64,000 nt of DNA from a bacterium (GTDB taxonomy: Bacteria > Planctomycetota > JAFGQW01). Below, piece after piece: positions 1-64,000 of this stretch. Location of the stretch: contig JAUHXU010000006.1 of assembly GCA_030426805.1 (NCBI GenBank), positions 199,716 through 263,715 on the forward strand, written 5' to 3'. Made by a program: the position numbers and the translations under genes. Under the pieces are notes generated by a model. That model was not told where the DNA came from. It did not search any database and saw nothing but the letters and a program-made list of their open reading frames with translations. Positions within the stretch are counted from its first letter, which is position 1, and the number at the start of each line of letters is the position of its first letter.

Positions 1-888
1 GGCGGGCGGGACGGTCGGCTGGTCTGCGTCGACCTGCGCGCGCACACCGTGTTGTGGCGCAAGCGATTCACCGGCCTCAACGACAACGCGACCGCCCCGT
101 GCCAGTCGGCCGACGCGGTGTTCACCGGCAGCGTCGAGACGGGTCTCTTCCGCCTCGACCCGGTCGACGGGGAACAGCAGTGGCGCGTGCTCGCCAAGGA
201 GGACGAGCACTTCTCGTGGCGCCCGCTTCTCCGCGGCCCGCTCGTCATCGCGGCCGGCGCCCGCGGCGCCGTCGTCGGTGTCATCGCGGAGACCGGTGCG
301 CCGGTGTGGCGCGCGTCGCACGGACCGTTCTCGACGCATCCGGTGGCGAGCGATCGACGTGTGTTCATCGGGCGTCCCTCGGGCGACCTGATTGCGATCG
401 ATCCCACGAGCGGCGAGCTGGTCGGCGTGCAGGACACCGACGGGATTCCGGTCGGCATGCCGGTGATCGCCGACGACGCGCTCGTCGTCGTGACCCGAAC
501 CGGTGCCGTGCACGTGTTCGACGTCGACACGTTCGAGCCGCGATGGCGCGCGCGCGCTGGCGGCGCGACCCGCGCTGCGCCGGTGGTCGCTGACGGCTCG
601 GTCTACGTGACGCTCGGCGACGGTGCGATCGTCCGGCTGCGCCTCTCCGACGGTGCGCGCCTCGCCGAGTCGACCGGCAACGGCACGCCGCTCGCCGGCG
701 GTGCGGTCATCGGTCCCGACGGCCTCTACGTCGGCGGCGAGGACGGTGTCGTGCGGATGTTCGACGGCACATCGCTCGAGGAGTTGTGGGCGACGGACCT
801 CGGTGAGCCGATTCGCGGCGGCCTGGTGCGTTGGGGCGACGCGATCGTCGTCACGACCACCGCCGGCCGGATCTACCTGTTCGAGTAA
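1..888 (+). CDS. PQQ-like beta-propeller repeat protein (BamB-like), 5' partial
   Basis: Open frame runs from the window edge to the stop at 886-888. Repeated 'G.VY..T.DG.L.A.D..TGE..W' blades are typical of PQQ/BamB-type beta-propellers. The ORF track M at 49 is probably internal. Confidence 0.6.
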   Translation, partial: GGRDGRLVCVDLRAHTVLWRKRFTGLNDNATAPCQSADAVFTGSVETGLFRLDPVDGEQQWRVLAKEDEHFSWRPLLRGPLVIAAGARGAVVGVIAETGAPVWRASHGPFSTHPVASDRRVFIGRPSGDLIAIDPTSGELVGVQDTDGIPVGMPVIADDALVVVTRTGAVHVFDVDTFEPRWRARAGGATRAAPVVADGSVYVTLGDGAIVRLRLSDGARLAESTGNGTPLAGGAVIGPDGLYVGGEDGVVRMFDGTSLEELWATDLGEPIRGGLVRWGDAIVVTTTAGRIYLFE

Positions 889-965
889 CGGCATCAAGGA
901 GTGGCCGCGGAGCGCCGATAAGGACCGGGCAAGCGGGGGCAACGCGGGAGCGTAGGAGTAGACGA

Positions 966-2108
966 GTGAAGGGCTTGGGCAAGGACCTCTTCGCGCAGAT
1001 GCGCCGGAGTCGGCAACTCCGCCAGACGCGCAAACACCCGTCCCCGACGGCGTGGGCGACGCTCGGAGAGCGTCACCTCGCTGCCGGCGAGGCCGACCAC
1101 GCGCTCGCGATCGTCGAAGAGGGTCTACAGGACTTTCCGACGAACGATCGGTTGCTCGCGCTACGCCAGGCGATCCAGAAGGAGAACCTGCGTGAACGCG
1201 TCCGCGGCCTGCGGCAGAGCATCCGTCGCCGACCCGACCCGTATCTCTATGCGCGCCTGGCCGACGTCTTTCGCGAACTCGGAGAGCTGAACAAGGCCGA
1301 GCGGATCGCCGAGGAGTGCAAGGGGCGTTTTCCCGGCGACGAGAACCCCTACCTGGTGATCGGCGAGATCCGAGCGGGGCGGTTCCGCAGCGGGCTGATG
1401 GCCCGTGACGGCAAGATCGCGATCGACAACCTCGAGCAGGCGATCCAGATCAACCCCGAGAACTACAAGGCGCGCCTGCAACTCGCCGAGATCTACGCGG
1501 CGCTCGGAGCGAACTCGCGTGCGCTGCCGCACCTGCTGCACCTCGCCGAGGAGACGCCCGAGGACGCCCACCTGCGGGACCTGATCTCGGAGGTCGGGGC
1601 GCGCCCGGTCGAAGAGGGTGACGTCGCGTCGCTGCTGCGCGTCGCGGAGCGCAAGCGCAGCACCCCGTACGACTTCCACGACGCCGACCGCGGCGTCGAC
1701 GAGGAGGAGTCGGTGGCCCCGTCCGTCGATCTCACCGTGCTGCGTCGCGGCACGATGGCGCTGTTCGCGATTCGCGAGGTGGTCGCCCTGTACGTCGCTT
1801 CTGACGAGCACGGCGTCGTCGAGGCCCGGGAGAATCCCCAGGCCTCGGGTCAATCGTTCCGAGAAGCAGCAGCGAAAATTCTCAAGGCCGCCAAAGCCTC
1901 GTCCCGAAAGATGGATATGGGCGGTTTCGCCAAGGGATTCCTCGAGGGGTCCTTCGGGCGGATCGTCCTGCGTCGTACCCACGGCGTCGAAATCGCGCTG
2001 CTCCTCGAGGGGAGCGCGTCTTTCGGAGCGGTGGCGCGGCATGTGGACGCCTTTTTCGATGGCGTCTTCGGACAGAAGCGGAAGGGCTCTCGTGCAGGAC
2101 GTTCTTGA
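966..2108 (+). CDS. TPR-repeat protein with C-terminal roadblock/LC7-like domain
   Basis: GTG at 966 follows an AGGAG-like tract. The N-terminal half is TPR-like helical repeats (LGELNKAERIAEE..., YKARLQLAEIYAALG). The C-terminal ~110 aa resemble a roadblock/LC7 fold (MALFAIREVVALYVASDEHGVVEAR ... EIALLLEGSASFGAVARHVDAFF). The stop overlaps the next gene. Confidence 0.5.
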   Translation: MKGLGKDLFAQMRRSRQLRQTRKHPSPTAWATLGERHLAAGEADHALAIVEEGLQDFPTNDRLLALRQAIQKENLRERVRGLRQSIRRRPDPYLYARLADVFRELGELNKAERIAEECKGRFPGDENPYLVIGEIRAGRFRSGLMARDGKIAIDNLEQAIQINPENYKARLQLAEIYAALGANSRALPHLLHLAEETPEDAHLRDLISEVGARPVEEGDVASLLRVAERKRSTPYDFHDADRGVDEEESVAPSVDLTVLRRGTMALFAIREVVALYVASDEHGVVEARENPQASGQSFREAAAKILKAAKASSRKMDMGGFAKGFLEGSFGRIVLRRTHGVEIALLLEGSASFGAVARHVDAFFDGVFGQKRKGSRAGRS

Positions 2109-2460
2109 CAACCTGAACCAAGAGCTCGGCGTACGAGGCAGTCTCGTCGTCACCGAGGACGGTGTCGTCGCTGCCGCGAGCCTGCTTCGAGAAGAAGACC
2201 GCGATCTGCTCGGGGCGCTCGCAACGGATATTTCGGCGAAGGTACGTTCCGCGCTTCGCGAGGGCGGGATCGAGGGGCACAAGCGCCTCGTGCTCGATGC
2301 GGAGTACGGTCGAATCGTTCTTTACGACTTGGATGTGGCCGCGCTGGTGGTCGTGCTCGACCGCACGATCAACCCAGACGCGACGATGATAGAGATCGAG
2401 AGCGCCGCGGCGCGAATCCGGCGCGTTGGTCGTTTTACCGCTTCGGCGAACGAAGCATAG
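2092..2460 (+). CDS. mglB: Roadblock/LC7 domain protein (MglB-like GTPase-activating protein)
   Basis: GTG at 2092 is in frame and overlaps the upstream stop. Roadblock signature present: GVRGSLVVTEDGVVAASLLREEDRDLLGALATDIS ... GRIVLYDLDVAALVVVLDRTINP. It sits immediately upstream of the MglA-like GTPase, as in mglBA operons. Confidence 0.65.
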   Translation: MQDVLDNLNQELGVRGSLVVTEDGVVAAASLLREEDRDLLGALATDISAKVRSALREGGIEGHKRLVLDAEYGRIVLYDLDVAALVVVLDRTINPDATMIEIESAAARIRRVGRFTASANEA

Positions 2461-2474
2461 GGGGAGTCCCGGCA

Positions 2475-3509
2475 ATGGTGCAGATCAACTTCGCCCTGCG
2501 GGAAGTGAATTGCAAGATCGTCTATTACGGACCGGGGATGAGTGGCAAGACCACCAACCTGGAGATCGTGCACAAGAAAGCTCCGCAGGAGAACAAGGGC
2601 GACCTCACGAGCATCGCGACCGAAGGCGATCGCACGCTGTTCTTCGACTTCATGCCCCTCGACTTGGGTAACGTCGCGGGCATGCGGACGAAGTTCCAGC
2701 TCTACACGGTGCCCGGCCAGGTCTACTACAACTCGACCCGCAAGCTCGTGCTGCAGGGGGCGGACGGCGTGATCTTCGTCGCCGACTCGTCGCGCTCGAA
2801 GCTCAAGGACAACATCGAGAGTTGGAACAACCTCGTCGAGAACCTGCAGGAGTACGGCAAGGACATCAAAGACGTCCCCGTCGTCGTGCAGTGGAACAAG
2901 CGCGACCTGCCGGACGCGATGGACAAGGAAGAGCTCGAAGAGAAGCTCAACCCGCTCGGCGTTCCGACGTTCGAGGCCGTCGCGATCACCGGCGAGGGCG
3001 TCTTCCCGACGCTGAAGGCACTGAGTGCGCTCGTGCTCGAGAGCCTCAACCGTGGCGGCAGCTCGGCGGCGCCGAGTGAGGCAGCCGAACCGGCAGCGCT
3101 CGCGACGCCTGCTGCGGCACCCGCCGCGGCGGCAGCGACCGCGGCACCGGCTCGCACCGGCGGCGGTGGCGGTGCTTCGCGCATCAGCCGTCCGGTCGGC
3201 GGCGCACCGGGTGCCGGTGGCGCACCGGCCGCCGGCGGCGGGATGGCGCCGCCGGAGGGTGGCTCGGGTCGTACGCCGATGCGGCGTGCACCGCAGCCCG
3301 CGGCTCGCCAACCCGCGGCGGCTGCCGCGACGTCGGCACCGCGCCCGCGTTCGGCTCCGCGTCCGCGACCGGCACAGCAGGCACAGCCCGCACCGGCGGC
3401 ATCGTCCGGCAACCGCGGTCTGATGGTCACGATCATCGTCTTGCTCGTGCTGATCGGCGCGGGTGCCGCGGCCTGGGTGTTCCGAGCGCAGCTCGGCCTG
3501 AACTTCTGA
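2475..3509 (+). CDS. mglA: MglA-like Ras-family small GTPase with C-terminal Ala/Pro/Gly-rich linker and predicted C-terminal TM helix
   Basis: RBS GGGGGAG precedes the ATG. The first ~195 aa are close to MglA (MVQINF..REVNCKIVYYGPGMSGKTTNL, TEGDRTLFFDF, YTVPGQV, QWNKRDL). The frame then continues ~150 aa of low-complexity A/P/G and ends ...NRGLMVTIIVLLVLIGAGAAAWVF. The next gene's RBS and ATG follow directly. Confidence 0.8.
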   Translation: MVQINFALREVNCKIVYYGPGMSGKTTNLEIVHKKAPQENKGDLTSIATEGDRTLFFDFMPLDLGNVAGMRTKFQLYTVPGQVYYNSTRKLVLQGADGVIFVADSSRSKLKDNIESWNNLVENLQEYGKDIKDVPVVVQWNKRDLPDAMDKEELEEKLNPLGVPTFEAVAITGEGVFPTLKALSALVLESLNRGGSSAAPSEAAEPAALATPAAAPAAAAATAAPARTGGGGGASRISRPVGGAPGAGGAPAAGGGMAPPEGGSGRTPMRRAPQPAARQPAAAAATSAPRPRSAPRPRPAQQAQPAPAASSGNRGLMVTIIVLLVLIGAGAAAWVFRAQLGLNF

Positions 3510-3540
3510 GCCGACGCCGGCGCGAAAGGGGAACCCGCGA

Positions 3541-4053
3541 ATGGGACAGGCGAAGTCCGACCAGCGTTTGCGCGAAGAGCGCCTGGTCTTCTACCGCGAG
3601 GACATCGCCCGGATCGACGAGATCCTGGGCGACTTCCTCGACGCGAGCGCCGCGAAGTGCGCGCTGCTCGTCGACAAGGAAGGCCACATGGTCACGAAGC
3701 GGGGCAACACCTCGAGCTTCGACCTCGACACGATCTGCGCGCTCGTCGCCGGCAGCTTCGCCGCGACCAAGGAGATGGCGCGCTTGCTCGGCGAGACGGA
3801 GTTCACGGTGATGTTCCACCAGGGCAAGCGGGACAACATCCAGCTCGCGCTGGTCGGTGATCGCACGCTGCTGACCGTGATCTTCGACGACAAGACCACG
3901 CTCGGCATGGTCCGCCTCTACGCCAACGAGACGGCCAAGGAGCTGACCGAGGTCTTCGAGCGTCGCCTCGGCGCACCGCCTCGCGACAGCGAGAACCTCG
4001 ATCAGGGCTTCTCGACCGGCGCACAGGACGCGCTGGACGACATCTTCGGGTAG
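3541..4053 (+). CDS. Roadblock/LC7 domain protein (second MglB/MglC-like)
   Basis: RBS GAAAGGGGAA precedes the ATG at 3541. Roadblock signature present: CALLVDKEGHMVTKRGNTSSFDLDTICALVAGSFAAT...NIQLALVGDRTLLTVIFDDKTTLGMV. Confidence 0.65.
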   Translation: MGQAKSDQRLREERLVFYREDIARIDEILGDFLDASAAKCALLVDKEGHMVTKRGNTSSFDLDTICALVAGSFAATKEMARLLGETEFTVMFHQGKRDNIQLALVGDRTLLTVIFDDKTTLGMVRLYANETAKELTEVFERRLGAPPRDSENLDQGFSTGAQDALDDIFG

Positions 4054-4160
4054 GGCTCCGGCGCCGACTTCGGTCACCGGGTCGCCATCGTCGCGCATTT
4101 GGGCGATGATGTAGGGCCGGCCGCACCCTGCGGTCGGCTACCCGATCCGGAGGTCCCGTC

Positions 4161-4937
4161 ATGAACATCCGTCCTGCCGTCGCGGCCCTCGCGACGCTCC
4201 TCGCCCTCGGTGCCACCGCCACGACCCAGCTGTCGGTCGAGGTGAAAGGCCCCGTGCCGCAGGGGAGCAACGTCTTCACCTACATCGAGGCGACCGTACC
4301 GACCGAGTTGCGCAGCGCGTGTCCCGAGGAGATTCGCGCCGGAAGCCCGATCGGCCCGGTCGTTCGTGGTCCCGGCCCGTGCATCCTGCTCCTCGTCGTC
4401 GTCGGGCCGAACAGCCCGTACACGAACCTCGGTTGGGACGGGCGGGACTCGAACCGGGCGCCGGTCGCCCCCGGCACCTACTACATGAAGATCGCCCACC
4501 GCCCGGTGAACACCAACGTGCCGTGGACCGATCACTGGGTGCCGGTGCACATCACCCCGCAGACCCCGCCGCTCGGCCCGCTGCTGTCGGCCCCGGCGAT
4601 GACGAGCGGCCAGACGTGGCCGATCTCGCTCAGCGATGCGGCGAATCCGTCGGCCTCCTACTGGATGGCCGCGTCGTTCACGACGAACCGCGGGTTCGGT
4701 TTCGGGCCGGTGCACATCGCGCTCGACATCGATCCGCTGTTCCTGCTGTCGTTCCCCGCGCCGAACCCGGCGATCTTCTCGGGCTTCCAGGGCGTGACCG
4801 ACAACGCCGGCAACGCGAGCGCGTCGATCTCGGTGCCGCCGTTTGCGCCGCGCGGCCTCCAGGTGTGCGTGCACGCGATCGTGCAGAACGGTTTGACCGT
4901 CAACGCGACGAACCCCCTCACGCGCGTCGTCCGGTAA
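4161..4937 (+). CDS. Secreted hypothetical protein, paralog family A copy 1
   Basis: Signal peptide (MNIRPAVAALATLLALGATA). Motifs SACPEEIRAGSPIGPVV, PGTYYMKI, YWMAAS, LDIDPLF, GFQGV are shared with 27262..28050 and 28277..29062. Confidence 0.7.
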   Translation: MNIRPAVAALATLLALGATATTQLSVEVKGPVPQGSNVFTYIEATVPTELRSACPEEIRAGSPIGPVVRGPGPCILLLVVVGPNSPYTNLGWDGRDSNRAPVAPGTYYMKIAHRPVNTNVPWTDHWVPVHITPQTPPLGPLLSAPAMTSGQTWPISLSDAANPSASYWMAASFTTNRGFGFGPVHIALDIDPLFLLSFPAPNPAIFSGFQGVTDNAGNASASISVPPFAPRGLQVCVHAIVQNGLTVNATNPLTRVVR

Positions 4938-4984
4938 CGGCCGGCCCCCGTTGACCCCGCCCCGTCGCTTGGTAGCCTGATCCG

Positions 4985-6331
4985 ATGGCGAAGATCATGG
5001 TCGTCGACGACGAGGCGGGGATCCGCGACTCCCTCGAGCTGATCCTGCAATACGAGCGGCATCAGATCGCCAAGTGCGCGGATGCGAAGGAGGCGCTCGC
5101 GACGCTGCCGTCGTTCGAGCCGGACCTCGTCCTGCTCGACGTCGTGATGCCCGGGATGACGGGCATCGAGCTGCTCGAACGCATCCGCGGCGATCGGCCT
5201 GACCTCGACGTGATCATGGTGTCCGGGCACGGCGACGTCGAGACCGCGATCGCGGCGACCGAGCACGGCGCGTTCGACTTCATCGACAAGCCGCTGGAGC
5301 GCGACCGGCTGCTCGTGTCGGTGCGCAACGCGCTGCGCCACAGCCAGATGCGGCGCGAGATCGCGAGTCGCTACCGGATGGTCGGCGAGAGTCCGGCGTT
5401 GCGGGCGATGCTCGCCGACGTGGACCGGGTGGCGCCGAAGGACGCGGGCGTGCTGATCGTCGGCGACAACGGCAGCGGCAAGGAACTCGTCGCCCGCAGG
5501 ATCCACGAGTTGAGCGGACGCAGCGACGGGCCGTTCGTCGACGTGAACTGTGCGGCGATTCCGCGGGATCTGATCGAGAGCGAGCTGTTCGGACACGTGC
5601 AGGGCGCGTTCACCGGCGCCGATCGCGACAAGGCCGGGAAATTCGAGCAGGCCGATCGCGGCACGCTGTTCCTCGACGAGGTCGGCGACATGGGGCTCGA
5701 GAGTCAGGCGAAGGTCCTCCGCGTGCTGCAGGAGCGCAAGGTCGAGCGCGTCGGCGGTAGCGAGACGATGCACTTCGACGTCCGGGTGATCGCGGCGACG
5801 AACAAGGACCTCCAGGAGGAGGTCGCGGAGGGACGATTCCGCGAGGATCTCTACTACCGCCTCAACGTCGTGCCGATCCGCGTGCCCTCGCTGCGCGAGC
5901 GCACCGAGGACATCCCGGCGCTCGTCGACTACTTCCTGCACGATGCGGCGCGCCGCAACGGCGTGCACCCGGCGCCGACGCTGACGGACGCGGCGCTCGC
6001 GGTGCTCCGCGGCCGGGAGTGGCGCGGCAACATCCGCGAGTTGCGCAACGTCGTGGAGCGCTTCGTGATCCTCGGGCCGGCCGACACGCTGGACGCCGGC
6101 GACATCGAGCGCTTTCTCGCGAAGACCGCGGACACCGTGTGGAGCCTGATCGACTCGGTCGAGACGTTCGAGGAGTTCAAAGAGAAGTCCGAAGCGATGT
6201 TCTTCCGTCGCAAGCTCGACGTGAACGGGTGGAACATCAAGCGCACGTCGGACTTGCTCGGCATGCAGCGCTCGAACCTCTACAAGAAGATCGAGCGCTA
6301 CGAACTGCGCAAGCCAGACGCCGACGCGTGA
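4985..6331 (+). CDS. Sigma-54-dependent Fis-family response regulator (NtrC-like)
   Basis: Receiver domain (MVVDDEAGIRDSL...LLDVVMPGMTG). AAA+ sigma54-activator motifs present (GDNGSGKELVARRIH, GAFTGA, ESELFGH). C-terminal Fis-type HTH. Confidence 0.9.
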   Translation: MAKIMVVDDEAGIRDSLELILQYERHQIAKCADAKEALATLPSFEPDLVLLDVVMPGMTGIELLERIRGDRPDLDVIMVSGHGDVETAIAATEHGAFDFIDKPLERDRLLVSVRNALRHSQMRREIASRYRMVGESPALRAMLADVDRVAPKDAGVLIVGDNGSGKELVARRIHELSGRSDGPFVDVNCAAIPRDLIESELFGHVQGAFTGADRDKAGKFEQADRGTLFLDEVGDMGLESQAKVLRVLQERKVERVGGSETMHFDVRVIAATNKDLQEEVAEGRFREDLYYRLNVVPIRVPSLRERTEDIPALVDYFLHDAARRNGVHPAPTLTDAALAVLRGREWRGNIRELRNVVERFVILGPADTLDAGDIERFLAKTADTVWSLIDSVETFEEFKEKSEAMFFRRKLDVNGWNIKRTSDLLGMQRSNLYKKIERYELRKPDADA

Positions 6332-6360
6332 TCGCGCGGCGCCATTGAGGAGCCCCGTCG

Positions 6361-8124
6361 ATGCGTCCGATCGCTCTCGTTCTGTTCGTCCTGGCGATCG
6401 CAGCTGGTGCGACCGCGTTCGTGTTGCTCTCGGGGGACGGGCCGGCGACGGTCGGCCCGGCACGTGGCGACACCCAGGAGCCATCCGACCCGGGGCGCGC
6501 GTCGCCGGCCCCGCCGGCCGAGAAGAAAGCGGCCGAGAAGACCGCCCCGCAGCCGCATGGGCCGGACACTGCGGCGCCGGAGACGGCGGTCGCCCCGGTG
6601 CGGGTCGTGTCGCGTGCGACGTCGAAGGCGATCGCCGGCGCGACGCTCGCGCACGGGGACCGGACGTGGCGCACCGACGCCGACGGCCGCGCGTCGGCAC
6701 CGATCGGCGTGTCGGTCCGCGTCGAGGCGCCGGGGTTCGTGACCGGCATCGCGCGCGTGACGACTCGCGACGGTGTCGGCCGCATCGCATTGCCGGCGGC
6801 CGCGACGATCACCGGCATCGTCCGCGATCCGACGACGACCGCGGTCGCGGGCGTCTCGGTGCGAGTCGCGATCGCGACCGAGTCACCGCTACCCGATCCG
6901 GAGGGGTTTGCCGTGATCGTCCCGCCGATCGGCGTCGTCACCGGAGCCGACGGCCGATTCGAGGTGAGCGCACCCAGCGCGGTGCCGCTCGTCGTGGACG
7001 CACTCGGCGGCTTCGGCGGTCCGGCTCGCTATGGGGCGACCCTCGCCCTCGGCCCCGGTGAGCGACGGGAGATCCAGCTGCCGTTTCGGCCGGCGGGCGT
7101 GCTGCAGGGGACCGTCCTCGGGGCCGGCGGCGCACCGGTCGCGGGCGCGACGATCACCCTCGGCGGGACGGCGGACGTCGCCCTGTCGGTCGACGGCTAC
7201 TCGCGAACCGCCGAGACCGCCGACGACGGTGGGTTCGCGATCGATGGGGTTCCGCTCGGCGCGTGGCGACTCGTCGCGTCCCCACCGGCCGGTGCCCGAT
7301 TCGCGGCGGCGGTCGCGACCGTTCGAATCGACAAGCACGGAGAGGTCGCGACCTCACAAATACGCCTCGAAACCGGGCGGACGATTCGCGGCCGCGTGCT
7401 CGGTCCGCGTGGGGCGCCGGCGGGTGGCATTCCCGTCGAGGGGTCGTGGCCGGGCGGGCTCACCGCGCGGAGCGCCGCCGACGGGACCTTCGCGGTCGGT
7501 CCGGTGCCCTCGGGCGCACACCGCGTGCGGGCGCTCGGCACCGGCGAACTGGGCAACAGCCGATGGACCGACGTCGCCGCGGACGACACGACGGTCGAGC
7601 TACGCCTGACGGTCGCCGGGAACGTCGCGATCGCCGTGACGGGCCCCGACGGCAAGCCGGTCGCCGCGACCGTCGAACTGCGGTCGGTCGATTGGGGGCT
7701 CGACGAGGCCGCGACGACGCAAGCGCGCGAGTTGCGCGACGGCTCGGCGCGGTTCGGACCGATCGCCGAGGGCCGTTACATCGCGATCGTCCGCGACCAG
7801 AAACGCTACGCGCTCGACGGCCCGTTCGCGGTGACCGCCGGTGCCGAGACGACGCGCACGATCGTGCTCCGCGACGGTGCGCACGCGACGATCGTCGTGA
7901 AACAGCCTGCGGGTGCGCCGCCGATCGAGCAGCCGGTCGCGAAGATCGTGTGCGACGGCATCCAACTCGCGCGCGGGCCGGTCGGTGCGTTCAAGGCGTT
8001 TCAGGTGCCGGCGAGTCGCCGTGTCGCGATCCGCGTCGAGTATCGACAGGGTGGCGTCGACAAGCACATCGAGCACCGGTTGTCGCTGCCGAACGGGACG
8101 AACGAGTTCGTCGAGGTGCCGTGA
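6361..8124 (+). CDS. Membrane-anchored protein with carboxypeptidase-regulatory-like (CarboxypepD_reg) repeats
   Basis: N-terminal TM/signal (IALVLFVLAIAAGATAFVLL). Repeated 'G.V.D....PVAGA.V.L' beta-sandwich modules. Paralogous to 17145..19292. Confidence 0.6.
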   Translation: MRPIALVLFVLAIAAGATAFVLLSGDGPATVGPARGDTQEPSDPGRASPAPPAEKKAAEKTAPQPHGPDTAAPETAVAPVRVVSRATSKAIAGATLAHGDRTWRTDADGRASAPIGVSVRVEAPGFVTGIARVTTRDGVGRIALPAAATITGIVRDPTTTAVAGVSVRVAIATESPLPDPEGFAVIVPPIGVVTGADGRFEVSAPSAVPLVVDALGGFGGPARYGATLALGPGERREIQLPFRPAGVLQGTVLGAGGAPVAGATITLGGTADVALSVDGYSRTAETADDGGFAIDGVPLGAWRLVASPPAGARFAAAVATVRIDKHGEVATSQIRLETGRTIRGRVLGPRGAPAGGIPVEGSWPGGLTARSAADGTFAVGPVPSGAHRVRALGTGELGNSRWTDVAADDTTVELRLTVAGNVAIAVTGPDGKPVAATVELRSVDWGLDEAATTQARELRDGSARFGPIAEGRYIAIVRDQKRYALDGPFAVTAGAETTRTIVLRDGAHATIVVKQPAGAPPIEQPVAKIVCDGIQLARGPVGAFKAFQVPASRRVAIRVEYRQGGVDKHIEHRLSLPNGTNEFVEVP

Positions 8125-8342
8125 ACGAGGCGGGCGGAGGAGCGAGCAGAAGAAAGAGTCACGGGCCCAGGAAGGGCATCAAATAATACTCTCATTCAAG
8201 TCCGCAAAGGGAAGAGAATGTGATAGGGAACCGGTTTCACATACTATTTGCCTGGAACCCGTGACTTCGTTGATTCGCTGTCTGGGCGAGGCGCGCGACG
8301 GTCAGGTCGACCGTCACGCAGACGCCCTCTTGGCCGTGAGGA

Positions 8343-9368
8343 CTACCGAACGGGCAGCTTGATCGGGTGACCGACCGCGAGGTCGGTCGCGGCTGCCTCG
8401 GTCAGGCCATTGAGTGCGAGCACTTCGCGGAACTTGCGTTCCATCTTGTTCTCGCGCAGCAAGCCGTAGACCGTCTGGCCCTTGCCGAGCCGGATCACGC
8501 GGACACCGCTCTTCGCAGCATCCGGCTTGCGACCGGCGTCCGGCTTCGTGCCGTGTGTGACGAGAGACGGCTTGATCGTCGCCTTCGCCTTCGACTCGAA
8601 CGCCGGCACGACGATCGTCATGCCGGGCCGCATCCGGGACGCGGGCACGTCGAGATTGGCGTCGACCAGTCGCTTGAAGTACTTGCCGTCCCCGTAGACG
8701 CGCTCGGCGATCTTCCAGTAGCTGTCGTCCTTGCGGACGACGTAGCTGGTGGCCGCCGGTTCGCCCGTGGCGCCTGGGTCGAGCCAGTTCGGCACCGCGT
8801 TCGATGCGACCCGGCCCTTGCCGATCCCGCGAGCGTCGATGGGAGCGGGATCATTGTCGATCCCACTCCCTCGCCGCACGGTCGACGCGTTCGGCACGGT
8901 GCCCTCGCTCCCTGAGCGCCCGGAAACGCCGCCGTGACGGCCCGATTCGGGCCCCGACGGGATTCCCCCGGGCGTAGCAGAGGGCGGGTTCGTCGGTCGG
9001 CCGCCACCGCCCGCGGCGGCGCGTCCGTCCGAACCCGACGCGTTCTCGCTTCCGCCGTCGCGAACGACGGGGGAGTCGAGGTCGGCGTGGTCTCCCTCCA
9101 GACCATCGCCTTTCAATGCACCTCCGGTCGCGTCGCCGTAGCCGGCGCCGCCGTCAGAGGTGCCTGCGTCCGTGCCGCCCGTGGGGCCGCCGACCGCTGC
9201 TGAGCCATTCGCTGAGCCATCAACGCCGCGATCGCTCGCGTTTGCGCTCTTGGCCGCTTCGCTTTCATCCGTCTCACCGGGACCGCCGGTGGTCAACGCA
9301 ATCGTGACGATGACTACGATCGTCGCCACGACAACGAAGACGAGGATCTTTTCGATTCGGTCCATCAA
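8343..9368 (-). CDS. LysM domain peptidoglycan-binding protein, membrane anchored
   Basis: N-terminal TM (ILVFVVVATIVVIVTIALT) and a Gly/Ser/Asp-rich linker. Two LysM-like modules (YVVRKDDSYWKIAERVYGDGKYFKRLVDAN...GMTIVVP and IRLGKGQTVYGLLRE...HPIKLP). Confidence 0.7.
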   Translation of the reverse strand: MMDRIEKILVFVVVATIVVIVTIALTTGGPGETDESEAAKSANASDRGVDGSANGSAAVGGPTGGTDAGTSDGGAGYGDATGGALKGDGLEGDHADLDSPVVRDGGSENASGSDGRAAAGGGGRPTNPPSATPGGIPSGPESGRHGGVSGRSGSEGTVPNASTVRRGSGIDNDPAPIDARGIGKGRVASNAVPNWLDPGATGEPAATSYVVRKDDSYWKIAERVYGDGKYFKRLVDANLDVPASRMRPGMTIVVPAFESKAKATIKPSLVTHGTKPDAGRKPDAAKSGVRVIRLGKGQTVYGLLRENKMERKFREVLALNGLTEAAATDLAVGHPIKLPVR

Positions 9369-9543
9369 CCGCCTCCCACATGGACCGGACGGCTTCTGTC
9401 GCCTTCAGAAACCCAAAGAAGACCGCCCTCGGTGAATCGCGAGAAAGGATAGGGATCCATATCTTTCGCGTCAAGACCGATACGACACAATATTTCGTGC
9501 ATCGATTCGTCGTGCGTGCGCATGGGTCGCATGAAGGCAGCGC

Positions 9544-9587
9544 ACGTTTCATGTCGTCACGACGACGTCGAAGCGCGAAACCCGGGG
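9544..9587 (-). terminator. Putative hairpin terminators downstream of the ICMT-family gene
   Basis: Palindrome GTCGTCAC/GACGAC at 9544-9557. Stem-loop CGAAAC-N10-GTTTCG at 9565-9587, just 3' of the minus-strand gene ending at 9637. Confidence 0.3.
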
Positions 9588-9636
9588 TGGCGTTTCGGGC
9601 GGAGAGCGGGGGAAAACCGCGTTCGAACCGGCGCGA

Positions 9637-10215
9637 TCAGCGCCAGATGAACTTGCTGCCGATGATCAGCAGACCGAGCGCGCACAGCGCCGCGGTCTCC
9701 AACTCGCTGTTGTGCACGACGAGGTCGAACCGCCACTTGCGGTTCTCCGCGTGCTTGAAGCGAGTGAGACGGGGGACCAGGTCGGGCACGCTGCGGATGT
9801 AGTCCTCCGCGTCGTCGCCGAAGCGGCGGCGGAGGCGGTCGTACTCGATGCGCTTCTTCTTCGGAAAGTAGTAGAGGAAGTAGCACGCGAGTCCGAACGG
9901 CAGCAGTCCGCACAAGACCCAGATGCTCACCTCGCCCGGATGCGTCGCCGAGGCGGCGAACCCGAACATGATGAGCAGGGTGCCGAGGTAGAGGGGGTTC
10001 TTCACGTGCGCGTAGGGGCCCGAGGTGACCAGTCGCTGGTTCTTCTCGAGGTGCCCGGTGCCCCAGATACGGATGATCTCCCCGACGGTGATCAGCACGA
10101 CGCCCGCGGCGAAGAACCACGGGTGGGGTCGCGAGATCAAGGCGAAGGCGATCAGCGCGAGGATCGCCGTGTAGACGATCGCACGACGCCAAGTCAGTTT
10201 CTTCGAAGCTGGCAC
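9637..10215 (-). CDS. Isoprenylcysteine carboxyl methyltransferase (ICMT)/phospholipid methyltransferase family membrane protein
   Basis: Start taken at GTG 10215 (VPASKKL...). Multi-TM protein with the family motif HLVTSGPYAHVRNPLYLG. The upstream part of the longer ORF (to 10551) is Arg/Pro-rich junk. Confidence 0.65.
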   Translation of the reverse strand: MPASKKLTWRRAIVYTAILALIAFALISRPHPWFFAAGVVLITVGEIIRIWGTGHLEKNQRLVTSGPYAHVKNPLYLGTLLIMFGFAASATHPGEVSIWVLCGLLPFGLACYFLYYFPKKKRIEYDRLRRRFGDDAEDYIRSVPDLVPRLTRFKHAENRKWRFDLVVHNSELETAALCALGLLIIGSKFIWR

Positions 10216-10511
10216 GTGAGCCCGTTCCTCCCGCTGCGGACCCACGAAGGGGCCCGTCCTCGGCGGCCGTCTCAATCCCGGCCGTGATCGGTTCGTCCCG
10301 CTCTCGGGACAGACTTCCGGGACCGTCTTCACCACGGCCGTCGGAAGAGTGGTGGGCGTCGGAAGCGGAGAACGACTCCGCTCGGTTTCCAAGGGCGGTG
10401 TTCTTATACACACGAGAATCGCCGTTGGCAAGCCGCACGTCGGCCGGCTCCGGCGGTTGACAGTCCGGCGGTGACGCCGTACGATTCGCGAGGTCTCGCG
10501 CGAGGTGCCCC

Positions 10512-11129
10512 ATGCTCCGATCCCCCCCGTTCGCCACGGTCTCGTACGCACCGTCGTATCCGCTGTGGCTCGTGCTCGCGGCGGCGTTGCTCGTCGCTTC
10601 CGGCTGCGGCTCCTCGACCCTCGACGACTTCGAGCCCGAACTCGCGAAGGACGCGACCGGCAAGGTCGCGCCGATCACGATCGAGCTCGTCGACTACCGC
10701 AGCAAGCCCCCGCTCTACTTCACGTTGTCGAACGCGTCGAACGAGCGCGCCCAGCGCGCGAAGCAGGCCGGCCGACTGCCGATGACCCACAAGGTCGTCG
10801 ACGACGAGACGGTCGGGCAGGTCGTCGCGTTCATGCGCCAGCGCGACTACTTCGAGTACGCGCGCCCGGTCGGCAACACCGCGACCGAGCTGCCCGACAG
10901 CACGCGTCGTACGCTGCTGCTGATGCGCGGCGGCGAGCCGACGCTTCGGATGGTGGAGCTGCACAAGATGGGCCTGCAGCCGGGTGGCCGCGAGCAGGTG
11001 CAGGCGATCAGCGACATGAGCCGGGTGATCCGCGCGGTGAGCAACCAGAATCTGGCGCTTCGCGTCGACTCGAGCGGCAAGACGATCTCCGACTTGCTCA
11101 ACCAACCCGGTCTGCGCGGGGGGCGCTGA
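10512..11129 (+). CDS. Hypothetical secreted/lipoprotein
   Basis: ATG at 10512. Signal peptide ends ...LLVASGCGSS (Cys after the signal). Coding-like composition. No recognisable domain. Confidence 0.5.
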   Translation: MLRSPPFATVSYAPSYPLWLVLAAALLVASGCGSSTLDDFEPELAKDATGKVAPITIELVDYRSKPPLYFTLSNASNERAQRAKQAGRLPMTHKVVDDETVGQVVAFMRQRDYFEYARPVGNTATELPDSTRRTLLLMRGGEPTLRMVELHKMGLQPGGREQVQAISDMSRVIRAVSNQNLALRVDSSGKTISDLLNQPGLRGGR

Positions 11130-11130
11130 G

Positions 11131-11933
11131 TTGCCCCGGGACGCCGCGACCCCGTCCGGTGCCCTGGTCGTCATCCCCGCTCGCTTCGCCTCGACCCGCC
11201 TGCCCGCGAAGCTGCTCCTCGCCGAGACCGGCAAGCCGCTGGTCGTGCACACGGCCGACCGAGCCGCGGCGGCGTCGCACGTCGGCCGGGTCGTCGTCGC
11301 GACCGACGACGACCGGATCGCCGAGGCGGTCCGCGCGCACGGCTACGAGGCGGTCATGACCTCGCCGTCGTGTGCTTCCGGCACCGACCGGGTCGCCGAG
11401 GTCGCGCGCGACAGCGACGCCGACGTCGTCGTCAACGTCCAGGGCGACGAGCCGGAGGTCGACCCCGGGCTGATCGACGCGCTGATCGACGCCACCGAAG
11501 CCGACCCGTCGGCCGACCTGTTCACCGCGTCCGTCCCGTTCGAGGACGTCGCGCAAGCCGACGACCCGGCCGCGGTGAAGGTCGTGGTGGATTCCAGCGG
11601 CCGAGCACTCTATTTTTCTCGGGCCCGCATCCCGTTCCACCGGGACGCCGATGCGGTCCCGCCCGAACGCCGACACGATGCGATCGCTCCGCGGTTGCAC
11701 GTCGGCATCTACGCGTTTCGTCGCCCCGCGCTGCTCGAGTTCGCCGAGTGGACGCCGTCGGCGCTGGAACGGACCGAAGGCCTCGAGCAGTTGCGCGCGT
11801 TGGACAACGGCATGGCGATTCACGTCGTGGCCTGGCACGCGGGACATGCGGGGATCGACACGCGTGAGGATTACGACCTCTTCATGGCCCGGCACGGATG
11901 TGTGCGGGCGGGGGCGTCTGAGAGGGAGGATGC

Positions 11934-11937
<4 letters not shown>
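11131..11937 (+). CDS. kdsB: 3-deoxy-manno-octulosonate cytidylyltransferase (CMP-Kdo synthetase)
   Basis: KdsB motifs [24 protein letters not shown] and a conserved C-terminal region. TTG at 11131 overlaps the upstream stop. ATGA overlap with pyrG. Confidence 0.85.
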
Positions 11938-13569
<1,632 letters not shown>

Positions 13570-13595
<26 letters not shown>

Positions 13596-14946
13596 CACGC
13601 TGCGCCGGTCGTGCCTCGTCCTCGCGGTGGTGCTCGCGTGCATCGCCGCGCCGGCCTCGTCCCAGCAAGGCGGTGACGACACCCCGGCAGCGCGCGCAGC
13701 CGAGCGGCGCGCGAAACTCGAGAAGGCCGACGTGTCGGGCCGTCTCGTCCTCGCGACGTGGTGTCGCGACCGCGGGCTCGCGGCGATCGCGGCCGAGCTG
13801 TGTCGGGAAGTCCTCGCCCTCGACAAGGACAACGTCCCCGCCCACCGCGCGCTCGGGCACGTCTTCGTCGACGGTGCATGGGACGAGCGTCCGGCTGCGC
13901 GCGACGCCGAGCGCGGTCGCCTCGAAGCGCTGCTCCGTCGCGCCGGCCTCGTGCGGTATCGCGTCGGCTGGGAGACGCCGGACGGCGCGCGGCGTCGCGC
14001 GCGCGGTGAGGAATACGTCGCCGGACAGTGGCGTCGTGGCGATGCGATCAAGGCCGCCAAGGGCTGGGTGCGCATCGACGACGAGTGGGTCGAGCCCGGC
14101 GAGGCGCTCGGGCGCACCGCGGCACAACGGCTGACCGCGCTCGCCGGCACGGACTACGGCCACCGCGTGGGCCGACAGGTGATCGTCGTGTCGACGCTCC
14201 CCGACGATGCGGTCGCCGCGTTGGTCGAAGCGCTCGATCACGCGGTGGGGGACACGCTCGTGATGCTCGGGGAGCGGGGCGAGCGCGCGATCTTCGCGCC
14301 GCAGGTGCGCGTCGTGATCGTGACGAACGCCGCCCACACCAATGCGCTCCAGGTGTGGATCCCGTACGAGGCACCGCGTGCGCCGCGTTGGGGGCGGGCC
14401 GCTCCCGACGGCACCGGCCTTCGCATGACGCGCGACCGCACGGGTCGTCCGGTGTTGCAGATCGTCGTCGACGGCGACTGGCAGAGCATCGCCCCGCGCG
14501 TGCGCTCGCTCGCCGTCTACGGTTGCGCGCGACTGACGACGGCGCGCTACGCCGGGGGCGAGGACGCGCCGTTCTGGATCGCCGAGGGGATCGCCGGCGC
14601 CGTGCAGGGAATGCGCGCGAAGGGTGCGTTCGCGACGACCGCGGGCGACAACCCCGCGATGCCGGTCGATGTGCCGGCGGTCCGTTCGCCCGACGCGCTG
14701 CGGTCCGCCGTGCGTCGCGCGAAGCCGCGCCCGTTCGCGACGTTGATGGCGCTCCGTTCCGGTGACGCGACGCTCGACGACGTCCTGCACGCGACGGCCG
14801 CCGCGACCTGGATGCTCGGCGCGAAGCCCCGCGCACTCGGCCGTTGCGTCCGCGCGAGCGGTGACGGCAAGTCGCCCGACCTCGACGCCCTTTTCGGCCC
14901 GCTCGCCGACCTCGACACCGCATTCACCGCCTGGCTCGGCGGCTAG
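13570..14946 (+). CDS. Hypothetical secreted protein
   Basis: ATG at 13570 overlaps the pyrG 3' end. Signal peptide ([16 protein letters not shown]). No domain recognised. Long open frame with coding-like periodicity. Confidence 0.5.
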
Positions 14947-15059
14947 CGACTCGCTGCGCCGTATCTGCGGGCGCTCGGCGCGACGACTCTGCACCCGATC
15001 CCGGTCATTGGCGGCGCATCAGGTGCACCTCGGTGCAACATCGGCCCTCGATTGCGTGC

Positions 15060-15599
15060 TCAGAGGTGCGGGCGGGCGAGCGCGAAGGCGGCGATCGTCA
15101 TGCCGTCCCAGATCGTGCGGGCGTCGATCGCGGCGGCGACTTCGTCGGGCGTGTAGCGGACGACTTCGATCTGTTCGGTCGCTTCGGGTGTGGAGCCGAC
15201 GTCGCGCAGGCCGCGTGCGACGTAGACGTGGCACATCTCGTCGGCGACGCCGTTGTAGGGGGCGAACGCGCCGACCTCGCGCAACTCGTCGGCCTCGACG
15301 CCGCACTCCTCGCGCAGCTCACGCACCGCGTTCGCGTCGACGTCGCCGCCGACCGGAACGCCGCCGGCCGGAAACTCGTCGCTCATGCGCTCGAGCAGGT
15401 AGCGATACTGTCGGACCAGGAGCACCCGACCGTCGGCGTCGACCGGGACGATCATCGTCGAGCCGCCGGTCTGGACGTAGAAGTAGTCCGTCACGTCGCC
15501 CGACGGCAGCCGGTAGCGGTCGTGCATCATGCGCCAATACGGACACGTGAACGACACGTCGCGGGAGACGGTCTCCCACGCGTCACCCGGCTCGGGCAT
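15060..15599 (-). CDS. NUDIX hydrolase
   Basis: Nudix box (GGVPVGGDVDANAVRELREECGVE). ATG at 15599 overlaps the upstream stop (ATGA). Confidence 0.8.
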   Translation of the reverse strand: MPEPGDAWETVSRDVSFTCPYWRMMHDRYRLPSGDVTDYFYVQTGGSTMIVPVDADGRVLLVRQYRYLLERMSDEFPAGGVPVGGDVDANAVRELREECGVEADELREVGAFAPYNGVADEMCHVYVARGLRDVGSTPEATEQIEVVRYTPDEVAAAIDARTIWDGMTIAAFALARPHL

Positions 15600-17032
15600 C
15601 AGACGTCCTTCAGGAACTTGCCGCTCGCGTTGACGAAGTCGGTCCATTTCTGGCCGATCTCGTCGATGTCGTGGTCCTCGAACGCGCGGCGAAAGTGGGA
15701 CAAGCCGGTCTCGCCGTTGAGTTCCATCTCGACGTAGCGGAACAGCGCCGGGCGATACTTGCCGCCCTCCTCGTTCCAGAGGAACCAGAACAGCGACCAC
15801 GCCTCCGCGTAGAAGAGCGCACCCGCCGCGGCGCGACCCGAGTCGGAATCGGACGAGCCGACCTTCTTGCGGCAGAGGCGATCCAGCGCGGACTTCGTCG
15901 GGATGCGTACGAGTTCCTCGAACGGGAACCAGTGGTCATACGCGGCGTTCTTCAGCCCCTTCATCCGCTCGCGCAGCTTGTGCTGGAACGAGTATTCGTA
16001 GGACCGCGATCCATCCTCGTTCGTGATCGCCTTGCGCTCGGTGCCGGAGAAGAACTCGGCGATCCCCTCCTGGAACCAGTGGAGCTGGCAACGCGTGCGC
16101 TTGGGCGTGTAGAACCAGATCAGTTGGTGCACCAACTCGTGGACCATCTTGTTGATCGCGAAGCGCTCCGACTCGGCGATGCCCTCGTAGTAGACGATCC
16201 GGTTGTTCGCCGGCATGAAGTAGGCGGCGGCTCCCTGCGGAATCTCGACGCCCATGTCGAGGTGGTATTTCTCGAACGTGTACTTCTCCTCGAAGAAGAT
16301 CACCGGCAGCACCGACAGCTTGCCCTCGTGCGACACACCCTCGAGCGGCTTGAGGTCGAGCCCCTTGAAGGTGTCGCGGAAGTGCTTCGCGCCGGCCTGC
16401 AGCATCTCGCCGAGCGTGCGCAGCTTGAACTGGTCGGTGGAGCGGTTGCCGCGCTCCTTCGCGATCACGAACGGCGGATAGCGCCCGAAGACGAGGTCGA
16501 ACTTCGCGAGGTGCTTGTCCGCCTTCAACTCCTCGACGATCTCGTCGGCGGCGGCGAACCACGGGTCGTCCAGGTCACCGCTCGCGGATGCGGCGCGTTC
16601 CTTCTCCGCCCGTTTGGCCATCGCGAGTTCGTCGGCGCGGAGCCAGCCGAGCTTCGCGAAGCGTTTGATCGGGCCGGTGTAGCGCGTGTAGCCGAGCTTC
16701 GCGCGAGCTTCCGCGTGGTTCGGATCGATCTTGATCACACGCTTGTAGATGCGCTGGGCGAGCTTCTCCTCCGACTTGAAGCCGGTCTTCTCGCACCACG
16801 CGCCGAGCGCGAACCAGTCCGCCGCGCTGTCCGATGCCTTCGCCTTGGCCGCGAGGCTCTGGTAGGTATCGGCGTCGGACGCGGGGGCGCCGGACTCCGG
16901 TGCGCCGGTCTTCTCGGTCGGCGTCGATTCGGTCGCCTTCTTCGTCGGCTTGTCGCCGCATGCGGTCACGGCGAACGACGTCGTGACGACCGCGATCAGT
17001 GCGAGACGGTGGAGGGTGCGCGGGTGGTTCAT
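15599..17032 (-). CDS. DUF1570-like lipoprotein with HExxH motif (putative metallopeptidase)
   Basis: Lipoprotein signal (SFAVTACGDK). HELVHQLIWF zinc-binding-like motif. Paralogous to 52171..53622. This family is typical of Planctomycetes. Confidence 0.7.
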   Translation of the reverse strand: MNHPRTLHRLALIAVVTTSFAVTACGDKPTKKATESTPTEKTGAPESGAPASDADTYQSLAAKAKASDSAADWFALGAWCEKTGFKSEEKLAQRIYKRVIKIDPNHAEARAKLGYTRYTGPIKRFAKLGWLRADELAMAKRAEKERAASASGDLDDPWFAAADEIVEELKADKHLAKFDLVFGRYPPFVIAKERGNRSTDQFKLRTLGEMLQAGAKHFRDTFKGLDLKPLEGVSHEGKLSVLPVIFFEEKYTFEKYHLDMGVEIPQGAAAYFMPANNRIVYYEGIAESERFAINKMVHELVHQLIWFYTPKRTRCQLHWFQEGIAEFFSGTERKAITNEDGSRSYEYSFQHKLRERMKGLKNAAYDHWFPFEELVRIPTKSALDRLCRKKVGSSDSDSGRAAAGALFYAEAWSLFWFLWNEEGGKYRPALFRYVEMELNGETGLSHFRRAFEDHDIDEIGQKWTDFVNASGKFLKDV

Positions 17033-17144
17033 GGGATCCCTGCCAGCGGGTTGAGGGTCGAGGGTCGGCGCAAATGGTAATACAAATCCGACCGCCTCGG
17101 GGTATCTTTGAACTCGTCGCCCCGCCCGGCCGACGACGTCTCAC

Positions 17145-19292
17145 ATGCGAGATCCCATCGCCCCCACACCGCTCCCCTCGCCCTTCGCCCGACGCACGGC
17201 TGCCGCGTGCGCGTTCGCGATCCTCGTCTCGCTGCTCGCGGCCTGCGGCGGCGGGAGCGAGCCGACCGACGAGGGGCGCCGCGCACCGTCCGACCCGGTC
17301 CCGCCGCCGGCGGTGGAGGAGGGGCGCGGATCCGACGGGGCGAGGCCCGGAAACGCCGGCGGAAATGACGGCGGAAGCGGCGGCGGAACCGATGGCCGCG
17401 CGAGCGACGACGAGCAGGCCGAGCGCGCCGGGCCACGTGGCCGCGTCGTCCGCACGGACGGGGGCGACTTGCGGGACGTGATCGTCCGGTTGCGTCAGCG
17501 CCGGGCCACGCTCGAGGAGGTGCGTTGCGACGCGAAGGGGCGATTCGCCTTCCGACGCATGCCCGAGGGGCCGCACACGGTCGCCGTCACCGCGCCCGGG
17601 TTCTTCCTGCACGGCCGGCGGCTCCTCGAACCGACGACCGAACCGCTCGAGATCGTGATCCGACCCGGGCAGTTCCTCGGCGGGATCGTGTCGACCCCGC
17701 GCGGCGAGCCGATCACGCGCTATTCGCTCGAGGCGATTCGCGTGCGCAAGGACGGCACGACGCGCACCGCGATCGACATGACGGTCGAGGCGGACGACGG
17801 TCGCTTCTACACGGCGGGGTTCGTCCCGGGCGAGTGGTGGGTAGTCATCCGCGCCGAGGGGTATTCGGCAGCCGCGTCGCGCCTCGTCGTCGGGCGCGTG
17901 ACCCCGCCGGCGCTCGACGTGCGATTGCGACCGGGCCGAGACGTGAACGGCTTCGTCCTCGAAGACGAGACCTGTGCACCGATCCCGGGGATTCGCGTCG
18001 CGATTCGCCCCAAGCGGCTCAACGACCTTCCGGATTCGATCGGTCTCGCGAGCGCCGTCACCGACGCAGACGGACGCTTCGTCGTGACCGACGTGCCCAA
18101 CGAAGCGGTGGTCGCGACGCTCCTCGCGCCGGAGTTGATCGCGCGCACGGCCGTGCCGCTGGGCTACCCCGGCCCGCGGCCGCGCCTGCTGCTGGCCCGG
18201 CGCGGTGCGACGCTCGACGGCGCGCTGTGGAATCGGCGCGGTCAGCCGGGCGCCGGTCGGCCGGTGCAACTGCGCGGACTCGTCTCGCGAGACGTCACGA
18301 CCGACGACGAGGGGTGCTTTCGCGCGACCGGCTTGCGCACGGGCACGTATCGCCTGCGATCGGGGGCGTGGGGCGGGGTGTTCGAGTTGCAGCGCGGGTT
18401 CTCGTTTCGCTACGACCTGATCGCACGCGATTCACCGATCTGTGCCGGCGTCGTGACGGCCGCCGGGGCGCCCTACTCCGGCGCGTCGGTGCGGATCGGC
18501 GACCCCGCGAAGGGCCCGGTCCGCTGGGCGCCGGTCGGGGCCGACGGCCGCTTCGGCCTCGACGGCGTGCGCCCCGGGGCGCGGCGCGTCACGGTGACGA
18601 ACCGCTTTGGCCACGTCGTGTATGAACGCGAACACACGTTCGCGAGCGGGAAGACCGTCGACGTCGCGTGTGCGCTGCCGGCCGGCCGCGTCGAAGGGCT
18701 GGCGGAGGCGTCGCTGACCGCCCGCCCGCTCGCCGGCACCACCGTGGCCCTGATTCCGCTCGCCCAGGCGGGATCCGGTCGACTCCCGCCGCGGATCCTC
18801 GGCGGCACGCCGCTGCGCGTGGCGCGCGACGGGATCTTCCGGTTCGACCACGTGCCGGCGGGGCGCTACGCGCTGTTCGCGTGGCGTGACGGATACGCGG
18901 TCGCCCGCCACGACGGGATCGTCGTCGGGCCGGGCGAGACGGTGGGGCCGATGCGCGTGCCGATCCACGGCGGCGGGATCGTGCGGGGCAACGTGCGCGT
19001 CGGGTCGCGGCCTGCGGGCGCCGTGGTCCGGCTGCTCGACGCCGACGGACGACCGTTGGGGCGGCCGGGCCGCGCGGTCGAGACGCGGGACGGCAGCTTC
19101 GTCTTTCGCGGCGTGTCGCCCGGCCCGCACACGCTGGTCGTCACGCGGCACGGGTGCTTCGAGCATCGCCGCCGCCTCGCCGTGACCGCCGGTGGCAACC
19201 CGCGCCTGCGGATCGCGCTCGATCAGCTTCCGGCGCGCGCGAGCCAGCCGTCGACCGACCCGACGAACGTGTCGAAGACCTCCGGCCGGTAG
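17145..19292 (+). CDS. Membrane-anchored protein with carboxypeptidase-regulatory-like repeats
   Basis: N-terminal TM (AACAFAILVSLLAACGG). Repeated CarboxypepD_reg-like modules (VVRTDGGDLRDVIVRL..., GIVSTPRGEPI..., GFVLEDETCAPIPGIRVAI...). Paralog of 6361..8124. Confidence 0.6.
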   Translation: MRDPIAPTPLPSPFARRTAAACAFAILVSLLAACGGGSEPTDEGRRAPSDPVPPPAVEEGRGSDGARPGNAGGNDGGSGGGTDGRASDDEQAERAGPRGRVVRTDGGDLRDVIVRLRQRRATLEEVRCDAKGRFAFRRMPEGPHTVAVTAPGFFLHGRRLLEPTTEPLEIVIRPGQFLGGIVSTPRGEPITRYSLEAIRVRKDGTTRTAIDMTVEADDGRFYTAGFVPGEWWVVIRAEGYSAAASRLVVGRVTPPALDVRLRPGRDVNGFVLEDETCAPIPGIRVAIRPKRLNDLPDSIGLASAVTDADGRFVVTDVPNEAVVATLLAPELIARTAVPLGYPGPRPRLLLARRGATLDGALWNRRGQPGAGRPVQLRGLVSRDVTTDDEGCFRATGLRTGTYRLRSGAWGGVFELQRGFSFRYDLIARDSPICAGVVTAAGAPYSGASVRIGDPAKGPVRWAPVGADGRFGLDGVRPGARRVTVTNRFGHVVYEREHTFASGKTVDVACALPAGRVEGLAEASLTARPLAGTTVALIPLAQAGSGRLPPRILGGTPLRVARDGIFRFDHVPAGRYALFAWRDGYAVARHDGIVVGPGETVGPMRVPIHGGGIVRGNVRVGSRPAGAVVRLLDADGRPLGRPGRAVETRDGSFVFRGVSPGPHTLVVTRHGCFEHRRRLAVTAGGNPRLRIALDQLPARASQPSTDPTNVSKTSGR

Positions 19293-20170
19293 GCGACGCG
19301 ACCGGCGAACTCGGTCATCGACAGGAAGTGCTCGATCATCGGCACGTGCAGGATCGCCGCGCGCGGCGGTGCGATGCCGATCGCCGCGACGACCGCCCGG
19401 TGGGAATCGCCGATCAGCGTACCGAGCGTGATCAACGTCGGGACGTCGTCGGGGAGGCGGGGGAGCGCGGCTTGCGGCGCGAGGGACGCGAAGTAGGCGG
19501 CGAGCGGTTCGTCGGCGGCCCGGCTCGGCCCGTCGGTCGTGAGCAGTTCGGTGCGTCGCCGGGCGAGGAAGCGCGGGCGGTTCGCGGGCTCCAGTTCGGT
19601 CGGGATGTCGAGCGGCGGATCCCACAGGACGAGCGCGTCCGGACGCGCGTCGTGCGCGACGACGGCGTCGAGCGCCATCGCCGCGCCGAGCGAGTGGCCG
19701 ACGACCGCGATCGGCGCGTCGCCCTCGGCCTCGAGCGCGCGGACCACCGCGGCGACGTCGGCGCCGAACGTCGGGACGTCGGCCGGGCCGATACGCGCGT
19801 CGCCGTAGCCACCGATGTCGGGGACGACGACCTCGAACCCGCGCGCCGCGAATGCCGCGGCGAGCCGCTGATACGGGCCGAACCGACGCCCCTTGGCGAT
19901 CGATCCGTGCACGAGGACCAGCCGCCCGCGCGACGGTCCGGCCGTCGCCGGATAGCGGTCGGCGGGGAGCGCGCGGTCGCCGTCGGCGGGGATCGAGAAC
20001 GCGTCGCCGCCGACCGGTGTCGCGACGCGAACGTCCCACGGCGGCCACTCGAGGACCGTCTGTTCGACGAGGCGGTTCAGCGTCCACGGGAGCAGCCGCG
20101 TGCGCACCGGCGCGAGCACGACGGCGAGTACGGCGAGGACGAGGATGGCGAGGAGGGCGCGACGGATCAT
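19223..20170 (-). CDS. Alpha/beta hydrolase fold protein
   Basis: N-terminal TM. GHSLG nucleophile elbow. Catalytic His near the C-terminus. Confidence 0.7.
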   Translation of the reverse strand: MIRRALLAILVLAVLAVVLAPVRTRLLPWTLNRLVEQTVLEWPPWDVRVATPVGGDAFSIPADGDRALPADRYPATAGPSRGRLVLVHGSIAKGRRFGPYQRLAAAFAARGFEVVVPDIGGYGDARIGPADVPTFGADVAAVVRALEAEGDAPIAVVGHSLGAAMALDAVVAHDARPDALVLWDPPLDIPTELEPANRPRFLARRRTELLTTDGPSRAADEPLAAYFASLAPQAALPRLPDDVPTLITLGTLIGDSHRAVVAAIGIAPPRAAILHVPMIEHFLSMTEFAGRVAYRPEVFDTFVGSVDGWLARAGS

Positions 20171-20267
20171 CGGAAGTGCTGCTCAGCGGGTTCGCCTTCG
20201 ATTCTACCACTCGACGGGCGGGGACGAACGCGGTAGCGTTGTCGACCGGAGCCGGGAGAGGCGAACG

Positions 20268-20966
20268 ATGCGACGAGGTGTGATTCTGGGATGGCTGCTC
20301 GCGACAGTCGCGGCGTCGGCCGTCGCGCAGCGGGACGGCTCGCGCCCGGTGCCCCCGGTCGTTCGGGTCGGCAAGCCGGCGGTCGCTTTCACGTTGCCGC
20401 AAGCCGACGGACAGTCGTTCGCGCTCGCGACGCGATTGCCCGATGCCGGGGCGAAGCGGGCCGGTCGAATCGTCGTGCTCGTCTGGTGGTCGGCGACGAG
20501 TCCGGCGGTCGCGAAAGTCGATCCGGTGCTCGCCGCACTCGCGAAGCGGTTCGCCGGCCGGGCCGAGTTTGTCGCGGTCAATCCGTTCGCATGCGTCGGC
20601 GCCGATCGGTTCGGGGCGGAGTGCGCGGCTTCGGTCCGCGTCTTCAAGCGACTGCGCGGCCTCGACTTTCCGGTCGCGATCGACGAGCGTCGCGAGGTGA
20701 CGCGCACGTACGGCGTGACGCGCGTGCCGTCGGCCGTCGTGATCGATGCGGGCGGCGTCGTCCGATACCGTGGCGCGATTCAAACCGAGGAGCGGCGCGG
20801 CGGCCGTCGGGTCGTGCGCGAGGATCTGGGCGATGCGATCGACGCGGTCGTGCGCGGCGCGCCCGTCGCGCGGCCGGAGGTCGCGCCGCTCGGGACCGTG
20901 ATCCCGTATCCGGGGAACCCCGCCGTCGTGCCGCGTCGCCGGTCAGCCGGCGAGCGCGTCCGCTGA
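20268..20966 (+). CDS. Thioredoxin-like/redoxin (TlpA/AhpC-TSA family) protein
   Basis: Signal peptide. Redoxin-fold pattern (AFTLPQADGQSF...VLVWWSATSPA...VTRVPSAVVIDAGGVVRYRG). The active-site CxxC is degenerate (WSATS), possibly resolving-type. Confidence 0.5.
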   Translation: MRRGVILGWLLATVAASAVAQRDGSRPVPPVVRVGKPAVAFTLPQADGQSFALATRLPDAGAKRAGRIVVLVWWSATSPAVAKVDPVLAALAKRFAGRAEFVAVNPFACVGADRFGAECAASVRVFKRLRGLDFPVAIDERREVTRTYGVTRVPSAVVIDAGGVVRYRGAIQTEERRGGRRVVREDLGDAIDAVVRGAPVARPEVAPLGTVIPYPGNPAVVPRRRSAGERVR

Positions 20967-21329
20967 CGGCGTGCGTTCGACGACGCGGTTGAGCAGCCGG
21001 TAGACCTCGAGGGCTTCGAGCGGCTTGCGAAGCAGGCCGACGACGCCGAGGCGCTTCTTGTCCTTGAGGAACGGCTTGAGCTGGTGCTCGTCGGCAACGA
21101 CGATGTTCATCAGCGAGACGCCTTGCAGTGCGATCGTGCCGAGCAAGCCGACCGCGGCTTCGGCGTTCGGCTCGTCCTCCACGATCAGCCCGTCGTAGCC
21201 GTGCTCGGCGAGCTCGTGGATCGCCTCGTCGAACGGAACGGCGTCGATCTCGAGGTCCGGGAAGTGTTGGGCCGCGACCGCGAGCACGTCGCGGGTCGAC
21301 CGGGTGCCTTCGACGAACAGCAATCTCAT
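20943..21329 (-). CDS. Single-domain response-regulator receiver-like protein (atypical)
   Basis: CheY-like fold pattern (MRLLFVEG...GLIVEDEPN...LLRKPLE). The N-terminal acidic pair is replaced by EG. The 3' end overlaps the convergent redoxin gene by ~24 nt. Confidence 0.45.
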   Translation of the reverse strand: MRLLFVEGTRSTRDVLAVAAQHFPDLEIDAVPFDEAIHELAEHGYDGLIVEDEPNAEAAVGLLGTIALQGVSLMNIVVADEHQLKPFLKDKKRLGVVGLLRKPLEALEVYRLLNRVVERTPSADALAG

Positions 21330-21459
21330 GGCATGGGCCTCCGGGTGATCCTGTGTCTACTTCGGAACCCGCGGGGGGCGTGCGTGAGGGTTTTCGGCCG
21401 CGGGTCTCCTCTTGATCTCGCCGCGCCGCGCCCCTACGCTCCGGGGCGGGGAGGTGCTC

Positions 21460-22419
21460 ATGGCGGTTTTGGCCGGTATCGACGAGGCCGGGCTCGGACC
21501 CAAGTTGGGGCCGCTGACGCTCGGGCTCACCGTGTTCGACGGCCCGCGTGCGACGCTGGCGCGGCTCGCGGAGTCCCTCGCGCCGGTCGTCGGCCCGACG
21601 ACCGAGGCCGCGGTCCCGATCGGGGACAGCAAGCAGCTCTTCGGTGCGCGCCGGGACGTCGCGGTTCTCGAGCGCGGCGTCTTCGCCGCCTGGCTGCAGT
21701 GGAACGAGGCGTGGCCGTCCGACTTTCTCGGCTGGCTCGACGCGCTGGACCTCCACGGCGACGCGGTCGCGCGCACCCGCGCTTACCCGTGGTATCGCGC
21801 GCCGCTGGAATTGCCGAGGGCGGCCGAGGCGGCGGAGGTCCGCGCCGGCGCTCGGATGCTCGGCGGCGCGCTCGCGAAGCGGCGTGTGCGCCTGCGCGAG
21901 ATGCGGGCGGTCGCGCTGTGTGCGCAGGAGATCAACGACGGCATCCGCGAGCACGGCACGAAGAACGTGTTCAACTTCTTCGCGGCGGCACCGTTCATCG
22001 AGCACGTATTCGAGCACTACGGATGCGACGACGAGGTCGAGCTCGTGATCGATCGGCAGGGCGGGCGCAAGGACTACGGGCCGCTGTTGCGACGGCTGCT
22101 TTACCCGGCGTCGGTGACCGCTCGCCCGGTCGACGAGCATTCGTTCGGGTACGACGTGTGGCGCGGGGATCGGCGGATGTTCGTCACGTTCGTCACGCGC
22201 GCGGACGGCCAATACCTGCCGGTCGGTCTGTCGTCGATGCTCGCGAAGTACACACGCGAGTTGCACATGGAGTTGTTCAACGCGTTTTGGCGCGGGCTCG
22301 CACCCGACGTGCGGCCGACGGCCGGATACCCGACCGATGCTGCACGCTTCCTCGAGGACATCCGCGGCGTGCGCGACGACGTGCGCGTGGACGCCGAGCG
22401 TCTGGTCCGGTCGCGATGA
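21460..22419 (+). CDS. RNase HII (RNase H2 fold)-like protein, unusually long
   Basis: GIDEAGLGP at the N-terminus (GIDEAGRGP in RNase HII). DSKQL. C-terminal VGLSSMLAKYTRELHM and AGYPTDAARFL resemble the RNase HII C-terminal motifs. About 320 aa versus ~200 for canonical HII. Confidence 0.5.
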   Translation: MAVLAGIDEAGLGPKLGPLTLGLTVFDGPRATLARLAESLAPVVGPTTEAAVPIGDSKQLFGARRDVAVLERGVFAAWLQWNEAWPSDFLGWLDALDLHGDAVARTRAYPWYRAPLELPRAAEAAEVRAGARMLGGALAKRRVRLREMRAVALCAQEINDGIREHGTKNVFNFFAAAPFIEHVFEHYGCDDEVELVIDRQGGRKDYGPLLRRLLYPASVTARPVDEHSFGYDVWRGDRRMFVTFVTRADGQYLPVGLSSMLAKYTRELHMELFNAFWRGLAPDVRPTAGYPTDAARFLEDIRGVRDDVRVDAERLVRSR

Positions 22420-22802
22420 GCACCGCGGGCGACCGGCCGCGCCTCCGGAAGGTCGACCTCGCCGCGGCGTTCGGTGCGTTCGACGAGCGATGGTCGCCGA
22501 AGATCGTCGCCGCGCTCAACGGCCAGCACGTCAAGCTCGCGAAGGTGGAGGGCGACTTCGTCTGGCACAGCCACGCCGACGAGGACGAGCTGTTCTTCGT
22601 CGTGCACGGGCGGCTCGAGATGCACCTGCGCGACGGCGTGATCGTGCTCGAGCCCGGTGAGCTCCTCGTCGTGCCGCGGGGCGTCGAGCACAAGCCGGTC
22701 GCGCCGGTCGAGACGCACATCCTGCTCTTCGAGCCCGCCGGCACGGTCAACACCGGCGACGCCGACACCGACCGCCGGGTCGACGCGGACTGGCTCGACT
22801 GA
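22416..22802 (+). CDS. Cupin domain protein
   Basis: ATGA overlap with the upstream gene. Cupin motifs FVWHSHADEDELFFVVHGRLEMHL...GELLVVPRGVEH. Confidence 0.75.
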   Translation: MSTAGDRPRLRKVDLAAAFGAFDERWSPKIVAALNGQHVKLAKVEGDFVWHSHADEDELFFVVHGRLEMHLRDGVIVLEPGELLVVPRGVEHKPVAPVETHILLFEPAGTVNTGDADTDRRVDADWLD

Positions 22803-22864
22803 CGTCTCCTCCTCCGCGCCAACACCGCCCCGGAGCGCTCTTCGTCGTCGGCGCTTGACAATAG

Positions 22865-22890
22865 TTGTTGGAACGACTAAATGGGGTGCA
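22865..22890 (+). promoter_or_regulatory. Putative MarR operator/promoter motif, copy 1 (TTGTTGGAACGACTAAATGGGGTGC)
   Basis: A near-identical copy lies at 23359..23384 upstream of the pirin gene. This copy overlaps the MarR start codon. Confidence 0.5.
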
Positions 22891-23318
22891 TGGACGTGAA
22901 GCTGCTGCGGCAGGCCGCGTTCGTCGCGACGCTCCGGACGGCGGATGCGCTCGAGGCGGATGTGGCCGGCCTGCTCAAGCCGGACCGCTTGTCCCCGCCC
23001 CTCTACAACGTGCTGCGCATCGTTGCGGGTGCCGGGGCGGAGGGGCTGCGGTGCGGCGAGATCGGCGAGCGCTTGATCAGTCGCGAACCGGACGTGACGC
23101 GACTCGTCGACCGGCTCGCGCGGCGCCGGTTGGTCGGCCGGCGGCGCGACCGAAGCGACGGTCGCGTCGTCCGCGTCGTGATGACGTCGACCGGCCAGGC
23201 GCTGCTCGACCGGCTCGCGGGGCCGATGCTCGCGTTGCACGACGCGCAGTTCGGCGCGCTGCCGCGGGCCGACCTCGAGCGACTCGTCGCGTTGCTCGAT
23301 CGCGTTCACGGTCGATAG
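22881..23318 (+). CDS. MarR family transcriptional regulator
   Basis: Winged-HTH MarR pattern (PLYNVLRIVAGAGAEGLRCGEIGERLISREPDVTRLVDRLARRRLVGRRRDRSDGRVVRVVMT). An alternative start exists at ATG 22890. Confidence 0.8.
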   Translation: MGCMDVKLLRQAAFVATLRTADALEADVAGLLKPDRLSPPLYNVLRIVAGAGAEGLRCGEIGERLISREPDVTRLVDRLARRRLVGRRRDRSDGRVVRVVMTSTGQALLDRLAGPMLALHDAQFGALPRADLERLVALLDRVHGR

Positions 23319-23358
23319 GGCCCCGGATCGAACCGGTTGTCCGTTCGCGGCCGAATAC

Positions 23359-23384
23359 CTGTTGGAACAACTAAATGGGTGCCT
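23359..23384 (+). promoter_or_regulatory. Putative MarR operator/promoter motif, copy 2 (CTGTTGGAACAACTAAATGGGTGC)
   Basis: 21/22 identity with copy 1. Located 22 nt upstream of the pirin ATG. Confidence 0.5.
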
Positions 23385-23405
23385 CGCACCCGGAAAGGCA
23401 ATCCG

Positions 23406-24107
23406 ATGATCCTCCGTCGACCCGCCGCCGAACGCGGCCACACCGACCTCGGCTGGCTCGACAGCCGCCACACGTTTTCGTTCGGCCACTACCGCGACCC
23501 GAGCCACATGGGCTTTCGCGCGTTGCGCGTGATCAACGACGACCGCATCGCCCCCGGGCGTGGGTTCGGCGAGCACCCGCACGCCGACATGGAGATCCTG
23601 ACCTGGGTCGTCGACGGGGCGCTCGAACACCGCGACAGCCTGGGCAACGGCTCGACGGTCCGGCCGGGGGAGTTGCAGCGGATGACCGCCGGGCGCGGCA
23701 TTGCGCACAGCGAGTTCAACGCGTCGGAGACGGACGAGTTGCGCCTGCTCCAGATCTGGATCGAGCCCGCGCGACATGGCCTCGAGCCGGGCTACGAGCA
23801 GCGTTCGTTCGCGCTCGACGAGTCGCGAGGCGCGTTTCGCGTGCTCGCATCGCCCGACGGTCGTGACGACTCGCTGACCATCCACCAGGACGCGACACTC
23901 GCGGTCGCGCGGCTCGATGCAGGCGACGTCGCCGAGGCGTCAATCGCCCCGGGACGTCACGCGTGGGTGCAGGTCGTTCGCGGCGAAGTCGAGATCGACG
24001 GCGTGTCGTTCGCGACCGGCGACGGCGGTGCCGTCAGCGACGCACCGCGTGTGCGGTGCGTCGGCGTGGCCCCGGACTCCGAGGTGCTGCTGTTCGACCT
24101 GGCTTGA
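23406..24107 (+). CDS. Pirin family protein
   Basis: Pirin/cupin metal-site motifs GFGEHPHADMEILTWVVDGALEHRDSLGN and HSEFN. Confidence 0.85.
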   Translation: MILRRPAAERGHTDLGWLDSRHTFSFGHYRDPSHMGFRALRVINDDRIAPGRGFGEHPHADMEILTWVVDGALEHRDSLGNGSTVRPGELQRMTAGRGIAHSEFNASETDELRLLQIWIEPARHGLEPGYEQRSFALDESRGAFRVLASPDGRDDSLTIHQDATLAVARLDAGDVAEASIAPGRHAWVQVVRGEVEIDGVSFATGDGGAVSDAPRVRCVGVAPDSEVLLFDLA

Positions 24108-24110
24108 GCG

Positions 24111-24575
24111 CTACCGCTTCGAGCGGAAGCAGTCGCGGCAGTAGACCGGGCGGTCGCCGCGCGGCTTGAACGGCACGGTCGTCTGGGCGCCGCACTCGGC
24201 GCAGACGACGTCGAACGATTCGCGCGGGCGATCGAACGAGCGCGGGCCGCCATGTCCGCCGTGGCCCCCGCCGTGCGACGGGGCGCCGTAGGAGCGGCCG
24301 CCGCCGTGCCCGCCACCGTGTCCGCCACCGTGTCCGCCGCCGCCATGCCCGCCGTGGCCACCACCGTGACCGCCATGACCGCCACCGTGACCGTGCCCAC
24401 CGTGCCCGTGGCTACGGCCGCCGCCGCCGCTCTCGGCCTTGCGCTTCGCGCGGCACGGACGGCAGCGCTTCGGGTCGTTGAAACCGCGTTCGGCGTAGCG
24501 GGCCTGGTCGGTGGCGGGGTGGATGAATTCGCTCCCGCAGTCGCTGCACTGAATCGTCTTGTCTTCGTAGTCCAT
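24111..24575 (-). CDS. Zinc-ribbon protein with central His/Gly-rich (HGG)n repeat
   Basis: N-terminal CSDCGSEF...RCRPCR and C-terminal CAECG...YCRDCF zinc-ribbon motifs. Central region has about 20 HGG/HGGG repeats. Encoded by a ccgcc/gtgg repeat DNA tract at 24285-24420. Confidence 0.65.
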   Translation of the reverse strand: MDYEDKTIQCSDCGSEFIHPATDQARYAERGFNDPKRCRPCRAKRKAESGGGGRSHGHGGHGHGGGHGGHGGGHGGHGGGGHGGGHGGGHGGGRSYGAPSHGGGHGGHGGPRSFDRPRESFDVVCAECGAQTTVPFKPRGDRPVYCRDCFRSKR

Positions 24576-24929
24576 GAGTTCCCTGTTTTCGTGCGAGCGC
24601 TACGATCGCGATCGGCCCTGTGACGAGACACCGGGGGCCCTCGGAAGGAGCCGGGAGGTGAATCGCGTGGGCGGGTTAGTGGAGTCGGGCACTCCGGTGC
24701 CCGAGAAAAGTCCGTCGAGGCGTCCCGAAGCGTAGCGCGCCCGTGTCATCGGAGTCAACGGGCGGGTTCCGGGGCGAGACGCCCGAGCGACCCCGGCCCG
24801 ACGGATCCGCGCCCTCCGGAGGCGCCGGCGCCCCCCGGCGGCGCGACCGGAATTCTTGATATCACGGCCCTCCTCGCGACATCGCGCCCTTCGGACTCCG
24901 TGCAAATTCCCTTCAGAGGAGGCGATCCC

Positions 24930-25913
24930 ATGCGCCGGATCTTCACGCTGATCTCACTCGCCGTCTGCGTCGGCGCGGCCGCCGGCCAGGCGACCGTCTG
25001 CTACCCGGACAACCAACCGAACGCCGGTGGGTTCAACAGTTTCCCGTTCGGCACGAACTTCGGCGGGACGAACTGGCGCTACCAACTCCGGATCCCGGCG
25101 TCGGCCCTGCCGAACGGGCCGGTGCGGGTCACCGAGGTGGCGTTCGCCCCCGGCGGCAACGGCACGTTCGCGGCGGGCGACTTCCAGCTGCGCGCCGCCC
25201 ACACCGCGGCCGCGTCCCTGTCGACGTGCTTCTTCCAGAACATCGGGCAGTGCCCGACCGAGTTGATCTCGGTCCAGGGGCGCCCCGGCTTCTCGTGGAA
25301 TGTCACCGCGAATACGTGGGATCCGATCGGAACCCAGTGCGACTTCGGCTACGACGGTCAGCGTTCGATCGTCCTCGAGATCCGCTACCGCAACCGCTCG
25401 AGCGGCTTCATCTCGTCGCGCATCGGCAACGTCGAGCGGACCTGGGCGAACGACTCGACCGCGCCTGCGGCGCTCGATCCGTATTCGGCGGTCTGCGGCC
25501 AGGCGGACAACTCGGGCATGAAGGTGTGCCTGACGTACGAGAAGGACACCGTGCTCCTCGCATCGGACACGGTTTCGCTCGGCGGCGCGTTCAGCATCCA
25601 GATGGTGAACTGCCCGACCGGCCCCTACCGGATCGCCGCTTCGTTCGACCAGGGGCCGCCGATCGTCTTCGCGAAGGGCTGCCGCCTGTGCTTGCAGGTC
25701 GACGGGCTGTTCTGGGCGTCGCTGCTCGTCGGGCCGCCGATGTTCGCCGGGTATTCGGGCACGATCCAGAACGGCACCGCGAACGCGCGGATGTCGATCC
25801 CGACCCAGACGCTCCTCGTCGGCGTGTGTCTGTTCCACGGCGGCGTCGTCCTCGATCGCGCCGGCCAGATCCAGGCGTGCTCCAACACCGCGGGGACCGT
25901 GATCGTGCCGTAG
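24930..25913 (+). CDS. Secreted hypothetical protein with shared C-terminal module (family C)
   Basis: RBS GAGGAGG precedes the ATG at 24930. Signal peptide (IFTLISLAVCVGAAAGQA). The C-terminal ~95 aa align with the C-termini of the family A and B proteins. Confidence 0.65.
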   Translation: MRRIFTLISLAVCVGAAAGQATVCYPDNQPNAGGFNSFPFGTNFGGTNWRYQLRIPASALPNGPVRVTEVAFAPGGNGTFAAGDFQLRAAHTAAASLSTCFFQNIGQCPTELISVQGRPGFSWNVTANTWDPIGTQCDFGYDGQRSIVLEIRYRNRSSGFISSRIGNVERTWANDSTAPAALDPYSAVCGQADNSGMKVCLTYEKDTVLLASDTVSLGGAFSIQMVNCPTGPYRIAASFDQGPPIVFAKGCRLCLQVDGLFWASLLVGPPMFAGYSGTIQNGTANARMSIPTQTLLVGVCLFHGGVVLDRAGQIQACSNTAGTVIVP

Positions 25914-25957
25914 CGGCTCTGGTATCCTGGCCCGCGGACGTTTCCGAGGAGGATGCC

Positions 25958-27157
25958 GTGGGCCCGATCACCGAGCGCGCCGAGTTTCCCGGTCACGACG
26001 GCAGCACACTCGCCGCGCGGCTCGACCGACCGGTCGGCGCCGCGCGTGCGTTCGCGCTGTTCGCGCACTGCTTCACGTGCGGGAAGGACATCGCCGCCGC
26101 GACCCGCATCGCGCGCGCGCTCGCCGAGCATGGCGTCGCGGTGTTGCGCTTCGACTTCACCGGACTCGGACACAGCGAGGGCGAGTTCGCCAACGCGGAC
26201 TTCACGTCGAACGTCGAAGACCTCGTCGCGGCGGCCGGATGGTTGCGCGAGCAGCACGCCGCGCCCGCGCTGCTGATCGGCCACAGCCTGGGTGGGGCGG
26301 CCGTGCTCGCGGCGGCCGGCGACATCCCGGAGGTGCGTGCCGTCGTGACGATCGGCGCACCGTCGGATCCGGGCCACGTCGAACGGCTGTTCGCGTCCGA
26401 CGTCGATGCGATCGAACGCGACGGCCGCGCGGAAGTTCAGATCGCCGGGCGACCGTTCACCGTCACGCGCGGCTTCATCGACGACGTGCGCGCGCAACGC
26501 CTGAGCGACCGAATCGGGTCGATGCGCAAGGCGCTGCTCGTGATGCACGGCACGTTCGACGACATCGTCGGACTCGACAACGCGGCGGCGATTTTCGAGG
26601 CGGCCAAGCACCCGAAGAGCTTCGTCTCGCTCGACTCGGCCGATCATCTGCTCAAGCGCGAGGCGGACGCACGCTACGCGGCCTCGGTGATCGCCGCGTG
26701 GGCCGACCGCTACGTGCCCGAACTGAGCGCGTCCGACCGCGAGCGCCCGGACGCGCAGGTCCGCGTCGATGAGACCGGCGAAGGCCGCTACACCCAGGCG
26801 ATCGCCGCCGGGCGCCATCGACTCGTCGCCGACGAGCCCGCTCGCGTCGGCGGCGACGACCGCGGACCCGCGCCGTACGACTTCCTCCTGGCCGCTCTGG
26901 GCAGCTGCACCGCGATGACCCTGCGGATGTACGCCGAGCGCAAGGAGTTGCCGCTCGACCGGGTCGTCGTCGACCTGGACCACGACAAGGTCGACGGCCC
27001 CGAGGGCAAGAAGGTCGACCGGATTCGGCGCGTCGTGACGATCCGGGGCGATGCGCTCACGGCAGCCCAGCGAAAGCGACTCCTCGAGATCGCCGATCGC
27101 TGCCCGGTGCACCGCACGCTCGAGTCACGGGTGCGGATCGAGACGACCGGCCTGTGA
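25958..27157 (+). CDS. Bifunctional alpha/beta hydrolase / OsmC-Ohr family protein
   Basis: GAGGAGG RBS, then GTG at 25958. Hydrolase nucleophile elbow GHSLGG. C-terminal OsmC pattern (DDRGPAPYDFLLAALGSCTAMTL...CPVHRTLE). Confidence 0.85.
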   Translation: MGPITERAEFPGHDGSTLAARLDRPVGAARAFALFAHCFTCGKDIAAATRIARALAEHGVAVLRFDFTGLGHSEGEFANADFTSNVEDLVAAAGWLREQHAAPALLIGHSLGGAAVLAAAGDIPEVRAVVTIGAPSDPGHVERLFASDVDAIERDGRAEVQIAGRPFTVTRGFIDDVRAQRLSDRIGSMRKALLVMHGTFDDIVGLDNAAAIFEAAKHPKSFVSLDSADHLLKREADARYAASVIAAWADRYVPELSASDRERPDAQVRVDETGEGRYTQAIAAGRHRLVADEPARVGGDDRGPAPYDFLLAALGSCTAMTLRMYAERKELPLDRVVVDLDHDKVDGPEGKKVDRIRRVVTIRGDALTAAQRKRLLEIADRCPVHRTLESRVRIETTGL

Positions 27158-27261
27158 TCCCGTCGGCTTCGGGTTGCGCGTTTCGCTCGCTTGCCGGACA
27201 CTGACGGCGTCCGGGGACTTATTGAGGGGTCCTGGGGAACGCCAACAGAGGAGTCGAAACG

Positions 27262-28050
27262 ATGCATCTCCGAACCACATTGGCCCTCGTGGCCGGCCTC
27301 GGCCTCGCCGGACTCGCCTCGGCGCAGACGAACGTCGGAATCCTGTCCGGCGAGGCGCCGTCGCCGGTGCCGATGGGGAGCGCAGTGCCGCTACGGATCG
27401 AAGCGACCGCGCCGATGAGCCTCGCGTCCGCGTGCCCCGACGAGGTGCGCTTCGGCAGCCCGACGGGACCGATCGTCTGGAAGCCGACGTTCTGCATCCT
27501 CCCGTTCATCACGGTCGGGCCGGGTCGGCCGTACACCCAGATGGCGTGGGACGGCACGGACAACCAGAACCGTCCGGGGCCCGCAGCGCCGGGGACCTAC
27601 TTCATCCGGTTCCGCGGTACCGACGCGAACACGAGCAACCCGTTCTCGGTCCGGTGGGTGCCGGTGCGCATCGATCCGGTCACCGGTCCGACGCTGCCCG
27701 TGCTGAAGGTCGGCGCGTTGACCCGCGGGACGACGGCGCCGCTCGGCGTCAGCGATCCGCTCAACGCGAACGCGCCGTATTGGATCGCCGCGTCGCTCGG
27801 CACGAACACCGGGCAGAACCTCGGGCCGGTCGGCCATCTGGCGCTCGACTTCGACCCGCTGTTCTTCGTGACGCTGAACAACATCAGCGGGCTGACGGCC
27901 GGGTTCCAGGGCACGCTGTCGGGCGGTAGCGCGTCGGCGTCGATCCTGATCCCGAACATCGCGGTGCTCCAGGGCGCCCAGATCGCGTTCCAGGGCGCGG
28001 TTACGACCAGCCTCGTGTTGACGAACCCGGTGCAGAAGATCATCGGCTGA
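27262..28050 (+). CDS. Secreted hypothetical protein, paralog family A copy 2
   Basis: Signal peptide (LALVAGLGLAGLASAQ). Strongly similar along its length to 28277..29062 and similar to 4161..4937. Confidence 0.75.
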   Translation: MHLRTTLALVAGLGLAGLASAQTNVGILSGEAPSPVPMGSAVPLRIEATAPMSLASACPDEVRFGSPTGPIVWKPTFCILPFITVGPGRPYTQMAWDGTDNQNRPGPAAPGTYFIRFRGTDANTSNPFSVRWVPVRIDPVTGPTLPVLKVGALTRGTTAPLGVSDPLNANAPYWIAASLGTNTGQNLGPVGHLALDFDPLFFVTLNNISGLTAGFQGTLSGGSASASILIPNIAVLQGAQIAFQGAVTTSLVLTNPVQKIIG

Positions 28051-28276
28051 GCCGACCCGCGATCGGCGGGCGGCATGGCGGACGACCCCGTCTCGATTCG
28101 AGCCGTAGGGAATGCGCCCAAGTCGGTTGCACGCCCGCCGAATCAGCACGAAACTCTACCGTGTCGGCGCGAGACGCCGTCGTGGGTCGGTGTCAATCCG
28201 AGCCGGAGGGGATTCACGGGATCTTCACGTTCCCGGGAGCCGGGCTCGCCCAGCAAATCAGGAAAAGGAAGAAGCG

Positions 28277-29062
28277 ATGAAGAAGCGAATCGTGTTGGCC
28301 CTCGCCGTCGGGCTCGGCCTGTCGGGTATCGCGAGCGCGCAGAACAAGGGGATCCTGTCGGTCGAGGCGCCGTCGCCGGTGCCGCTCGGCAGCACGGTCA
28401 CGCTTCGGATCGAAGCAACTGCACCGATGACGCTGCGCATTGCGTGCGTCGAAGAGGTGCGTGAGGGCAGCCCGACCGGCCCGGTCGTCTATCGGTCGAC
28501 GTTCTGCATCGGTCTGCTCGTGATCGTGGGTCCGGGCGGCGCGTACAACAACATGGCGTGGCCGGGCACGGCGAACCAGCCGAACCAGACGATCAAGGCG
28601 AACACGACCTACTACATCAAGATCATGGGGCGCGACGCCAATACGAGCAACGCGTTCTCGGAGCGGTGGGTCCCGGTCCGCGTGGATCCGGTCTCCGGCC
28701 CGACCGCGCCGGTGTTGAAGGCGGGTGCGGTGACCCGCGGTGCGACCGTGCCGCTCGGCATCAGTGATCCGCTGAACCCGACCGCGCCGTACTGGATCGC
28801 CGCGTCGCTCGGCACCAACACCGGGCAGAACCTCGGTGCGATCGGCCACCTCGCGCTCGACTTCGATCCGCTGTTCATCGCGACGCTGAACAACCTCACC
28901 GGCCTGACGACGGGCTTCCAGGGCACGTTGTCCGGCGGCAGCGCGTCGGCGTCGATGATGATCCCGAACATCCCGGCCCTCCAGGGCGCCCAGGTCGCGT
29001 TCCAGGCGGCGACGACCGCGAGCCTCTCGCTGAGCAACCCGATCCAGAAGGTGATCGGCTGA
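28277..29062 (+). CDS. Secreted hypothetical protein, paralog family A copy 3 (tandem duplicate)
   Basis: RBS AGGAAAAGGAAG precedes the ATG at 28277. Signal peptide. Near-colinear similarity to copy 2 (ACVEEVREGSPTGPVVY, YWIAASLGTNTGQNLG, LALDFDPLF, GFQGTLSGGSASAS). Confidence 0.75.
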   Translation: MKKRIVLALAVGLGLSGIASAQNKGILSVEAPSPVPLGSTVTLRIEATAPMTLRIACVEEVREGSPTGPVVYRSTFCIGLLVIVGPGGAYNNMAWPGTANQPNQTIKANTTYYIKIMGRDANTSNAFSERWVPVRVDPVSGPTAPVLKAGAVTRGATVPLGISDPLNPTAPYWIAASLGTNTGQNLGAIGHLALDFDPLFIATLNNLTGLTTGFQGTLSGGSASASMMIPNIPALQGAQVAFQAATTASLSLSNPIQKVIG

Positions 29063-29099
29063 TCGAGTCTCGCTGCGGGTTGCCTCGGCGACCCGTGAC

Positions 29100-29144
29100 G
29101 GCCCCCGTCGGATGAAGCGTCCGGCGGGGGCCGTTCGCGTTTCC
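29100..29144 (+). terminator. Putative intrinsic terminator hairpin after family A copy 3
   Basis: GGCCCCCG-N17-CGGGGGCC stem-loop followed by GTTCGCGTTTCC. Confidence 0.4.
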
Positions 29145-29226
29145 GGGCCCGGAGAATCCGTGCAGACGCCCCGTCGAATCGGTATCCTCGTCGCCTCGTG
29201 ACGCGACGACGGAGGAGACGGATTCG

Positions 29227-31377
29227 GTGAACACACGAGCGGCGCCGCGACGGACGACCTGGGTCGCGGCCGCACTGATCATCGCGTGCGGCGTCGCCGC
29301 CTACCACGCGGTTCTGCCGTATCCGTTCATCTACGACGACGAGCCGGCGATCCAGCAGAACCAGCACATCCGCTCGCTGTTCGATCCGCCGTCCGCGCTT
29401 CGCGCGCCGCCGTTCTCGCCCCCGGACGGGCGGCCGCTCGTCGCCGTGTCGCTCGCGCTCAACTACGCGGTGGGAGGCCTCGCTCCGGCCGGGTATCGCG
29501 CGGTCAACGTGCTGATCCACCTGCTCGCGGCGCTCGTCCTGTTCGGCATCGTCCGTCGGACGCTCCGTCGACCGGCCCTGGAGCCGACGTTCGGCGCTGC
29601 CGCGGACGCGCTCGCCGCGCTGGTCGCGATGATGTGGGTCGCCCACCCGCTTCAGCCCGAGTCGGTGACCTACGTGTCGCAGCGTACGGCATCCCTCGCG
29701 GGGCTGCTCTACCTGTGCACGCTCTACTGCGTCATCCGAAGCCAGGATGCACCGCGTCGGCGACTCTGGGCCTCGCTCGCGGTCGCGTCCTGTGCGCTCG
29801 GCCTGTTGAGCAAGGAGATCGTCGCGACGGCGCCCGTCGTCGTGATGCTCTACATCTGGGCGTTCGCGGACGGCTCGCGCGTCGCGGCCCTGCGGCGCAA
29901 CGCGGGCCTGCTGCTCGCACTGTTCGCGATGTGGGCGATCCCGATCTACCTGTTGGGGCCGTGGAGCCCCTACGCGCAACGCGTGGTCTTCTCCGGGACG
30001 ACGCCACCGCCGCCCGAGCACGCCCCGCAAGGGTCGGCTGCGTTCAACTACGCGCTCAACCAGTGCTGGGTGCTCGTCGACTACGCGTGGCACGCGGTCT
30101 GGCCGGCGAATCTCGTCATCGACTACGGCTTCCCGAAGCAACTCGGCATCGGCGACGTGTGGCTCGCCGGCGTACTCGTCGTGGGCGCGGTGATCGGCAC
30201 GCTCGTGCTGTTCGCGATCCGGCCGGCGATCGGGTTTCCGCTCCTCGCCGCGCTGATGATCCTCGCGCCGACGTCGAGCGTCGTGCCGATCTACACCGAG
30301 GTCGGTGCCGAGCGGCGGATGTACCTGCCCGTGGCCGGGATCCTCGCGATGATCGTGATCGGCGGCTTTGCGCTTCTGCGCAAGGGGCAGTCCGACGTGC
30401 GCCGCGTCGCGGCGGGACTCGCGGTCGTGGCGGTCGTCGCGCTGGTCGTGCGCACGGTGGTCCGCAACCGGGACTTCTCGAGCGCGGTCGCCTGCTGGAC
30501 GTCCGCGGTGGAGGCGACGCCGGACAACTACCGCGCGCACCTGAACCTCGGCGCGGCGCACCTGTTCGCTTCGATGAGTGCGCGCGGTCCGGCGTTGGTC
30601 GAGCATCGCACGCAGGCCGAAGCGGCGTTGAAGCACACCCTCGAGGTGCGGTCGAGCACGACCGAGGCCGCGGCGAACCTCGGGTTCCTGCTGAAGTCCC
30701 AGGGGCGAATCGACGAAGCGATTCGCTACTACGAGATGGCGACGAAGGACCGGCCGCGCGCGATGATCGACGCGGACCTGTGCGGGCTCTACACGCAGCG
30801 CGGGCGCCTCGACGACGCGCGCCGGGTCGGTTCGCGCGCACTGGAGGCGGAGCCGAACAACCCCACGGCGCTCGTCAACGTCGGCGTGCTCGTCGGCATG
30901 GAGGGCGACGGCATCGACGCGCTTCCCTACTTCCGCAAGGCGATCGCCGCGAAGCCGGACTACGCGCCGGCGCACGCGAACCTCGGGATGGTCTTGTCGC
31001 GCAAGGGATACCTCGACGCGGCCCGGATGCACCTCGAGCGCGGGCTGCAGCACAATGTGCACGTCGTGCGCGAACTCGCCTGGCTGCTCGCGACGCATCC
31101 CGATCCATCGAAGCGGGATCCGCGGCGGGCGCTCGAACTCGCCGCGCATGCGGTGACGGTCATCGGCCATCCGGACATGGGCGCGCTCGACGCGCTCGCG
31201 GCCGCGCACGCGGCGGCGGGCAATTACGTCGAGGCCGTACGCGTGATCGAGTCGTCGCTCCGCCTCGCGCGACCCGGCGTCAACGAGCCGTTCGTCCGCG
31301 CGGTGCGCGAACGGCTTCGCACCTACCGCGCGTCGTCGCCGTGGGTGAGTCGCAACCTCCCGGGGCCACCGCCGTAG
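29227..31377 (+). CDS. Multi-pass membrane protein with C-terminal TPR repeats (PMT/GT39-like, TMTC-type architecture)
   Basis: About 11 predicted TM helices in the N-terminal 400 aa. TPR repeats at the C-terminus (AHLNLGAAHLF..., ANLGFLLKSQGRIDEAIRYYE..., ALVNVGVL..., AHANLGMVL...). Confidence 0.7.
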   Translation: MNTRAAPRRTTWVAAALIIACGVAAYHAVLPYPFIYDDEPAIQQNQHIRSLFDPPSALRAPPFSPPDGRPLVAVSLALNYAVGGLAPAGYRAVNVLIHLLAALVLFGIVRRTLRRPALEPTFGAAADALAALVAMMWVAHPLQPESVTYVSQRTASLAGLLYLCTLYCVIRSQDAPRRRLWASLAVASCALGLLSKEIVATAPVVVMLYIWAFADGSRVAALRRNAGLLLALFAMWAIPIYLLGPWSPYAQRVVFSGTTPPPPEHAPQGSAAFNYALNQCWVLVDYAWHAVWPANLVIDYGFPKQLGIGDVWLAGVLVVGAVIGTLVLFAIRPAIGFPLLAALMILAPTSSVVPIYTEVGAERRMYLPVAGILAMIVIGGFALLRKGQSDVRRVAAGLAVVAVVALVVRTVVRNRDFSSAVACWTSAVEATPDNYRAHLNLGAAHLFASMSARGPALVEHRTQAEAALKHTLEVRSSTTEAAANLGFLLKSQGRIDEAIRYYEMATKDRPRAMIDADLCGLYTQRGRLDDARRVGSRALEAEPNNPTALVNVGVLVGMEGDGIDALPYFRKAIAAKPDYAPAHANLGMVLSRKGYLDAARMHLERGLQHNVHVVRELAWLLATHPDPSKRDPRRALELAAHAVTVIGHPDMGALDALAAAHAAAGNYVEAVRVIESSLRLARPGVNEPFVRAVRERLRTYRASSPWVSRNLPGPPP

Positions 31378-31382
31378 CGCGG

Positions 31383-31550
31383 TCAGGCGTCGGCGTCGGG
31401 CCGGTCGTCGCGCTTGCGCTTGCGGACCGCTTCGCGCAACAGGAACTCGATCTGCGCATTCAGGCTCCGCAGGTCGTGCTCGGCCCAGCGCCGGAGCTCG
31501 GCGAGGAGCTCCGGCGGCAGGCGCACGAGGAACGACTTGCGGGGCGCCAT
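31383..31550 (-). CDS. Ribbon-helix-helix (Arc/MetJ-like) small DNA-binding protein
   Basis: Start at ATG 31550 ([38 protein letters not shown]). ATGA overlap with the upstream SPFH gene stop. Confidence 0.55.
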   Translation of the reverse strand: MAPRKSFLVRLPPELLAELRRWAEHDLRSLNAQIEFLLREAVRKRKRDDRPDADA

Positions 31551-32452
31551 CAGTTGTAGAGCGACCCGGTGTTGATCACCGGCTGCGTCGCCTGCTCGGC
31601 GCACAACACGACGAGCAAGTTCGAGACCATCGTCGCGCGCCGTTCGTCGTCGAGGTCGAGGACGTTCTTCGACTGCAGCTCGGTGAGCGCCATCTCGACC
31701 ATGCCGACGGCGCCGTCGACGATCTTCTTGCGCGCGGCGATCACGGCGTCCGCCTGCTGGCGGCGAAGCATCGCGCCCGCGATTTCCGGCGCATAGGCGA
31801 GGTGACTCAGCCGCGCTTCGACGATGTCCACGCCGGCTCGTTCGAGGCGCGCGTCGAGTTCCTGCTTCAGCTCGTCCGACACCTCTTCGCGCGCGGTGCG
31901 CAGCGACACGACTTCGTCACAGTCCTCTGCGTCGTAGTGGTAGCGGCTCGCGAGCCCGCGGATCGCGGATTCGGCTTGGATGCGCACGTACTCCTCGTAG
32001 TCGTCGACGTCGAACAACGCGTGCGCCGTGTCGCGCACGATCCAGACGACGACCGCCGCGATCTCGATCGGGCTGCCGCCCTTGTCGTTCACCTTGAGCT
32101 TGTCCGAGTCGAAGTTGCGCGCACGAAGGCTGACGCGCGTCTTGATCGTGAACGGGTTCGTCCAGAAGAAGCCGTTGCGTCGGACGGTGCCGCGGTAGCG
32201 ACCGAACAGGACGAGCACGCGCGACGCGTTCGGATTGACGACGAAGAAACCGCACAGGTGGACGACAGCGGTCAGGATCAGCAGGCCCCCCAGGATGCCC
32301 CAGCCGGCCGCCGCCGCGTCGGTGCTGGCCAGCGCGGCCTCGCGGATCGTCGCGATCGCGGCCGCGACGAGGCCGAGCCAAACGCCGAACATCGGCCATC
32401 CGCCGAGAACCTCGAAGCCCCGCTCGTCCGTTTTTTCCCGTTCGCCTGTCAT
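31550..32452 (-). CDS. SPFH/band-7 (stomatin/prohibitin-like) family protein
   Basis: N-terminal TM helices followed by an SPFH domain pattern ([23 protein letters not shown]...[20 protein letters not shown]...). C-terminal coiled-coil. Confidence 0.75.
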
Positions 32453-32550
32453 CGGCCGTTCCTTTCGTGTGGATACAGAATGATATCACCATGAAATCGT
32501 CGTGACAACATACGGCCGGACGGCGGAAGGTTGGCGCGAATCCGGATTGT

Positions 32551-35500
32551 TCAGAGGCCGCGTGGGTCGCCGTCGACGAAGCGGTCGAGTTCCGGCGTGC
32601 CCCGCCGCACGCCGGCGCGGTAGGCCGACGTCACGAGCACGGCGGGCCACAGGCGACGGCGGAGGGCGAGGCCGAAGTAGTGCGCCGCCTCGTCGCCGTT
32701 GCCCGCCAGCGCGTGCAACTCCGCGGCACGGCTCGCCGCGATCGGATCGCCGATCGCGTCGGCCGCGTCTTCGAGGCACTCGAGTGCGTTCGGACGATCA
32801 CCGGCCGCCGCGAGCGCGAGGCCGAGGAGCAGGTTTCGCACGCCCTCGCGCGTCTCGTCGGTCTGGGTCGGCAGGGCACGCGCGGTCGCGACCGAGCGGT
32901 CGCCCGCGAGGATCGCCTGGAGGGTCGTGCGAACCGCCGGCGTCGTGTCGTCCGCGCGGCCCCACGCGATCAGCAGTGCGTGGTAGCCGAGCCACCAGGC
33001 GCGCACGACGCCCGGGATCTCCGCGTCGCGCACCGATTCCCAGCGTCCTCGCGCGGCGTCCACCCAGAGGCGCGCCAAGACCAGCTCCGGCGCATCGACC
33101 GTGCCATCCAGGTCGTCGACGGCGGCGGCGAGCCCGTCGATCCCGCCGGTCTCGTGCGCGAGCCACAGGCGCACGAGCGCGCTCCGCCGCGTGGGCGCGA
33201 GTGCCGCGGCGAGCGTGCGCGCTTCGTCGTCGTCGCCGTTGGCGAAGCGGCAGAGCACGCGGAACTCCTGGCGCACATCGCCGTTGATCCCGTGCAGGCG
33301 CGAAGCGTCCTCGAAGTCGGTAGCCGCCCGGTCGACGTCGAGGCGGTTGAACCGACAGATCGCGCGGTGCACGACCGACCAGCCGCCGCGATACCCGGCG
33401 TCGATCAACTCCGCGTAGAGGCTCTCTGCGCGAGCGAAGTTGCGTGCGGCGAAGTTGAGGACCGCCAGGCCGTGGACGAACTCCGGGTCCCGGCGGATCG
33501 CGATCGCCGCGCGAAAGTCCGCGGCGGCGTCGTCGGGTGCGACGCGCATTCGCAGCTGTGCGCGGCGGGCGAGCAGGATCGCTCGCGTCGAATCGCGGAG
33601 CCGCGTCGCTGCGAGCGATCGCTCGACGAGCGCGAGGGCCGCGCGGACCTGCCGGCGTTTCATGTGCAACGAGATCAGGGCGAGCACCGCGCGGTCGGTC
33701 GGGGCGCGCTCGACGGCGCGGCCGAGATCGGCTTCGGCGTCGTCGAAACGGCGCGGATCGATCGCGAGCAATTCGCCGCGGCAGATCAGCAAGCCGACGT
33801 CGTCGGGGTGGCGCTCGATCGCTTCGTCGAGGAGCGCGAGGCCCCGTGCGCGCGTATCCGGTCGCGCGCACCACACCCGCGCGATGCCGCGGATCGCGTG
33901 GGTCGAACTCGGGACTTCCTCGCGCACCCGCTGGAAGTCGCGGAGCGCGTCGTCGAAGGCGGCGACCTCGACCGGAATGCACGAGAAGCCGCGCTGCACG
34001 TAGGCGCGCCACAACCGAGGAGCCGCATCGATCGCGATCGTGAACTGGTCGCGGGCTTCGCGCGGTTGATTGAGTCGGGCGAGTGCTTCGCCGACGAAGA
34101 ACGTGATCGCCGTCGACCGCGGCCAGCGCTTGCGCGCGGCCCGCGCCGCGTGCAGTGCCGCTTCGGCGTGGCCCGACGTGATGTGGTCGGCGATCGCGAG
34201 CGTCGCGTCGAGGCGCGTCGCCGGTTCGGCTGCGCGGATGCGGGCGCGAATCGGGGGCAGCTCGTCGGATCGGTCGAGCGCCCACAGCGCGCGGGCGCGG
34301 ATCAGGTCGGCCGCCAGCGAGGCGTCGCCTCCGTGAGCGGATGCGCGTGCGAGCGCGTCCGCCGGCCGGTCGGCGACGACGTCGTGGATCGCGCGGAGCA
34401 ACTCGACGCGCGGACGATCCGGCAGCGACGCCAGCGCTGTCGTGACGCGGTCGTCGAGCAGCGACGCACCGTCGACGTACGCGAACTCGACCGCCAGCGC
34501 ATCCTCGCAGTGGTCGAGGGTGCGCTCGACGATCGCCGCGTCGACGCGTGCGAGCGCCGGGCGCACCCGGTCGGCGGCGCCGGCCGAGTCGATCGCCTCC
34601 CGATACGTCGCGCGTGCGGCGTCGAGGTCGCCGGTCGCCTCGAAGGCCGCGCCGCGGCGCAGCAGCCGCTCGGCGAGGGCTTCGCGATCGCGGTCGCGGG
34701 CGCGGCGCTCGACGATCGCCCACGTCACGATCGCGATCACGACCGCCACGAGCACGCCGGCGGCGAGCGTCGCGACCGGGCGACGCCGTGCGCGTCGCCA
34801 CAAGCGACCGGCCGGCCCGACGCGCGATGCGACGACGGGCTCGCCGTCGCGGAATCGGATCAGGTCGTCGCGGAACGCCGCGGCGCTCGCGTAGCGAAGG
34901 CGCGGTTCCTTCTCGAGCGATCGTTGGATCACGTTCGCGAGGTCGCGCGGCAAACGCCGGTCGACGCGATCCAGCGGCGGTGGGTCGTGGTGCAGAACGC
35001 GATTGAGCGTCGTCGCCGACGTGCCCCCGTCGAATGCGAGGTGGCCGGCGAGCGCTTCGTAGAGCGTCGCTCCGAGGGCGAACACGTCGGCGCACGCCGT
35101 CGCGTCCTCGCCGGCGATGCGCTCCGGCGCGATGTAGCTCGGAGTGCCGAGCAGGTGCCCCGAAGCGGTGAGCGACTGCGACGACGCCTCGCGCGCGAGC
35201 CCGAAGTCCGCGAGGTGGGGCGCGGCGGTGCGGTCGAGCAGGATGTTCGCCGGCTTCACGTCGCGATGGATCAGCCCGTGCTCGTGCGCGACGTGCAGCG
35301 CGTCCGCCACGTCGATCCCGATCGCGACGATCGAATCGACCCAGCCGCGGATGCCGCCGGGGCTCGGCGCCGGCCCGTCGCTGCGCAGGACCCGGTGGAG
35401 CCCTTCGCGCGTGCGCTCGGGGTTCGCGCGCAAGACGCCGTGCAGTGACTCGCCGTCGATCCACTCCATCGCGAGGTAGAGGAAGCCGTCCTCGTCGCCG

Positions 35501-35934
35501 AAGGAGTGCACGCGAACGATCGCCGGATGGGTCAACCGTGCTGCGAGTGCGGCCTCGCGCTCGAACCGTTCGCGAAGCGCCGCCGTCGCCGCGTAGCCCG
35601 GCGGCAACACCTTGACCGCGACCGTGCGGTCGAGGACCGGTTGGTAGGCGCGATACACGATGCCCATGCCGCCGCGGCCGATCTCGTCGCCGATCTCGAA
35701 CTCGCCGAGTCGTCGGGGGCCGTCGGTCTGCAGCGCCGCGGGCCCCATCGGCGTCGCGGCGGGAGCGCTCGCACCCTCGAGGTCGGCGAGGACGCGTATC
35801 TCCCGCAGGACCGAGTCCGCGTGCACCGGATGCCGGCGGCGAAACGAGGTCTCGTCGAGACGGTCGTCGCCGAGCAAGTCGAGTGCCTCCTCGAGGGCGC
35901 GGAGGCGTGCGGGATCGGGCTCGGGGGTCGTCAT
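32551..35934 (-). CDS. Serine/threonine protein kinase with TM segment and extensive TPR repeats
   Basis: Hanks kinase motifs GRGGMGIVYRA, VAVK, HRDVKPANILL, DFGLA, GTPSYIAPE. TM helix (LAAGVLVAVVIAIVTWAIV). About 700 aa of TPR-like repeats follow. Confidence 0.9.
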   Translation of the reverse strand: MTTPEPDPARLRALEEALDLLGDDRLDETSFRRRHPVHADSVLREIRVLADLEGASAPAATPMGPAALQTDGPRRLGEFEIGDEIGRGGMGIVYRAYQPVLDRTVAVKVLPPGYAATAALRERFEREAALAARLTHPAIVRVHSFGDEDGFLYLAMEWIDGESLHGVLRANPERTREGLHRVLRSDGPAPSPGGIRGWVDSIVAIGIDVADALHVAHEHGLIHRDVKPANILLDRTAAPHLADFGLAREASSQSLTASGHLLGTPSYIAPERIAGEDATACADVFALGATLYEALAGHLAFDGGTSATTLNRVLHHDPPPLDRVDRRLPRDLANVIQRSLEKEPRLRYASAAAFRDDLIRFRDGEPVVASRVGPAGRLWRRARRRPVATLAAGVLVAVVIAIVTWAIVERRARDRDREALAERLLRRGAAFEATGDLDAARATYREAIDSAGAADRVRPALARVDAAIVERTLDHCEDALAVEFAYVDGASLLDDRVTTALASLPDRPRVELLRAIHDVVADRPADALARASAHGGDASLAADLIRARALWALDRSDELPPIRARIRAAEPATRLDATLAIADHITSGHAEAALHAARAARKRWPRSTAITFFVGEALARLNQPREARDQFTIAIDAAPRLWRAYVQRGFSCIPVEVAAFDDALRDFQRVREEVPSSTHAIRGIARVWCARPDTRARGLALLDEAIERHPDDVGLLICRGELLAIDPRRFDDAEADLGRAVERAPTDRAVLALISLHMKRRQVRAALALVERSLAATRLRDSTRAILLARRAQLRMRVAPDDAAADFRAAIAIRRDPEFVHGLAVLNFAARNFARAESLYAELIDAGYRGGWSVVHRAICRFNRLDVDRAATDFEDASRLHGINGDVRQEFRVLCRFANGDDDEARTLAAALAPTRRSALVRLWLAHETGGIDGLAAAVDDLDGTVDAPELVLARLWVDAARGRWESVRDAEIPGVVRAWWLGYHALLIAWGRADDTTPAVRTTLQAILAGDRSVATARALPTQTDETREGVRNLLLGLALAAAGDRPNALECLEDAADAIGDPIAASRAAELHALAGNGDEAAHYFGLALRRRLWPAVLVTSAYRAGVRRGTPELDRFVDGDPRGL

Positions 35935-36054
35935 TCGGGTTTCCGGTCGTGGGCGGTACCCTACCCGGAAACGGGTCGCTCCACCAATCCCGGTGGGCGT
36001 TCCACCGGGGGGGTGTCGAAGAAATCACGCGGCAGCGGGTAGAATGTCCCGCGC

Positions 36055-36654
36055 ATGGCGACCGATCCGCAACTCACTCAGGAGATCGTCGACGCGATTC
36101 GCGCGGGCGACCGCTCGGCGTTCGACGCGCTGTTCAACCGCGTGGGCGGCAAGGTCTACGTCTACATCTTCAACAAGCTGGGCGATCGGCTGCGGACCGT
36201 CGTCGAGCCGGAAGACGTGCTGCAGGACGTCTATGCGACCGCGTTCTCGTCGTTCGACGACTTCGTGAGTCGCGGCAGCGGGTCGACCGCACGGTGGCTG
36301 ATCGGGATCGCCCGCAATCGGATTCGTCACCTCTACGGCCACCACTTCGACCATCAGAAGCGCGATCCGCGTCGCGAAGTGCCCCTCGACGGCGGCACGT
36401 CGGCGACCGAGATCCCGCTCGCGAGCGACGAGCCGTCACCGAGTCGCGTGATCGCACGCGACGAGGAGGTGCAGCGCCTCGCGACCGCGCTCGCCGAGTT
36501 GTGCGACGAGGACCGCGCGGCGATCCTCGCCCACTTCGAGGGCGAGTCGATGGCGGTGATCGCCGAGCGCGCGGGCGTGCCGCGCACGACGATGCTCTAT
36601 CGCGTCTCCCAGGCGTTGCAGCGGCTCGGCGGCCTGGTCCGGGACGACGACTGA
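36055..36654 (+). CDS. ECF-type RNA polymerase sigma factor (sigma-70 family)
   Basis: Sigma-2 region pattern (DVLQDVYATAFSSFDDFVSRGSGSTARWLIGIARNRIRH). Sigma-4 HTH (ILAHFEGESMAVIAERAGVPRTTMLYRVSQALQRL). Divergent from the kinase gene. Confidence 0.8.
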   Translation: MATDPQLTQEIVDAIRAGDRSAFDALFNRVGGKVYVYIFNKLGDRLRTVVEPEDVLQDVYATAFSSFDDFVSRGSGSTARWLIGIARNRIRHLYGHHFDHQKRDPRREVPLDGGTSATEIPLASDEPSPSRVIARDEEVQRLATALAELCDEDRAAILAHFEGESMAVIAERAGVPRTTMLYRVSQALQRLGGLVRDDD

Positions 36655-36666
36655 GCGCGGGCTCAG
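36651..36666. terminator. Short palindrome CTGAGC-GCGG-GCTCAG between convergent genes (possible bidirectional terminator)
   Basis: Perfect 6-bp inverted repeat spanning the 8-nt gap between the ECF sigma stop and the kinase-family gene stop. Confidence 0.3.
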
Positions 36667-37490
36667 CGAGCGGCGGCCGCGAACGCGGCGAGCACCCGGC
36701 GCGGTGCGTGTTCGTCGCGGCGTCGTTTCAGTCGCTCGAGGCAGTAGCCGATCCGGGCGAGCGGGCGATTCGGTCGCAAGATCGCCGCGGTGAGCACGTC
36801 GATCTGCTCGCGGTCGCCATAGGCGTCGGCGAGGACGCGGAGGCGTGCCTCGAACTGGGCGCGATTGCGGCACGCGCGGCCCATCGATCGGAGGAACGAT
36901 GCCGTCTCGCGGCCGGCGAGTTCGACGATACGCGGCTGGCTGGTCCAGCAGATCTCGAAGTCGAAGTTGATCTGCCGGCCGTCGCCGAGCCAGACGTGTT
37001 TGAACGTGCCGTGTTCGTGCAAGAGGCGCGGTTCGCGGAGTTCGACCGCGAGGCCGTGGCGGCGCCGCCACTCCGTGCCGAAGCGCCGCAGCTCGCGGCG
37101 CACCTCGGACTCGTCGGCATCTCGGTCCGCGAGCAGGGCGTAGAGCGAGCGCCCGTCGACGAACTCCATCACGAGGCGCGAATCGTCGCACGGGTCGGCG
37201 AGCACGTCGTCCGGCAGGATCTCGAACGTGTCGAATCCGTGCGACCGCCACAACGACGCGACTTCCCGCTCGGTCTGTGCCCGCGCCGCGATCGACGTGC
37301 CGCTCTTTGCGGCGAACGTCCAATGGCCGAGTTGCACCATGCCCTGTCGCAGCGGCGTGCGCTTGCGGCCGTACCGTTTGACGACCAGCGAGCGGTCACC
37401 GACGTCGCGCACGGATATCACCTGCGCGCGATCGCCGAAGCCGTTGCGGTCGATCGTCTTCTCGGTTGCCTCGCGGTTCGCCTCACTCAT
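36663..37490 (-). CDS. Lipopolysaccharide/Kdo kinase family protein (InaA/KdkA/RfaP-like)
   Basis: Start ATG 37490 (MSEANREATEK...) with an AGGA RBS. Motifs of the Kdo/LPS kinase family (LVVKRYGRKR..., HGFDTFEILPDDVL, RLVMEFVDG, HGDFKHVWL-like HEHGTFKHVWLGD). Confidence 0.65.
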   Translation of the reverse strand: MSEANREATEKTIDRNGFGDRAQVISVRDVGDRSLVVKRYGRKRTPLRQGMVQLGHWTFAAKSGTSIAARAQTEREVASLWRSHGFDTFEILPDDVLADPCDDSRLVMEFVDGRSLYALLADRDADESEVRRELRRFGTEWRRRHGLAVELREPRLLHEHGTFKHVWLGDGRQINFDFEICWTSQPRIVELAGRETASFLRSMGRACRNRAQFEARLRVLADAYGDREQIDVLTAAILRPNRPLARIGYCLERLKRRRDEHAPRRVLAAFAAAAR

Positions 37491-37536
37491 TCCTGTAGGA
37501 TAGCCCACCCCCCGGAGTGCGCAAAGAGACGCCCCG

Positions 37537-39129
37537 GTGAGGAGTCCCTCAGTCGATGAGCCCATGAAGATCGAGTCCGCGGAGCGATTCGCGTGCGCCT
37601 TGGCGCTCGTCGTCGTCGTGGCGAGCAGCCTCGTCACCGCGGTCGTGCGGCCGATTGCCGACCCGACCGAGGGGCGGTATGCAGCGACCGCGCGGGCGAT
37701 GGCCGAGGGTGGCGATTGGGTGACGCCGCGCGTCGTCGTCGACGGGCGCGACGTCCCGTATCTCGGCAAGCCGCCGCTGGCGTTCTGGTGTGCGGCGGCG
37801 GCCGTGCATGCATTCGGCCCGCACCCGTGGGCCGTTCGATTGCCGGCGGTGCTGTTCGCGTGGGCAACGGTCGCCCTCGTCGCGTCGCTCGCGCGACGGC
37901 GGTGGGGCGCACGCGCCGGGATCTGTGCGGCACTCGTCCTCGGATCGACGCCGCTCGCGATCGGCGTCGGTCACGCGGTGACGGTCGACGTCGTGCTGGC
38001 GTTCACGATCACGCTGACCCTCGCGTCGTTCGCACGCGCGGCATCGAGCCGCCTCGCCGGATACGGTGTCTTCGTCGGGTTCGGCCTGTCGATGCTCGCG
38101 AAGGGGCCGATCGGCGTCGTGCTCGCGGGCATCCCGATCGCATGTGCGTCGTTCGGTCGCGCACGCGTCGCGCGGCTGTCGGCGCTGCCGTGGGCGAGCG
38201 GGTCCGCGCTGGCGCTCGCAATCTGCGCGCCGTGGTACGCGCTCGCCGAGCGAGCGAATCCCGGGTTCCTCGATTACTTCTTCTACCGGGAGCACGTGCT
38301 TCGCTACCTGACGAACGACTACGGCGATCGCTACGGCCGCGGGCACGACTATCCGTACGGATCGATCATCGTGATGTTCGTCGTCGCCGCCCTGCCGTGG
38401 TCGATCGCGTTCGTCGGTGCCGCGAGGCGTGCGCTCGCCGGCGGGGAGCCCGTGGCGCGGCTCGCGGCGCTCTGGTTGGCGGCCCCACTCGCGGTGTTCG
38501 CGTTTGCTCGCAACATCACCGCGGCCTACACGCTCCCGGCATGTGCCGGCCTCGCGCTCGCGATCGCGCGGTGGCGCCCCGGCCGCGCGTGGGCCGCGTG
38601 GCCGGTCGCCGTGGGCCTCGCACTGACGGCGGCCGCGTGGCCCGGCCTCGTCGAGGGGGCGGGCTATCCGACCGCGACGGGAGCATCGTGGCTCTTCGCG
38701 GGTGCAGCCGGATGCGCGGCGACGCTCGCCGTCGTCATCGGGCGCTCGCCGTCGTCGACGGTGCGGCTCGCGGCGCTGGCGACGGTCGTTCCGCTGGCGG
38801 CGGTCGCGGGCGTGCTCGCGCTGCGTCCGGGCCTCGCGCGCGACAGCTCGACGGCCGCGGTGATGGCGCGCTGTGCGGCGATCGACCCGGCGGCACCCGT
38901 GACGTTCATCTACCGGACGCCGGGCTCCGCGCGCTTCTACGGCGGCGCGCGGGTCGAGCCGATTCCGGACGAACGGCGGGGCGCGCGTCCGCCGATCGAT
39001 GCTCGGCTCCTCGTCGCGCAGCGCCGCCACTGGGCGCGAATGGATGCGACGTGGCGCAGCGAACTGCGCATCCTCGACCGCGTCGGCCCGTGGATCATCG
39101 CGCGCGTCGCGTTCGCGGCCGGCGGTTGA
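37537..39129 (+). CDS. Glycosyltransferase family 39 (ArnT/PMT-like 4-amino-arabinose/mannosyl transferase) membrane protein
   Basis: About 12 TM helices. GT39 N-terminal pattern (DPTEGRYAATARAMAEGGDWVTPRV...YLGKPPLAFW). Start is GTG 37537 or ATG 37564. Confidence 0.75.
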   Translation: MRSPSVDEPMKIESAERFACALALVVVVASSLVTAVVRPIADPTEGRYAATARAMAEGGDWVTPRVVVDGRDVPYLGKPPLAFWCAAAAVHAFGPHPWAVRLPAVLFAWATVALVASLARRRWGARAGICAALVLGSTPLAIGVGHAVTVDVVLAFTITLTLASFARAASSRLAGYGVFVGFGLSMLAKGPIGVVLAGIPIACASFGRARVARLSALPWASGSALALAICAPWYALAERANPGFLDYFFYREHVLRYLTNDYGDRYGRGHDYPYGSIIVMFVVAALPWSIAFVGAARRALAGGEPVARLAALWLAAPLAVFAFARNITAAYTLPACAGLALAIARWRPGRAWAAWPVAVGLALTAAAWPGLVEGAGYPTATGASWLFAGAAGCAATLAVVIGRSPSSTVRLAALATVVPLAAVAGVLALRPGLARDSSTAAVMARCAAIDPAAPVTFIYRTPGSARFYGGARVEPIPDERRGARPPIDARLLVAQRRHWARMDATWRSELRILDRVGPWIIARVAFAAGG

Positions 39130-39197
39130 CGGCTGTTGACGGAGGGGTCGGCGCCGGCTATCCTCGCCCGACCAGAAGTTTTGACTGATCAAAAAAT

Positions 39198-39227
39198 ACC
39201 TGAGTGCACCTGAGTGTACCTGAGTGC
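39198..39227 (+). repeat. Three tandem copies of a 10-bp unit ACCTGAGTG[C/T] in an AT-rich promoter region
   Basis: Exact tandem 10-mers immediately upstream of the AGGAG RBS of the porin gene. Preceded by TTTTGACTGATCAAAAAAT. Confidence 0.8.
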
Positions 39228-39236
39228 AGGAGTGTG

Positions 39237-40529
39237 ATGGTCCGCAGTCGTCTCGGAATCGCGGGGGTGCTCATCGCCGGTATCGCCGTCGGCACGGGGG
39301 CCGCGCAGGAGGAGCATTGGGACCCCGAGCAGCAGGGGCAGACCGTGCTGCGGCGCGTCGGCGGCGACACGGTCGACCAGCCGGAACTCGGGTGGGCCGA
39401 CCGCCACTCGTTGACCGGCCATTTCTTCGGGGCCGGGCGCCCGGTCGACGGGATCGCGATCGACATGACCTACGTCGCCGACGTCGTCGGAAACTACCGG
39501 GGCGGCTTGCGGCAGCGCATCGAGTATCTCGATCGCGCCGATCTCCTGTTGACGGTCGACACGGATGCGTTGTTCGGTTGGCGCGGGGGGCTGTTCTTCG
39601 CCGATCTGATGGGCACGTCGGGCGGCGATCCGTCGCGACAGAACATCGGCGACGCGCAGGTCGCGAGCAACATCGAAGCGTTCAACACGATCAAGCTGTT
39701 CGAGGCGTGGCTTCAGCAGGACGTCGGACGCGGCGTGTCGTTTCGCGTCGGCCTGCAGGACGTCAACGTCGAGTTCGACACGAACGGGACCGGCGCGCTC
39801 TTTCTGAACTCGTCGCACGGGATTGGCGTCGACTTCGCCCAGAGCGGGGTGAACGGCCCGTCGATCTTCCCGACGACCGCACTCGGCGCGCGCGCGGCGT
39901 GGACGTTCGCCGATGGCTGCGCGGTCCGCGCGATCGTGCTCGACGGGGTCGCCGGTGACCCGAACGATCCGCGCGGCACGCAGGTCATCCTGAAGCGCGA
40001 CGACGGAGTGCTCGGTGTCGCCGAGGTCGACCTGACGATCGCCGGTGTGCGAATCAACACCGGCTACTGGCGCTACTCCCGACCGTTTCCCGACGTCGCC
40101 GACCCGGTCGCGCGCCGGGGCAACCAGGGTTTCTACGCCCTCGTCGAGGGACGACTGTTCGCGGAGCCCGACCCCGACCAGGGCCTCAACGCGTTCGTCC
40201 GGGCCGGTTGGGCCGACGATCGGTTCAACCCGATCGGCACCTACGTCGGTGCCGGCGTCGTCTATCGCGGCCTGTTGCCGGGGCGTGAAGGCGACGAGGT
40301 GGGGCTCGCGGTCGCGATCGCGAGCGTCGGCGAAGAGACGCGCGACGCGGTGCGCGCCGGCGGTGGCCGCATCGAGCGGCGCGAGGTCAACTTCGAGCTG
40401 ACCTACCGAATCCAGGTGACGCGCTGGTTCGCCGTGCAGCCCGACGTCCAGGTGATCCTCGACCCGGGCTTCGACCCGTCCCTGCGCAACACCGTCGTCG
40501 CCGCGCTGCGCTTCGAGCTGATCCTGTAG
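39237..40529 (+). CDS. Outer-membrane carbohydrate-selective porin (OprB family-like)
   Basis: Signal peptide (LGIAGVLIAGIAVGTGAAQ). Alternating beta-strand pattern throughout. OprB-like segments (GYWRYS..., FYALVEGRLF, GAGVVYRGL). Confidence 0.6.
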   Translation: MVRSRLGIAGVLIAGIAVGTGAAQEEHWDPEQQGQTVLRRVGGDTVDQPELGWADRHSLTGHFFGAGRPVDGIAIDMTYVADVVGNYRGGLRQRIEYLDRADLLLTVDTDALFGWRGGLFFADLMGTSGGDPSRQNIGDAQVASNIEAFNTIKLFEAWLQQDVGRGVSFRVGLQDVNVEFDTNGTGALFLNSSHGIGVDFAQSGVNGPSIFPTTALGARAAWTFADGCAVRAIVLDGVAGDPNDPRGTQVILKRDDGVLGVAEVDLTIAGVRINTGYWRYSRPFPDVADPVARRGNQGFYALVEGRLFAEPDPDQGLNAFVRAGWADDRFNPIGTYVGAGVVYRGLLPGREGDEVGLAVAIASVGEETRDAVRAGGGRIERREVNFELTYRIQVTRWFAVQPDVQVILDPGFDPSLRNTVVAALRFELIL

Positions 40530-40665
40530 CGCTGGTCCGCCTCGGCGGCCTTGGTCCCACTCCGGAGGAGGGCGGCTCTCGGACTTTCGGACAAAACTTC
40601 TTGTCCGTCGGTAACGGACAGGATATTCTGTCCGTCGACCCACCGAGACCAAAGGAGACCCCGCG

Positions 40666-41481
40666 ATGACCGCACCGGACCGCGACGCCCGCCGCTGTGA
40701 CCTGACGTTCGACATCGATGCGCCCCCGGACGCGGTGTGGCGCGCGCTCACCGACCCGGACGAACTGATGCGCTGGTTCCCGCCGGTCGCCGAGGTCGAG
40801 CCGGGTGTCGGCGGAACCGTGCGGTGGAACTGGCGGGAGCACCACGACTGGAAACAGCGGATCACGGTCTGGGAGCCCGGCGCCCGACTCGTCACCGAAT
40901 ACGACTCGGCCGTGGAAGGAGACGACGGGCGCCCCGTGCCGTTGTTCATCGACTTCACGATCGCGGCGAACCGCGGCGGGACAACGTTGCGCATGGTGCA
41001 CTCGGGCTTCGGCCCCGACGCGTCCTTCGACGACGAGTACGACGGCATCTCGCGCGGTTGGCCGGTCGAGTTGCGCAGTCTCAAGCTCTATTGCGAGCGC
41101 CACGCCGGTCGCGACCGCCGGCTCGCGTGGGCCGAGGCGACGACCGATCTCTCCGGCGCGGCGGCGTGGACCCGACTCGCCGAGGCACTCGGCAGCGACC
41201 GGTTGCTCGACGCCCTCGCCGAGGGTGCGGCGTTCTCGTTCACGACGCCCGGCGGAGACGCGTTCGAAGGCACCGCGCTGTGCTGCCACGCGCGGCAGTT
41301 CTCCGGCATCGCGCGGAGCCACGGCGACGCGTTCATCCGCCTCGCGGCCGAGGAGTGGGGCGGGGCGACGCACGTCTGGATGTGGCTCGCGACGTATGGC
41401 GAGGTCGACGACGCGACCCTCGGTGCGATCGAATCGCGATGGCGCGACCACTTGGGTGCGACGTTCGGGAGCCTCGCGTGA
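40666..41481 (+). CDS. SRPBCC/AHSA1 (activator of Hsp90 ATPase homolog-like) domain protein
   Basis: N-terminal DAPPDAVWRALTDPDELMRWF motif typical of AHSA1/SRPBCC proteins. Confidence 0.75.
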   Translation: MTAPDRDARRCDLTFDIDAPPDAVWRALTDPDELMRWFPPVAEVEPGVGGTVRWNWREHHDWKQRITVWEPGARLVTEYDSAVEGDDGRPVPLFIDFTIAANRGGTTLRMVHSGFGPDASFDDEYDGISRGWPVELRSLKLYCERHAGRDRRLAWAEATTDLSGAAAWTRLAEALGSDRLLDALAEGAAFSFTTPGGDAFEGTALCCHARQFSGIARSHGDAFIRLAAEEWGGATHVWMWLATYGEVDDATLGAIESRWRDHLGATFGSLA

Positions 41482-42104
41482 CGGCCGCCGTCGAGGTCGT
41501 CGACGATGTTCGTCGCGCGCGAACGCTGTTGCACGAGGGCCGACTCGCGTTGCTCGCTGCGCTCGACGAGCCCGCGTCGGCGGCGACGATCGCCAAGCGC
41601 CTCGGACAGCCTCGGCAGCGCGTGAACTATCACCTGCGGGAACTCGAAGAACAGCGGTTGCTCGAGATCGCCGAGGAGCGCCGCCGCGGCAACTGTGTCG
41701 AGCGCGTCTACCGGCGCACCGGGAAGGCGTTCGCGATTTCGCCCGATGCACTCGGCGCGCTCGGCAGCGACCCGGACGACGTGCGCGATCGGTTCTCGGC
41801 CGCGTATCAGATCGCGCTCGGCTCCCGGATCGTGCGCGAGGTCGGGGCGCTGCAGCGGGCTGCGCACGAGGCGGGCAAGGCGCTTCCGACGTTCACGCTC
41901 GACACCGAGGTCCGTTTCGCGTCGCCGGCCGACCGTGCCGCATTCGCGGACGATCTCGCCGACACGGTCGCCCGTCTCGTCGAGCGTTATCACGACGCCG
42001 ATGCGCCCGGAGGCCGGCGTTTTCGGGTGTTCGCAGGCGCGCACTCGAAGCCCCGCCGAGGCGGCGCGGTCGCGAACGTGGCGCCCGCGCGCGGGGAGGA
42101 GTAG
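41478..42104 (+). CDS. ArsR/SmtB-like winged-HTH transcriptional regulator
   Basis: GTG at 41478 overlaps the upstream stop (GTGA). HTH pattern RLALLAALDEPASAATIAKRLGQPRQRVNYHLRELEEQRLLE. Confidence 0.7.
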   Translation: MTAAVEVVDDVRRARTLLHEGRLALLAALDEPASAATIAKRLGQPRQRVNYHLRELEEQRLLEIAEERRRGNCVERVYRRTGKAFAISPDALGALGSDPDDVRDRFSAAYQIALGSRIVREVGALQRAAHEAGKALPTFTLDTEVRFASPADRAAFADDLADTVARLVERYHDADAPGGRRFRVFAGAHSKPRRGGAVANVAPARGEE

Positions 42105-42184
42105 CATGAAACGCTGACCCGGAAACCGGACGCTCTGCCCACTTCTGGGGGGCGGGGAGCGGCCGGCCGTTGGAGAGAGAGACC

Positions 42185-43405
42185 ATGAAGCGAAACCTGC
42201 TGATCCTCACGCTCGTCGTCGCGGCACTGGGTGCCTCGGCGCACGCCCAACCGAAGAAGGGCGATCTGATCGTCACGAGCCACATCAACGACTACGTGGG
42301 TGTGATCGACCGATCGACCGGCGCGTTGACGACGCTGTCGACGTTGCCCGGCGATCCGATCCCGTCGATCATGGCTGCGAACAACCGCGACGTACTCGTC
42401 TTCGAGCGCCCGTCGCCGTGGAACGTGTGGAGCGTCGACCCGAACGGCACGCTCGCGCCCGTCGCGACGTCGAGCGCGTCGGGTGAGGGAGCAATCACCG
42501 GTGCGGACTGGTTGCAGGACGGCACGGTCCTGACGTGCTCGACGGTGTTCGGCACGCGGGGCTGGCTCCGCAGCCTGAACCTGACGACGAACACCTACAC
42601 GACGCTCTTCACCGCGCCGATCTCCCACTTCCGCCACGCATCGGTCAACAAGGACAACGGCCGCTACCTCGTCTGCCTGTGGGGGACCGGCGGTTCGATC
42701 CTCGAAATCGACGCGACGACGCAGACGATCACGACGGTCGTATCCGGCTACACCGGCACGTCCGCGGTCGACACCGATTCGTCCACCGGCAACATCGTCT
42801 TCTCCAACGAGGACTCGTTCAGCGGTGGGATCAACGTCGTCACGCAGGCGGGCGCGCTGGTCCGCACGATCGCGCTGCCCGTCGCGCGCGCGGTGCGGGT
42901 GGACGACGTCACCGGCAACTACGTCGCGCCGACGTCGAACAGCGGCACGATGGCGTCGCGCGTCGTCGAGTTCGATCAGGCCGGCAACGCGGTGCGCACC
43001 TACGGCCCGTACGGCACCGACGGCTTCGCGGGCATCGAGATCTACGGGTCGCGATCCACCAGCGGGGCCGGCACGGCGAAGCCGGGTACGAGCTACCAGG
43101 TGACGTTCTCGTTCCCCGGGTTCGGCGGATCGGCGTATGCGGGTGCGCTGTCGTTCTCGTCGCGCCCCGGCCTCGCAGTGCCCGGCGGCACGATCCACCT
43201 CGGCTTCGACAACCTGTTCCTCGCGTCGATCAACGGCCTGCTCGTCCGCAACTTCCAGGGCACGCTCGGCGCGTCCGGCCAGGCGACGGGCTTCATCGAC
43301 CTGCCGGCGTTCCTGCCGGCGGGTGTCCGCTTCTACTGCGCGGGCGTCGCGATCAGCGGCGGCGGGTTCGTCACCGGCAACACGATCGGCATCACGGTGC
43401 AGTAG
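42185..43405 (+). CDS. Secreted beta-propeller-like protein with shared C-terminal module (family B copy 1)
   Basis: Signal peptide (LLILTLVVAALGASAHAQ). Repeated beta-propeller-like blades. C-terminal ~95 aa homologous to the family A and C C-termini. Paralog of 54652..55842. Confidence 0.7.
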   Translation: MKRNLLILTLVVAALGASAHAQPKKGDLIVTSHINDYVGVIDRSTGALTTLSTLPGDPIPSIMAANNRDVLVFERPSPWNVWSVDPNGTLAPVATSSASGEGAITGADWLQDGTVLTCSTVFGTRGWLRSLNLTTNTYTTLFTAPISHFRHASVNKDNGRYLVCLWGTGGSILEIDATTQTITTVVSGYTGTSAVDTDSSTGNIVFSNEDSFSGGINVVTQAGALVRTIALPVARAVRVDDVTGNYVAPTSNSGTMASRVVEFDQAGNAVRTYGPYGTDGFAGIEIYGSRSTSGAGTAKPGTSYQVTFSFPGFGGSAYAGALSFSSRPGLAVPGGTIHLGFDNLFLASINGLLVRNFQGTLGASGQATGFIDLPAFLPAGVRFYCAGVAISGGGFVTGNTIGITVQ

Positions 43406-43481
43406 CCCCCGGCCATCGCGTACACGAACACGAGGCGAGCGAGCCGCACGGCTTACTCGCCTCGTCTGCGTTACGATCCGC

Positions 43482-44396
43482 TCAGAACGACAGGATCGCG
43501 GAGAACGTGAAGCGCGACGAGAACAGGTCGTCCTGATTCGTCAGGGGGAACTCGTAGGCTCCACGGATCGCGAGGTCGGGGAGCGGACGCAGCTCGAGGG
43601 CGACCGCCGCGGTTACGACGTCGTCATCCTTGCCGCCGCCGAGGTTCAGGGCGTCGACGCCCTGGAACGGCACCACCACCTTACCCTCTTTGGTCGTGTA
43701 ATGGCCGTTGGCCTCGACGACCGGACTGAGCCAGTCACACACGCGATAGTCCGCGCGCGCGTGCCAGCTGATGCGGTCGGAGTTGCCGAGGTCCATCGGA
43801 TCGTTGCTGCGTTTGTCCGGGCCGTAGAAGTAGTTGAACGTCGCGCCGCAGTGGAAGCGACCGAAGCCCTTGTCCACCGAGACCCAGCCGCGGATCTCCT
43901 CGTCGTCGTGGTGGATGCGCTTGGAGCCGATCGACAGCTCGTAGCCGACGCCCGCCGCCGCGTGGAACTGGTGCTCCCAGCACTGCAGGAAGTTCCACTT
44001 GAGTCCGGCCGCGACGTCGTTCCACCCGCGCTCGCGCAGTGGCTTCAGACCGGGGTTCATGTCCGAGTAGCCGTCCTTGTAAGCGACGAACTGGAGCTGA
44101 TCGGTGAGCGCGACGCGGAGTTGCAGCGCGTAGATCTGCAGGTTGCCGCCGGCGAGGGCGCTCGTCTCGGTGAACTTGTGGTAGAGGTAGACCGCGCGGA
44201 TGTCGGTCGTGACGAACGAGTCCTCGTGGAAGTAGGGCGACGTGATCGGATGCACGTGGCGGTGTGCCGCGTCTTGCTCGGCGCCGTCTTCGTCGGGCGA
44301 GCCGAACAGCACGAAGCCGGCGTGTTGGGCCGGCAGCGCCGGCGCGGCGAGCGCGCACACGGCGAGGACGATCAGAATGAGGCGTGGATACTTCAT
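43482..44396 (-). CDS. Outer-membrane beta-barrel protein (MetA/phenol-degradation-like transporter family)
   Basis: Start ATG 44396 with signal peptide (LILIVLAVCALAAPALPAQ). Amphipathic beta-strands. C-terminal ...FTFSAILSF with a terminal Phe. Confidence 0.6.
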   Translation of the reverse strand: MKYPRLILIVLAVCALAAPALPAQHAGFVLFGSPDEDGAEQDAAHRHVHPITSPYFHEDSFVTTDIRAVYLYHKFTETSALAGGNLQIYALQLRVALTDQLQFVAYKDGYSDMNPGLKPLRERGWNDVAAGLKWNFLQCWEHQFHAAAGVGYELSIGSKRIHHDDEEIRGWVSVDKGFGRFHCGATFNYFYGPDKRSNDPMDLGNSDRISWHARADYRVCDWLSPVVEANGHYTTKEGKVVVPFQGVDALNLGGGKDDDVVTAAVALELRPLPDLAIRGAYEFPLTNQDDLFSSRFTFSAILSF

Positions 44397-44630
44397 CAGC
44401 GCGAAATCCCAGTCCGCGGCGCCGTCGACGGCCCCGTGCCGCCGGTCCGCACCGCTGTCGCGCGGGATCGCAAAGGGCGTGCCGTTCACCGGGAGCGCGC
44501 GTTCGCGCGAATCGCGGCCGTCGACGCGTTCAGTTGACGGTCGGCTGAACGCTCCGGGGCGGTACGCGAAACGACGCGGGCCGCCCGCCAAGAGAGGCCG
44601 GCCCGCGTCGATGGAAGGGACGGACGCGAA

Positions 44631-46796
44631 TCAGTTCGCGTCGTCGCGTCTGTTCGGGTTCCCGAACGTGACCTCGATGCCGCCGAACACGCTGAACGGT
44701 CGGCCCGGGTTGAACACACCGGTGTCCATGCCCCCGGCGTCGGCGAGGTTGCCGGTGTTCGAGGCGTAGTGCCGATCGGTCAGGTTCTGCGCGTCGATGA
44801 ACGCCGTCCAGCCGTTGGGGCTGCGATACCCGGCGGTGGCGCCCCAGATCGCGTACTTGCTGTTGCGCAGCGTGTTCGCGAAGTCGACGTTGAACGTCGA
44901 GGCCATCTCGAAGTTCGCGCCGATGTAGAAGCCGCACGGGTGCTCGTAGACGAGCTCGGAGCGGATGAGGTGCGGCGGAATGCCCGGCAGCGCGTTGGAG
45001 TGCCAGCTGTCGTCGCCGGAGAAGCGCAGCACCGTGTAGGTGTAGGCGGTCCGGAGACGGAAGCCCTGGTCGCCCTCGTGCTCCCCGCGGCAGAACAGCT
45101 CGGCATCGAGGAAGTGCTCGAATCCGACTTCGAGTCCGTAGTGGACCGTGTCGTCGGCGTTGCCGGTGATGCTCATGCCGGAGTTCGGCGGGCTCTGGAT
45201 CGTCAGGATCTCGTCGTCGAGCAGCGAGTAGTAGCCGGTCACCTGCCAGTGGGTCTTGCCGTCGTCGCTGCGTCCGCGCGCGCCGAGTTCCGCGGTCCAA
45301 CCGGTCTGGTCGTCGATCGTGCCGACCTGGTTGATCGTGTCGCCGTCGGTCGGCGGCTCCCAGCTCTTCGAGATCGAGCCGTAGAACTGCGTCGTGTCGC
45401 TGGCGTCGAAGAGGAAGCCGATCTTCGGGTTGATCGAGCTGTAGTCTTCGTCGGAGTCGACCAACGTGTTCGAGGTATCGAACGACACGGTCTCCTCACG
45501 ATCGGCGAACCCGCCGTGGAGACCGGCGATCAGCGTGAACGAATCGCCGAGCTTGATGCGGTCTTCGATGTAGACCTCGTAGGTCATCGACTCGTTCTCG
45601 GTCGAGTTGTTCTTCGGCGTGCCACCCGGCGCATACTGCTTCGAGCGGTCGTAGCCGATCAGCGCGATCCCGCCGACGACGAGCTCGTTGCCCTCGGCGA
45701 TCTCGCCGGTGTAGCGAACGCTCGCCGCGATGTCGGTGCGCTCCTGGCGGATCGTCAGGAACGGCAGCGGGTGGTGCATGCGCAACCACTGCGCGCCGAC
45801 GCCGATGTCGAGGCGCGAGCCGTCGCTGAAGCGACCGGTGTGCTGGACGTCGAAGCGGTTGACGTTGAAGTTGCGCTCCGCATCGCGTGCGCGCCAGAAC
45901 CCGTTGGGCTGCGTCGGGTCCATCCGGATCTGCGCTCGGGTCAGCGAGCCCGGAAGCTCCAACTCGTTGTCCTGCGACTGGAAGTGGATCCGCGTCTCCC
46001 ACGTGTCGTCCCAGCGCTTGCCGATGTTGCCGTAGAGGCGCCAGACGCGCTCCTGGCTCTGGTCCTGGCGGAAGCCGCCGTTGTTGAGCTGCGAGCCGGA
46101 GACGAAGTAGTCCCAGCCGTTGCCGAGCACGGCGCCGCTCGACGCCTGGACCTGTTGGAAGTCGTCCGAGCCGCTGGAGAGGCGCAGTCGGAACTGATCC
46201 GCGTCGTAGCCGGTCGGCGTGATGAAGTTGATCGCACCACCGAGCAGCGACGAGCCGTAGGTGAGGCCGTTGCCGCCGGGATAGACCTCGGTCGCGACGA
46301 CCGTCAGCGGGTCGAAGAGCTGCGGCCGGGCGTTGCCGTCGGCCTCGGAGATCGGGATGCCGTTCTGGAACAGCCGCACGCCGATCAGGTTGAACGTCCG
46401 TCGCAGGCCCGAGCCGCGGATGACGACGCGGGTCTCGCTGTTGCCGAAGCGGCTCGCGGAGTAGACGGCAGGCGTCCACCGCAGGACGTCGCTCAGATCG
46501 GCCGCCCGGCGATCGCGGTAGAGATCGTCGGTGATCAGGTCCGCGCCGCCGGGGACCTTGTCGAGGTCCTCGAGCCGCTGATCGATCGACTTCGACGTGA
46601 ACGCGACGGGCTTGTCGTCTTCCTTCTCGGCCTCGCGGGTCGCCACGACCTCGTCGGTCGGCAACTGCTTCTCGTCACCGGGGGGTGTGTCCTGACCCCC
46701 GCTGCCCGCCTGGGCGTATGCGTCGCTGCCAGCGACGGCGAACGCTCCGACGAGTGCGCACACGCACACTCCACGCAGCATCTTCATGCCACTCAC
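44631..46796 (-). CDS. TonB-dependent outer-membrane receptor
   Basis: Signal peptide. TonB-box-like DEVVATR. Plug-domain motifs (LSDVLRWTPAVY...RVVIRGSGL). Long beta-barrel region. Confidence 0.85.
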   Translation of the reverse strand: MSGMKMLRGVCVCALVGAFAVAGSDAYAQAGSGGQDTPPGDEKQLPTDEVVATREAEKEDDKPVAFTSKSIDQRLEDLDKVPGGADLITDDLYRDRRAADLSDVLRWTPAVYSASRFGNSETRVVIRGSGLRRTFNLIGVRLFQNGIPISEADGNARPQLFDPLTVVATEVYPGGNGLTYGSSLLGGAINFITPTGYDADQFRLRLSSGSDDFQQVQASSGAVLGNGWDYFVSGSQLNNGGFRQDQSQERVWRLYGNIGKRWDDTWETRIHFQSQDNELELPGSLTRAQIRMDPTQPNGFWRARDAERNFNVNRFDVQHTGRFSDGSRLDIGVGAQWLRMHHPLPFLTIRQERTDIAASVRYTGEIAEGNELVVGGIALIGYDRSKQYAPGGTPKNNSTENESMTYEVYIEDRIKLGDSFTLIAGLHGGFADREETVSFDTSNTLVDSDEDYSSINPKIGFLFDASDTTQFYGSISKSWEPPTDGDTINQVGTIDDQTGWTAELGARGRSDDGKTHWQVTGYYSLLDDEILTIQSPPNSGMSITGNADDTVHYGLEVGFEHFLDAELFCRGEHEGDQGFRLRTAYTYTVLRFSGDDSWHSNALPGIPPHLIRSELVYEHPCGFYIGANFEMASTFNVDFANTLRNSKYAIWGATAGYRSPNGWTAFIDAQNLTDRHYASNTGNLADAGGMDTGVFNPGRPFSVFGGIEVTFGNPNRRDDAN

Positions 46797-46928
46797 TCTC
46801 TTTCCACCTGGTCCTAAGTAGTTACGGCTCAGAATGATGCATGGTTCCGAGCCGCGCCTTCGTGACCGCGAGTTTACCTCGATCGCAAGGTGGCAGGATC
46901 GGGAAAAGTGAGAAAACGTTAACGGTCG

Positions 46929-47959
46929 CTAACGCTCCGCCAGCGCGGTCACGACCCTGGCGACGCCGTGGGCGACCCGGGCGAGTCGCTCGTAGTCGAG
47001 GCGGTCGGGCGTGTCGGTGGCCTTGTGGTAAGTGGGGTCGCGGAAGAGCGCGGTGTCCGTGACCATGATCGCGGGCCACCCCTCGGCCCAAAACGAGCGA
47101 TGGTCCGGCCGCGATGACCGCGGAAGCTCGCCGGTGCGGCGAGTCCCTCGGACGGGAAGCGGGTGTGGTCCCGGAACGAGCCGATCGCGCGGCGGACGAG
47201 TCCGCGCGACGCGACGTTGCCGACGAACGCGATGAAGTCGCCCCGGTCGGGATAGGCGATCGACAGCGGGTAGGGGTAGCGCTGGCTGCCCGGACGATCG
47301 CTGTAGCAGCCCATCGATTCGAGCGAGAGCATCGCCGCGACGTCGATGCCGCGCGCGACGAGTGATCGCGCGTAGTGACGGCTGCCCATTCGTTCGGTGC
47401 CGAAGTAGGGGGGCTCCTCGTTCGCGAATCCGACGAAGTGCACCGACCGCCGGAGGGTCGTGCCGCGCAGGGCTCGCGCGACCTCGAGCAAGGCTGCGGT
47501 GCCCGACGCGTTGTCGTTCGCTCCCGGCGTGCCGGCCCACGAGTCGTAGTGCGCCCCGACGACGACGACCGGGGCGGCCGGTTCCGTCCCGCGCAGGATC
47601 ACCTCGACGTTGTCGAGCGCCATCTCGTTGTCGACGAACGACTGTCGCGTGGCCGAGTAGCCGGCGTCGGCGAAGGCGCGTTCGATCGCGTCACGCGCGA
47701 GGCCGAGCGCCGGACCGGGCCGGGCGCGGGTGCCGATCTCGACGGCGAGCACGTCGACGAGCGCGCGGAGGCGCGTGACGCTCGCGCGCTCCTCCGCGGT
47801 CAGCGGGGGCAGCGGACCGGTGTGCGATCGGCCCGGCATGCGGATCATCACGACGTAGCAGAACGTCATTGCGCCGAGGACGATCCCGACGAGGATCGCC
47901 AGCCGGAGGCGGCCGGCAGGGGAGCGGGGCAAGAGCGGGATGGGCACGCGCATCGGCAA
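46929..47959 (-). pseudogene. M28 family aminopeptidase gene disrupted by a frameshift near 47126-47141
   Basis: The N-terminal 260 aa read in one frame (TM anchor, AHYDSW, GANDNASG, FVGFANEE, ...FPSEG). The conserved C-terminus (LPRSSRPDHRSFWAEGWPAIMVTDTALFRDPTYHKATD...) reads in another frame that ends at 46929. Confidence 0.65.
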
Positions 47960-48166
47960 CGACCCTCTCGGGGGTGCGGTTCGCGTCTTCGACGCGATCG
48001 CGCGGCCGTGCCTTCCGAGATGCGCGAGGGAAATCGAGATCCCGGGGGGCTCGGGCGGCGCCGGGTCGGGCGCGCGCCGGGTCGTCGGAGTGCGTGAGGA
48101 ACTCCCCGGGACGCTCGCGGCGGTCGGGTGCGACCGCCACGGAGATCCTCGTCGAATTCCCCCCGG

Positions 48167-48223
48167 CTATCCATAGTCATTGATCGACGATTGGGTGATA
48201 TTATCCATAGGTATTGACTATGG
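48167..48223 (+). promoter_or_regulatory. LysR-type regulator binding region: direct repeats TATCCATAG[TC/GT]ATTGA and T-N11-A palindrome CCATAGGTATTGACTATGG
   Basis: Low-GC patch. ATAG-N7-CTAT dyad at 48205-48223, ending 10 nt before the lysR-family ATG at 48233. Confidence 0.6.
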
Positions 48224-48232
48224 AGGCCGGCG

Positions 48233-49138
48233 ATGGAGTTCCACCAGCTTCGCTATTTCGTCTCCGCCGCGGAGGCCGGCAGCCTGAGCGGCGCGGCACG
48301 CCAGTGCCACGTGTCGCAGCCTACGCTCAGCCAGCAGGTGCGGAAGCTCGAGCGGCGACTGGGTGTGCGCCTGTTCCTGCGGTCGGGCGGCGGGGTCGGT
48401 CTCACCGAAGGCGGCCGGGCGTTGCTGCCGCGCGCCCGGCGCATCCTCGCCGAAGCGCAGGCGATCGAGCGTCGCCTGCGCGCGGACATCGAGGACGGCG
48501 CCGGCCCGTTCGTCCTCGGCGCGATCCCGACGATGGCCCCGTATCTGGTGCCGGCGTTGCTCGGGGCGCTCGCCGAGCGCTTCCCGCGGTGCGAGCTCGA
48601 GTTTCGCGAGGACCTGACGGACCACCTCCTCGACGCGATCCTCGCCGACGAGGTCGACTGCGCGATCATGAGCACGCCGATCGAGCGGGACGGCGTCGAA
48701 GTGGAAGTGCTCGGCGAGGAGGCGTTCGTCGTCGTCACGCCGGCCGGTGCCGATGCGCCGCTACCCGACGAGGTGACGGTCGCGCAACTCCTCGACGAGC
48801 CGGCCGTGCTGCTTCTCGAGATGCACTGCATGGGGGAGCAGATCGCCGACTTCTGCAATGCGTCGGGGGTCGGTCGGCGAGTCGTCTGTCGGAGCGCCCA
48901 GATCTCGACGCTTCTCGATCTCGTCGGGCTCGGCATCGGGATCTCGATGGTCCCCGAGATGGCCGTGCGCGCCGACGCGAACGCGCGCGGGCGTCGGCGG
49001 TATCACCGGTTCCGCCGGTCGGCGCCCACGCGCGAGATCTCGCTCGTCGTGCGCGCCGGCCGGCGCCGGTCGACCGTCATCGACGAGGTCGCCGCGCGGG
49101 TGCGCGACGTCCTCGCGGGAGGCGATCAGTCGTCGTGA
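48233..49138 (+). CDS. LysR family transcriptional regulator
   Basis: N-terminal HTH (MEFHQLRYFVSAAEAGSLSGAARQCHVSQPTLSQQVRKLE). LysR substrate-binding domain. Confidence 0.9.
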   Translation: MEFHQLRYFVSAAEAGSLSGAARQCHVSQPTLSQQVRKLERRLGVRLFLRSGGGVGLTEGGRALLPRARRILAEAQAIERRLRADIEDGAGPFVLGAIPTMAPYLVPALLGALAERFPRCELEFREDLTDHLLDAILADEVDCAIMSTPIERDGVEVEVLGEEAFVVVTPAGADAPLPDEVTVAQLLDEPAVLLLEMHCMGEQIADFCNASGVGRRVVCRSAQISTLLDLVGLGIGISMVPEMAVRADANARGRRRYHRFRRSAPTREISLVVRAGRRRSTVIDEVAARVRDVLAGGDQSS

Positions 49139-49809
49139 CCGCCGAGCAGGCCGGACGCCATTGCCCAGTAGGCGAGTTGCAGTAGCGACGTGAGGAACGC
49201 GGCGACGTAGGTCAGCCCGGCGGCGGTCAGGACGCGGCGGCTGCCGGTCAGCTCCTGCGGCGTCATGTATCCGCCGCCGTCGAGCGCGAGCATCGCGCGG
49301 CGGCTCGCGTCGAACTCGACCGGCAGCGTCACGAGCGTGAACACGGTCGTCGTCGCGAACGCGGCGACGCCGAGCAGGGCGAGGCCGGTCACCCCCGTCA
49401 CGAGGCCGATCATCAGCAGCACCATCGAAGCGCCGCTGCCGAGGTTCGCGACCGGCACCCACGCGGAGCGGAACTTGAGCGGCGCGTAGCCGTTGGCGTG
49501 CTGGATCGCGTGGCCCACCTCGTGTGCGGCGACGCCGAGCGCCGACATCGAGCGCGCGCCGTAGACCGGTTCGCTCAGGCGCAGCGTCTTCGACGACGGG
49601 TCGTAGTGGTCGGTCAGTGCGCCGGCCACCGGTTCGACGGTCACGTCGTGGATGCCGTTGTCCGCGAGGATGCGGCGCGCGACGTCGGCGCCGGTCATGC
49701 CCGAGTGGGTCCCCTGGCTCGCGTACTTGTGAAACGTGGAGCGGGTGTAGAGCATCGCCGCGCCGCTCATCAGCGCGCCGAGGCCGAGGCATAGCCAGTA
49801 TAGAAGCAT
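49126..49809 (-). CDS. Zinc metallopeptidase (PF04298-like membrane metalloprotease)
   Basis: Start ATG 49809 with a GGGGAGA RBS. Motif HEVGHAIQH. Flanking TM helices. Confidence 0.75.
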   Translation of the reverse strand: MLLYWLCLGLGALMSGAAMLYTRSTFHKYASQGTHSGMTGADVARRILADNGIHDVTVEPVAGALTDHYDPSSKTLRLSEPVYGARSMSALGVAAHEVGHAIQHANGYAPLKFRSAWVPVANLGSGASMVLLMIGLVTGVTGLALLGVAAFATTTVFTLVTLPVEFDASRRAMLALDGGGYMTPQELTGSRRVLTAAGLTYVAAFLTSLLQLAYWAMASGLLGGHDD

Positions 49810-49840
49810 CGTTGATTCTCCCCTTCGATCGGTGTTCGTC

Positions 49841-50134
49841 TCAGTCGGCGCGCGGGCTCTCGCCGAGCACCAGCGCGAGCACGTCGCCGACGGTGCAGTG
49901 CGAGGCGACCGGGCGCCGGAGCGCTGCGTTCGTGTCGACGCGGTATTGGTTGCGCCGGCCTTCCCGGATTCGCGCGAGCACCGCCTCTTCCTCGAGTTGC
50001 GCGACGATCTTGTGGACCGCGCGCTCGGTGATACCGACCTCGGCGGCGATGTCCCGGACGCGGGTTCGGGGGTCACGGGCGAGGCAGATCAGCACGTGGG
50101 CGTGGTTGCTCAGGAACGTCCAGCCTCCGGCCAT
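49841..50134 (-). CDS. Winged helix-turn-helix transcriptional regulator (MarR/ArsR-like)
   Basis: HTH pattern ARDPRTRVRDIAAEVGITERAVHKIVAQLEEEAVLARIREGRRNQYRV. Confidence 0.7.
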   Translation of the reverse strand: MAGGWTFLSNHAHVLICLARDPRTRVRDIAAEVGITERAVHKIVAQLEEEAVLARIREGRRNQYRVDTNAALRRPVASHCTVGDVLALVLGESPRAD

Positions 50135-50162
50135 CCGGCACCTCCATTCACGGAACAGTAGT

Positions 50163-50612
50163 TCATGAATCAGGAGTCCGGAAAGGAGTTTCCTGGCTCC
50201 GGTCGCTCGCCCGCCGGAAGCGGAGGATCACGATCGAGCCGGTGACCGCGCCGATCGCGATCAGCGCGCCGGTCCAGGGGCGCAGCCCGCCGACCCACCA
50301 CAGGACGCCGGCGCTGAGCGCCACGCAGGCCCAGACCGCGCCGAGGATCGTCAGGCGCATGCGCGGCGTGATCGGCGTGTCGCGATCCAGGTAGCGCACG
50401 TAGGGGGCGAACAGCCGCGTCCGAACGAGGCGCTGCTCCAGCCGAGGAAAGCTCCGCGCGAAGCAGCCGCAGGCGACGAGCAGGAACGGCGTCGTCGGCA
50501 GGCCCGGGAGCGCGACGCCGACCGCGCCGAGGCCGACGAGCAGGACCCCGAGCGCGGCGAGGAACCAGCGGGCCGGGGGGGCCGCCGCGGGGCGAGATGC
50601 GGGCTTGGCCAT
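50163..50612 (-). CDS. DUF454/YbaN family inner-membrane protein
   Basis: Motif LGAVGVALPGLPTTPFLLVACGCFARSFPRLEQRL, characteristic of YbaN. Confidence 0.75.
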   Translation of the reverse strand: MAKPASRPAAAPPARWFLAALGVLLVGLGAVGVALPGLPTTPFLLVACGCFARSFPRLEQRLVRTRLFAPYVRYLDRDTPITPRMRLTILGAVWACVALSAGVLWWVGGLRPWTGALIAIGAVTGSIVILRFRRASDRSQETPFRTPDS

Positions 50613-50752
50613 CGGAGAATCCTGCCGCCGATCGTCCGGCGATGGGGAATGATGATGCGTCGCGGGCCGCGTGTCTATCGGCGGCCGCGCCCGTTTCGTA
50701 TCGTCGGGGTGTCGTGTGGCCCCGCTTCTCGTTAGGTCTCCGGAGGTGCCCG

Positions 50753-51316
50753 TTGGAATTCCTGACCGAGCTTTGGCTTCCGATCGTCCTGTCCGCCGTG
50801 TTCGTGTTCTTCGTCAGTTCGATCCTGCACATGGTGATCCCGCACCACAAGAGCGACTACCGAGGCCTCCCGGACGAGGAGAAGGTCCTCGACGCGATGC
50901 GCGCCCAGAACGTCGGTCGCGGCGAGTACATGTTCCCGTTCCCGTCGTCGATGAAGGAACTCGGCAACCCCGAGATGATCGCGAAGTTCGAGCGGGGCCC
51001 CGTCGGCTACCTCACGGTGATCCCGAGCGGACCGCCGGCGATGGGCAAGAGCCTCGTGCAGTGGTTCGTCTACACGCTCGTCGTCAGCGCGTTCGTCGCC
51101 TACATCGCGGACCTCGCGATGGGGCCGACACAGGAATACCTCCGCGTGTTCCGCGTCACCGGCGCGATCGCCGTCCTCGTCTACGGGATCGCGTGCGTGA
51201 ACGACTCGATCTGGAAGGGCAAGCCGTGGAGCACGACCGCGAAGTTCGTGTTCGACGGCGTGATCTACGGACTCGTCACGGCCGGCACGTTCGGCTGGCT
51301 CTGGCCGACCGCCTGA
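50753..51316 (+). CDS. Hypothetical membrane protein
   Basis: TTG at 50753 with a GGAGG RBS 7 nt upstream. Two TM helices (LWLPIVLSAVFVFFVSSIL; LVQWFVYTLVVSAFVAYIA). Coding-like codon periodicity. The start is uncertain. Confidence 0.45.
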   Translation: MEFLTELWLPIVLSAVFVFFVSSILHMVIPHHKSDYRGLPDEEKVLDAMRAQNVGRGEYMFPFPSSMKELGNPEMIAKFERGPVGYLTVIPSGPPAMGKSLVQWFVYTLVVSAFVAYIADLAMGPTQEYLRVFRVTGAIAVLVYGIACVNDSIWKGKPWSTTAKFVFDGVIYGLVTAGTFGWLWPTA

Positions 51317-51326
51317 TTCCGTCGCA

Positions 51327-52082
51327 TTGCCGGCCGATGTCCTGACCCACGCGTTCGTCGCGGGCCTGATCGCGAGCGTCGCGTGCGGCCTCGGTGCGCT
51401 GCCACTCGCGTGGCGTGCCGTCGATCCGTCGCGGCGGGCCGGCGTCGCATACGCGGCGGCCGGTGGGCTGATGGTCGCCGCGTCGGTCTACAACCTGTTG
51501 TTGCCGGCGCTCGACCCGGACTTCGCCGGCGCGGTGCAGTGGCCGCCGCTCGTCCACGTCGTCGGCGGGCTGCTGCTCGGCGCCCTCGCGCTCGCGGGGG
51601 TCGACGCGTGGCACCGCCGCGCCACGCGCGGGAGCGACCGTCGCGGGGCACTCGTGTTCTTCGCGATGACCGCGCACAGCGTGCCCGAAGGCGTGGCGGT
51701 CGGTGTCGCCTACGCGACCGGCGCCCACCTCGGCACGGACCTCGGCTTCGCGGTCGCGCTCGCGATCGCGATCCACAACATCCCCGAAGGGCTCGCGGTC
51801 GCGATCCCGCTGCGGGCCGGCGGCGCGTCGATCGCGCGCTGCTTCGTCGCCGCGTTCCTGACGAGCTTGCCGCAACCGCTCGCGGCGTTGCCGGCCGCGG
51901 CGGCGGCGTGGTTCTTCCAGCCCCTGATGCCGTCGCTCCTCGGGTTCGCCGCGGGCGCGATGCTCTTCCTCGTCGTCTACGAGTTGTTGCCGGACGCGCT
52001 CGAACAGGAGTCCCGGCGCGGGGTCGCGTGGGCGTTCACGATCGGCCTCGCGGCGATGCTCCTGATCCAGATCTGGCTGTAG
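51327..52082 (+). CDS. ZIP family metal (zinc) transporter, ZupT-like
   Basis: HNIPEGLAVAIPL and HSVPEGVAVG motifs. About 8 TM helices. Confidence 0.8.
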   Translation: MPADVLTHAFVAGLIASVACGLGALPLAWRAVDPSRRAGVAYAAAGGLMVAASVYNLLLPALDPDFAGAVQWPPLVHVVGGLLLGALALAGVDAWHRRATRGSDRRGALVFFAMTAHSVPEGVAVGVAYATGAHLGTDLGFAVALAIAIHNIPEGLAVAIPLRAGGASIARCFVAAFLTSLPQPLAALPAAAAAWFFQPLMPSLLGFAAGAMLFLVVYELLPDALEQESRRGVAWAFTIGLAAMLLIQIWL

Positions 52083-52170
52083 CGCGCCGGCCTCGGGGAA
52101 TCGCCGACTTTCCGTTTGACGGCGCCGCGCGGCGTGCTTCTAGTGTGGCGACCCTAAAACGGAGTTCGGT

Positions 52171-53622
52171 GTGATGAAACGGCTTTGCCTCTCGATCGCG
52201 ATCGTGTGGATCGCGTCCGCCAGCGTTCCGGCGCAGAAGCGCTTCGTCGACGAGACGTTCGGCTACACGGTCAAGACGATGAAGAAGTGGGCCGCGGTGC
52301 CGGTCGAGCCCACGGACGCGAGCCTGATCGCGGCGCGCTGGTCGTCGGACCGGCGGGATCGCCACGGGTGGGGCGAGATGATCGTGCGCTTCTTCCGCCG
52401 CGGCGCGACCGGCGGCCTCACGACGGAGTCGCCGACCGAGGAGAAGGGCGACAAGCCGACGCCCGAGACGCTGGAGGAACTCTTCCGCCGTCTGATGGCG
52501 CGATCGCGATACACGTCGTACGCCGAGTGGTGCGGTGACCGGAGACCCCTCGGCAAGCCGACGCGCTTCAAGGGGAAGGCGCCGAGCGGCGTCGACGTCA
52601 CCGCGAACTTCTACGAGATCGAGACGAAGCACCACTTCGTGATCGTCGGGGTCTACACGACCGAGCACCTCGAACTCGCGGTCGAACTCACGTGCGCGCT
52701 GGAGGGCAAGCGCAAGTACCGCTCGGCGTTCAAGTCGGTCGCGAAGTCGCTCGTGTTGACGCGCGCGCCGCAGTCGCGCGCGGCCGCCGAAGCCGCCGCG
52801 GACGCCAAGCGCGGCAAGAGCGCCCGCGAGCGCGCGCTCGCGAAGGTGCGCGAGGACGCGGCCCGCGTGAAGGGGTGGTGGTTCCTCGAGAGCGCGCACT
52901 ACGTGATCGTCACGAACTACCCCAAGCGCAAGAAGTCGCGGATCCTCGACCTGCAGCGCCGCCTCGAGGCGATCCGCAAGCACTTCATCACGGACCTCCC
53001 GCCGGTGCGCGAGATCGAGGAGATCTCGATCGTGCGCGTGTGCAAGGACCGCAAGAGCTACTTGCAATACGGCGCGCCGCCGGCGAGCGCGGGCTACTGG
53101 TACGCGGCCGCCGAGGAACTCGTGATCTACATGGAGGGCGAGAAGGACTTCACGCGCGCCGTCCTGAACCACGAAGCGTTCCACCAGTACGTCCACTACG
53201 CGGCGCGCGTGCGACCGCATACGTGGTACAACGAGGGCAACGCCGACTACTACGGCGGCTGCGAGGTGCAGGGGTCGCGGCTCGTGTCCGAGAAGAACCG
53301 GATGCGACTCGATACGATTCGCGGGGCCATCCGGGCGGGCACGCACGTGCCGCTCAAGGAGATCCTGACGCTGTCGCACTCGGGCTACATGGCGCGTGCG
53401 ACCCTCTGCTACGCGCAGGGCTGGAGCCTCGTCTACTTCCTGCGTGAGGGCGTGCCGTCGTCGCACCCGTGGGCGAAGATCATCCCGACCTACTACCGCG
53501 TGCTGTGCGAGAAGAAGAAGGCGTCGGTGGCGCTGCGGGCCGCGTTCACGCAGGTCGACCTCGAGGACTTCGAGAAGGCGTGGGCGCGCTTCATCACGCG
53601 CGGCGACCCGGTGCGATCGTGA
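52171..53622 (+). CDS. DUF1570-like secreted protein with HExxH motif (putative metallopeptidase)
   Basis: Signal peptide (LCLSIAIVWIASASVPAQ). NHEAFHQYVHY motif. Paralogous to 15599..17032 (shared ...YYGG..., GWSLVYFL-like C-terminal segments). Confidence 0.7.
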   Translation: MMKRLCLSIAIVWIASASVPAQKRFVDETFGYTVKTMKKWAAVPVEPTDASLIAARWSSDRRDRHGWGEMIVRFFRRGATGGLTTESPTEEKGDKPTPETLEELFRRLMARSRYTSYAEWCGDRRPLGKPTRFKGKAPSGVDVTANFYEIETKHHFVIVGVYTTEHLELAVELTCALEGKRKYRSAFKSVAKSLVLTRAPQSRAAAEAAADAKRGKSARERALAKVREDAARVKGWWFLESAHYVIVTNYPKRKKSRILDLQRRLEAIRKHFITDLPPVREIEEISIVRVCKDRKSYLQYGAPPASAGYWYAAAEELVIYMEGEKDFTRAVLNHEAFHQYVHYAARVRPHTWYNEGNADYYGGCEVQGSRLVSEKNRMRLDTIRGAIRAGTHVPLKEILTLSHSGYMARATLCYAQGWSLVYFLREGVPSSHPWAKIIPTYYRVLCEKKKASVALRAAFTQVDLEDFEKAWARFITRGDPVRS

Positions 53623-54539
53623 AGCGGCGCGGAGCCCGACTCGCGGCACTCGTGGCCGCGGCGGTGATGCTCGGCGGCTGCCTGACCCGGGAGGTGTGGG
53701 ACGGTCACCGACCGCACGTGCGGGCCGTCAGCGAGCACACGGCGTCGTATCCGGTGCGCGACGCACGGGTCGCATCCGACGGCACCGTCGCGGTCGCGTT
53801 CAACGCAGACGACAAGGCTCGCCCCGACGCCGCGCTGCGCCCGGCGTGTTTCCGGCTCGAGCCGCCCGGCGGCGCGTCGATGATCGTGCCGCTGCTCGAC
53901 CGTCTCCGTCCGGGCACGACCGCGGACGACGACCTCGAGTGGTGCGCGACGTTGCAGAGCCGCGATCGCAACGGCGACCGTCGTTCACGGGCGTGGTTCG
54001 CCGACGTCACCGTGCGTGCGTGGGAGCCGATCGTGATCGGCCCCGTCGCGCCGGCCGCCTCGCCCGACGCCGTCGGGAAGGCGGGGCGGCTCGTCGATGC
54101 ACTGCGCGCGGCGGGAATCGTCTGGGCGCCGGTCGGGTGGCGTGACCGAGAGGGGCGCATCCTCCCGGTGTGCGATCCGCTGGTCGCGCGTGGCGTACGA
54201 CTCGTCGGGCGCCTCGACGACGGCGGCATCGTCGCGTTCCCCGCCTACTTCGCGGTCGCGCCGGAACGCGTCGTGTGGGCGCACGACGACAACCGGATCG
54301 CGTGGTCGATCACGGAGCGGTGGCTCGCCCGCCGGGACGCCCCGAACCAGGCGGGCAGCACGCCCCTCGTGCTGCCCAAGGACGCCACGCTGGACCACGT
54401 GCACGTCGACGTGCGCAAGCGCCGGACGACGTGGCAGACCCTCGGTCGAATCGCGCTGACGCCGTTCGCCGCGACGATCGACGCGGCCGGGATCCTCGCG
54501 ATCGCCTGGCTCGAGTCCGAACTCGACGACGACTGCTGA
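53619..54539 (+). CDS. Hypothetical lipoprotein
   Basis: GTG at 53619 overlaps the upstream stop (GTGA). Signal with Cys (AAVMLGGCLTRE). No recognised domain. Confidence 0.5.
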   Translation: MKRRGARLAALVAAAVMLGGCLTREVWDGHRPHVRAVSEHTASYPVRDARVASDGTVAVAFNADDKARPDAALRPACFRLEPPGGASMIVPLLDRLRPGTTADDDLEWCATLQSRDRNGDRRSRAWFADVTVRAWEPIVIGPVAPAASPDAVGKAGRLVDALRAAGIVWAPVGWRDREGRILPVCDPLVARGVRLVGRLDDGGIVAFPAYFAVAPERVVWAHDDNRIAWSITERWLARRDAPNQAGSTPLVLPKDATLDHVHVDVRKRRTTWQTLGRIALTPFAATIDAAGILAIAWLESELDDDC

Positions 54540-54651
54540 GCCCGCCTTTTTTTCGACACCTGCTGCCGGTGTCGCCCTCCAGGGGGTGAGGACGCAACAG
54601 GCGCCCTCGCCAAACGAGACACGAAGCCCCCGTCACCCTGGAGGAAATCCG

Positions 54652-55842
54652 ATGAAGCGCCTCACCCTCACCCTGCTCGCCGCCTCGCTTCTCGCCGGCG
54701 CCCTCGGCGCCCAACCGCAGTCCGGCGACTACATCGTCGCGACGCACACGAACACCGGCCGCATCCTGCGGGTCACGACCGGCGGGTCGATCCAGACGCT
54801 CGCGTCGATGCCGGTCGGCACGAACATCCAGGCGGTCACGATGGACGCGTTCAACCAGAGCGTCGCCGCGGTGACCGAGTCGTCCACCCTCGATCACTTC
54901 GTGCTGATGACGCAGAGCGGAAGCACGTCGACGATCGTCCAGTTCCCGGGCAACCGGGTCACGTCCGGCATCGAAATCGATCAGGACGGCAACTTCGTCG
55001 TGTCGCGGTTCGACACGATCTTCAAGGTCAACGTGCCGCAGCGCACGTTGACGACCGTCGTCAGCGGGCTGCCCACCGTCGTCAACGCGATCACGATGGA
55101 CAACGACACCGGCGACTACATCGTCGGGACGACCGCCGGCCGACTGCTGCGCGTGGACCAGATCACCGGGCAAGTGTCGACGATCGGCACGGGGCTCGGC
55201 TCGATCACCGGGCTCGATCACGACCCGCGCACCGGCAACTTCGCGGTGATGGTCGTCGGCGTGCTGAAGATCGTCAACCGCTCCGGCGGCGTCGTCTCGT
55301 CGGTCGCGACGACGACCGGCCAGGCCGTCAAGATCGACGACGAGTTCGGCCACTACCACTGCGCCGGCTTCCAGGCGATCGAGGTCTTCGACCGCAACCT
55401 CTCGCGGATCGACTCGACCGCGTTCCCGACGTCGCTCAACCTCGGCGGGATCGAGATCTACGGCTCGCGCAAGGTCAGCGGTGTCGGCACCGGTCAGCGC
55501 GGCAGCATCTACACGCTGCGACTGAAGTTCCTCCGCACGACGAGCGGCAGCTTCGGGTGCGGCATCAGCCTCGTCGGTCTGCGCCCGGGTCTCCGCCTCG
55601 CCGGCCGCGTGATCAACATCGCGCCGGATCCGCTGTTCTTCCTGTCGGCGTCGAACCAGCTCGACGGGTTCTTCACGCAGAACTTCGTCGGCCTGCTGAC
55701 CGCGGGTCGCGCCGCCGCGAGCTTCACGATCCCGCCGTATCTCCCGGTCGGATCGACCGTCTACGCGGCTGCCAACGCGGTCAACCCGAGCCTGCCGGGC
55801 AACCTCGACTTCGGCAACACGATCGTCGTCTCGGTGCGCTGA
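54652..55842 (+). CDS. Secreted beta-propeller-like protein with shared C-terminal module (family B copy 2)
   Basis: RBS GGAGGA precedes the ATG at 54652. Signal peptide (LTLTLLAASLLAGALGAQ). Paralog of 42185..43405 over its whole length, including the C-terminal module (INIAPDPLFFLSASNQ...AAASFTIPPYLPVGSTVYAAANAV). Confidence 0.7.
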   Translation: MKRLTLTLLAASLLAGALGAQPQSGDYIVATHTNTGRILRVTTGGSIQTLASMPVGTNIQAVTMDAFNQSVAAVTESSTLDHFVLMTQSGSTSTIVQFPGNRVTSGIEIDQDGNFVVSRFDTIFKVNVPQRTLTTVVSGLPTVVNAITMDNDTGDYIVGTTAGRLLRVDQITGQVSTIGTGLGSITGLDHDPRTGNFAVMVVGVLKIVNRSGGVVSSVATTTGQAVKIDDEFGHYHCAGFQAIEVFDRNLSRIDSTAFPTSLNLGGIEIYGSRKVSGVGTGQRGSIYTLRLKFLRTTSGSFGCGISLVGLRPGLRLAGRVINIAPDPLFFLSASNQLDGFFTQNFVGLLTAGRAAASFTIPPYLPVGSTVYAAANAVNPSLPGNLDFGNTIVVSVR

Positions 55843-55858
55843 GCGCGCGCCGACCGCC

Positions 55859-57532
55859 TCACCGAACGGATGCGACCTCGCCCGGGGTCGCATCCGGCAC
55901 GTACCGACGATCCCCGCGCACTTCGCGCCGCGGGGGCGGGGCGACGCCGGCCTGCTCGAACAGGCCGACCAGCGCCTGTCGCACGGCCCCGCCCGGAAGC
56001 GCGAGCGACTCGATGCGGCTCGCGCGCGCGATATTGAGGCCGACCGCCCGACCGTCGAGGTCGACCAGCGGACCGCCGCACTGAGCGGGCGTGATCACCG
56101 CGTCGTGCTGCAGCACGCGCGAGAAGCCCCGCCGCACGGTGCTCGTCGGTCCCCACAGGCGCGCCTGGCGGGGCTGACGCTCGGCGCGGACGAAGCCGAG
56201 GTCGACGCGGATCGTCTGCCGCGTCTCCCCGCGCCGAATGACCAGGGCGACGGTATCGCCCGGTTTCATCGCGCGCACGATCACGCCGAGGTCGCGGCTG
56301 CGTTTGACCGGCGTTCCGTCGATCGACTCGATCACGTCGTCGGCCTGGAGCCCGGCGGCTTCGGCGGCGCTTCCGGCGAGGACACGCCGGAGTTGCACGC
56401 GGTTGCGGCGGAACCGGAACTCGACGCCGAGCTGCGGGCGCCGCGTTCGCGTGTAGTTCGGCACGCCGACGATGCCGTATGCCTCCGGCTGCTCGCCGAT
56501 GCCCGCGACGACGACGAAGGCGCCGACCGCGTTCGTTTCGCCGTCGACCCACACCACCGGATCGAGGTCGCGCCGCTCGATCCGCACGAGCGCGAGGTCG
56601 TCGCCCGGATCGGTCGCGACGACGCGTGCCGGCAGCGCCGCCGTCTCGCCGGCGAGGCGGCACGCGATCGTGCCGCGCACTTCGCTCGCCTTCGTGAGGA
56701 GCAAGCCGTCGGGATGGACGACCGCGGCGAGCGCGACACGCGCGCCCGTCTCGTCGACGATCGCCGCCGTCGACCGCCGCACGCGCGCGACCGACGGCTG
56801 CAGGGCGGCGAGGATCGCGGACGCGTCTCGCGTCGCCTCGCTCTTCGGCACCCACGCGCGTCCCTTGCGCGTGCTGACGCGCTGGCCCGCGAGCAGGTCG
56901 TCCCACGCGTCGCGCAGCGTGTCGATCGGTGCGTGGTTGTTCGTCGTCAGGTCGCGCGTGATCGACTTGTTGAGTCCGATGACCCGGCCGTCGAGATCGA
57001 ACAGGGGGCCGCCCGAATCACCGGCCGACATCGGGCAATCGGTCACGATCGTGTCGCCGGAGACCGCGAGCACGCGACCGATGCGCACGCTCGCGGGGCG
57101 GAATGGCTGGCGCCCGCCGGGATGGCCGAGCATCACGCACCACTGGCCCGGCGCGAGGGTCGCGGACCGGCCCATCGGCGCGCCGGCGATCGCGTCGCCG
57201 CGAATGCGCATCACGGCCGCGTCGGCGCGCGTCTGCCGGCCGAGCGGTTCGGCTTCGAACTCGCGACCGTCGTGCAGCCGGCACGTCGCGACGTCGGGCA
57301 ACGAGCGACTGACGTGCGATGCGGTCAGCACGTAGCCGTCCTCGATCACGACGCCGCTCGCGCCGGGCACGGCGACGGTCGCGTCGAGCAGGCGGGGGAG
57401 GATCTCACGGACCCGGCGTTCCACCGCGCGGACGTCGTCGAGCGTGCTCGGTGTCGCGCTCGGGATCGTGGACTGTGCCGGGAGCAGCGCCGCGAAGCCG
57501 AGCGCGGCGACGAAAGCGATCGATCGGTTCAT
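55859..57532 (-). CDS. Trypsin-like serine protease (HtrA/DegP family) with tandem protease-like domains and PDZ
   Basis: Start ATG 57532 with a signal peptide. GDSGGPLFDLDGRVIGL active-site motif, with the His in TASHV. A PDZ-like segment (LGVEF...GLQADDVIESIDGTPV). A second degenerate trypsin-like domain (CGGPLVDLDGRAVGL). Confidence 0.8.
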   Translation of the reverse strand: MNRSIAFVAALGFAALLPAQSTIPSATPSTLDDVRAVERRVREILPRLLDATVAVPGASGVVIEDGYVLTASHVSRSLPDVATCRLHDGREFEAEPLGRQTRADAAVMRIRGDAIAGAPMGRSATLAPGQWCVMLGHPGGRQPFRPASVRIGRVLAVSGDTIVTDCPMSAGDSGGPLFDLDGRVIGLNKSITRDLTTNNHAPIDTLRDAWDDLLAGQRVSTRKGRAWVPKSEATRDASAILAALQPSVARVRRSTAAIVDETGARVALAAVVHPDGLLLTKASEVRGTIACRLAGETAALPARVVATDPGDDLALVRIERRDLDPVVWVDGETNAVGAFVVVAGIGEQPEAYGIVGVPNYTRTRRPQLGVEFRFRRNRVQLRRVLAGSAAEAAGLQADDVIESIDGTPVKRSRDLGVIVRAMKPGDTVALVIRRGETRQTIRVDLGFVRAERQPRQARLWGPTSTVRRGFSRVLQHDAVITPAQCGGPLVDLDGRAVGLNIARASRIESLALPGGAVRQALVGLFEQAGVAPPPRREVRGDRRYVPDATPGEVASVR

Positions 57533-57594
57533 GGCGGGCCATGATACCCGAAGGGGCTCGACAGCGCCGCGGTGTCGGGCGATGCTGGTCGACG

Positions 57595-60066
57595 ATGTCG
57601 GTCGCAGCACGCCTCTTCCTCGCACTCGCTTGGTTCGGGATCGTCCCGTCGATGCCGGCGCAGCCGGGGCTGCCGCTCGACTGGGAGCGGGCGCTGGCGG
57701 CGCGCGTGCGCCGCCCGCCGGAGGTCGCCGACTGGATCGTCGAGCACGTCGGTCGTTCGGCCATTCCACATCTGCGAGAGGCGCTGCGCGACCCTCGCTG
57801 GAACTACGCGGCGGCAATCGCACTCGTGCGCCTCGACCTGGGCGGGCTCGATGCGCTGTTGCGGAGCCCGCATCGTCGGGTGCGCGACGCGATCGTCGGT
57901 GCGGTGCTCTCGATCGGCGATCGCACGCGCTACTACCACACGCGACCGCAGGTCCTGCTGCCCGCGGTGCTCGCGCGCGCGAAGTACGGAGACGAGCCCG
58001 ACATCGAGACGTTGATCGCGGCGCTCGCGAGTGACGACCCCGAGCAGCGCGTGATCAGCGAGGCGATCCTCCGAGGGTATCGACGAACGACCGGAGACGG
58101 CCCGTGGCCCGGTGCGGCGTTCGCGCTCGATCGTCTCGAACGGGGTAACGCGACCGAACGACGGGGTGCGTTGCTCGCGCTCACCTACCGCAGGCTGACC
58201 GAAGAGCAACGGCAGCGCGTGCTCGCGGGTCGGGCACGCGCGCTGGAGGACGACGACCCGGCCGTGCGGCAGGCCGCCTACCAAGTGTCCAGTGATACCG
58301 GCGACTGGTGCCGGGTGATCGACTGCGCTCCGATCCTCCGCCGCGCGCTGGCCGACTCCGCATCGATCGCGATCACGTGCATCGGCGCGCTGACCGTCGA
58401 TCCGTCGATCGATTCGCTGGCGCCCATCGCGTTCGAGGACTTCGCGCGGCGACCCGCTGCCCTGCGCGCGGCGCTGCTGCGCTTCGGCGGGAACCTCGCC
58501 TACCGCGGTGAGCTGCCCACCACGCCGGACGTCGGCACGATCGTTCGCACGTCGCTGAACGATCCGTCGGCCGAGGTCCGCGCGGCGGCGCTGGCGGCCC
58601 TGTCGCGGGCGTTCCGCGACCGGGGGTCGTCCGCTGCACTCGTGCGACTCGTCGCCGACGAGCACGAAGCGGTGCGCGAACTCGCGACGCTCGTCGCCGG
58701 GCGGCGATCCGACCTGCCACGACTCCGTCGCGAAGGGATGCTCGCCGCCGCGCTTCGCGATCCGTACGCCGGCGTGCGCCGCGCTGCTGTCTACGGCATC
58801 ACCTACCGCCCGATGGTCTTCGATGCACGCGACGAGGCGATGCTGTTGCGTGCGCTCGACGATCGCTCGGCGGTCGTGCGCGATGCGATCGTGTCGTCAC
58901 TGCGCCGCCTTCCGCCGAACGACGCGATCGCGACCGCCTGGGTCGAACGCCTCGCCGATCCCGACCGGCGCGTCGTACACGCCGCCCGCACCGGGCTCCT
59001 CCGGCGACGGACGGTCGCTCTGCCGGCTTGTGTCGCCGCGGCGTGTCGTTCGGACGACGCGGCGCCGATCACCGAACTCGCGAATGTCCTCGCGACGTTG
59101 CTCGCCTCCTCGCCGGACGGCATCGGCCGGACGATCGGTGAGTTGATCGGCAGCGAGCACGTGCGCGCCCGTGCGGTCGGGCTGCTCACCGCGACGCGCC
59201 TCGGGACGCACGCCGCTGCGGCGGCAAATGCGATCGTTCAGCGCCTCGCAACGCCGGCGGACGACGACGAGGCGCGTCGCGCGGCGCGGGCGCTCGTGTC
59301 GATCGGCCCGGTCGCGACCGACCCGCAGGGCGACGGGTGGGCGGCGTGGGTGCGCGAGAAGTGGGCGCAGGAGCGCACGGTCGTCGCGGCGAGCGTTCGC
59401 AATCGGCTTCGGCACGCGCAGCGGCGTTTCGGCATCCGGGTCGAGTTCCCCGGCGGTGACGTCGACGGGTTGCGCGCGACGCCGCTCGCGCCCGCGGAAC
59501 GACGGGTGGCGGCCGCGGCGGTGGTCGACGCGTTGGAGCGGTATCCCCGCACCGCGCTCGCCGGCCGACTCGCGCGCGTCTGCATCGTCGGTTCGCTCTG
59601 GTTGCGTGGCAGCCAGGTCGGCGGCAGCTACCGGGGGGACACGATCTACATCGCGGCGGTCGAGCGACTGCGACCGCGCCACGTCGCGTCGACGTTCCAC
59701 CACGAGCTGAGCTCGGTGTTCGCGAAGGCAGACGGCTTCCCGTGGGCGGCGTGGCGTGCCGCGAATGCGCCGTCGGAGCGCTACCTCGGCAGTCCGTTCT
59801 CGGCGATTCGCATCGGCCTCGTCGGCGTCGGCGACGAGGCCGAGTTCGCACGCGGCTTCTTCGCACCGTACGCGGCGGCGACCGCCGAAGAGGACTTCAA
59901 CGTGTTCGCCGAGGCCGTGATGACCGACCCGGTGTGGGCGCGCTCGTGCATCGAGCGACACCCGGCGCTCCGACGCAAGTGGGACGCGTGGTGCACGTGC
60001 ATGCGGGCGGTCGCGCCGACGTTCTCGCCACCGTTCACTCTCGGAGCGGACGGCGCGGGGCGCTGA
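57595..60066 (+). CDS. HEAT/PBS-lyase-like repeat protein with uncharacterised C-terminal domain
   Basis: Signal/TM (LFLALAWFGIVPSMPAQ). Many HEAT-like repeats (DPSAEVRAAALAAL, DEHEAVRELATLV, DPYAGVRRAAVYGI, DRSAVVRDAIVSSL, DPDRRVVHAART). Confidence 0.6.
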   Translation: MSVAARLFLALAWFGIVPSMPAQPGLPLDWERALAARVRRPPEVADWIVEHVGRSAIPHLREALRDPRWNYAAAIALVRLDLGGLDALLRSPHRRVRDAIVGAVLSIGDRTRYYHTRPQVLLPAVLARAKYGDEPDIETLIAALASDDPEQRVISEAILRGYRRTTGDGPWPGAAFALDRLERGNATERRGALLALTYRRLTEEQRQRVLAGRARALEDDDPAVRQAAYQVSSDTGDWCRVIDCAPILRRALADSASIAITCIGALTVDPSIDSLAPIAFEDFARRPAALRAALLRFGGNLAYRGELPTTPDVGTIVRTSLNDPSAEVRAAALAALSRAFRDRGSSAALVRLVADEHEAVRELATLVAGRRSDLPRLRREGMLAAALRDPYAGVRRAAVYGITYRPMVFDARDEAMLLRALDDRSAVVRDAIVSSLRRLPPNDAIATAWVERLADPDRRVVHAARTGLLRRRTVALPACVAAACRSDDAAPITELANVLATLLASSPDGIGRTIGELIGSEHVRARAVGLLTATRLGTHAAAAANAIVQRLATPADDDEARRAARALVSIGPVATDPQGDGWAAWVREKWAQERTVVAASVRNRLRHAQRRFGIRVEFPGGDVDGLRATPLAPAERRVAAAAVVDALERYPRTALAGRLARVCIVGSLWLRGSQVGGSYRGDTIYIAAVERLRPRHVASTFHHELSSVFAKADGFPWAAWRAANAPSERYLGSPFSAIRIGLVGVGDEAEFARGFFAPYAAATAEEDFNVFAEAVMTDPVWARSCIERHPALRRKWDAWCTCMRAVAPTFSPPFTLGADGAGR

Positions 60067-60067
60067 C

Positions 60068-61699
60068 TCAGTCGTCGTCGCGACGCGAGCGGCGACGCGG
60101 GCGCTTCTTGCTCGGGGGGGCGTCGTCGCGGCGACGGCGGGACGTCGTCTTCTTCGGTGCGTCGCGGTCGGAACGGCCGGACTCACCACGTTCACGATCG
60201 CTTCGGTCGCTTCGGTCGCTTCGGTCGCTGCGATCGGAGCGGTTGCTGCGACGACGCGTCGTCTCGCCCTTGCGCTCGGCGGACGCACCGTTGGTGCTCG
60301 TCTTCTTCGAGGCCGGTCGACGACCGCCGGACTTCTTCGCCGGACGCTCGTCGTCGTCGCGCCGTGCGCGCGGCCGGTCGTCGTCGTCCGAGGTGCGGCG
60401 TCCGCGCCGCGGCGCGTCGTCGCCGCGCGGGCGCGACTTCGATCCCGATCGCGACCCGGCGCGCGGTCCCGACCGCCGGCCGCCGGTGCGATGGGCGCTC
60501 AGCTCGGTCGCCTCGCGGCTCGCGGCGTCGGCTTGTGCATCGGTCTTCGCGTCGAGGTGCTTGATGATCGCGCGATACATCTTGTCGTCGCGCGGGGACA
60601 CGAAGCTGACCGCTCGTCCCGAACGGCCCGCGCGTCCGGTGCGGCCGACGCGGTGCACGTAGTCCTCGACACTGTGGGGGAGGTCGTAGTTGACGACGAG
60701 TTCGACGTTGTCGACGTCGAGGCCGCGCGCGGCGACGTCGGTCGCGACGATGCAGCGGACCTTGCCGCGGTCGAAGCGCTGCAGTGCGGTGTAGCGCGCT
60801 TCGGCGCTCTTGTCGCCGTGCAGCGAGTCGGCCGGCCAGCCCTGGTAGCGAAGGCGCTGGCCCAGCTCCTGCGCACCGGACTTGCTGCGCACGAAGACGA
60901 GCACACGCCCCGGCTCACGGTCGAGCAGCGACTCGAGCGCGTCGGTCTTGCGGCCTTGCGGCATCTTGCGGAAGTCGTGCTTGATGTTCGCCGAGGCCTG
61001 GGAGCGTCGACCGACCTGGACGCGCTTGGCGTCGGCCATGAACTCCTCGCAGAGTCCGGCGACCTCCGGCGGCATCGTCGCGCTGAACAGGAGTGTCCGT
61101 CGATCGCGCGGGCACCACGACAGGATGCGGCGGATCTGCGGCAGGAAGCCCATGTCGAGCATCCGGTCGGCCTCGTCCAACACGAGGATCCCGACGTTGT
61201 CGAGCGTGACGTTTCGACGCTCGAGGTGATCGATCAGCCGGCCGGGGCAGGCGACCAGCACGTCGAGGCCGCGCGCGAACGCCGCCTCCTGGATGCGCAT
61301 GTCGATGCCGCCGAACGCGGTGCGCACGTGGAGGTCGGTGCCGCTCGCGTAGAGGCGCAGGCTCTCGGCGACCTGGACGCACAGTTCGCGCGTGGGCACG
61401 AGGATCAGCGCCCGCAGGCCGGTCTCTCCGTCGACCAGCGCGTCGAGGATCGGCAGGCCGAACACCGCGGTCTTGCCGGACCCGGTTTCGCCGCACGCGA
61501 TCAGGTCGTGCCCGTCGAGGACGGTCGGGATCGCGCGCGCCTGGATCTCGGTCGGCTTCTTGTAACCGGCCGCTCGGACGCCTGCGAGGATGGGCTTTTT
61601 GAGCCCGAGGGATGCGAAACTCAGGGGTGGGCCTCGGTTCGGGGACGGCCGCGATCGGCGCGGCGCGAGAGCATCGGATCGGGGAGTGAGCCGGACCAC
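60068..61699 (-). CDS. DEAD-box ATP-dependent RNA helicase with Arg/Asp/Ser-rich C-terminal tail
   Basis: Q-motif GYKKPTEIQ, Walker A GSGKT, DEAD, SAT, HRVGRTGRAG. C-terminal (RSD)n/RRDD low-complexity tail. GTG start at 61699; the N-terminus is uncertain. Confidence 0.85.
   Translation of the reverse strand: MVRLTPRSDALAPRRSRPSPNRGPPLSFASLGLKKPILAGVRAAGYKKPTEIQARAIPTVLDGHDLIACGETGSGKTAVFGLPILDALVDGETGLRALILVPTRELCVQVAESLRLYASGTDLHVRTAFGGIDMRIQEAAFARGLDVLVACPGRLIDHLERRNVTLDNVGILVLDEADRMLDMGFLPQIRRILSWCPRDRRTLLFSATMPPEVAGLCEEFMADAKRVQVGRRSQASANIKHDFRKMPQGRKTDALESLLDREPGRVLVFVRSKSGAQELGQRLRYQGWPADSLHGDKSAEARYTALQRFDRGKVRCIVATDVAARGLDVDNVELVVNYDLPHSVEDYVHRVGRTGRAGRSGRAVSFVSPRDDKMYRAIIKHLDAKTDAQADAASREATELSAHRTGGRRSGPRAGSRSGSKSRPRGDDAPRRGRRTSDDDDRPRARRDDDERPAKKSGGRRPASKKTSTNGASAERKGETTRRRSNRSDRSDRSDRSDRSDRERGESGRSDRDAPKKTTSRRRRDDAPPSKKRPRRRSRRDDD
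60195..60235 (-). repeat. Tandem 9-bp repeat (CGGTCGCTT)n encoding (SDR)n within the helicase tail
   Basis: Four or more exact tandem units tcgcttcggtcgcttcggtcgcttcggtcgc, in frame within the helicase C-terminal tail. Confidence 0.7.
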
Positions 61700-61874
61700 C
61701 GGCCCCGGACCCCGAAGAAAACCGCCACGAAGGAGTTCTACCCCACCCGGCGGGTTCCGTCAAACGCGGGCGCCGCTGGGCGGATTGACTGGCGGAGGCG
61801 GCTTCGGTTTGATCGGTGGGCGCCCGGCGGCCCCGCCGGGCGCAGCCCCGAGACAACCGCGCACGCGAGCCACC

Positions 61875-62906
61875 ATGCGATTGACCGAATTGGCCGAACG
61901 ACTCGGCGCCGACCTCGTCCACCCCGAAGCGACCGCGAGCACCGACGTCGATGTCACGGCGGTCCGGCCGATCCAGCACGCCGGCCCCGGCGAGGTCACC
62001 TTTCTGACCAGCGCCGAGTATGCGAAGTACCTCGCGGCGTCGCGCGCCGCGGCGGTGATCGTCCAGCGGCCGCTTGCCGGTGCCGCGATCCCGCAACTCG
62101 TGCACCCGAATCCGTATTGGGCGTTCGCGCGCACGACCCAGCTGTTCGCGCCGCCGGCCGATCACACGCCAGGCGTGCACGACGGCGCGTTCGTCTCCGA
62201 GACGGCGACGCTCGGCGCCGACGTGACGATTCACGCCGGGGCAGTCGTCGACCGCGGCGCCGAGCTCGGCGCCCGGGTCGTCCTGTATCCCGGCGCATAC
62301 GTCGGCCGCGACGTGCGGATCGGCGACGACAGCATCGTGCACGCCAACGCCGTCGTGCAGGAAGGCGTCACGATCGGCGCGCGCGTATTGCTCAACCCCG
62401 GGTGCGTGATCGGCGGCGAAGGGTTCGGGTTCGCGCCCGGGCCCGACGGGCTCGCGAAGATCGTCCAGGCCGGCGGGGTCCGGATCGGCGACGACGTCGA
62501 GGTCGGCGCGAACACGACGATCGATCGCGGCGCGATGGACGACACCGTGATCGGCGACGGCACGAAGATCGACTCTCAGGTGCAGATCGGGCACAACGTC
62601 GTGATCGGCCGGCACTCGCTGGTCTGCGGCATGAGCGGCCTCGCGGGGTCGTCGAAGATCGGCAACGGCGTGATGATCGGCGGGCACAGCGCGGTCACGA
62701 ACCACTGCGAAGTCGCAGACGGCGTGCAACTCGCGGGCATGTCGGGGATCACGAAGAGCGTGTCCCAGCCGGGGCGCTATGCGGGGCTTCCCGCAGCGGA
62801 AGTCGGCGAGTGGCGGCGGGAGCGCGTGCGCATCCGCCGGCTGCCCGAACTCGAGGCCCGGGTCCGGGAACTCGAAGCCCGGCTCGATGCACTCGGCCGC
62901 GATTGA
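61875..62906 (+). CDS. lpxD: UDP-3-O-(3-hydroxyacyl)glucosamine N-acyltransferase
   Basis: N-terminal MRLTELAERLGA...TFL. Left-handed beta-helix hexapeptide repeats. Conserved HN..IG..S.IG..S.L.G..G motifs of LpxD. Confidence 0.85.
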   Translation: MRLTELAERLGADLVHPEATASTDVDVTAVRPIQHAGPGEVTFLTSAEYAKYLAASRAAAVIVQRPLAGAAIPQLVHPNPYWAFARTTQLFAPPADHTPGVHDGAFVSETATLGADVTIHAGAVVDRGAELGARVVLYPGAYVGRDVRIGDDSIVHANAVVQEGVTIGARVLLNPGCVIGGEGFGFAPGPDGLAKIVQAGGVRIGDDVEVGANTTIDRGAMDDTVIGDGTKIDSQVQIGHNVVIGRHSLVCGMSGLAGSSKIGNGVMIGGHSAVTNHCEVADGVQLAGMSGITKSVSQPGRYAGLPAAEVGEWRRERVRIRRLPELEARVRELEARLDALGRD

Positions 62907-62912
62907 TCGCGG

Positions 62913-63935
62913 TCAATCGAGCGGGAAGTCGATCGCGTCCTTCGGCACGCGGATCACGTCGTAGAGCATCGCGATCGTGTCCCCGTCGATTCGGAACGGG
63001 GAGTAGTACTCCCACACGATCTCGCCCTTCGGCGTGACCTCGACGGCGCGGCCGTTCTCCGACTCCACGATCATCGTATTGCCGCTCGGCAAACGATGCG
63101 CGGTACCGCACGTCTCCGAGTAGAGGTCGTCGTCGCGGTCCGGGCCGGGATACCGCCACACCGGTTCCAGGCGGGTCGGGTCGATCTCGAGTACGCGCGA
63201 TGCGCCGGCGTCGCCGCGGTTGTCGAACAGCAAGAGGTTGCCGGACGGGACGGCCGTGACTTCGTGCTGCATCGTGAACGTGCCGAACAGCATCCACGTC
63301 ATCCGCTCGGTCGCGAGGTCGAGCGCGCCGACCGCGTTGATGTTGCGCATCGACAACAGGAGCTGCCCCGGCCGCACCGGCCCGCGCGGCGTGACCGACT
63401 CGCGCACGAGGTGGATCGAGTTCGTGTGGTGCATGTCGGTGGACTTCACCAACTCGAGGCTCGGTGCATACGCCGAATTGCGGATCGCCTCGAGGATCGA
63501 CACTTCCTTCTGCAGTTCGCCGTCCGGAGAGAGCACGAAGACGTAGTCCTCGTAGACGCGATCGTCCGGCTCGAACGTGATCAGCCCGAGGTCGTTGCGG
63601 TGGTGGTGCGTGCGCGACAACACGTAGATCGTGCCGTCCGGACCGACGTCGAGACCGTGGTGCGCGCGGCCGCCGCGGAACGCCCACTTGACGTTGGAGT
63701 CCTTGTCGAGGCAGACGAGACCGAGGTCCTCGAAGATCACGAGGAGGTCGCCGCCCGGTCGCAGGTACGCCCGCCGAAAGCACGTCCACCCGAGCAGGAT
63801 GCGGGGCGGCCACCGCCAGTGCCACCCGGACTTGCCCTGCCACGACTTCACGTCGTCGAACGGGCGCTTCCATCGGTGGACGACGTTGCCGTCCATGTCG
63901 ATCAGCAACGCCTCCGGCGCGTGCCCCGAACACAC
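62913..63935 (-). CDS. Beta-propeller protein, possibly arylsulfotransferase (ASST)-like; may extend beyond the window edge
   Basis: Long coding-like frame with repeated blade-like segments (GTIYVLS, NSIHLV, GNLLLFDN, GNTMIVES). The start is given as the first Met, but the frame may continue upstream toward 64000. Confidence 0.4.
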   Translation of the reverse strand: MCSGHAPEALLIDMDGNVVHRWKRPFDDVKSWQGKSGWHWRWPPRILLGWTCFRRAYLRPGGDLLVIFEDLGLVCLDKDSNVKWAFRGGRAHHGLDVGPDGTIYVLSRTHHHRNDLGLITFEPDDRVYEDYVFVLSPDGELQKEVSILEAIRNSAYAPSLELVKSTDMHHTNSIHLVRESVTPRGPVRPGQLLLSMRNINAVGALDLATERMTWMLFGTFTMQHEVTAVPSGNLLLFDNRGDAGASRVLEIDPTRLEPVWRYPGPDRDDDLYSETCGTAHRLPSGNTMIVESENGRAVEVTPKGEIVWEYYSPFRIDGDTIAMLYDVIRVPKDAIDFPLD

Positions 63936-64000
63936 GAGGTTGTAGTCACCCCCGCCGACCGCGTTGACGGTGACGCCCTTCTTTCGATCCGCGGTCGAGC

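Follow-up and report, generated by a model that had tools for sequence, protein, structure and literature searches.

Introduction

A locus of an uncultured planctomycete in which a small GTPase gene of the MglA type lies among genes for roadblock/LC7 proteins raises the question of whether it encodes a compact version of the Myxococcus polarity system or a switch built to another design. In the Myxococcus model of front-rear polarity, soluble MglA is captured at one pole and relocates through the cytoplasm. A first-pass annotation of the 64-kb window, the whole stretch of DNA analyzed here, had suggested a differently wired MglA/MglB/MglC system in a planctomycete-like organism. The closest relatives were indeed Planctomycetota MAGs, and the module proved to be a differently wired relative of that of Myxococcus, but no evidence was obtained for an MglC assignment. 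MglA proteins longer than 240 aa were left out of the principal survey of small GTPases in prokaryotes (PMC4316618), and no description of a membrane-tethered MglA/MglB variant was found in the searchable literature. Our analysis modestly favors reading the locus as a conserved set of five genes encoding a variant MglA/MglB small-GTPase polarity module, in which the GTPase would be resident in the membrane.

Results

Gene content and conservation of the locus

Four consecutive forward-strand genes were found with exactly the boundaries annotated at first pass, and three roadblock-domain proteins flanking a genuine mglA were likewise recovered. The end of a further gene (gene 0) upstream of the block and the C-terminal membrane anchor predicted for MglA had both been missed in that annotation. 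The features are as follows.

1..888, + strand: gene 0, 3' end, C-terminal PQQ/BamB-like β-propeller (PQQ_2, 1.6e-23)
966..2108, + strand: gene 1, TPR-roadblock fusion, 380 aa
2092..2460, + strand: gene 2, small stand-alone roadblock/LC7 protein, 122 aa (Robl_LC7, 6.5e-10)
2475..3509, + strand: gene 3, MglA, 344 aa
2475..3065, + strand: part of gene 3, MglA G domain, aa 1-197
3066..3419, + strand: part of gene 3, disordered basic Ala/Pro/Gly/Arg-rich leash, aa 198-315
3420..3509, + strand: part of gene 3, C-terminal hydrophobic helix (aa 316-336), 8 further residues and the stop, predicted tail anchor
3541..4053, + strand: gene 4, MglB ortholog, 170 aa, roadblock GAP including the C-terminal helix (Robl_LC7, 5.7e-12)
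4161-4937: 258-aa ORF between gene 4 and the NtrC-type regulator
4985-6331: NtrC-type regulator

Full-length homologs were identified for all four proteins (genes 1 to 4), and the gene order was kept in the relatives examined, even where the identity of the TPR-roadblock protein fell to 25-65%, which argues that the block is more than a chance arrangement and settles in the affirmative the earlier question of its conservation. Names recovered among the homolog clusters included Zixibacteria, Gemmatimonadota, and Longimicrobiales. A scan for promoters and terminators gave no signal exceeding shuffled expectation, Rfam returned no RNA family within the window, and PADLOC returned no defense-system match.

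Identities of the roadblock proteins

Gene 4, which had been listed simply as another roadblock protein, matched M. xanthus MglB (6izw_B) with 105 bits (E 2.8e-29) over aa 14-169, including the C-terminal helix, and T. thermophilus MglB with 85 bits. It also matched the NCBIfam MglB model NF052242 (107 bits, E 8.3e-31), at a score below the 200-bit equivalog cut-off of this Thermus-type model. Judged from these matches, gene 4 is a true MglB ortholog, and the order in the block is consequently mglA followed by mglB, the reverse of that in Myxococcus. As in Thermus and Myxococcus, the MglB dimer would be expected to switch MglA off by stimulating GTP hydrolysis.

The label "MglB-like" had instead been attached to gene 2 and thus to the wrong gene. 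Gene 2 is a roadblock protein that passed the PF03259 gathering score (39.1 bits vs 23) and had 13 homologs at 74-98% identity; its best PDB matches were Asgard roadblocks (E 3e-4 to 6e-3). Searches with the sequence of gene 2 alone and with the profile of its family retrieved no MglB chain at E≤10, and there was no NCBIfam match. Similarity to MglC (7cy1) was detected neither for gene 2 nor for the C-terminal domain of gene 1, so that neither extra roadblock can be assigned to MglC, as had been proposed.

The proposed fusion of TPR repeats to a roadblock domain in gene 1 was substantiated and is conserved in relatives. The protein comprises a TPR/solenoid region (aa 4-229, nt 975-1652), a disordered hinge (aa 230-255), and a C-terminal roadblock fold (aa 256-368, nt 1731-2069) with the arrangement α-β-β-α-β-β-β-α. 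Whereas genes 2 and 4 matched the Roadblock/LC7 profile, the C terminus of gene 1 gave no match to Pfam PF03259 at E<0.1 in the window protein, although the fold is present; the positional counterpart of gene 1 in locus L038 passed the same model (24.6 bits vs a cut-off of 23). An exhaustive profile search with this domain yielded 20 matches at E≤1e-3, most of them in proteins of about 370-385 aa that carry it C-terminally. Comparison with the gene 2 family by hhalign gave an in-register but weak match (probability 4.6%), and the assignment therefore requires the evidence of the fold.

The first 17 nt of gene 2 are also the last 17 nt of gene 1. Such an overlap was retained in all relatives examined (17, 17, 4, 4, and 8 nt), and in L038 and L043, too, the small roadblock gene shares an overlap with the gene upstream of it. 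Genes 1 and 2 may thus be translationally coupled and form a roadblock heterodimer, which could serve as a second platform for the GTPase, acting as an exchange factor, anti-GAP, or adaptor, with the TPR arm potentially docking other proteins.

Architecture of the GTPase

Residues 1-197 of gene 3 aligned with the MglA structures of M. xanthus and T. thermophilus (5ymx, 3t12) with 243 bits and were approximately 60% identical to the MglAs of motile bacteria. The P-loop (G19-T27), R53, T78, Q82, and N141-K-R-D144 were invariant across relatives. The features that define group 1 MglA are all present, namely a G1 motif GxxxxGKT, a G3 motif TxxGQ containing Thr78 and Gln82, the intrinsic Arg53, and a G4 motif NKxD, together with an mglB homolog located 31 nt downstream. 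By its sequence, gene 3 contains a complete MglA G domain with the catalytic residues of the family. In size and composition, however, it departs from the single-domain soluble MglA of about 190-200 aa (150-240 aa in PMC4316618), since it extends to 344 aa with a linker and a hydrophobic helix.

The extension begins with a leash of approximately 118 disordered residues between the G domain and the C-terminal helix, rich in alanine (33%), proline (17%), glycine (15%), and arginine (10%) and carrying a net charge of +9 (aa 198-320). Both the sequence and the length of the leash varied among relatives, with the reading frame intact to the tail. The C-terminal helix LMVTIIVLLVLIGAGAAAWVF (aa 316-336) consists of 21 hydrophobic residues, has a Kyte-Doolittle mean of 2.59 over 19 aa, and ends 8 aa from the C terminus. 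Gene 3 therefore has the layout of a tail-anchored protein, with a single hydrophobic helix no more than about 30 residues from the C terminus and no N-terminal signal. A hydrophobic C-terminal tail was common to 119 of the 120 best database homologs of MglA, despite their unrelated linker sequences.

An artifact of gene calling in GC-rich DNA could in principle produce such an extension, as could a disordered tail with a hydrophobic end used for protein contacts, and the linker DNA does have features that would suit an artifact: its GC content is 77%, frames are open on both strands, and its codon-position GC is atypical (GC3 of 0.71 vs 0.91 in the G domain). Against these readings, no stop codon interrupts the frame between the G domain and the tail, either in the window sequence or in over 100 homologs, and whatever the length of the linker, a hydrophobic segment of about 20 residues invariably closes the frame, 2-9 residues from the stop. 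Basic residues usually lie on the N-terminal side of this segment, as expected of tail anchors. We therefore regard a non-anchoring extension as highly improbable. MglA appears to be fixed to the membrane via a long flexible leash, with insertion predicted by hydropathy alone. The helix would insert as a tail anchor that leaves the N terminus of MglA in the cytoplasm, so that the protein would be permanently tied to the cytoplasmic membrane while the leash allows its G domain to sample tens of nanometers of cytoplasm.

Gene order and a sister clade

Gene order was compared across 87 MglA loci, including 80 metagenome loci that were the best-scoring ones and not a random sample. The metagenome scan was carried out with the MglA alignment, as the diverse gene 1 alignment contained no conserved peptide stretch. 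The order roadblock-mglA-mglB was found in 28 of 31 scorable loci encoding an extended MglA versus 0 of 28 loci encoding a short one, and mglB lay downstream of mglA in 30 of these 31 loci. All short-MglA loci (28/28) displayed the order mglB-mglA.

A sister clade of extended MglAs, one member of which is named Zixibacteria, carries a basic-aromatic C-terminal motif in place of the transmembrane tail, with ends including KKKRGFFKRLFGIK and KGFFLWRFFKKLLNR, and this provides independent support for membrane targeting of extended MglA. In all nine sister-clade loci with enough flanking sequence (9/9), pilB directly follows mglB. Within L038, PilB scored 723 bits against a cut-off of 676, and PilT 493 bits against one of 319. 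The PATAN protein of this pilus-linked clade is 396 aa long and is devoid of the extra TPR and β-propeller domains found in the clade with the transmembrane tail.

The upstream and downstream neighbors

Gene 0 encodes a PATAN(DUF4388)-TPR-β-propeller protein of approximately 1,050 aa whose start lies upstream of the window. The full gene on the same contig (L001, 1256-4414) contains DUF4388 at aa 4-168 (2.7e-16), TPR at 245-308, and PQQ_2 at 885-1030; its N-terminal part, outside the window, passed the PF14332 gathering score (60.1 bits vs 25). A conserved gene 0 also precedes the block in L002-L009, L011, and L020. PilB1 and PilC are binding partners of the PATAN domain in Synechocystis (10.1101/2021.06.11.447907), and the occurrence of PATAN genes near mglA and mglB is an association already published (PMC4316618). 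The PATAN protein may be an adaptor that connects the module, on its output or its input side, to an envelope machine, for which the type IV pilus motor is the most probable candidate.

Downstream, the sigma-54 NtrC-type regulator noted at first pass is present, although the 258-aa ORF intervenes. Its place after the block is shared by the window and the close relatives L002-L005, and no such regulator adjoins the block in L006-L008 or the metagenome loci; the regulator is a lineage-specific neighbor only.

Discussion

Relation to characterized systems

The module resembles that of M. xanthus and T. thermophilus in its group 1 MglA G domain (Wuichet & Søgaard-Andersen 2015), scoring about 243 bits with the P-loop, Arg53, Thr78, and Gln82, in its cognate roadblock GAP MglB with a C-terminal helix, and in the adjacency of the two genes on the same strand. 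It differs in the length of MglA (344 aa vs approximately 195 aa), owing to the disordered leash and predicted transmembrane tail, in the order of mglA and mglB, and in the inclusion of two further roadblocks and a PATAN scaffold in the block; genes for RomR, RomX, or Frz were not observed. Gene 2 is comparable to MglC, the MglB paralog of M. xanthus (7cy1), in being a small stand-alone roadblock of about 120 aa without obvious MglB-type features. Unlike MglC, whose gene sits away from mglBA and to which it has no detectable similarity, gene 2 lies directly upstream of mglA and is putatively coupled in translation to the TPR-roadblock gene. Similar to the regulators PatA, PixG, and PixE and to the PATAN genes reported next to mglA and mglB (Makarova 2006; Wuichet 2015), gene 0 encodes an N-terminal PATAN/DUF4388 domain beside mglA and mglB, but the domain is fused here to TPR and a β-propeller (~1,050 aa) and not to a receiver domain. 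The Streptomyces conservon (CvnA-D) is likewise a four-gene operon containing a roadblock protein and a membrane-linked MglA-family GTPase. Membership in this group was rejected because the histidine kinase CvnA and CvnC (DUF742) are absent from the block; moreover, the G domain here has kept the group 1 MglA Arg finger and Gln, and membrane attachment would occur via the GTPase itself.

Parallels with eukaryotic GTPases are offered as analogy only. Rab and Ras proteins carry a hypervariable linker and a lipid anchor, and the combination of a small G domain, a flexible low-complexity linker, and a C-terminal anchor is shared by Rab/Ras/Rho, tail-anchored Miro, and the protein described here. 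The anchor in our case is, however, a predicted transmembrane helix (a basic-aromatic motif in the sister clade) rather than a prenyl group, with no GDI-type extraction. In the Ragulator-Rag system, LAMTOR roadblock heterodimers scaffold membrane-bound GTPases. Here the predicted anchor is on the GTPase itself and not on a scaffold subunit, the G domain is of the MglA type, and the heterodimer is putative.

Output of the module and alternative readings

Taken at its most plausible, by a narrow preference, the locus encodes an MglA/MglB switch that resides in the membrane and is joined by a second roadblock platform; its probable task is the control of type IV pili or of polarity. MglA-GTP would mark the membrane site at which an envelope machine assembles. 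The link to type IV pili is drawn from the adjacency of pilB and pilT in the sister clade and from the PATAN domain, not from genes near this locus: no pilus or other motility gene was found within the window or in the flanks of the transmembrane-tail-clade loci. That absence, which extends to every locus of this clade, would suit the same anatomy serving another output, such as the choice of a budding or division site, placement of a holdfast or stalk, choice of a flagellar pole, or secretion. The additional TPR and β-propeller domains of this clade's PATAN protein point the same way, as they suggest partners different from those of the pilus-linked version. Such an output is nevertheless unlikely, if still deserving of attention, because the only experimentally known PATAN partners are components of the pilus motor (10.1101/2021.06.11.447907) and in the sister clade the homologous module lies inside a pilB-pilT cluster.

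The remaining readings depart further from the evidence. The first-pass annotation envisaged a compact, soluble MglA/MglB/MglC system with mglB before mglA, an MglC-like third roadblock, a TPR scaffold, and NtrC as part of the wiring. Three roadblock domains and MglA are present as it supposed, and NtrC does follow the block in the window and its close relatives. However, the identities of the genes, with gene 4 and not gene 2 being MglB, already contradict this version, as do the conserved membrane tail on MglA, the failure of the upstream small roadblock to match either MglB or MglC, and the loci in which NtrC does not adjoin the block; we consider it very unlikely. A comparably low probability attaches to a membrane-identity system independent of pili, in which, by analogy with Rag/Ragulator or Arf and its coats, a tethered GTPase and roadblock dimers would recruit the PATAN-solenoid/β-propeller protein as a scaffold that marks membrane domains or gives them shape. 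The same module beside pilB and pilT in Zixibacteria-type contigs argues against it, as do a G domain typical of MglA and close to those of motile bacteria, and a search of the neighborhood that found no membrane-remodeling genes. If it were true, the module would represent a GTPase regulator for planctomycete membrane complexity and a G domain-linker-anchor design in bacteria.

Implications

An MglA fixed to the membrane could not work in the manner of the Myxococcus model and would provide a second design for comparison. In the sister clade, the module is tied directly to PilB and PilT by its genomic setting. The finding fills the gap left by the reference survey's exclusion of MglA proteins longer than 240 aa with what appears to be a large, multi-phylum class that combines a membrane-fixed MglA with mglA placed before mglB, two additional roadblock proteins, and a PATAN scaffold. 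It also suggests that a G domain joined by a flexible linker to a membrane anchor, an arrangement like that of eukaryotes, occurs in proteins related to what has been proposed as the ancestor of Arf-like GTPases.

RESULTS

The five-gene block and its neighbors

The window opens on a five-gene polarity block encoding an MglA GTPase that carries a long C-terminal extension and a predicted membrane anchor. The same contig in a public assembly shows that the window begins inside gene 0, whose 1,052-aa product combines a DUF4388/PATAN domain (aa 4-168) with TPR repeats and a PQQ/BamB-like β-propeller. The remaining genes and relevant neighbors are listed below.

Features of the block and of the rest of the window
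966-2108, + strand: gene 1, TPR-roadblock protein (ORF listing)
2092-2460, + strand: gene 2, small roadblock protein (ORF listing; Pfam Robl_LC7, 6.5e-10)
2475-3509, + strand: gene 3, extended MglA (ORF listing; Pfam Arf/Gtr1/Ras-type G-domain matches)
3541-4053, + strand: gene 4, MglB (ORF listing; Pfam Robl_LC7, 5.7e-12)
4161-4937, + strand: 258-aa ORF between gene 4 and the NtrC-type regulator
4985-6331: NtrC-type sigma-54 activator (Pfam)
6361-8124 and 17145-19292: CarboxypepD_reg-repeat proteins
32551-35934, - strand: 1,127-aa Ser/Thr kinase with TPR repeats, divergent to the next gene
36055-36654, + strand: ECF-type sigma factor

Genes 1 to 4 are close-packed on the + strand exactly where the first-pass annotation had placed them, with a 17-nt overlap between genes 1 and 2, gaps of 14 nt (genes 2/3) and 31 nt (genes 3/4), and purine-rich ribosome-binding sequences ahead of the starts. 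GC3 in the called frames is 0.72-0.94, in line with real genes in DNA of ~69% GC. The order PATAN-TPR-propeller, TPR-roadblock, roadblock, extended MglA, MglB, which extends by one gene the block whose conservation had been left to comparative genomics, recurs in six further contigs, three of them NCBI MAGs in which gene 1 is only 25-29% identical, and the gene 1/gene 2 overlap is retained in all of these (17, 17, 4, 4, and 8 nt). The NtrC-type regulator, initially noted as following the region, is a neighbor and not a component, because it follows the block in close relatives only.

Several features around the block vary among relatives. The 258-aa ORF (GC3 0.93; signal-peptide-like N terminus, MNIRPAVAALATLLALGATA...) matches no Pfam or NCBIfam family and lies between mglB and the regulator in this lineage only; in the relatives L002 and L003, the regulator directly follows mglB with no gene called between. 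The small roadblock-mglA gap is 14-26 nt in the window's clade and a non-coding 200-356 nt in two other relatives (L006, 8644-9001; L007, 8800-9001), where it could hold an internal promoter or regulatory element. Large CarboxypepD_reg-repeat proteins recur near the module in several relatives, including L006 (15736-17859) and L008 (10750-13980, directly downstream of mglB), reflecting either a functional link or just shared ancestry.

Assignment of the roadblock proteins

The "MglB-like" label had been given to gene 2, with gene 4 described as another roadblock. These labels were swapped and the order is roadblock, mglA, mglB, because gene 4 matches MglB and gene 2 matches neither MglB nor MglC. 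Against the solved Myxococcus xanthus MglB, gene 4 aligned almost from end to end, C-terminal helix included (105 bits, E 2.8e-29), and it scored 85 bits against Thermus thermophilus MglB. None of the other three proteins matched the NCBIfam MglB model, to which gene 4 aligned at 8.3e-31, under the equivalog cut-off. PDB searches with gene 2, run both with the sequence alone and with a profile of its family, found neither an MglB nor an MglC chain at E≤10, and its best relatives there were Asgard archaeal roadblocks (E 3e-4 to 6e-3).

The proposed TPR-roadblock fusion in gene 1 proved real and conserved. Pfam placed TPR repeats at aa 27-208 and no roadblock match in the C-terminal 130 aa, for which a PDB profile search gave only a marginal match. 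An AF2 model of this region (10 homologues; pLDDT 72.8, pTM 0.68) had the topology α-β-β-α-β-β-β-α, and in the full-length model, 12 helices (aa 4-229) lead through a disordered hinge into a roadblock domain (aa 256-368). Within the window, an HMM of the C-terminal domain weakly matched gene 2 (E 1e-3), and the positional counterpart in the distant, Zixibacteria-type locus L038, a 287-aa TPR protein, has a C terminus passing the Pfam Robl_LC7 gathering score. Full-length homologues numbered 11, at 61-93% identity, and recognizable counterparts extended to 25-29%.

Extended MglA proteins as a separate class of module

Residues 1-197 of gene 3 are, by sequence, a textbook MglA, scoring 243 bits against the M. 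xanthus and T. thermophilus structures (5ymx and 3t12) and carrying the P-loop, Arg53, Thr78, Gln82, and NKRD motif. What follows went unremarked in the first-pass annotation: a ~118-residue stretch enriched in Ala, Pro, Gly, and Arg, with a net charge of +9 and no hydrophobic residues, then LMVTIIVLLVLIGAGAAAWVF and a final eight residues. The lengths of the 120 top-scoring database homologues all fall within 316-401 aa, and 119 of these proteins carry, 2-9 residues short of the C terminus, a hydrophobic 19-mer (Kyte-Doolittle ≥2.2), usually with basic residues just ahead of it; linker sequence and length vary freely, and the reading frame is always retained. Homologue lengths, the near-universal tail, and the kept frame rule out a gene-call artefact. 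Where sources name them, these homologues are Planctomycetes or Planctomycetota MAG proteins. We infer that the tail would act as an anchor, holding MglA at the cytoplasmic membrane by a flexible leash. In two extended MglAs of still greater length (L029, 8001-9530, 509 aa; L031, 5705-7171, 488 aa), a very hydrophobic segment lies 118-147 residues ahead of the C terminus and is followed by another Ala/Pro-rich stretch; in this position, a long tail would protrude beyond the cytoplasmic membrane.

Scanning metagenomes with generic MglA peptides yielded 80 loci, which are best tblastn matches and not a random sample, and these were scored with HMMs made from the five proteins, counting only loci with long enough flanks. 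Extended MglAs (≥215 aa) had a gene 2-type roadblock upstream and MglB downstream in 28/31 loci, and short MglAs (189-209 aa) had MglB immediately upstream in all 28, with no case of the other order. In a neighbor-joining tree of G domains, the transmembrane-tail proteins fell in one clade. A second extended clade, with one member named candidate division Zixibacteria, has no hydrophobic tail; its proteins terminate instead in basic-aromatic motifs (e.g., KKKRGFFKRLFGIK, KGFFLWRFFKKLLNR), which we read, after MinD and FtsA, as putative amphipathic membrane-targeting helices. The strongest argument that the extension may serve membrane attachment is the occurrence of two distinct predicted membrane-binding devices on the same kind of leash. 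A third arrangement (L044, L046, L053, L055, L085; named cluster members Gemmatimonadota and Longimicrobiales) consists of a small roadblock, a weakly MglB-like roadblock, and a short MglA (202-209 aa), has a PATAN gene downstream in most cases, and may be intermediate between the classical and extended modules.

Association with type IV pilus genes

L038 is arranged as ComEC, PATAN (396 aa), a 127-aa protein, TPR-roadblock, a 316-aa protein, roadblock, extended MglA, and MglB, directly followed by PilB (TIGR02538; 723 bits, cut-off 676) and PilT (493 bits, cut-off 319). PilB follows mglB in 9/9 loci of this clade with enough flank. In Synechocystis, the binding partners of PATAN domains include PilB1 and PilC (10.1101/2021.06.11.447907), and PATAN genes near mglA and mglB were noted earlier (PMC4316618). 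Because no pilus gene adjoins the module in the window's own clade, we can only infer a pilus output for this organism. Elsewhere in the window lie genes for housekeeping and envelope proteins and for the Ser/Thr kinase beside the ECF-type sigma factor, a pair that fits the planctomycete-like signaling genes remarked on earlier.

Members of the pilus-linked clade encode an additional protein of 309-316 aa between the TPR-roadblock and small roadblock genes (L043, 6688-7617; L038, 6713-7663), and its gene overlaps the start of the latter; that of L043 has a weak C-terminal roadblock match, so the pilus-linked module may hold four roadblock domains. A weak PATAN HMM match (L032, 1991-2134; 16 bits) in the N terminus of the PilB gene fits the resemblance, already pointed out in print, between the helical insert of PATAN and the beginning of the PilB N1 domain.

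DISCUSSION

By homology, this locus is an MglA/MglB system. It differs from those described in how its MglA is built, in the order of its genes, in its additional roadblock partners, and in a fused PATAN scaffold. Full-text literature searches turned up no account of an MglA anchored in the membrane or of MglA modules in planctomycetes, and the reference survey of prokaryotic small GTPases left out sequences of >240 aa, 39/488 in the MglA clade (PMC4316618). What the analysis shows is the identity of the genes, their folds, their conservation, and their associations; in the mechanism we propose on top of these, MglA would reside in the membrane, alternating between GTP and GDP states, with the MglB dimer as its GAP. 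Genes 1 and 2 would be made in equal amounts through translational coupling and together provide a second, probably heterodimeric, roadblock platform. This platform would target MglA or MglB, working as an exchange factor, anti-GAP, or adaptor while its TPR arm recruits partners. The PATAN-TPR-propeller protein would then link the switch to an envelope machine. Such a module should be of moderate-to-high interest to those working on bacterial polarity and small-GTPase evolution.

Follow-up and report, generated by a model that had tools for sequence, protein, structure and literature searches.

The locus lies within the first 5 kb of the window, by which we mean the whole 64-kb stretch of planctomycete DNA that was analysed. 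It comprises five genes which in order encode a PATAN-TPR-beta-propeller protein, a TPR-Roadblock protein, a small Roadblock protein, an MglA with a predicted C-terminal transmembrane (TM) helix (MglA-TM) and MglB. The features are listed here by position.

1..888, forward strand: 3' end of the PATAN-TPR-propeller gene (PQQ/BamB-like beta-propeller), open from base 1; PQQ_2 match at 1.6e-23.
831..2108, forward strand: TPR protein with a C-terminal Roadblock-like domain; Pfam TPR_19 at 1.2e-12 and TPR_14 at 1.6e-12.
2059..2460, forward strand: small Roadblock/LC7 protein of 122-133 aa; Robl_LC7 match at 4.4e-10; start at ATG 2059 or GTG 2092.
2461..2466, forward strand: ribosome-binding site of mglA, GGGGAG, read from the sequence 8 nt before the ATG.
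2475..3509, forward strand: mglA-TM, an open reading frame (ORF) of 344 aa read from the sequence, with an ATG start.
2475..3059, forward strand: MglA G domain, residues 1-195, from motifs, phmmer against the PDB, and AlphaFold2 (AF2) with Foldseek.
3060..3419, forward strand: basic, Ala/Pro/Gly-rich disordered linker, residues 196-315, from composition and AF2 coil.
3420..3482, forward strand: predicted C-terminal TM helix (tail anchor), residues 316-336, from hydropathy, AF2 and conservation.
3483..3509, forward strand: C-terminal RAQLGLNF and TGA stop (TGA at 3507-3509), a post-TM tail predicted to be extracytoplasmic.
3541..4053, forward strand: MglB orthologue of 170 aa; PDB matches 6izw_B (M. 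xanthus MglB) at 2.8e-29 and 1j3w_A at 6.8e-23, full length.

The first gene runs beyond the left edge of the window and only its propeller part is visible. In relatives the full-length protein has about 1050-1080 aa and carries DUF4388/PATAN, TPR and beta-propeller domains in that order, as in the orthologue at L001:1089-4331 (DUF4388 8e-16, TPR, PQQ_2 6.5e-30). The start of the second gene is uncertain (TTG 831, GTG 966 or ATG 999). By hhalign the C-terminal ~120 aa of its product match the small upstream-Roadblock family at 96.4% probability (E 1e-9), and a homologue at L081 has a precomputed Robl_LC7 match. A PEP_TPR_lipo identity for this protein was rejected, its score of 34 vs 312 bits being generic TPR similarity. 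The profile of the small Roadblock protein matches 7yh1_D (1e-15), dynein LC7, CvnB5 and LAMTOR2 (weak, E 2e-3) in the PDB. Neither an MglB at E<=0.01 nor any chain bearing the name MglB or MglC was recovered, and on this profile the protein is a Roadblock of generic LC7 type and not MglB-like. The product of 3541..4053 matches the NCBIfam model for MglB (NF052242) at 8.3e-31, yet falls below the equivalog cutoff (107 vs 200 bits), and is the presumptive GTPase-activating protein (GAP) of MglA-TM. Its gene follows the mglA-TM stop codon and is preceded by an AAGGGG ribosome-binding site. The corresponding site of mglA begins immediately after the Roadblock stop codon, an arrangement indicative of a tight operon. 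Scanning positions 1-5000 for promoters and terminators gave nothing that exceeds background, and an Rfam scan of the 64-kb window returned zero RNA matches.

Conservation of the cassette extends to 66-77 of the 80 Planctomycetota loci compared: the PATAN-TPR-propeller gene is present in 76/80, the TPR-Roadblock gene in 76/80, the small Roadblock gene in 77/80 and mglB in 66/80, the last being every locus that reaches far enough, with conserved spacing from mglA-TM. The cassette also recurs at L085, where the propeller gene shares the same architecture.

MglA-TM very probably consists of three parts, a Group-1 MglA G domain, a basic linker and a C-terminal hydrophobic helix. By sequence and modelled fold the first of these is a bona fide Group-1 MglA, predicted to bind and hydrolyse GTP. 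The preliminary description had assigned the N-terminal 195 aa to the MglA-type GTPases from their motifs, all of which we find: GPGMSGKT (residues 19-26), TEGDRTLFFDF (49-59, including R53), TVPGQ (78-82) and NKRD (141-144). The best phmmer matches in the PDB (5ymx_A, 4.7e-71; 3t12_A, 1.1e-70) align ungapped across residues 3-197, and the G domain shares 56-58% identity and collinear numbering with solved MglAs. The catalytic residues (G1, R53-T54, TVPGQ and NKRD) are invariant across 66 to 86 homologues, and in the P-loop G19, G21, G24, K25 and T26, which fit GxxxxGK[ST], are invariant in all 86. D52-R53-T54 is collinear with M. xanthus R53, the intrinsic arginine finger beside the G2 threonine that serves as a Group-1 criterion (PMC4316618, Wuichet & Sogaard-Andersen 2014), and G3 reads TVPGQ (T78-V79-P80-G81-Q82), neither DxxGQ nor GTPGQ. 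Pfam matches at E<=0.01 are to Arf, Gtr1_RagA, Ras, Roc, DO-GTPase2 and GTP_EFTU.

The AF2 model used here was built from an alignment of 86 diverse sequences (mean pLDDT 79), and in the G domain its pLDDT is 84-98. Its top Foldseek match is M. xanthus MglA-GTPgammaS (6h17; TM-score 0.96, rmsd 1.3 Å); the 14 best matches are all MglA (TM-score 0.89-0.96), and the next class, Ras/Rab/Arf, follows at E ~1e-11. With 66 close homologues the alignment was too shallow, and the N-terminal half fell below a pLDDT of 50. MglA-TM combines the P-loop, arginine finger, TVPGQ motif, neighbouring MglB gene and MglA-specific fold similarity that characterise Group 1, but it exceeds the single-domain size (<=240 aa) used as an operational cutoff in the 2014 survey, having 344 aa where relatives have 294-480 aa.

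Beyond the G domain the protein was said to continue for ~150 aa of Ala/Pro/Gly-rich sequence and to end in a hydrophobic TM helix, and our analyses concur. The linker contains 40 Ala, 21 Pro, 18 Gly, 12 Arg and 3 Glu with a net charge of +9, and is modelled as coil (pLDDT 43-65). Across 120 family sequences linkers measure 96-183 aa (median 115), with a median net charge of +16 and 61% A+P+G. The segment that follows, LMVTIIVLLVLIGAGAAAWVF, is the sole hydrophobic one in the protein, with a Kyte-Doolittle mean over 19 residues (KD19) of 2.59 against a maximum of 1.30 in residues 1-300, the latter in the core of the G domain. Its hydrophobic moment (muH) is low (0.19), and its summed apparent insertion free energy is about -2.9 kcal/mol. 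After the coil of the linker, AF2 places a confident terminal helix at residues 314-340 (pLDDT 76-94), so that the model recommended as a check agrees with hydropathy on a single TM segment, and on both grounds residues 316-336 are predicted to span the membrane.

This arrangement is that of a tail anchor, with one hydrophobic segment less than ~30 residues from the C-terminus and only 8 residues after the helix. There is no N-terminal signal peptide or second TM segment, and the N-terminus aligns with cytosolic MglA from residue 3. Family-wide, net charge is +1.6 over the 8 residues preceding the helix and 0 beyond it, which fits a topology with the N-terminus inside and the C-terminus outside. 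The positive-inside argument is valid at family level only, because in the window protein the flanks are balanced by R315 before and R337 after the helix, the linker overall being +9. A PEP-CTERM/LPXTG-like sorting signal was rejected, there being no signal peptide and no signature motif, as was prenylation (CAAX, CC or CXC), since residues 196-344 contain zero Cys.

The tail is widely shared. The preliminary description had proposed asking whether orthologues keep it, and they do: the C-terminal helix is present in 119/120 of the closest protein clusters and in 66/67 complete orthologous ORFs from species-level Planctomycetota genome assemblies, a recurrence far beyond chance. While linker sequences vary, a K/R-K/R-G-G flank, an A-A-x-A-G core (nearly invariant, in 103-115 of 120 sequences) and the terminal helix are kept, and the closest relatives end after the helix in F-R/H-G/A-E/Q-L/F-G-L. 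On these comparisons mglA-TM is a member of a large family conserved across dozens of uncultured Planctomycetota species and not a peculiarity of a single genome; the gene is carried by ~260 genomes. Tail type follows the G-domain tree, in which all 63 TM forms group within one clade. In 12 related cluster representatives the strongly hydrophobic segment is followed by 17-194 more residues; where the following tails are short, these residues suggest that the segment spans the membrane and is not peripheral. Isolated relatives appear damaged; the C-terminus of P0068 is scrambled, and L059 is just 207 aa long.

Sister long-tailed MglAs from other phyla end in a MinD-like basic amphipathic motif instead. 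Among 150 related cluster representatives, 34 or more have K/R-rich termini resembling ...GFFKRLFG, which recall the C-terminus of E. coli MinD, KKGFLKRLFGG. The replacement of the TM helix by such a motif in sister clades argues that membrane binding is the selected function. The homologous cassette of these sister MglAs directly adjoins pilB-pilT-pilC-pilS.

Our reading of the locus is that it encodes a membrane-tethered MglA/MglB switch within a conserved cassette, to which, with membrane insertion inferred, we assign a probability of about 0.7. The five genes would be co-transcribed, and a linker of ~120 residues together with a single TM helix, N-terminus inside, would keep the G domain permanently on the cytoplasmic side of the inner membrane. 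On a polymer estimate, the linker would let the G domain search a ~10-nm shell under the membrane, and up to ~45 nm when fully extended. MglB would act as GAP, with R53 and Q82 supplying the intrinsic machinery in the way known from Thermus and Myxococcus, while the other two Roadblock modules would probably pair and might, at a guess, form a second regulatory platform, co-GAP, GEF or scaffold. The GTP form would bring cytosolic TPR/PATAN-type effectors to the membrane. Myxococcus-style exchange between cytosol and pole would not be available to such a protein and, as it could not leave the membrane, spatial control would have to lie in where activation and inactivation take place and in capture within the membrane plane. 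It had been proposed that tethering makes the switch fixed rather than freely diffusing; the loss of a cytosolic pool stands, but mobility would be kept, since a single-pass anchor on a flexible leash diffuses in the plane of the membrane.

The output most readily envisaged is that the switch would position or activate a machine of the cell envelope, for instance type IV pili, a suggestion that comes from the homologous cassettes of other phyla, which abut pilB-pilT-pilC. By this analogy we propose pilus or polarity control as a tentative function, at a little under even odds. A link between PATAN and MglA/MglB has been noted before (PMC4316618), and PATAN-domain proteins have been connected with MglA in Myxococcus and, in cyanobacteria, with the control of type IV pili.

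The alternative that survives best, though we think it unlikely, retains the same architecture in the service of another membrane process (budding or FtsZ-independent division, invagination or remodelling, or envelope biogenesis) and not of polarity, motility or pili. It draws on the genes around the cassette: a search of +-6 kb around each of the 80 Planctomycetota loci, and of the full 64-kb window, found no type IV pilus genes, and motility genes are likewise missing from both. It also draws on the largest cassette protein, which joins TPR (alpha-solenoid) and beta-propeller modules. That combination is a common one, however, and its order here is reversed relative to planctomycetal membrane-coat-like proteins. 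A third consideration is the presence of three Roadblock-fold modules beside one GTPase, which recalls Rag-Ragulator platforms (PMC3747258). Against these stand the contiguity of the homologous cassette with pil genes elsewhere and the PATAN connections just mentioned. A bolder version, in which the tethered GTPase, three Roadblock-fold partners and an alpha-solenoid/beta-propeller protein form a platform for membrane identity or remodelling (budding, invagination, uptake), and constitutively anchored MglAs are a large overlooked branch of the Ras-like switches of prokaryotes, is a long shot.

Very improbable, in our estimation, is that the terminal helix does not span the membrane and instead serves interaction or oligomerisation, leaving the protein cytosolic or peripheral. 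A-A-x-A-G is a helix-packing motif that could work outside a bilayer, TM status comes from hydropathy and AF2, and the insertion of tail-anchored proteins in bacteria is poorly understood. Nevertheless, family KD19 mean hydropathy of 2.0-3.65 together with the low hydrophobic moment is typical of a bilayer-spanning and not a surface helix, the family helix has a distal aromatic Y/W-F-F belt and a proximal basic cluster, some relatives continue past the segment, and sister clades carry the MinD-like membrane-targeting motif in its place.

We give a negligible chance to the view that the tail is an artefact of sequencing or assembly, with a shifted frame or an overlooked stop around residue ~195 having joined an ordinary 22-kDa MglA to DNA that is non-coding or read out of frame: codon-position GC in the linker (0.84/0.88/0.70) is uninformative on coding, high-GC DNA yields long spurious ORFs (for example antisense 2322..3311 and 2726..3436) and some relatives are the broken-looking ones above, but read-through or frameshift is ruled out by conservation of the architecture across clusters and different species-level assemblies, of the flank and A-A-x-A-G despite linker variation, and of mglB spacing, and the TM segment has the GC3 (0.905) of the G domain (0.908) and neighbouring genes (0.80-0.94). 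That high GC3 is the coding signal of the segment, and the earlier argument from A/T-rich codons (ATC, ATT and TTG) fails: the segment contains three ATC, one TTG and no ATT, and at 65% GC is only slightly lower than the window (70%).

The closest known systems are the MglA-MglB pairs of M. xanthus and T. thermophilus (5ymx, 6h17, 3t12, 6izw), with which the window proteins share R53, TVPGQ with Q82, NKRD and an adjacent MglB. Canonical MglA is a soluble protein of about 195 aa that binds the pole reversibly, whereas MglA-TM has 149 additional residues ending in the predicted TM helix. Compared with the canonical mgl locus, the order here is Roadblock-mglA-mglB, and there are two extra Roadblock-fold genes and the PATAN-TPR-propeller gene. 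The long M. xanthus paralogue SofG works with bactofilins and is not known to be regulated by MglB or to have a TM helix in its extensions. As here, SofG combines an MglA-family G domain and intrinsic arginine with extensions (PMC4316618). Actinobacterial conservons (CvnA-D, Group-2 MglA) resemble the cassette in placing an MglA-family GTPase and a Roadblock protein in a membrane-associated complex (PMC4316618), but there the membrane link is the CvnA kinase and not the GTPase, and Group 2 has GTPGQ and no arginine finger. An assignment to CvnD/Group-2 MglA was rejected on the presence of TVPGQ and R53 in a cassette without histidine-kinase or DUF742 genes.

Other parallels concern layout. In MinD/FtsA-type targeting, too, a spacer leads to a C-terminal end that keeps a nucleotide switch at the membrane; the MinD-type amphipathic helix binds reversibly, whereas the 21-residue, fully hydrophobic segment of MglA-TM predicts permanent insertion. 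Eukaryotic Ras/Rho/Rab proteins have the same order of G domain, variable and often polybasic spacer, and anchor; they also share with this family the conservation of the anchor despite divergence of the spacer. Their anchor is prenyl; here it would be a TM helix, from which no GDI-type extraction is possible, and the likeness is one of analogy and not homology. The membrane-insertion extensions of Rabs have been argued to have arisen in eukaryogenesis (PMC10933270). In Miro and SR-beta, too, one TM helix secures a small-GTPase domain to a membrane, but SR-beta is Arf-like with an N-terminal anchor and Miro is a mitochondrial protein with two GTPase domains, and homology is limited to the Ras-superfamily fold. 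Many family members bear the JGI label 'SRP receptor subunit beta'. We rejected this identity for MglA-TM, which has no SRPRB Pfam match at E<=0.01 and has its hydrophobic segment at the C-terminus, not the N-terminus. Rag-Ragulator similarly brings several Roadblock-fold modules together with a membrane-held small GTPase, but there a lipidated scaffold anchors soluble GTPases, where here the GTPase would bear its own anchor; the likeness is by fold and layout.

The preliminary description was aware of no characterised membrane-anchored MglA, and the searchable literature yielded no paper on a TM- or membrane-anchored MglA to us either. A membrane-tethered MglA is apparently a variant not described before, this switch being known in soluble form only. 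The main prokaryotic survey of MglA explicitly dropped proteins above 240 aa (PMC4316618), so this limit is a sampling rule and not a biological criterion. Given that cutoff, and that 150/150 of the best cluster representatives retrieved with our full-length query exceed 240 aa, the diversity of the MglA family has probably been underestimated.

MglA is a model of polarity governed by a bacterial Ras-like GTPase, and the models need a soluble GDP form that moves between poles. An MglA that never leaves the membrane must break symmetry otherwise, by local activation and inactivation or by in-plane capture, and would thus serve as a natural experiment on the part played by a cytosolic pool; the cassette supplies candidate partners in the PATAN-TPR-propeller, TPR-Roadblock, Roadblock and MglB proteins. 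In bacteria, small GTPases would repeatedly have acquired a spacer and a membrane anchor at the C-terminus, a layout usually deemed eukaryotic (PMC10933270). On the bolder version above, MglAs anchored by either a TM helix or a MinD-like motif would be the equivalent in bacteria of the arrangement of G domain, hypervariable spacer and anchor seen in eukaryotes.

The open reading frame at 2475..3509 (+) begins with ATG and encodes a 344-aa protein, MglA-TM, comprising a G domain (residues 1-195), a linker (196-315) and a hydrophobic helix (316-336). It stands fourth in a closely packed cassette of genes on one strand, which is listed here with the other features of the window.

Features of the window
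1..888, +, 3' end of a large PATAN gene running off the window
831..2108, +, TPR protein with a Roadblock-like C-terminal ~120 residues (hhalign 96.4% probability, E 1e-9)
2059 or 2092..2460, +, small Roadblock/LC7 protein, upstream of MglA-TM
2461-2466, +, GGGGAG upstream of MglA-TM, abutting the stop codon of the preceding gene
2475..3509, +, MglA-TM
3541..4053, +, MglB orthologue (full-length match to 6izw_B, 2.8e-29)
4161..4937, +, secreted hypothetical protein, 258 aa, N-terminus resembling a signal peptide, without a family match
4985..6331, +, NtrC/NtrX-type sigma-54 response regulator, adjoining only in the two closest relatives (loci L001 and L002)
6361..8124, + and 17145..19292, +, two large proteins with CarboxypepD_reg (carboxypeptidase-regulatory-like) repeats
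31550..32452, -, SPFH/Band-7 protein adjoining the kinase
32551..35934, -, 1126-aa Ser/Thr protein kinase with TPR repeats
36055..36654, +, ECF-type sigma factor adjoining the kinase

The preliminary description had read this gene as an MglA-like GTPase with a low-complexity linker and a transmembrane tail anchor, and every motif that it quoted is present (GPGMSGKT at 19-26, TEGDRTLFFDF at 49-59, TVPGQ at 78-82 and NKRD at 141-144), as is the terminal segment LMVTIIVLLVLIGAGAAAWVF at residues 316-336. Its contention that the helix is written in A/T-rich codons does not stand: the codons run ATG GTC ACG ATC ATC GTC TTG CTC GTG CTG ATC GGC ..., ATT does not occur, and the GC content of 65% is barely lower than the 70% of the window. 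The real coding signal of the helix is its high third-position GC (0.905), on a par with the G domain (0.908) and the neighbouring genes. The linker consists largely of Ala, Pro and Gly codons, which makes every codon position GC-rich (0.84/0.88/0.70), and composition alone is therefore no proof of coding there. Downstream, the 31-nt gap before the mglB ATG at 3541 holds AAGGGG. Two antisense ORFs overlapping the gene, 2322..3311 (-) and 2726..3436 (-), of 329 and 236 aa, were rejected as genes; they are without the GC3 signature and are typical of the spurious ORFs of 70%-GC DNA.

The N-terminal domain is a genuine MglA with intact catalytic residues. Searches of all PDB sequences with phmmer returned MglA from M. 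xanthus (5ymx_A, 4.7e-71; 56% identity over the G domain) and T. thermophilus (3t12_A, 1.1e-70; 58%), aligned without gaps over residues 3-197, while the next class, Arl/Arf/Rab/Ras, reached only ~1e-7. AlphaFold2 modelled the N-terminal half poorly with 66 close homologues and resolved it with 86 more diverse sequences (pLDDT 84-98 over residues 1-195); the first 14 places of a Foldseek comparison with the PDB were exclusively MglA structures, led by 6h17 (TM 0.96, rmsd 1.3 Å, 192 columns). Group-1 MglA is recognised (PMC4316618) by TVPGQ, by an intrinsic arginine beside the G2 threonine and by coupling to an MglB gene. All three hold for MglA-TM, and the diagnostic residues are invariant in 66 to 86 homologues. 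MglA-TM agrees with Group 1 in every sequence and structure criterion but the operational length limit, the reference survey having left out proteins of >240 aa (PMC4316618), and it fits best within this family, as a new architecture and not as a new kind of system. Identity with SR-beta and membership of a conservon were both tried and rejected.

The linker contains 40 Ala, 21 Pro, 18 Gly, 12 Arg and 3 Glu and is predicted to be coil (pLDDT 43-65). Residues 316-336, which follow it, are the sole strongly hydrophobic stretch of the protein, with a Kyte-Doolittle 19-residue mean of 2.59 against <=1.30 in residues 1-300, a low hydrophobic moment (0.19) and a summed apparent insertion free energy of ~-2.9 kcal/mol. 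AlphaFold2 places a helix at 314-340 (pLDDT 76-94), and eight residues, RAQLGLNF, follow the hydrophobic stretch. The tail contains no cysteine, which excludes eukaryotic-type lipidation, and prenylation was rejected on the same ground.

The preliminary description had proposed orthologues as a check on the tail, and they keep it. Among the best 120 matches in a search of 5.8 billion protein clusters (316-401 aa; nearly all metagenomic, the named ones being Planctomycetota MAGs), 119 carry a hydrophobic helix 2-10 residues from the C-terminus; only P0068 differs, its C-terminus being scrambled in the way that a frameshift typically produces. With each GTDB species represented by one genome, a scan yielded 260 relatives, of which the best 80 loci were examined. 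All come from uncultured MAGs, and for nearly every one the label is Planctomycetota (the phylum label differs for L015 and L027; L026, L052, L053 and L060 are just 'uncultured bacterium' or 'bacterium'). A contig end truncates the ORF at 13 of these loci, and the helix is terminal in 66 of the 67 complete ORFs, L059:6001-6624 being the one without it; that frame stops at 207 aa, 75 nt from the contig end. Conservation across clusters and genomes indicates that the tail is selected. The linker is much longer in a 480-aa version (L004:6001-7443), in which the helix is still terminal.

Across the 120 sequences the linker spans 96-183 aa (median 115), is 61% Ala+Pro+Gly and has a net charge whose median is +16. 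Net charge averages +1.6 over the eight residues preceding the helix (consensus K/R-K/R-G-G) and is 0 over those following it, which at the level of the family fits the positive-inside rule and an N-in tail anchor. The helix consensus, G-L-V-V-(G/A)-L-(T/S)-V-L-L-x-A-A-A-A-G-V-V-(Y/W)-F-F, combines a small-residue packing motif with a distal aromatic belt (Y/W-F-F); the A, A and G of its nearly invariant core A-A-x-A-G occur in 115, 110 and 103 of the 120. To judge by these alignments, the helix is conserved beyond mere hydrophobicity and more than a passive anchor needs, and we infer that it probably packs against another helix, either its own, by dimerisation, or a partner's. The closest relatives are ~64-67% identical over the full protein, and its protein neighbours point to a lineage of uncultured Planctomycetota. 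In the closest subclade (P0001-P0008) the variable linker retains RPVGG, PAxGGA, APDMRxGRG and GRPQPxRPRPK, partly kept in MglA-TM (window 3184..3330); such short motifs could be docking sites for readers of proline-rich motifs.

The neighbouring genes are conserved as well: in the best 80 loci the small Roadblock gene is found at 77, the TPR-Roadblock gene and the large PATAN gene at 76 each, and MglB at 66, that is, wherever the contig continues. Genes beyond mglB are conserved just in the two closest relatives. The family profile of the small Roadblock protein matches generic Roadblock proteins, dynein LC7, CvnB5 and LAMTOR2, and MglB was not among its matches. In the TPR protein the Roadblock domain went undetected by Pfam in the window copy and was identified by hhalign against the neighbouring small Roadblock family; a precomputed Robl_LC7 match in the L081 homologue supports it independently. 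There are therefore three Roadblock-fold modules per one GTPase in the cassette. The frame at 1..888 was rejected as a separate gene, being the end of one that extends past the window edge and that in relatives encodes ~1050-1080 aa with the order DUF4388/PATAN, TPR, PQQ-like beta-propeller (e.g. L001:1089-4331 and L085:3185-6337). An alpha-solenoid and beta-propeller protein beside a predicted membrane-bound small GTPase is a suggestive pairing, and PATAN proteins have been associated previously with MglA and MglB genes (PMC4316618).

Elsewhere in the window, CarboxypepD_reg repeats are a composition common in Planctomycetota surface proteins, and the kinase, ECF sigma factor and SPFH group is ordinary planctomycete-style signalling content. 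No Rfam family (rRNA, tRNA-like or riboswitch) matched positions 1..64000 at gathering thresholds.

Long tails extend well beyond these loci. A full HMMER search found 2,284 proteins with E<=1e-30 among 1.84 billion cluster representatives, and we classified the best 150, a ranking that favours long tails since the low-complexity linker was part of the query. These measure 207-936 aa, just one (P0259, 207 aa) being below 240 aa, and 144 keep G1 and TVPGQ. Fifty end in a TM tail anchor, 12 have a TM segment and then 17-194 further residues, at least 34 end in a basic cluster with a short amphipathic motif (KKKGFFKRLFGLK, KKFSLFGWLKRLGRK, QKGFLSKFFNKD), and 54 have other endings. The amphipathic motifs, such as KKKGFFKRLFGLK, closely resemble the MinD membrane-targeting sequence. 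The amphipathic set (P0174-P0257, L081:8001-9227, L083:5989-7416) includes many proteins from other phyla. In a neighbour-joining tree of G domains a single clade of 92 sequences contains all 63 TM forms, and the amphipathic forms group separately, so the type of tail is passed down together with the G domain. Beyond the strongly hydrophobic segment of P0146, P0153, P0170, P0187, P0193, P0205, P0208, P0222, P0224 and P0242, the 17-194 residues are acidic or coiled-coil-like, and at least some of these relatives may be bitopic with an extracytoplasmic segment. P0227, P0244, P0249, P0258, P0261 and P0268 form another class, in which an acidic tail comes after a conserved beta-rich motif (...VVLKLRICV.. 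and ..LRIRLDIQV.. are examples); this may be a small C-terminal domain.

Two genes of the amphipathic type, one of which comes from candidate division Zixibacteria, occupy a homologous cassette (PatA_N, TPR-Roadblock, Roadblock, long MglA, MglB) with pilB, pilT, pilC and a PilS-like kinase immediately downstream. No pilus genes were found within ±6 kb of the Planctomycetota loci or across the 64-kb window. We propose that the helix of MglA-TM would insert in the inner membrane with the G domain on the cytoplasmic side, that MglB would be its GAP, that the small Roadblock and TPR-Roadblock pair would form a second regulatory platform, and that TPR/PATAN effectors would be recruited by the GTP form. 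No cytosolic pool would be usable, and any polarity would have to come from a GAP or GEF acting locally and from lateral capture; by a polymer estimate, which was not derived from a model, the leash typically reaches ~10 nm. As its output the switch would position or activate an envelope machine, with type IV pili the most plausible candidate in view of the sister cassettes and of known MglA and PATAN biology. The main alternative for the function, a role in another membrane process of Planctomycetota, we regard as rather improbable.

With its predicted membrane insertion MglA-TM would work like a tail-anchored protein; its resemblance to eukaryotic small GTPases with a hypervariable region and lipid anchor is by analogy only. 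Public annotations of relatives read 'GTPase domain-containing protein', 'ATP/GTP-binding protein' or 'SRP receptor subunit beta', and no description of a TM- or membrane-anchored MglA was found in the full-text literature searched, which took in few subscription journals. A recent paper holds that C-terminal membrane-insertion extensions of small GTPases arose during eukaryogenesis (PMC10933270). The preliminary observation is borne out in ORF, motifs and tail, and its reading as a predicted membrane-tethered MglA is supported. As a feature the tail is real and conserved, and we found no characterisation of it in the literature. MglA-TM is a clear, widespread and new form of the MglA/MglB switch, and its candidate partners are a defined set.

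Follow-up and report, generated by a model that had tools for sequence, protein, structure and literature searches.

A previously unnamed Ig-like module at the C-terminus of secreted bacterial proteins, possibly a shared targeting or docking handle

PEP-CTERM, LPXTG and GlyGly-CTERM sorting signals consist of a short motif followed by a TM helix and then by a tail of basic residues. Type I dockerins (PF00404) are single, usually C-terminal modules, which join many secreted enzymes to a common partner. Named bacterial Ig-like families are usually found as tandem repeats, and genes encoding the cargo of sorting tags usually lie dispersed among unrelated genes. The export signal of the T9SS is a C-terminal domain (CTD) folded as an Ig-like beta-sandwich (PMC4804311), and the CTD of RgpB spans ~65-80 aa and has 7 strands (PMC4804311). 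The module described here resembles the T9SS type A CTD, as it is plausibly a folded Ig-like beta-sandwich placed at the very C-terminal end of proteins exported by Sec, is joined to many unrelated passengers, among which proteases and propellers, and occurs in many copies per genome in dispersed genes. It differs because it lacks sequence or profile similarity to the CTD as well as CTD motifs, is larger (~115 aa, folded in the predicted structure into 9-10 strands and one helix), and is occasionally non-terminal. In addition, no T9SS genes were seen in the window or among the neighbour genes of other carriers, and the carrier lineage does not look Bacteroidota-like. The likeness to dockerins is one of behavior only, and holds by analogy, a single, usually C-terminal module being carried by varied secreted enzymes; the dockerin fold is Ca-binding and EF-hand-like, in contrast to a beta-sandwich, and no counterpart of a cohesin emerged here. 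As PEP-CTERM, LPXTG and GlyGly-CTERM signals, the module is C-terminal on many paralogous secreted proteins per genome, but it is a ~115-aa soluble beta-sandwich, as predicted, ending in an amphipathic beta-strand. PPC, PKD and CARDB domains are also small beta-sandwiches found C-terminally on secreted peptidases and other exported enzymes, tolerate other positions, and have no known dedicated machinery, features shared by the module; unlike them, the module is never tandem, is far more strictly terminal, and also resides on many non-enzymatic propeller proteins.

The window, i.e. the whole stretch of 64,000 nucleotides analyzed, has a GC content of 70% and hosts six module genes (Table 1). 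Their ORFs are as initially annotated, since translations agree and the quoted peptide strings were found. Three families are distinguished by all-versus-all BLASTP: A (A1, A2 and A3, 44-70% identity), B (B1 and B2, 29%) and C, represented by a single protein. The N-terminal regions, described from the start as unrelated, are indeed so; similarity between families (28-38 bits, pairwise E values from 1e-3 to 6e-7) is confined to the C-terminal part; B2 and C give no direct BLAST match, and are connected only transitively. Signal peptides had been attributed to all six proteins, and N-termini of the Sec type, featuring 1-3 basic residues, a hydrophobic core and A-x-A/G followed by Q, were read by eye from the sequence in each of them. 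An SD-like GGAGAG is located 7-12 nt upstream of the B1 ATG at 42185, and a database protein of 406 aa (P0158) is 100% identical to B1 from this ATG. N-terminal homologues of family B match the SGL, NHL, Mala_s_1-like and Vgb_lyase propeller models. The passenger of family A is a small Ig-like domain weakly similar to FlgD_ig, and the N-terminal region of family C matches no Pfam or NCBIfam family.

Table 1. Module genes of the window. Positions are those of the whole stretch.
Feature	Position	Strand	Length	Description
B1	42185..43405	+	406 aa + stop	Signal peptide, beta-propeller-like N-terminal region, C-terminal module
B1 module	43061..43402	+		HMM envelope; beta-sandwich predicted by AlphaFold2, pLDDT 95.9
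B2	54652..55842	+	396 aa	B1 paralogue, 29% identity; module 55474-55839
A1	4161..4937	+	258 aa	Signal peptide, small Ig-like domain (weak FlgD_ig match), module 4584-4934
A2	27262..28050	+	262 aa	Module 27700-28047
A3	28277..29062	+	261 aa	A2 tandem paralogue, 70% identity; module 28712-29059
C	24930..25913	+	327 aa	Signal peptide, ~200-aa N-terminal region without family match, module 25554-25910

According to HMM envelopes, the module is ~112-120 aa long (about 115). The initial annotation had assigned it ~90-95 aa, and positions 43118-43405 in B1, and has to be corrected on this point, as the real start lies ~20 residues further upstream (43061-43402 in B1). The added segment carries a conserved G-x-x-Y-x-[LIV], to which the structure predicted for B1 assigns a strand. 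The alignment of the six modules, which are 24-33% identical between families, contains 11 invariant columns. The family signature is Y-x-x-A-x-S ... (R)PG ... L-x-x-D-x-L-F ... F-x-G-x-L-D-x-x-G-x-A ... I-P ... G ... N, and G11, Y28, S33, G39, L49, D52, L54, F55, G69, G75, A77, P84 and G90 are near-invariant. Terminal residues are loosely conserved ([TVI]-[IVL]-[RQPE]), and no further terminal motif is evident. The identity between families is low, and this, with the missing direct match between B2 and C, could be taken to mean that the resemblance is fortuitous, or reflects the composition of a 70% GC genome, no genuine domain being shared. This reading is refuted. Profiles built on one family recover members of the others with E values between 1e-9 and 5e-6 (A to C 1.4e-9, A to B2 4.8e-6, B to A1 2.6e-9, C to A2 and A3 2-3e-6), as expected from the common C-terminal module initially proposed, and no other ORF was reported by these profiles among the 613 stop-to-stop ORFs of at least 50 aa, drawn from all six frames of the window, that served as chance control. 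A profile made from all six sequences matches only these six proteins in the window, and a 61-sequence profile scores each of them at 98-126 bits. Moreover, 618 database representatives matched at E<=1e-10 keep the same C-terminal register, and the structural model based on the alignment reaches a pLDDT of 95.9, against 36 for a single sequence. Chance similarity is thus excluded.

A beta-sandwich was the fold initially suggested, and AlphaFold2, provided with the B1 module and the 61-sequence alignment, confidently predicts an Ig-like beta-sandwich (pTM 0.85; the single-sequence control was run on A2). The modelled sandwich is of the generic type, and has 9-10 strands and one short helix (residues 53-59), which would begin at the near-invariant D-x-L-F. 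In the model the F-x-G-x-L-D-x-x-G-x-A stretch forms a hairpin, and the last strand reaches the C-terminus. Judged from this prediction, the module is a self-folding Ig-like beta-sandwich domain of ~115 aa, previously unnamed. Generic Ig-like kin include MG domains (C3, C5, alpha-2-macroglobulin), the Big domains of intimin and invasin, and the Ig domains of PECAM and LILR, but the HMMs of Big_1-Big_9, MG domains, invasin/intimin, FlgD_ig, CARDB and TIG do not match the module. The proteins end in a beta-strand, and neither a hydrophobic helix nor a basic tail is present, in keeping with the early remark that a TM-plus-Arg tail is missing. Signals of the exosortase, sortase and rhombosortase types are therefore excluded, and the NCBIfam sorting-signal models match neither the six proteins nor 61 diverse modules.

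No model of Pfam-A (2025 copy) or NCBIfam 20.0 falls on the module in the six proteins at E<=1, and none matches the 61 modules at the same threshold. Full-length carriers were also compared to Pfam, and no model on the module is found among the matches listed, either in 133 proteins at E<=0.01 or in 57 at E<=1e-4. A profile search of all PDB chain sequences gave no match at E<=10, and no description of this domain was found in the literature. The statement that the module corresponds to no named sorting motif is hence sustained by Pfam, NCBIfam and PDB sequence searches alike, and no known domain emerged at the sequence level. Three family assignments were considered and discarded. PPC (PF04151) has no HMM match in the 61 modules or, among the matches listed, in the full-length carriers. 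The T9SS type A CTD (PF18962/TIGR04183) has no HMM match at E<=1 in the six proteins and 61 modules, and is absent, among the matches listed, from the 133 and 57 full-length carriers. The type B CTD (PF13585/TIGR04131) has no match in Pfam or NCBIfam searches, and hhalign, used to compare the 61-sequence module profile with one type-B-like CTD (the C-terminus of the database protein P0005), returned a probability of 0.9%.

The module could still be a highly divergent T9SS CTD recognized by a T9SS of the host. A Sec signal peptide combined with a C-terminal Ig-like sandwich, on proteases and propellers and several times per genome, is what such a reading anticipates (PMC4804311). A T9SS may also be present in the host, given that several phyla are almost equally close by PyrG. 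It is nevertheless very unlikely, as both family-model and profile tests are negative: to the lack of type A and type B matches at E<=1 and to the hhalign result one may add that no PDB chain, T9SS cargo chains being assumed to be included, was hit at E<=10. The difference in length and predicted strand number from the RgpB CTD points the same way. No T9SS component or PF18962 protein is found among ~50 window proteins and ~70 called neighbour genes, and the nearest relatives of PyrG are from Planctomycetota (7 of the 8 top matches listed, ~63% identity), not from Bacteroidota or other FCB bacteria.

The initial annotation had considered that the similarity might be restricted to the paralogs of the window. 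Profile searching, carried out exhaustively over 1.84 billion cluster representatives (clusters at 50% identity), detected 2336 of them at E<=1e-3, with 618 reaching E<=1e-10 and 3 reaching E<=1e-30. The module is instead widespread, and extends well beyond this genome. Nearly all derive from metagenome assemblies (JGI, Logan, ENA), and are annotated as 'hypothetical protein', one cluster as 'streptogramin lyase'. Module-bearing loci recovered through protein homologues have a GC content of 62-71%. No match was found by tblastn of a consensus-like module against plasmids, and a locus search of GTDB genomes with B1 alone revealed no relative. P0005, a protein of 4832 aa with 21 short matching stretches, was rejected as a module carrier, being a repeat-protein artefact.

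Position and copy number were evaluated in two samples. The first, or top set, includes 155 sequences, 149 database matches plus the six window proteins. In 106 of the 155 the module extends to the final residue; it stops no more than 3 residues from the C-terminus in 145, and no more than 14 in all, and is single-copy throughout, never in tandem. For the second sample, independent of protein score, metagenome contigs were scanned with the degenerate DNA pattern F-x-G-x-L-D-x-x-G-x-A-x5-[LIV]-P. True modules occur in 53 of the 120 loci retrieved, in 64 ORFs, the remaining loci being chance matches in high-GC DNA. The module is at most 20 residues from the stop in 58 of 63 complete ORFs, and no ORF has two copies. 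Exceptions are found in 5 of the 64 ORFs (about 8%), in which the module, or a distant relative, is internal or N-terminal. In L117 (91 bits) a B-like propeller is followed by the module, and this by ~770 further residues; in L138 a weak internal copy follows FG-GAP repeats; in L114, L160 and L180 the module, or a distant relative, comes right after the signal peptide and precedes other domains, which in L160 and L180 are Kelch propellers. Two proteins, P0067 and one ORF of L150, consist of a signal peptide and the module alone. Internal and N-terminal copies, and module-only proteins, indicate that a free C-terminus is preferred, but not obligatory. A simple heuristic identified signal peptides in 87 of 116 full-length representatives.

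Passengers are manifestly heterogeneous, and of types commonly met as secreted cargo. At least 12 N-terminal groups, with no detectable mutual similarity, are found in the top 155 sequences: 104 proteins are B-like, 17 A-like and 7 C-like, and nine groups are smaller. Overall, passengers include propellers of the SGL, NHL, PD40, FG-GAP, Kelch and BNR types and peptidases of the S8, M64, M1, M14 and trypsin families, in addition to Amidase_3 and CARDB; as an example, a Peptidase_S8 domain precedes the module in L082, and an FG-GAP protein carries it in L088. In 57 proteins from the DNA-pattern sample the Pfam matches listed comprise FG-GAP (8), S8, M64, Kelch, PD40 and CARDB (3 each), M1 and BNR (2 each), and M14, Amidase_3, Sortilin-Vps10 and TIG (once each). 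Within families the module is conserved as much as the passenger or more; as matches were selected via the module, the comparison is biased, and was not used as evidence.

The abundance of hydrolase passengers (S8, M64, M1, M14, trypsin, BNR/sialidase-like, Amidase_3) is compatible with the possibility, less probable than a targeting or docking role, that the module is an accessory domain which binds a substrate or ligand in the manner of CBM, PKD or PPC domains, and brings hydrolases and propellers to their target with no need of sorting machinery. Binding domains of the accessory type are frequently present once, at the C-terminus. Tolerance of internal and N-terminal positions, the presence of the module alone after a signal peptide, and the lack of linked machinery around the 53 loci fit this hypothesis as well. 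Against it, no CBM, PKD or PPC model matches the module, for full-length carriers among the matches listed, and near-invariant positions are mostly Gly, Pro and hydrophobic residues, which would suit a structural core better than a binding platform made of aromatic residues. Furthermore, copies are never in tandem, and 92-100% of them are terminal, a stricter behavior than that of usual binding modules.

The module has diverged together with its passengers. With the module of its orthologue that of B1 shares 66% identity, but with the A and C modules of its own genome only 24-27%. Subtypes mark the single families, 'IPNIxxLQGAQ' being typical of A, 'GNTIGITxR' of B and 'CxNTAGTxIVP' of C. Co-divergence indicates that fusions are old, and reveals no homogenization of modules within a genome towards a single receptor. 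In family B the module directly follows the propeller at an invariant Y-G-x-R (YGSR in most proteins), and no obvious flexible linker is present. Old and stable fusions, each paralogue family having its own subtype, a generic Ig fold, and a module abutting the propeller with no linker are what one would expect of a purely structural element, be it an Ig-like cap, a spacer or an oligomerization element, inherited vertically and having no common partner. This alternative is improbable, since a single sequence family is joined to at least 12 to more than 20 kinds of unrelated passenger, in one copy each time and nearly always as the final domain. Standalone proteins made of a signal peptide and the module also argue against it, as they imply that the module has a function of its own.

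Several module genes may reside in the same locus. Besides the 64-kb window with its six, L086 carries four in 11.9 kb, L082 three in 21 kb, and L088 two. The module genes of the window are scattered among housekeeping genes with which they have no relation. Neighbors include an MglA/MglB-like pair, a sigma-54 response regulator, a CTP synthase, KdsB, an alpha/beta-hydrolase-OsmC fusion, a TPR protein, a Ser/Thr kinase, an OprB porin, a TonB-dependent receptor, a DegP-like protease and LpxD. Since LpxD, a BamB-like protein, OprB and a TonB receptor are encoded in the window, the host can be classed as an LPS-containing diderm. When PyrG was compared to 185,579 GTDB species genomes, Nitrospira, Kryptonia, Omnitrophota and Gemmatimonadota were, among the matches listed, within 1-2 points of the top. 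No neighbor family is recurrent among the 76 ORFs located within 4 kb of the 53 module loci, the maximum being 3 of 76 (CarboxypepD_reg, TPR). A co-occurring processing enzyme had been envisaged in the initial annotation; it was sought in the window and around the 53 other loci, and neither a processing enzyme nor a secretion component turned out to be linked to module genes.

Single copy, terminal bias, many passengers, and multiple dispersed genes per genome taken together lead us to rank first, at a probability of about 0.4, the hypothesis that the module is a shared C-terminal targeting or docking handle, borne by Sec-exported proteins of mostly uncultured, high-GC diderms. The same combination of features is typical of targeting and docking tags such as T9SS CTDs and dockerins, and such strictness exceeds that of usual spacer or binding Ig domains. 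We infer the steps of partner recognition, of translocation or retention, and of any cleavage. The undescribed domain for cargo recognition or cell-surface attachment put forward in the initial annotation would be of this kind, and is likewise a hypothesis. According to this model, Sec would carry the protein across the inner membrane, and the signal peptide would be removed. The N-terminal passenger, whether a peptidase, a beta-propeller or a small Ig domain, and the terminal module would then fold. The module would be recognized by a shared, lineage-specific partner, which may be either a component of an outer-membrane translocation or shuttle system, or a surface receptor of the dockerin type. 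As a result, many unrelated passengers would reach, or be retained at, one common site outside the cell. Several observations weigh against the handle. No partner, machinery or processing enzyme has been identified in the window or near the 53 loci; 5 of 64 ORFs have a non-terminal module, and some proteins are made of signal peptide and module only; modules co-diverge with passengers, the terminal motif is loose, and family B has no obvious linker. Because of the positional exceptions, the generic fold and the lack of linked machinery, the alternatives remain serious. A bolder version of the targeting hypothesis, which we deem doubtful, is that the module marks an undescribed pathway of outer-membrane export or surface anchoring, analogous to the T9SS CTD or dockerin-like, which would take as cargo peptidases and beta-propeller proteins, dozens in each genome, in uncultured high-GC diderms possibly related to Planctomycetota.

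On present evidence, the module may be described as an accessory domain of the Ig-like kind, carried by secreted proteins of bacteria, the sequence family itself being new. Even if it were merely such a domain, it would define a new domain-of-unknown-function family comprising more than 2300 clusters and with a confidently predicted fold. As no Pfam, NCBIfam or PDB entry covers it, its description may improve the annotation of secreted metagenome proteins now called 'hypothetical'. Should the module be a genuine tag for targeting or docking, secretomes or surface proteomes could be recognized by it in poorly known lineages, and its HMM, combined with phylogenetic profiling, would provide a route to new secretion or anchoring machinery, as PEP-CTERM and T9SS CTD families did for exosortases and the T9SS.

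The module, a C-terminal Ig-like domain of about 115 residues in the six secreted proteins of the window, is not tied everywhere to the C-terminal position. The module or a distantly related domain is internal in two metagenome proteins (L117 and L138), and in three others (L160, L180 and L114) it directly follows the signal peptide, Kelch propellers or other domains being located on its C-terminal side. Two small proteins, P0067 (153 aa) and the L150 product, have nothing besides the module except a signal peptide. Not all profile matches are equally trustworthy. P0005, a giant repeat protein of 4832 aa ending in a gliding-motility-type domain, matches the module profile at 1.9e-26; the match is built from 21 short stretches which cover profile positions 7-33 only, and P0005 was discarded as a repeat artefact. 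False positives may thus be present among the low-ranking members of the 2336 cluster representatives matching the profile at E<=1e-3.

Three of the six module genes are grouped within 24930-29062 on the plus strand, where C, a fusion of alpha/beta-hydrolase and OsmC domains, A2 and A3 follow one another. A2 and A3 are tandem paralogues (70% identity). The order of the four genes is identical in L001, a locus of the same sequence from an independent assembly.

Directly upstream of A1 (4161-4937) reside genes for a small Ras/Arf-like GTPase and a Roadblock/LC7 protein, a pair resembling the GTPase switches that act in polarity or motility; a sigma-54-dependent response regulator is encoded at 4985-6328. 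The 368-aa protein encoded next to B1 carries a signal peptide, terminates in ...AILSF and has no Pfam match; it looks like an outer-membrane beta-barrel. Large proteins made of CarboxypepD_reg (transthyretin-like) repeats are encoded twice in the window. Elsewhere, CarboxypepD_reg was found in 3 of the 76 neighbouring ORFs located within 4 kb of module genes in the metagenome sample, and is the sole non-TPR family occurring there more than twice. The family recurs, in the window as well as elsewhere, but its frequency is not significant.

Features of the window and of metagenome loci
Source	Positions	Strand	Feature	Remark
Window	2475-3506	+	Small Ras/Arf-like GTPase (MglA-like)	Directly adjoins Roadblock/LC7 gene
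Window	3541-4050	+	Roadblock/LC7 protein (MglB-like)	Directly after MglA-like gene
Window	4985-6328		Sigma-54-dependent response regulator	
Window	6361-8121	+	CarboxypepD_reg repeat protein	Two matched stretches
Window	11131-13592	+	kdsB-pyrG gene pair	
Window	17145-19289	+	CarboxypepD_reg repeat protein	Six matched stretches
Window	24930-25913	+	C	Module gene
Window	25958-27154	+	Alpha/beta-hydrolase-OsmC fusion	
Window	27262-28050	+	A2	Module gene
Window	28277-29062	+	A3	Module gene
Window	32551-35931	-	Ser/Thr protein kinase with TPR repeats, 1126 aa	Divergent from sigma-factor gene
Window	36055-36651	+	ECF-type sigma factor	Divergently adjoins kinase gene
Window	43482-44588	-	368-aa protein	Convergent with B1
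Window	44631-46793	-	TonB-dependent receptor	368-aa protein gene directly downstream
L117	1-5961	+	Metagenome protein	Module internal
L138	1-2517	+	Metagenome protein	Module or distant relative internal
L160	400-2112	+	Metagenome protein	Module or distant relative after signal peptide
L180	2195-3679	-	Metagenome protein	Module or distant relative after signal peptide
L114	1-1917	-	Metagenome protein	Module or distant relative after signal peptide
L150	3274-3744	+	Small protein	Signal peptide and module

A 92-nt tRNA-Ala(CGC) called by ARAGORN at 54124-54215 (+) is probably a false positive. It falls inside an ORF (53469-54539), and Rfam models, applied with their gathering thresholds, detected neither tRNAs nor other RNA families anywhere in the window. 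The best of the PyrG matches listed from 185,579 GTDB species genomes has only about 63% identity, and these matches are mostly from Planctomycetota; among the matches listed, there appear to be no close sequenced relatives of the host organism.
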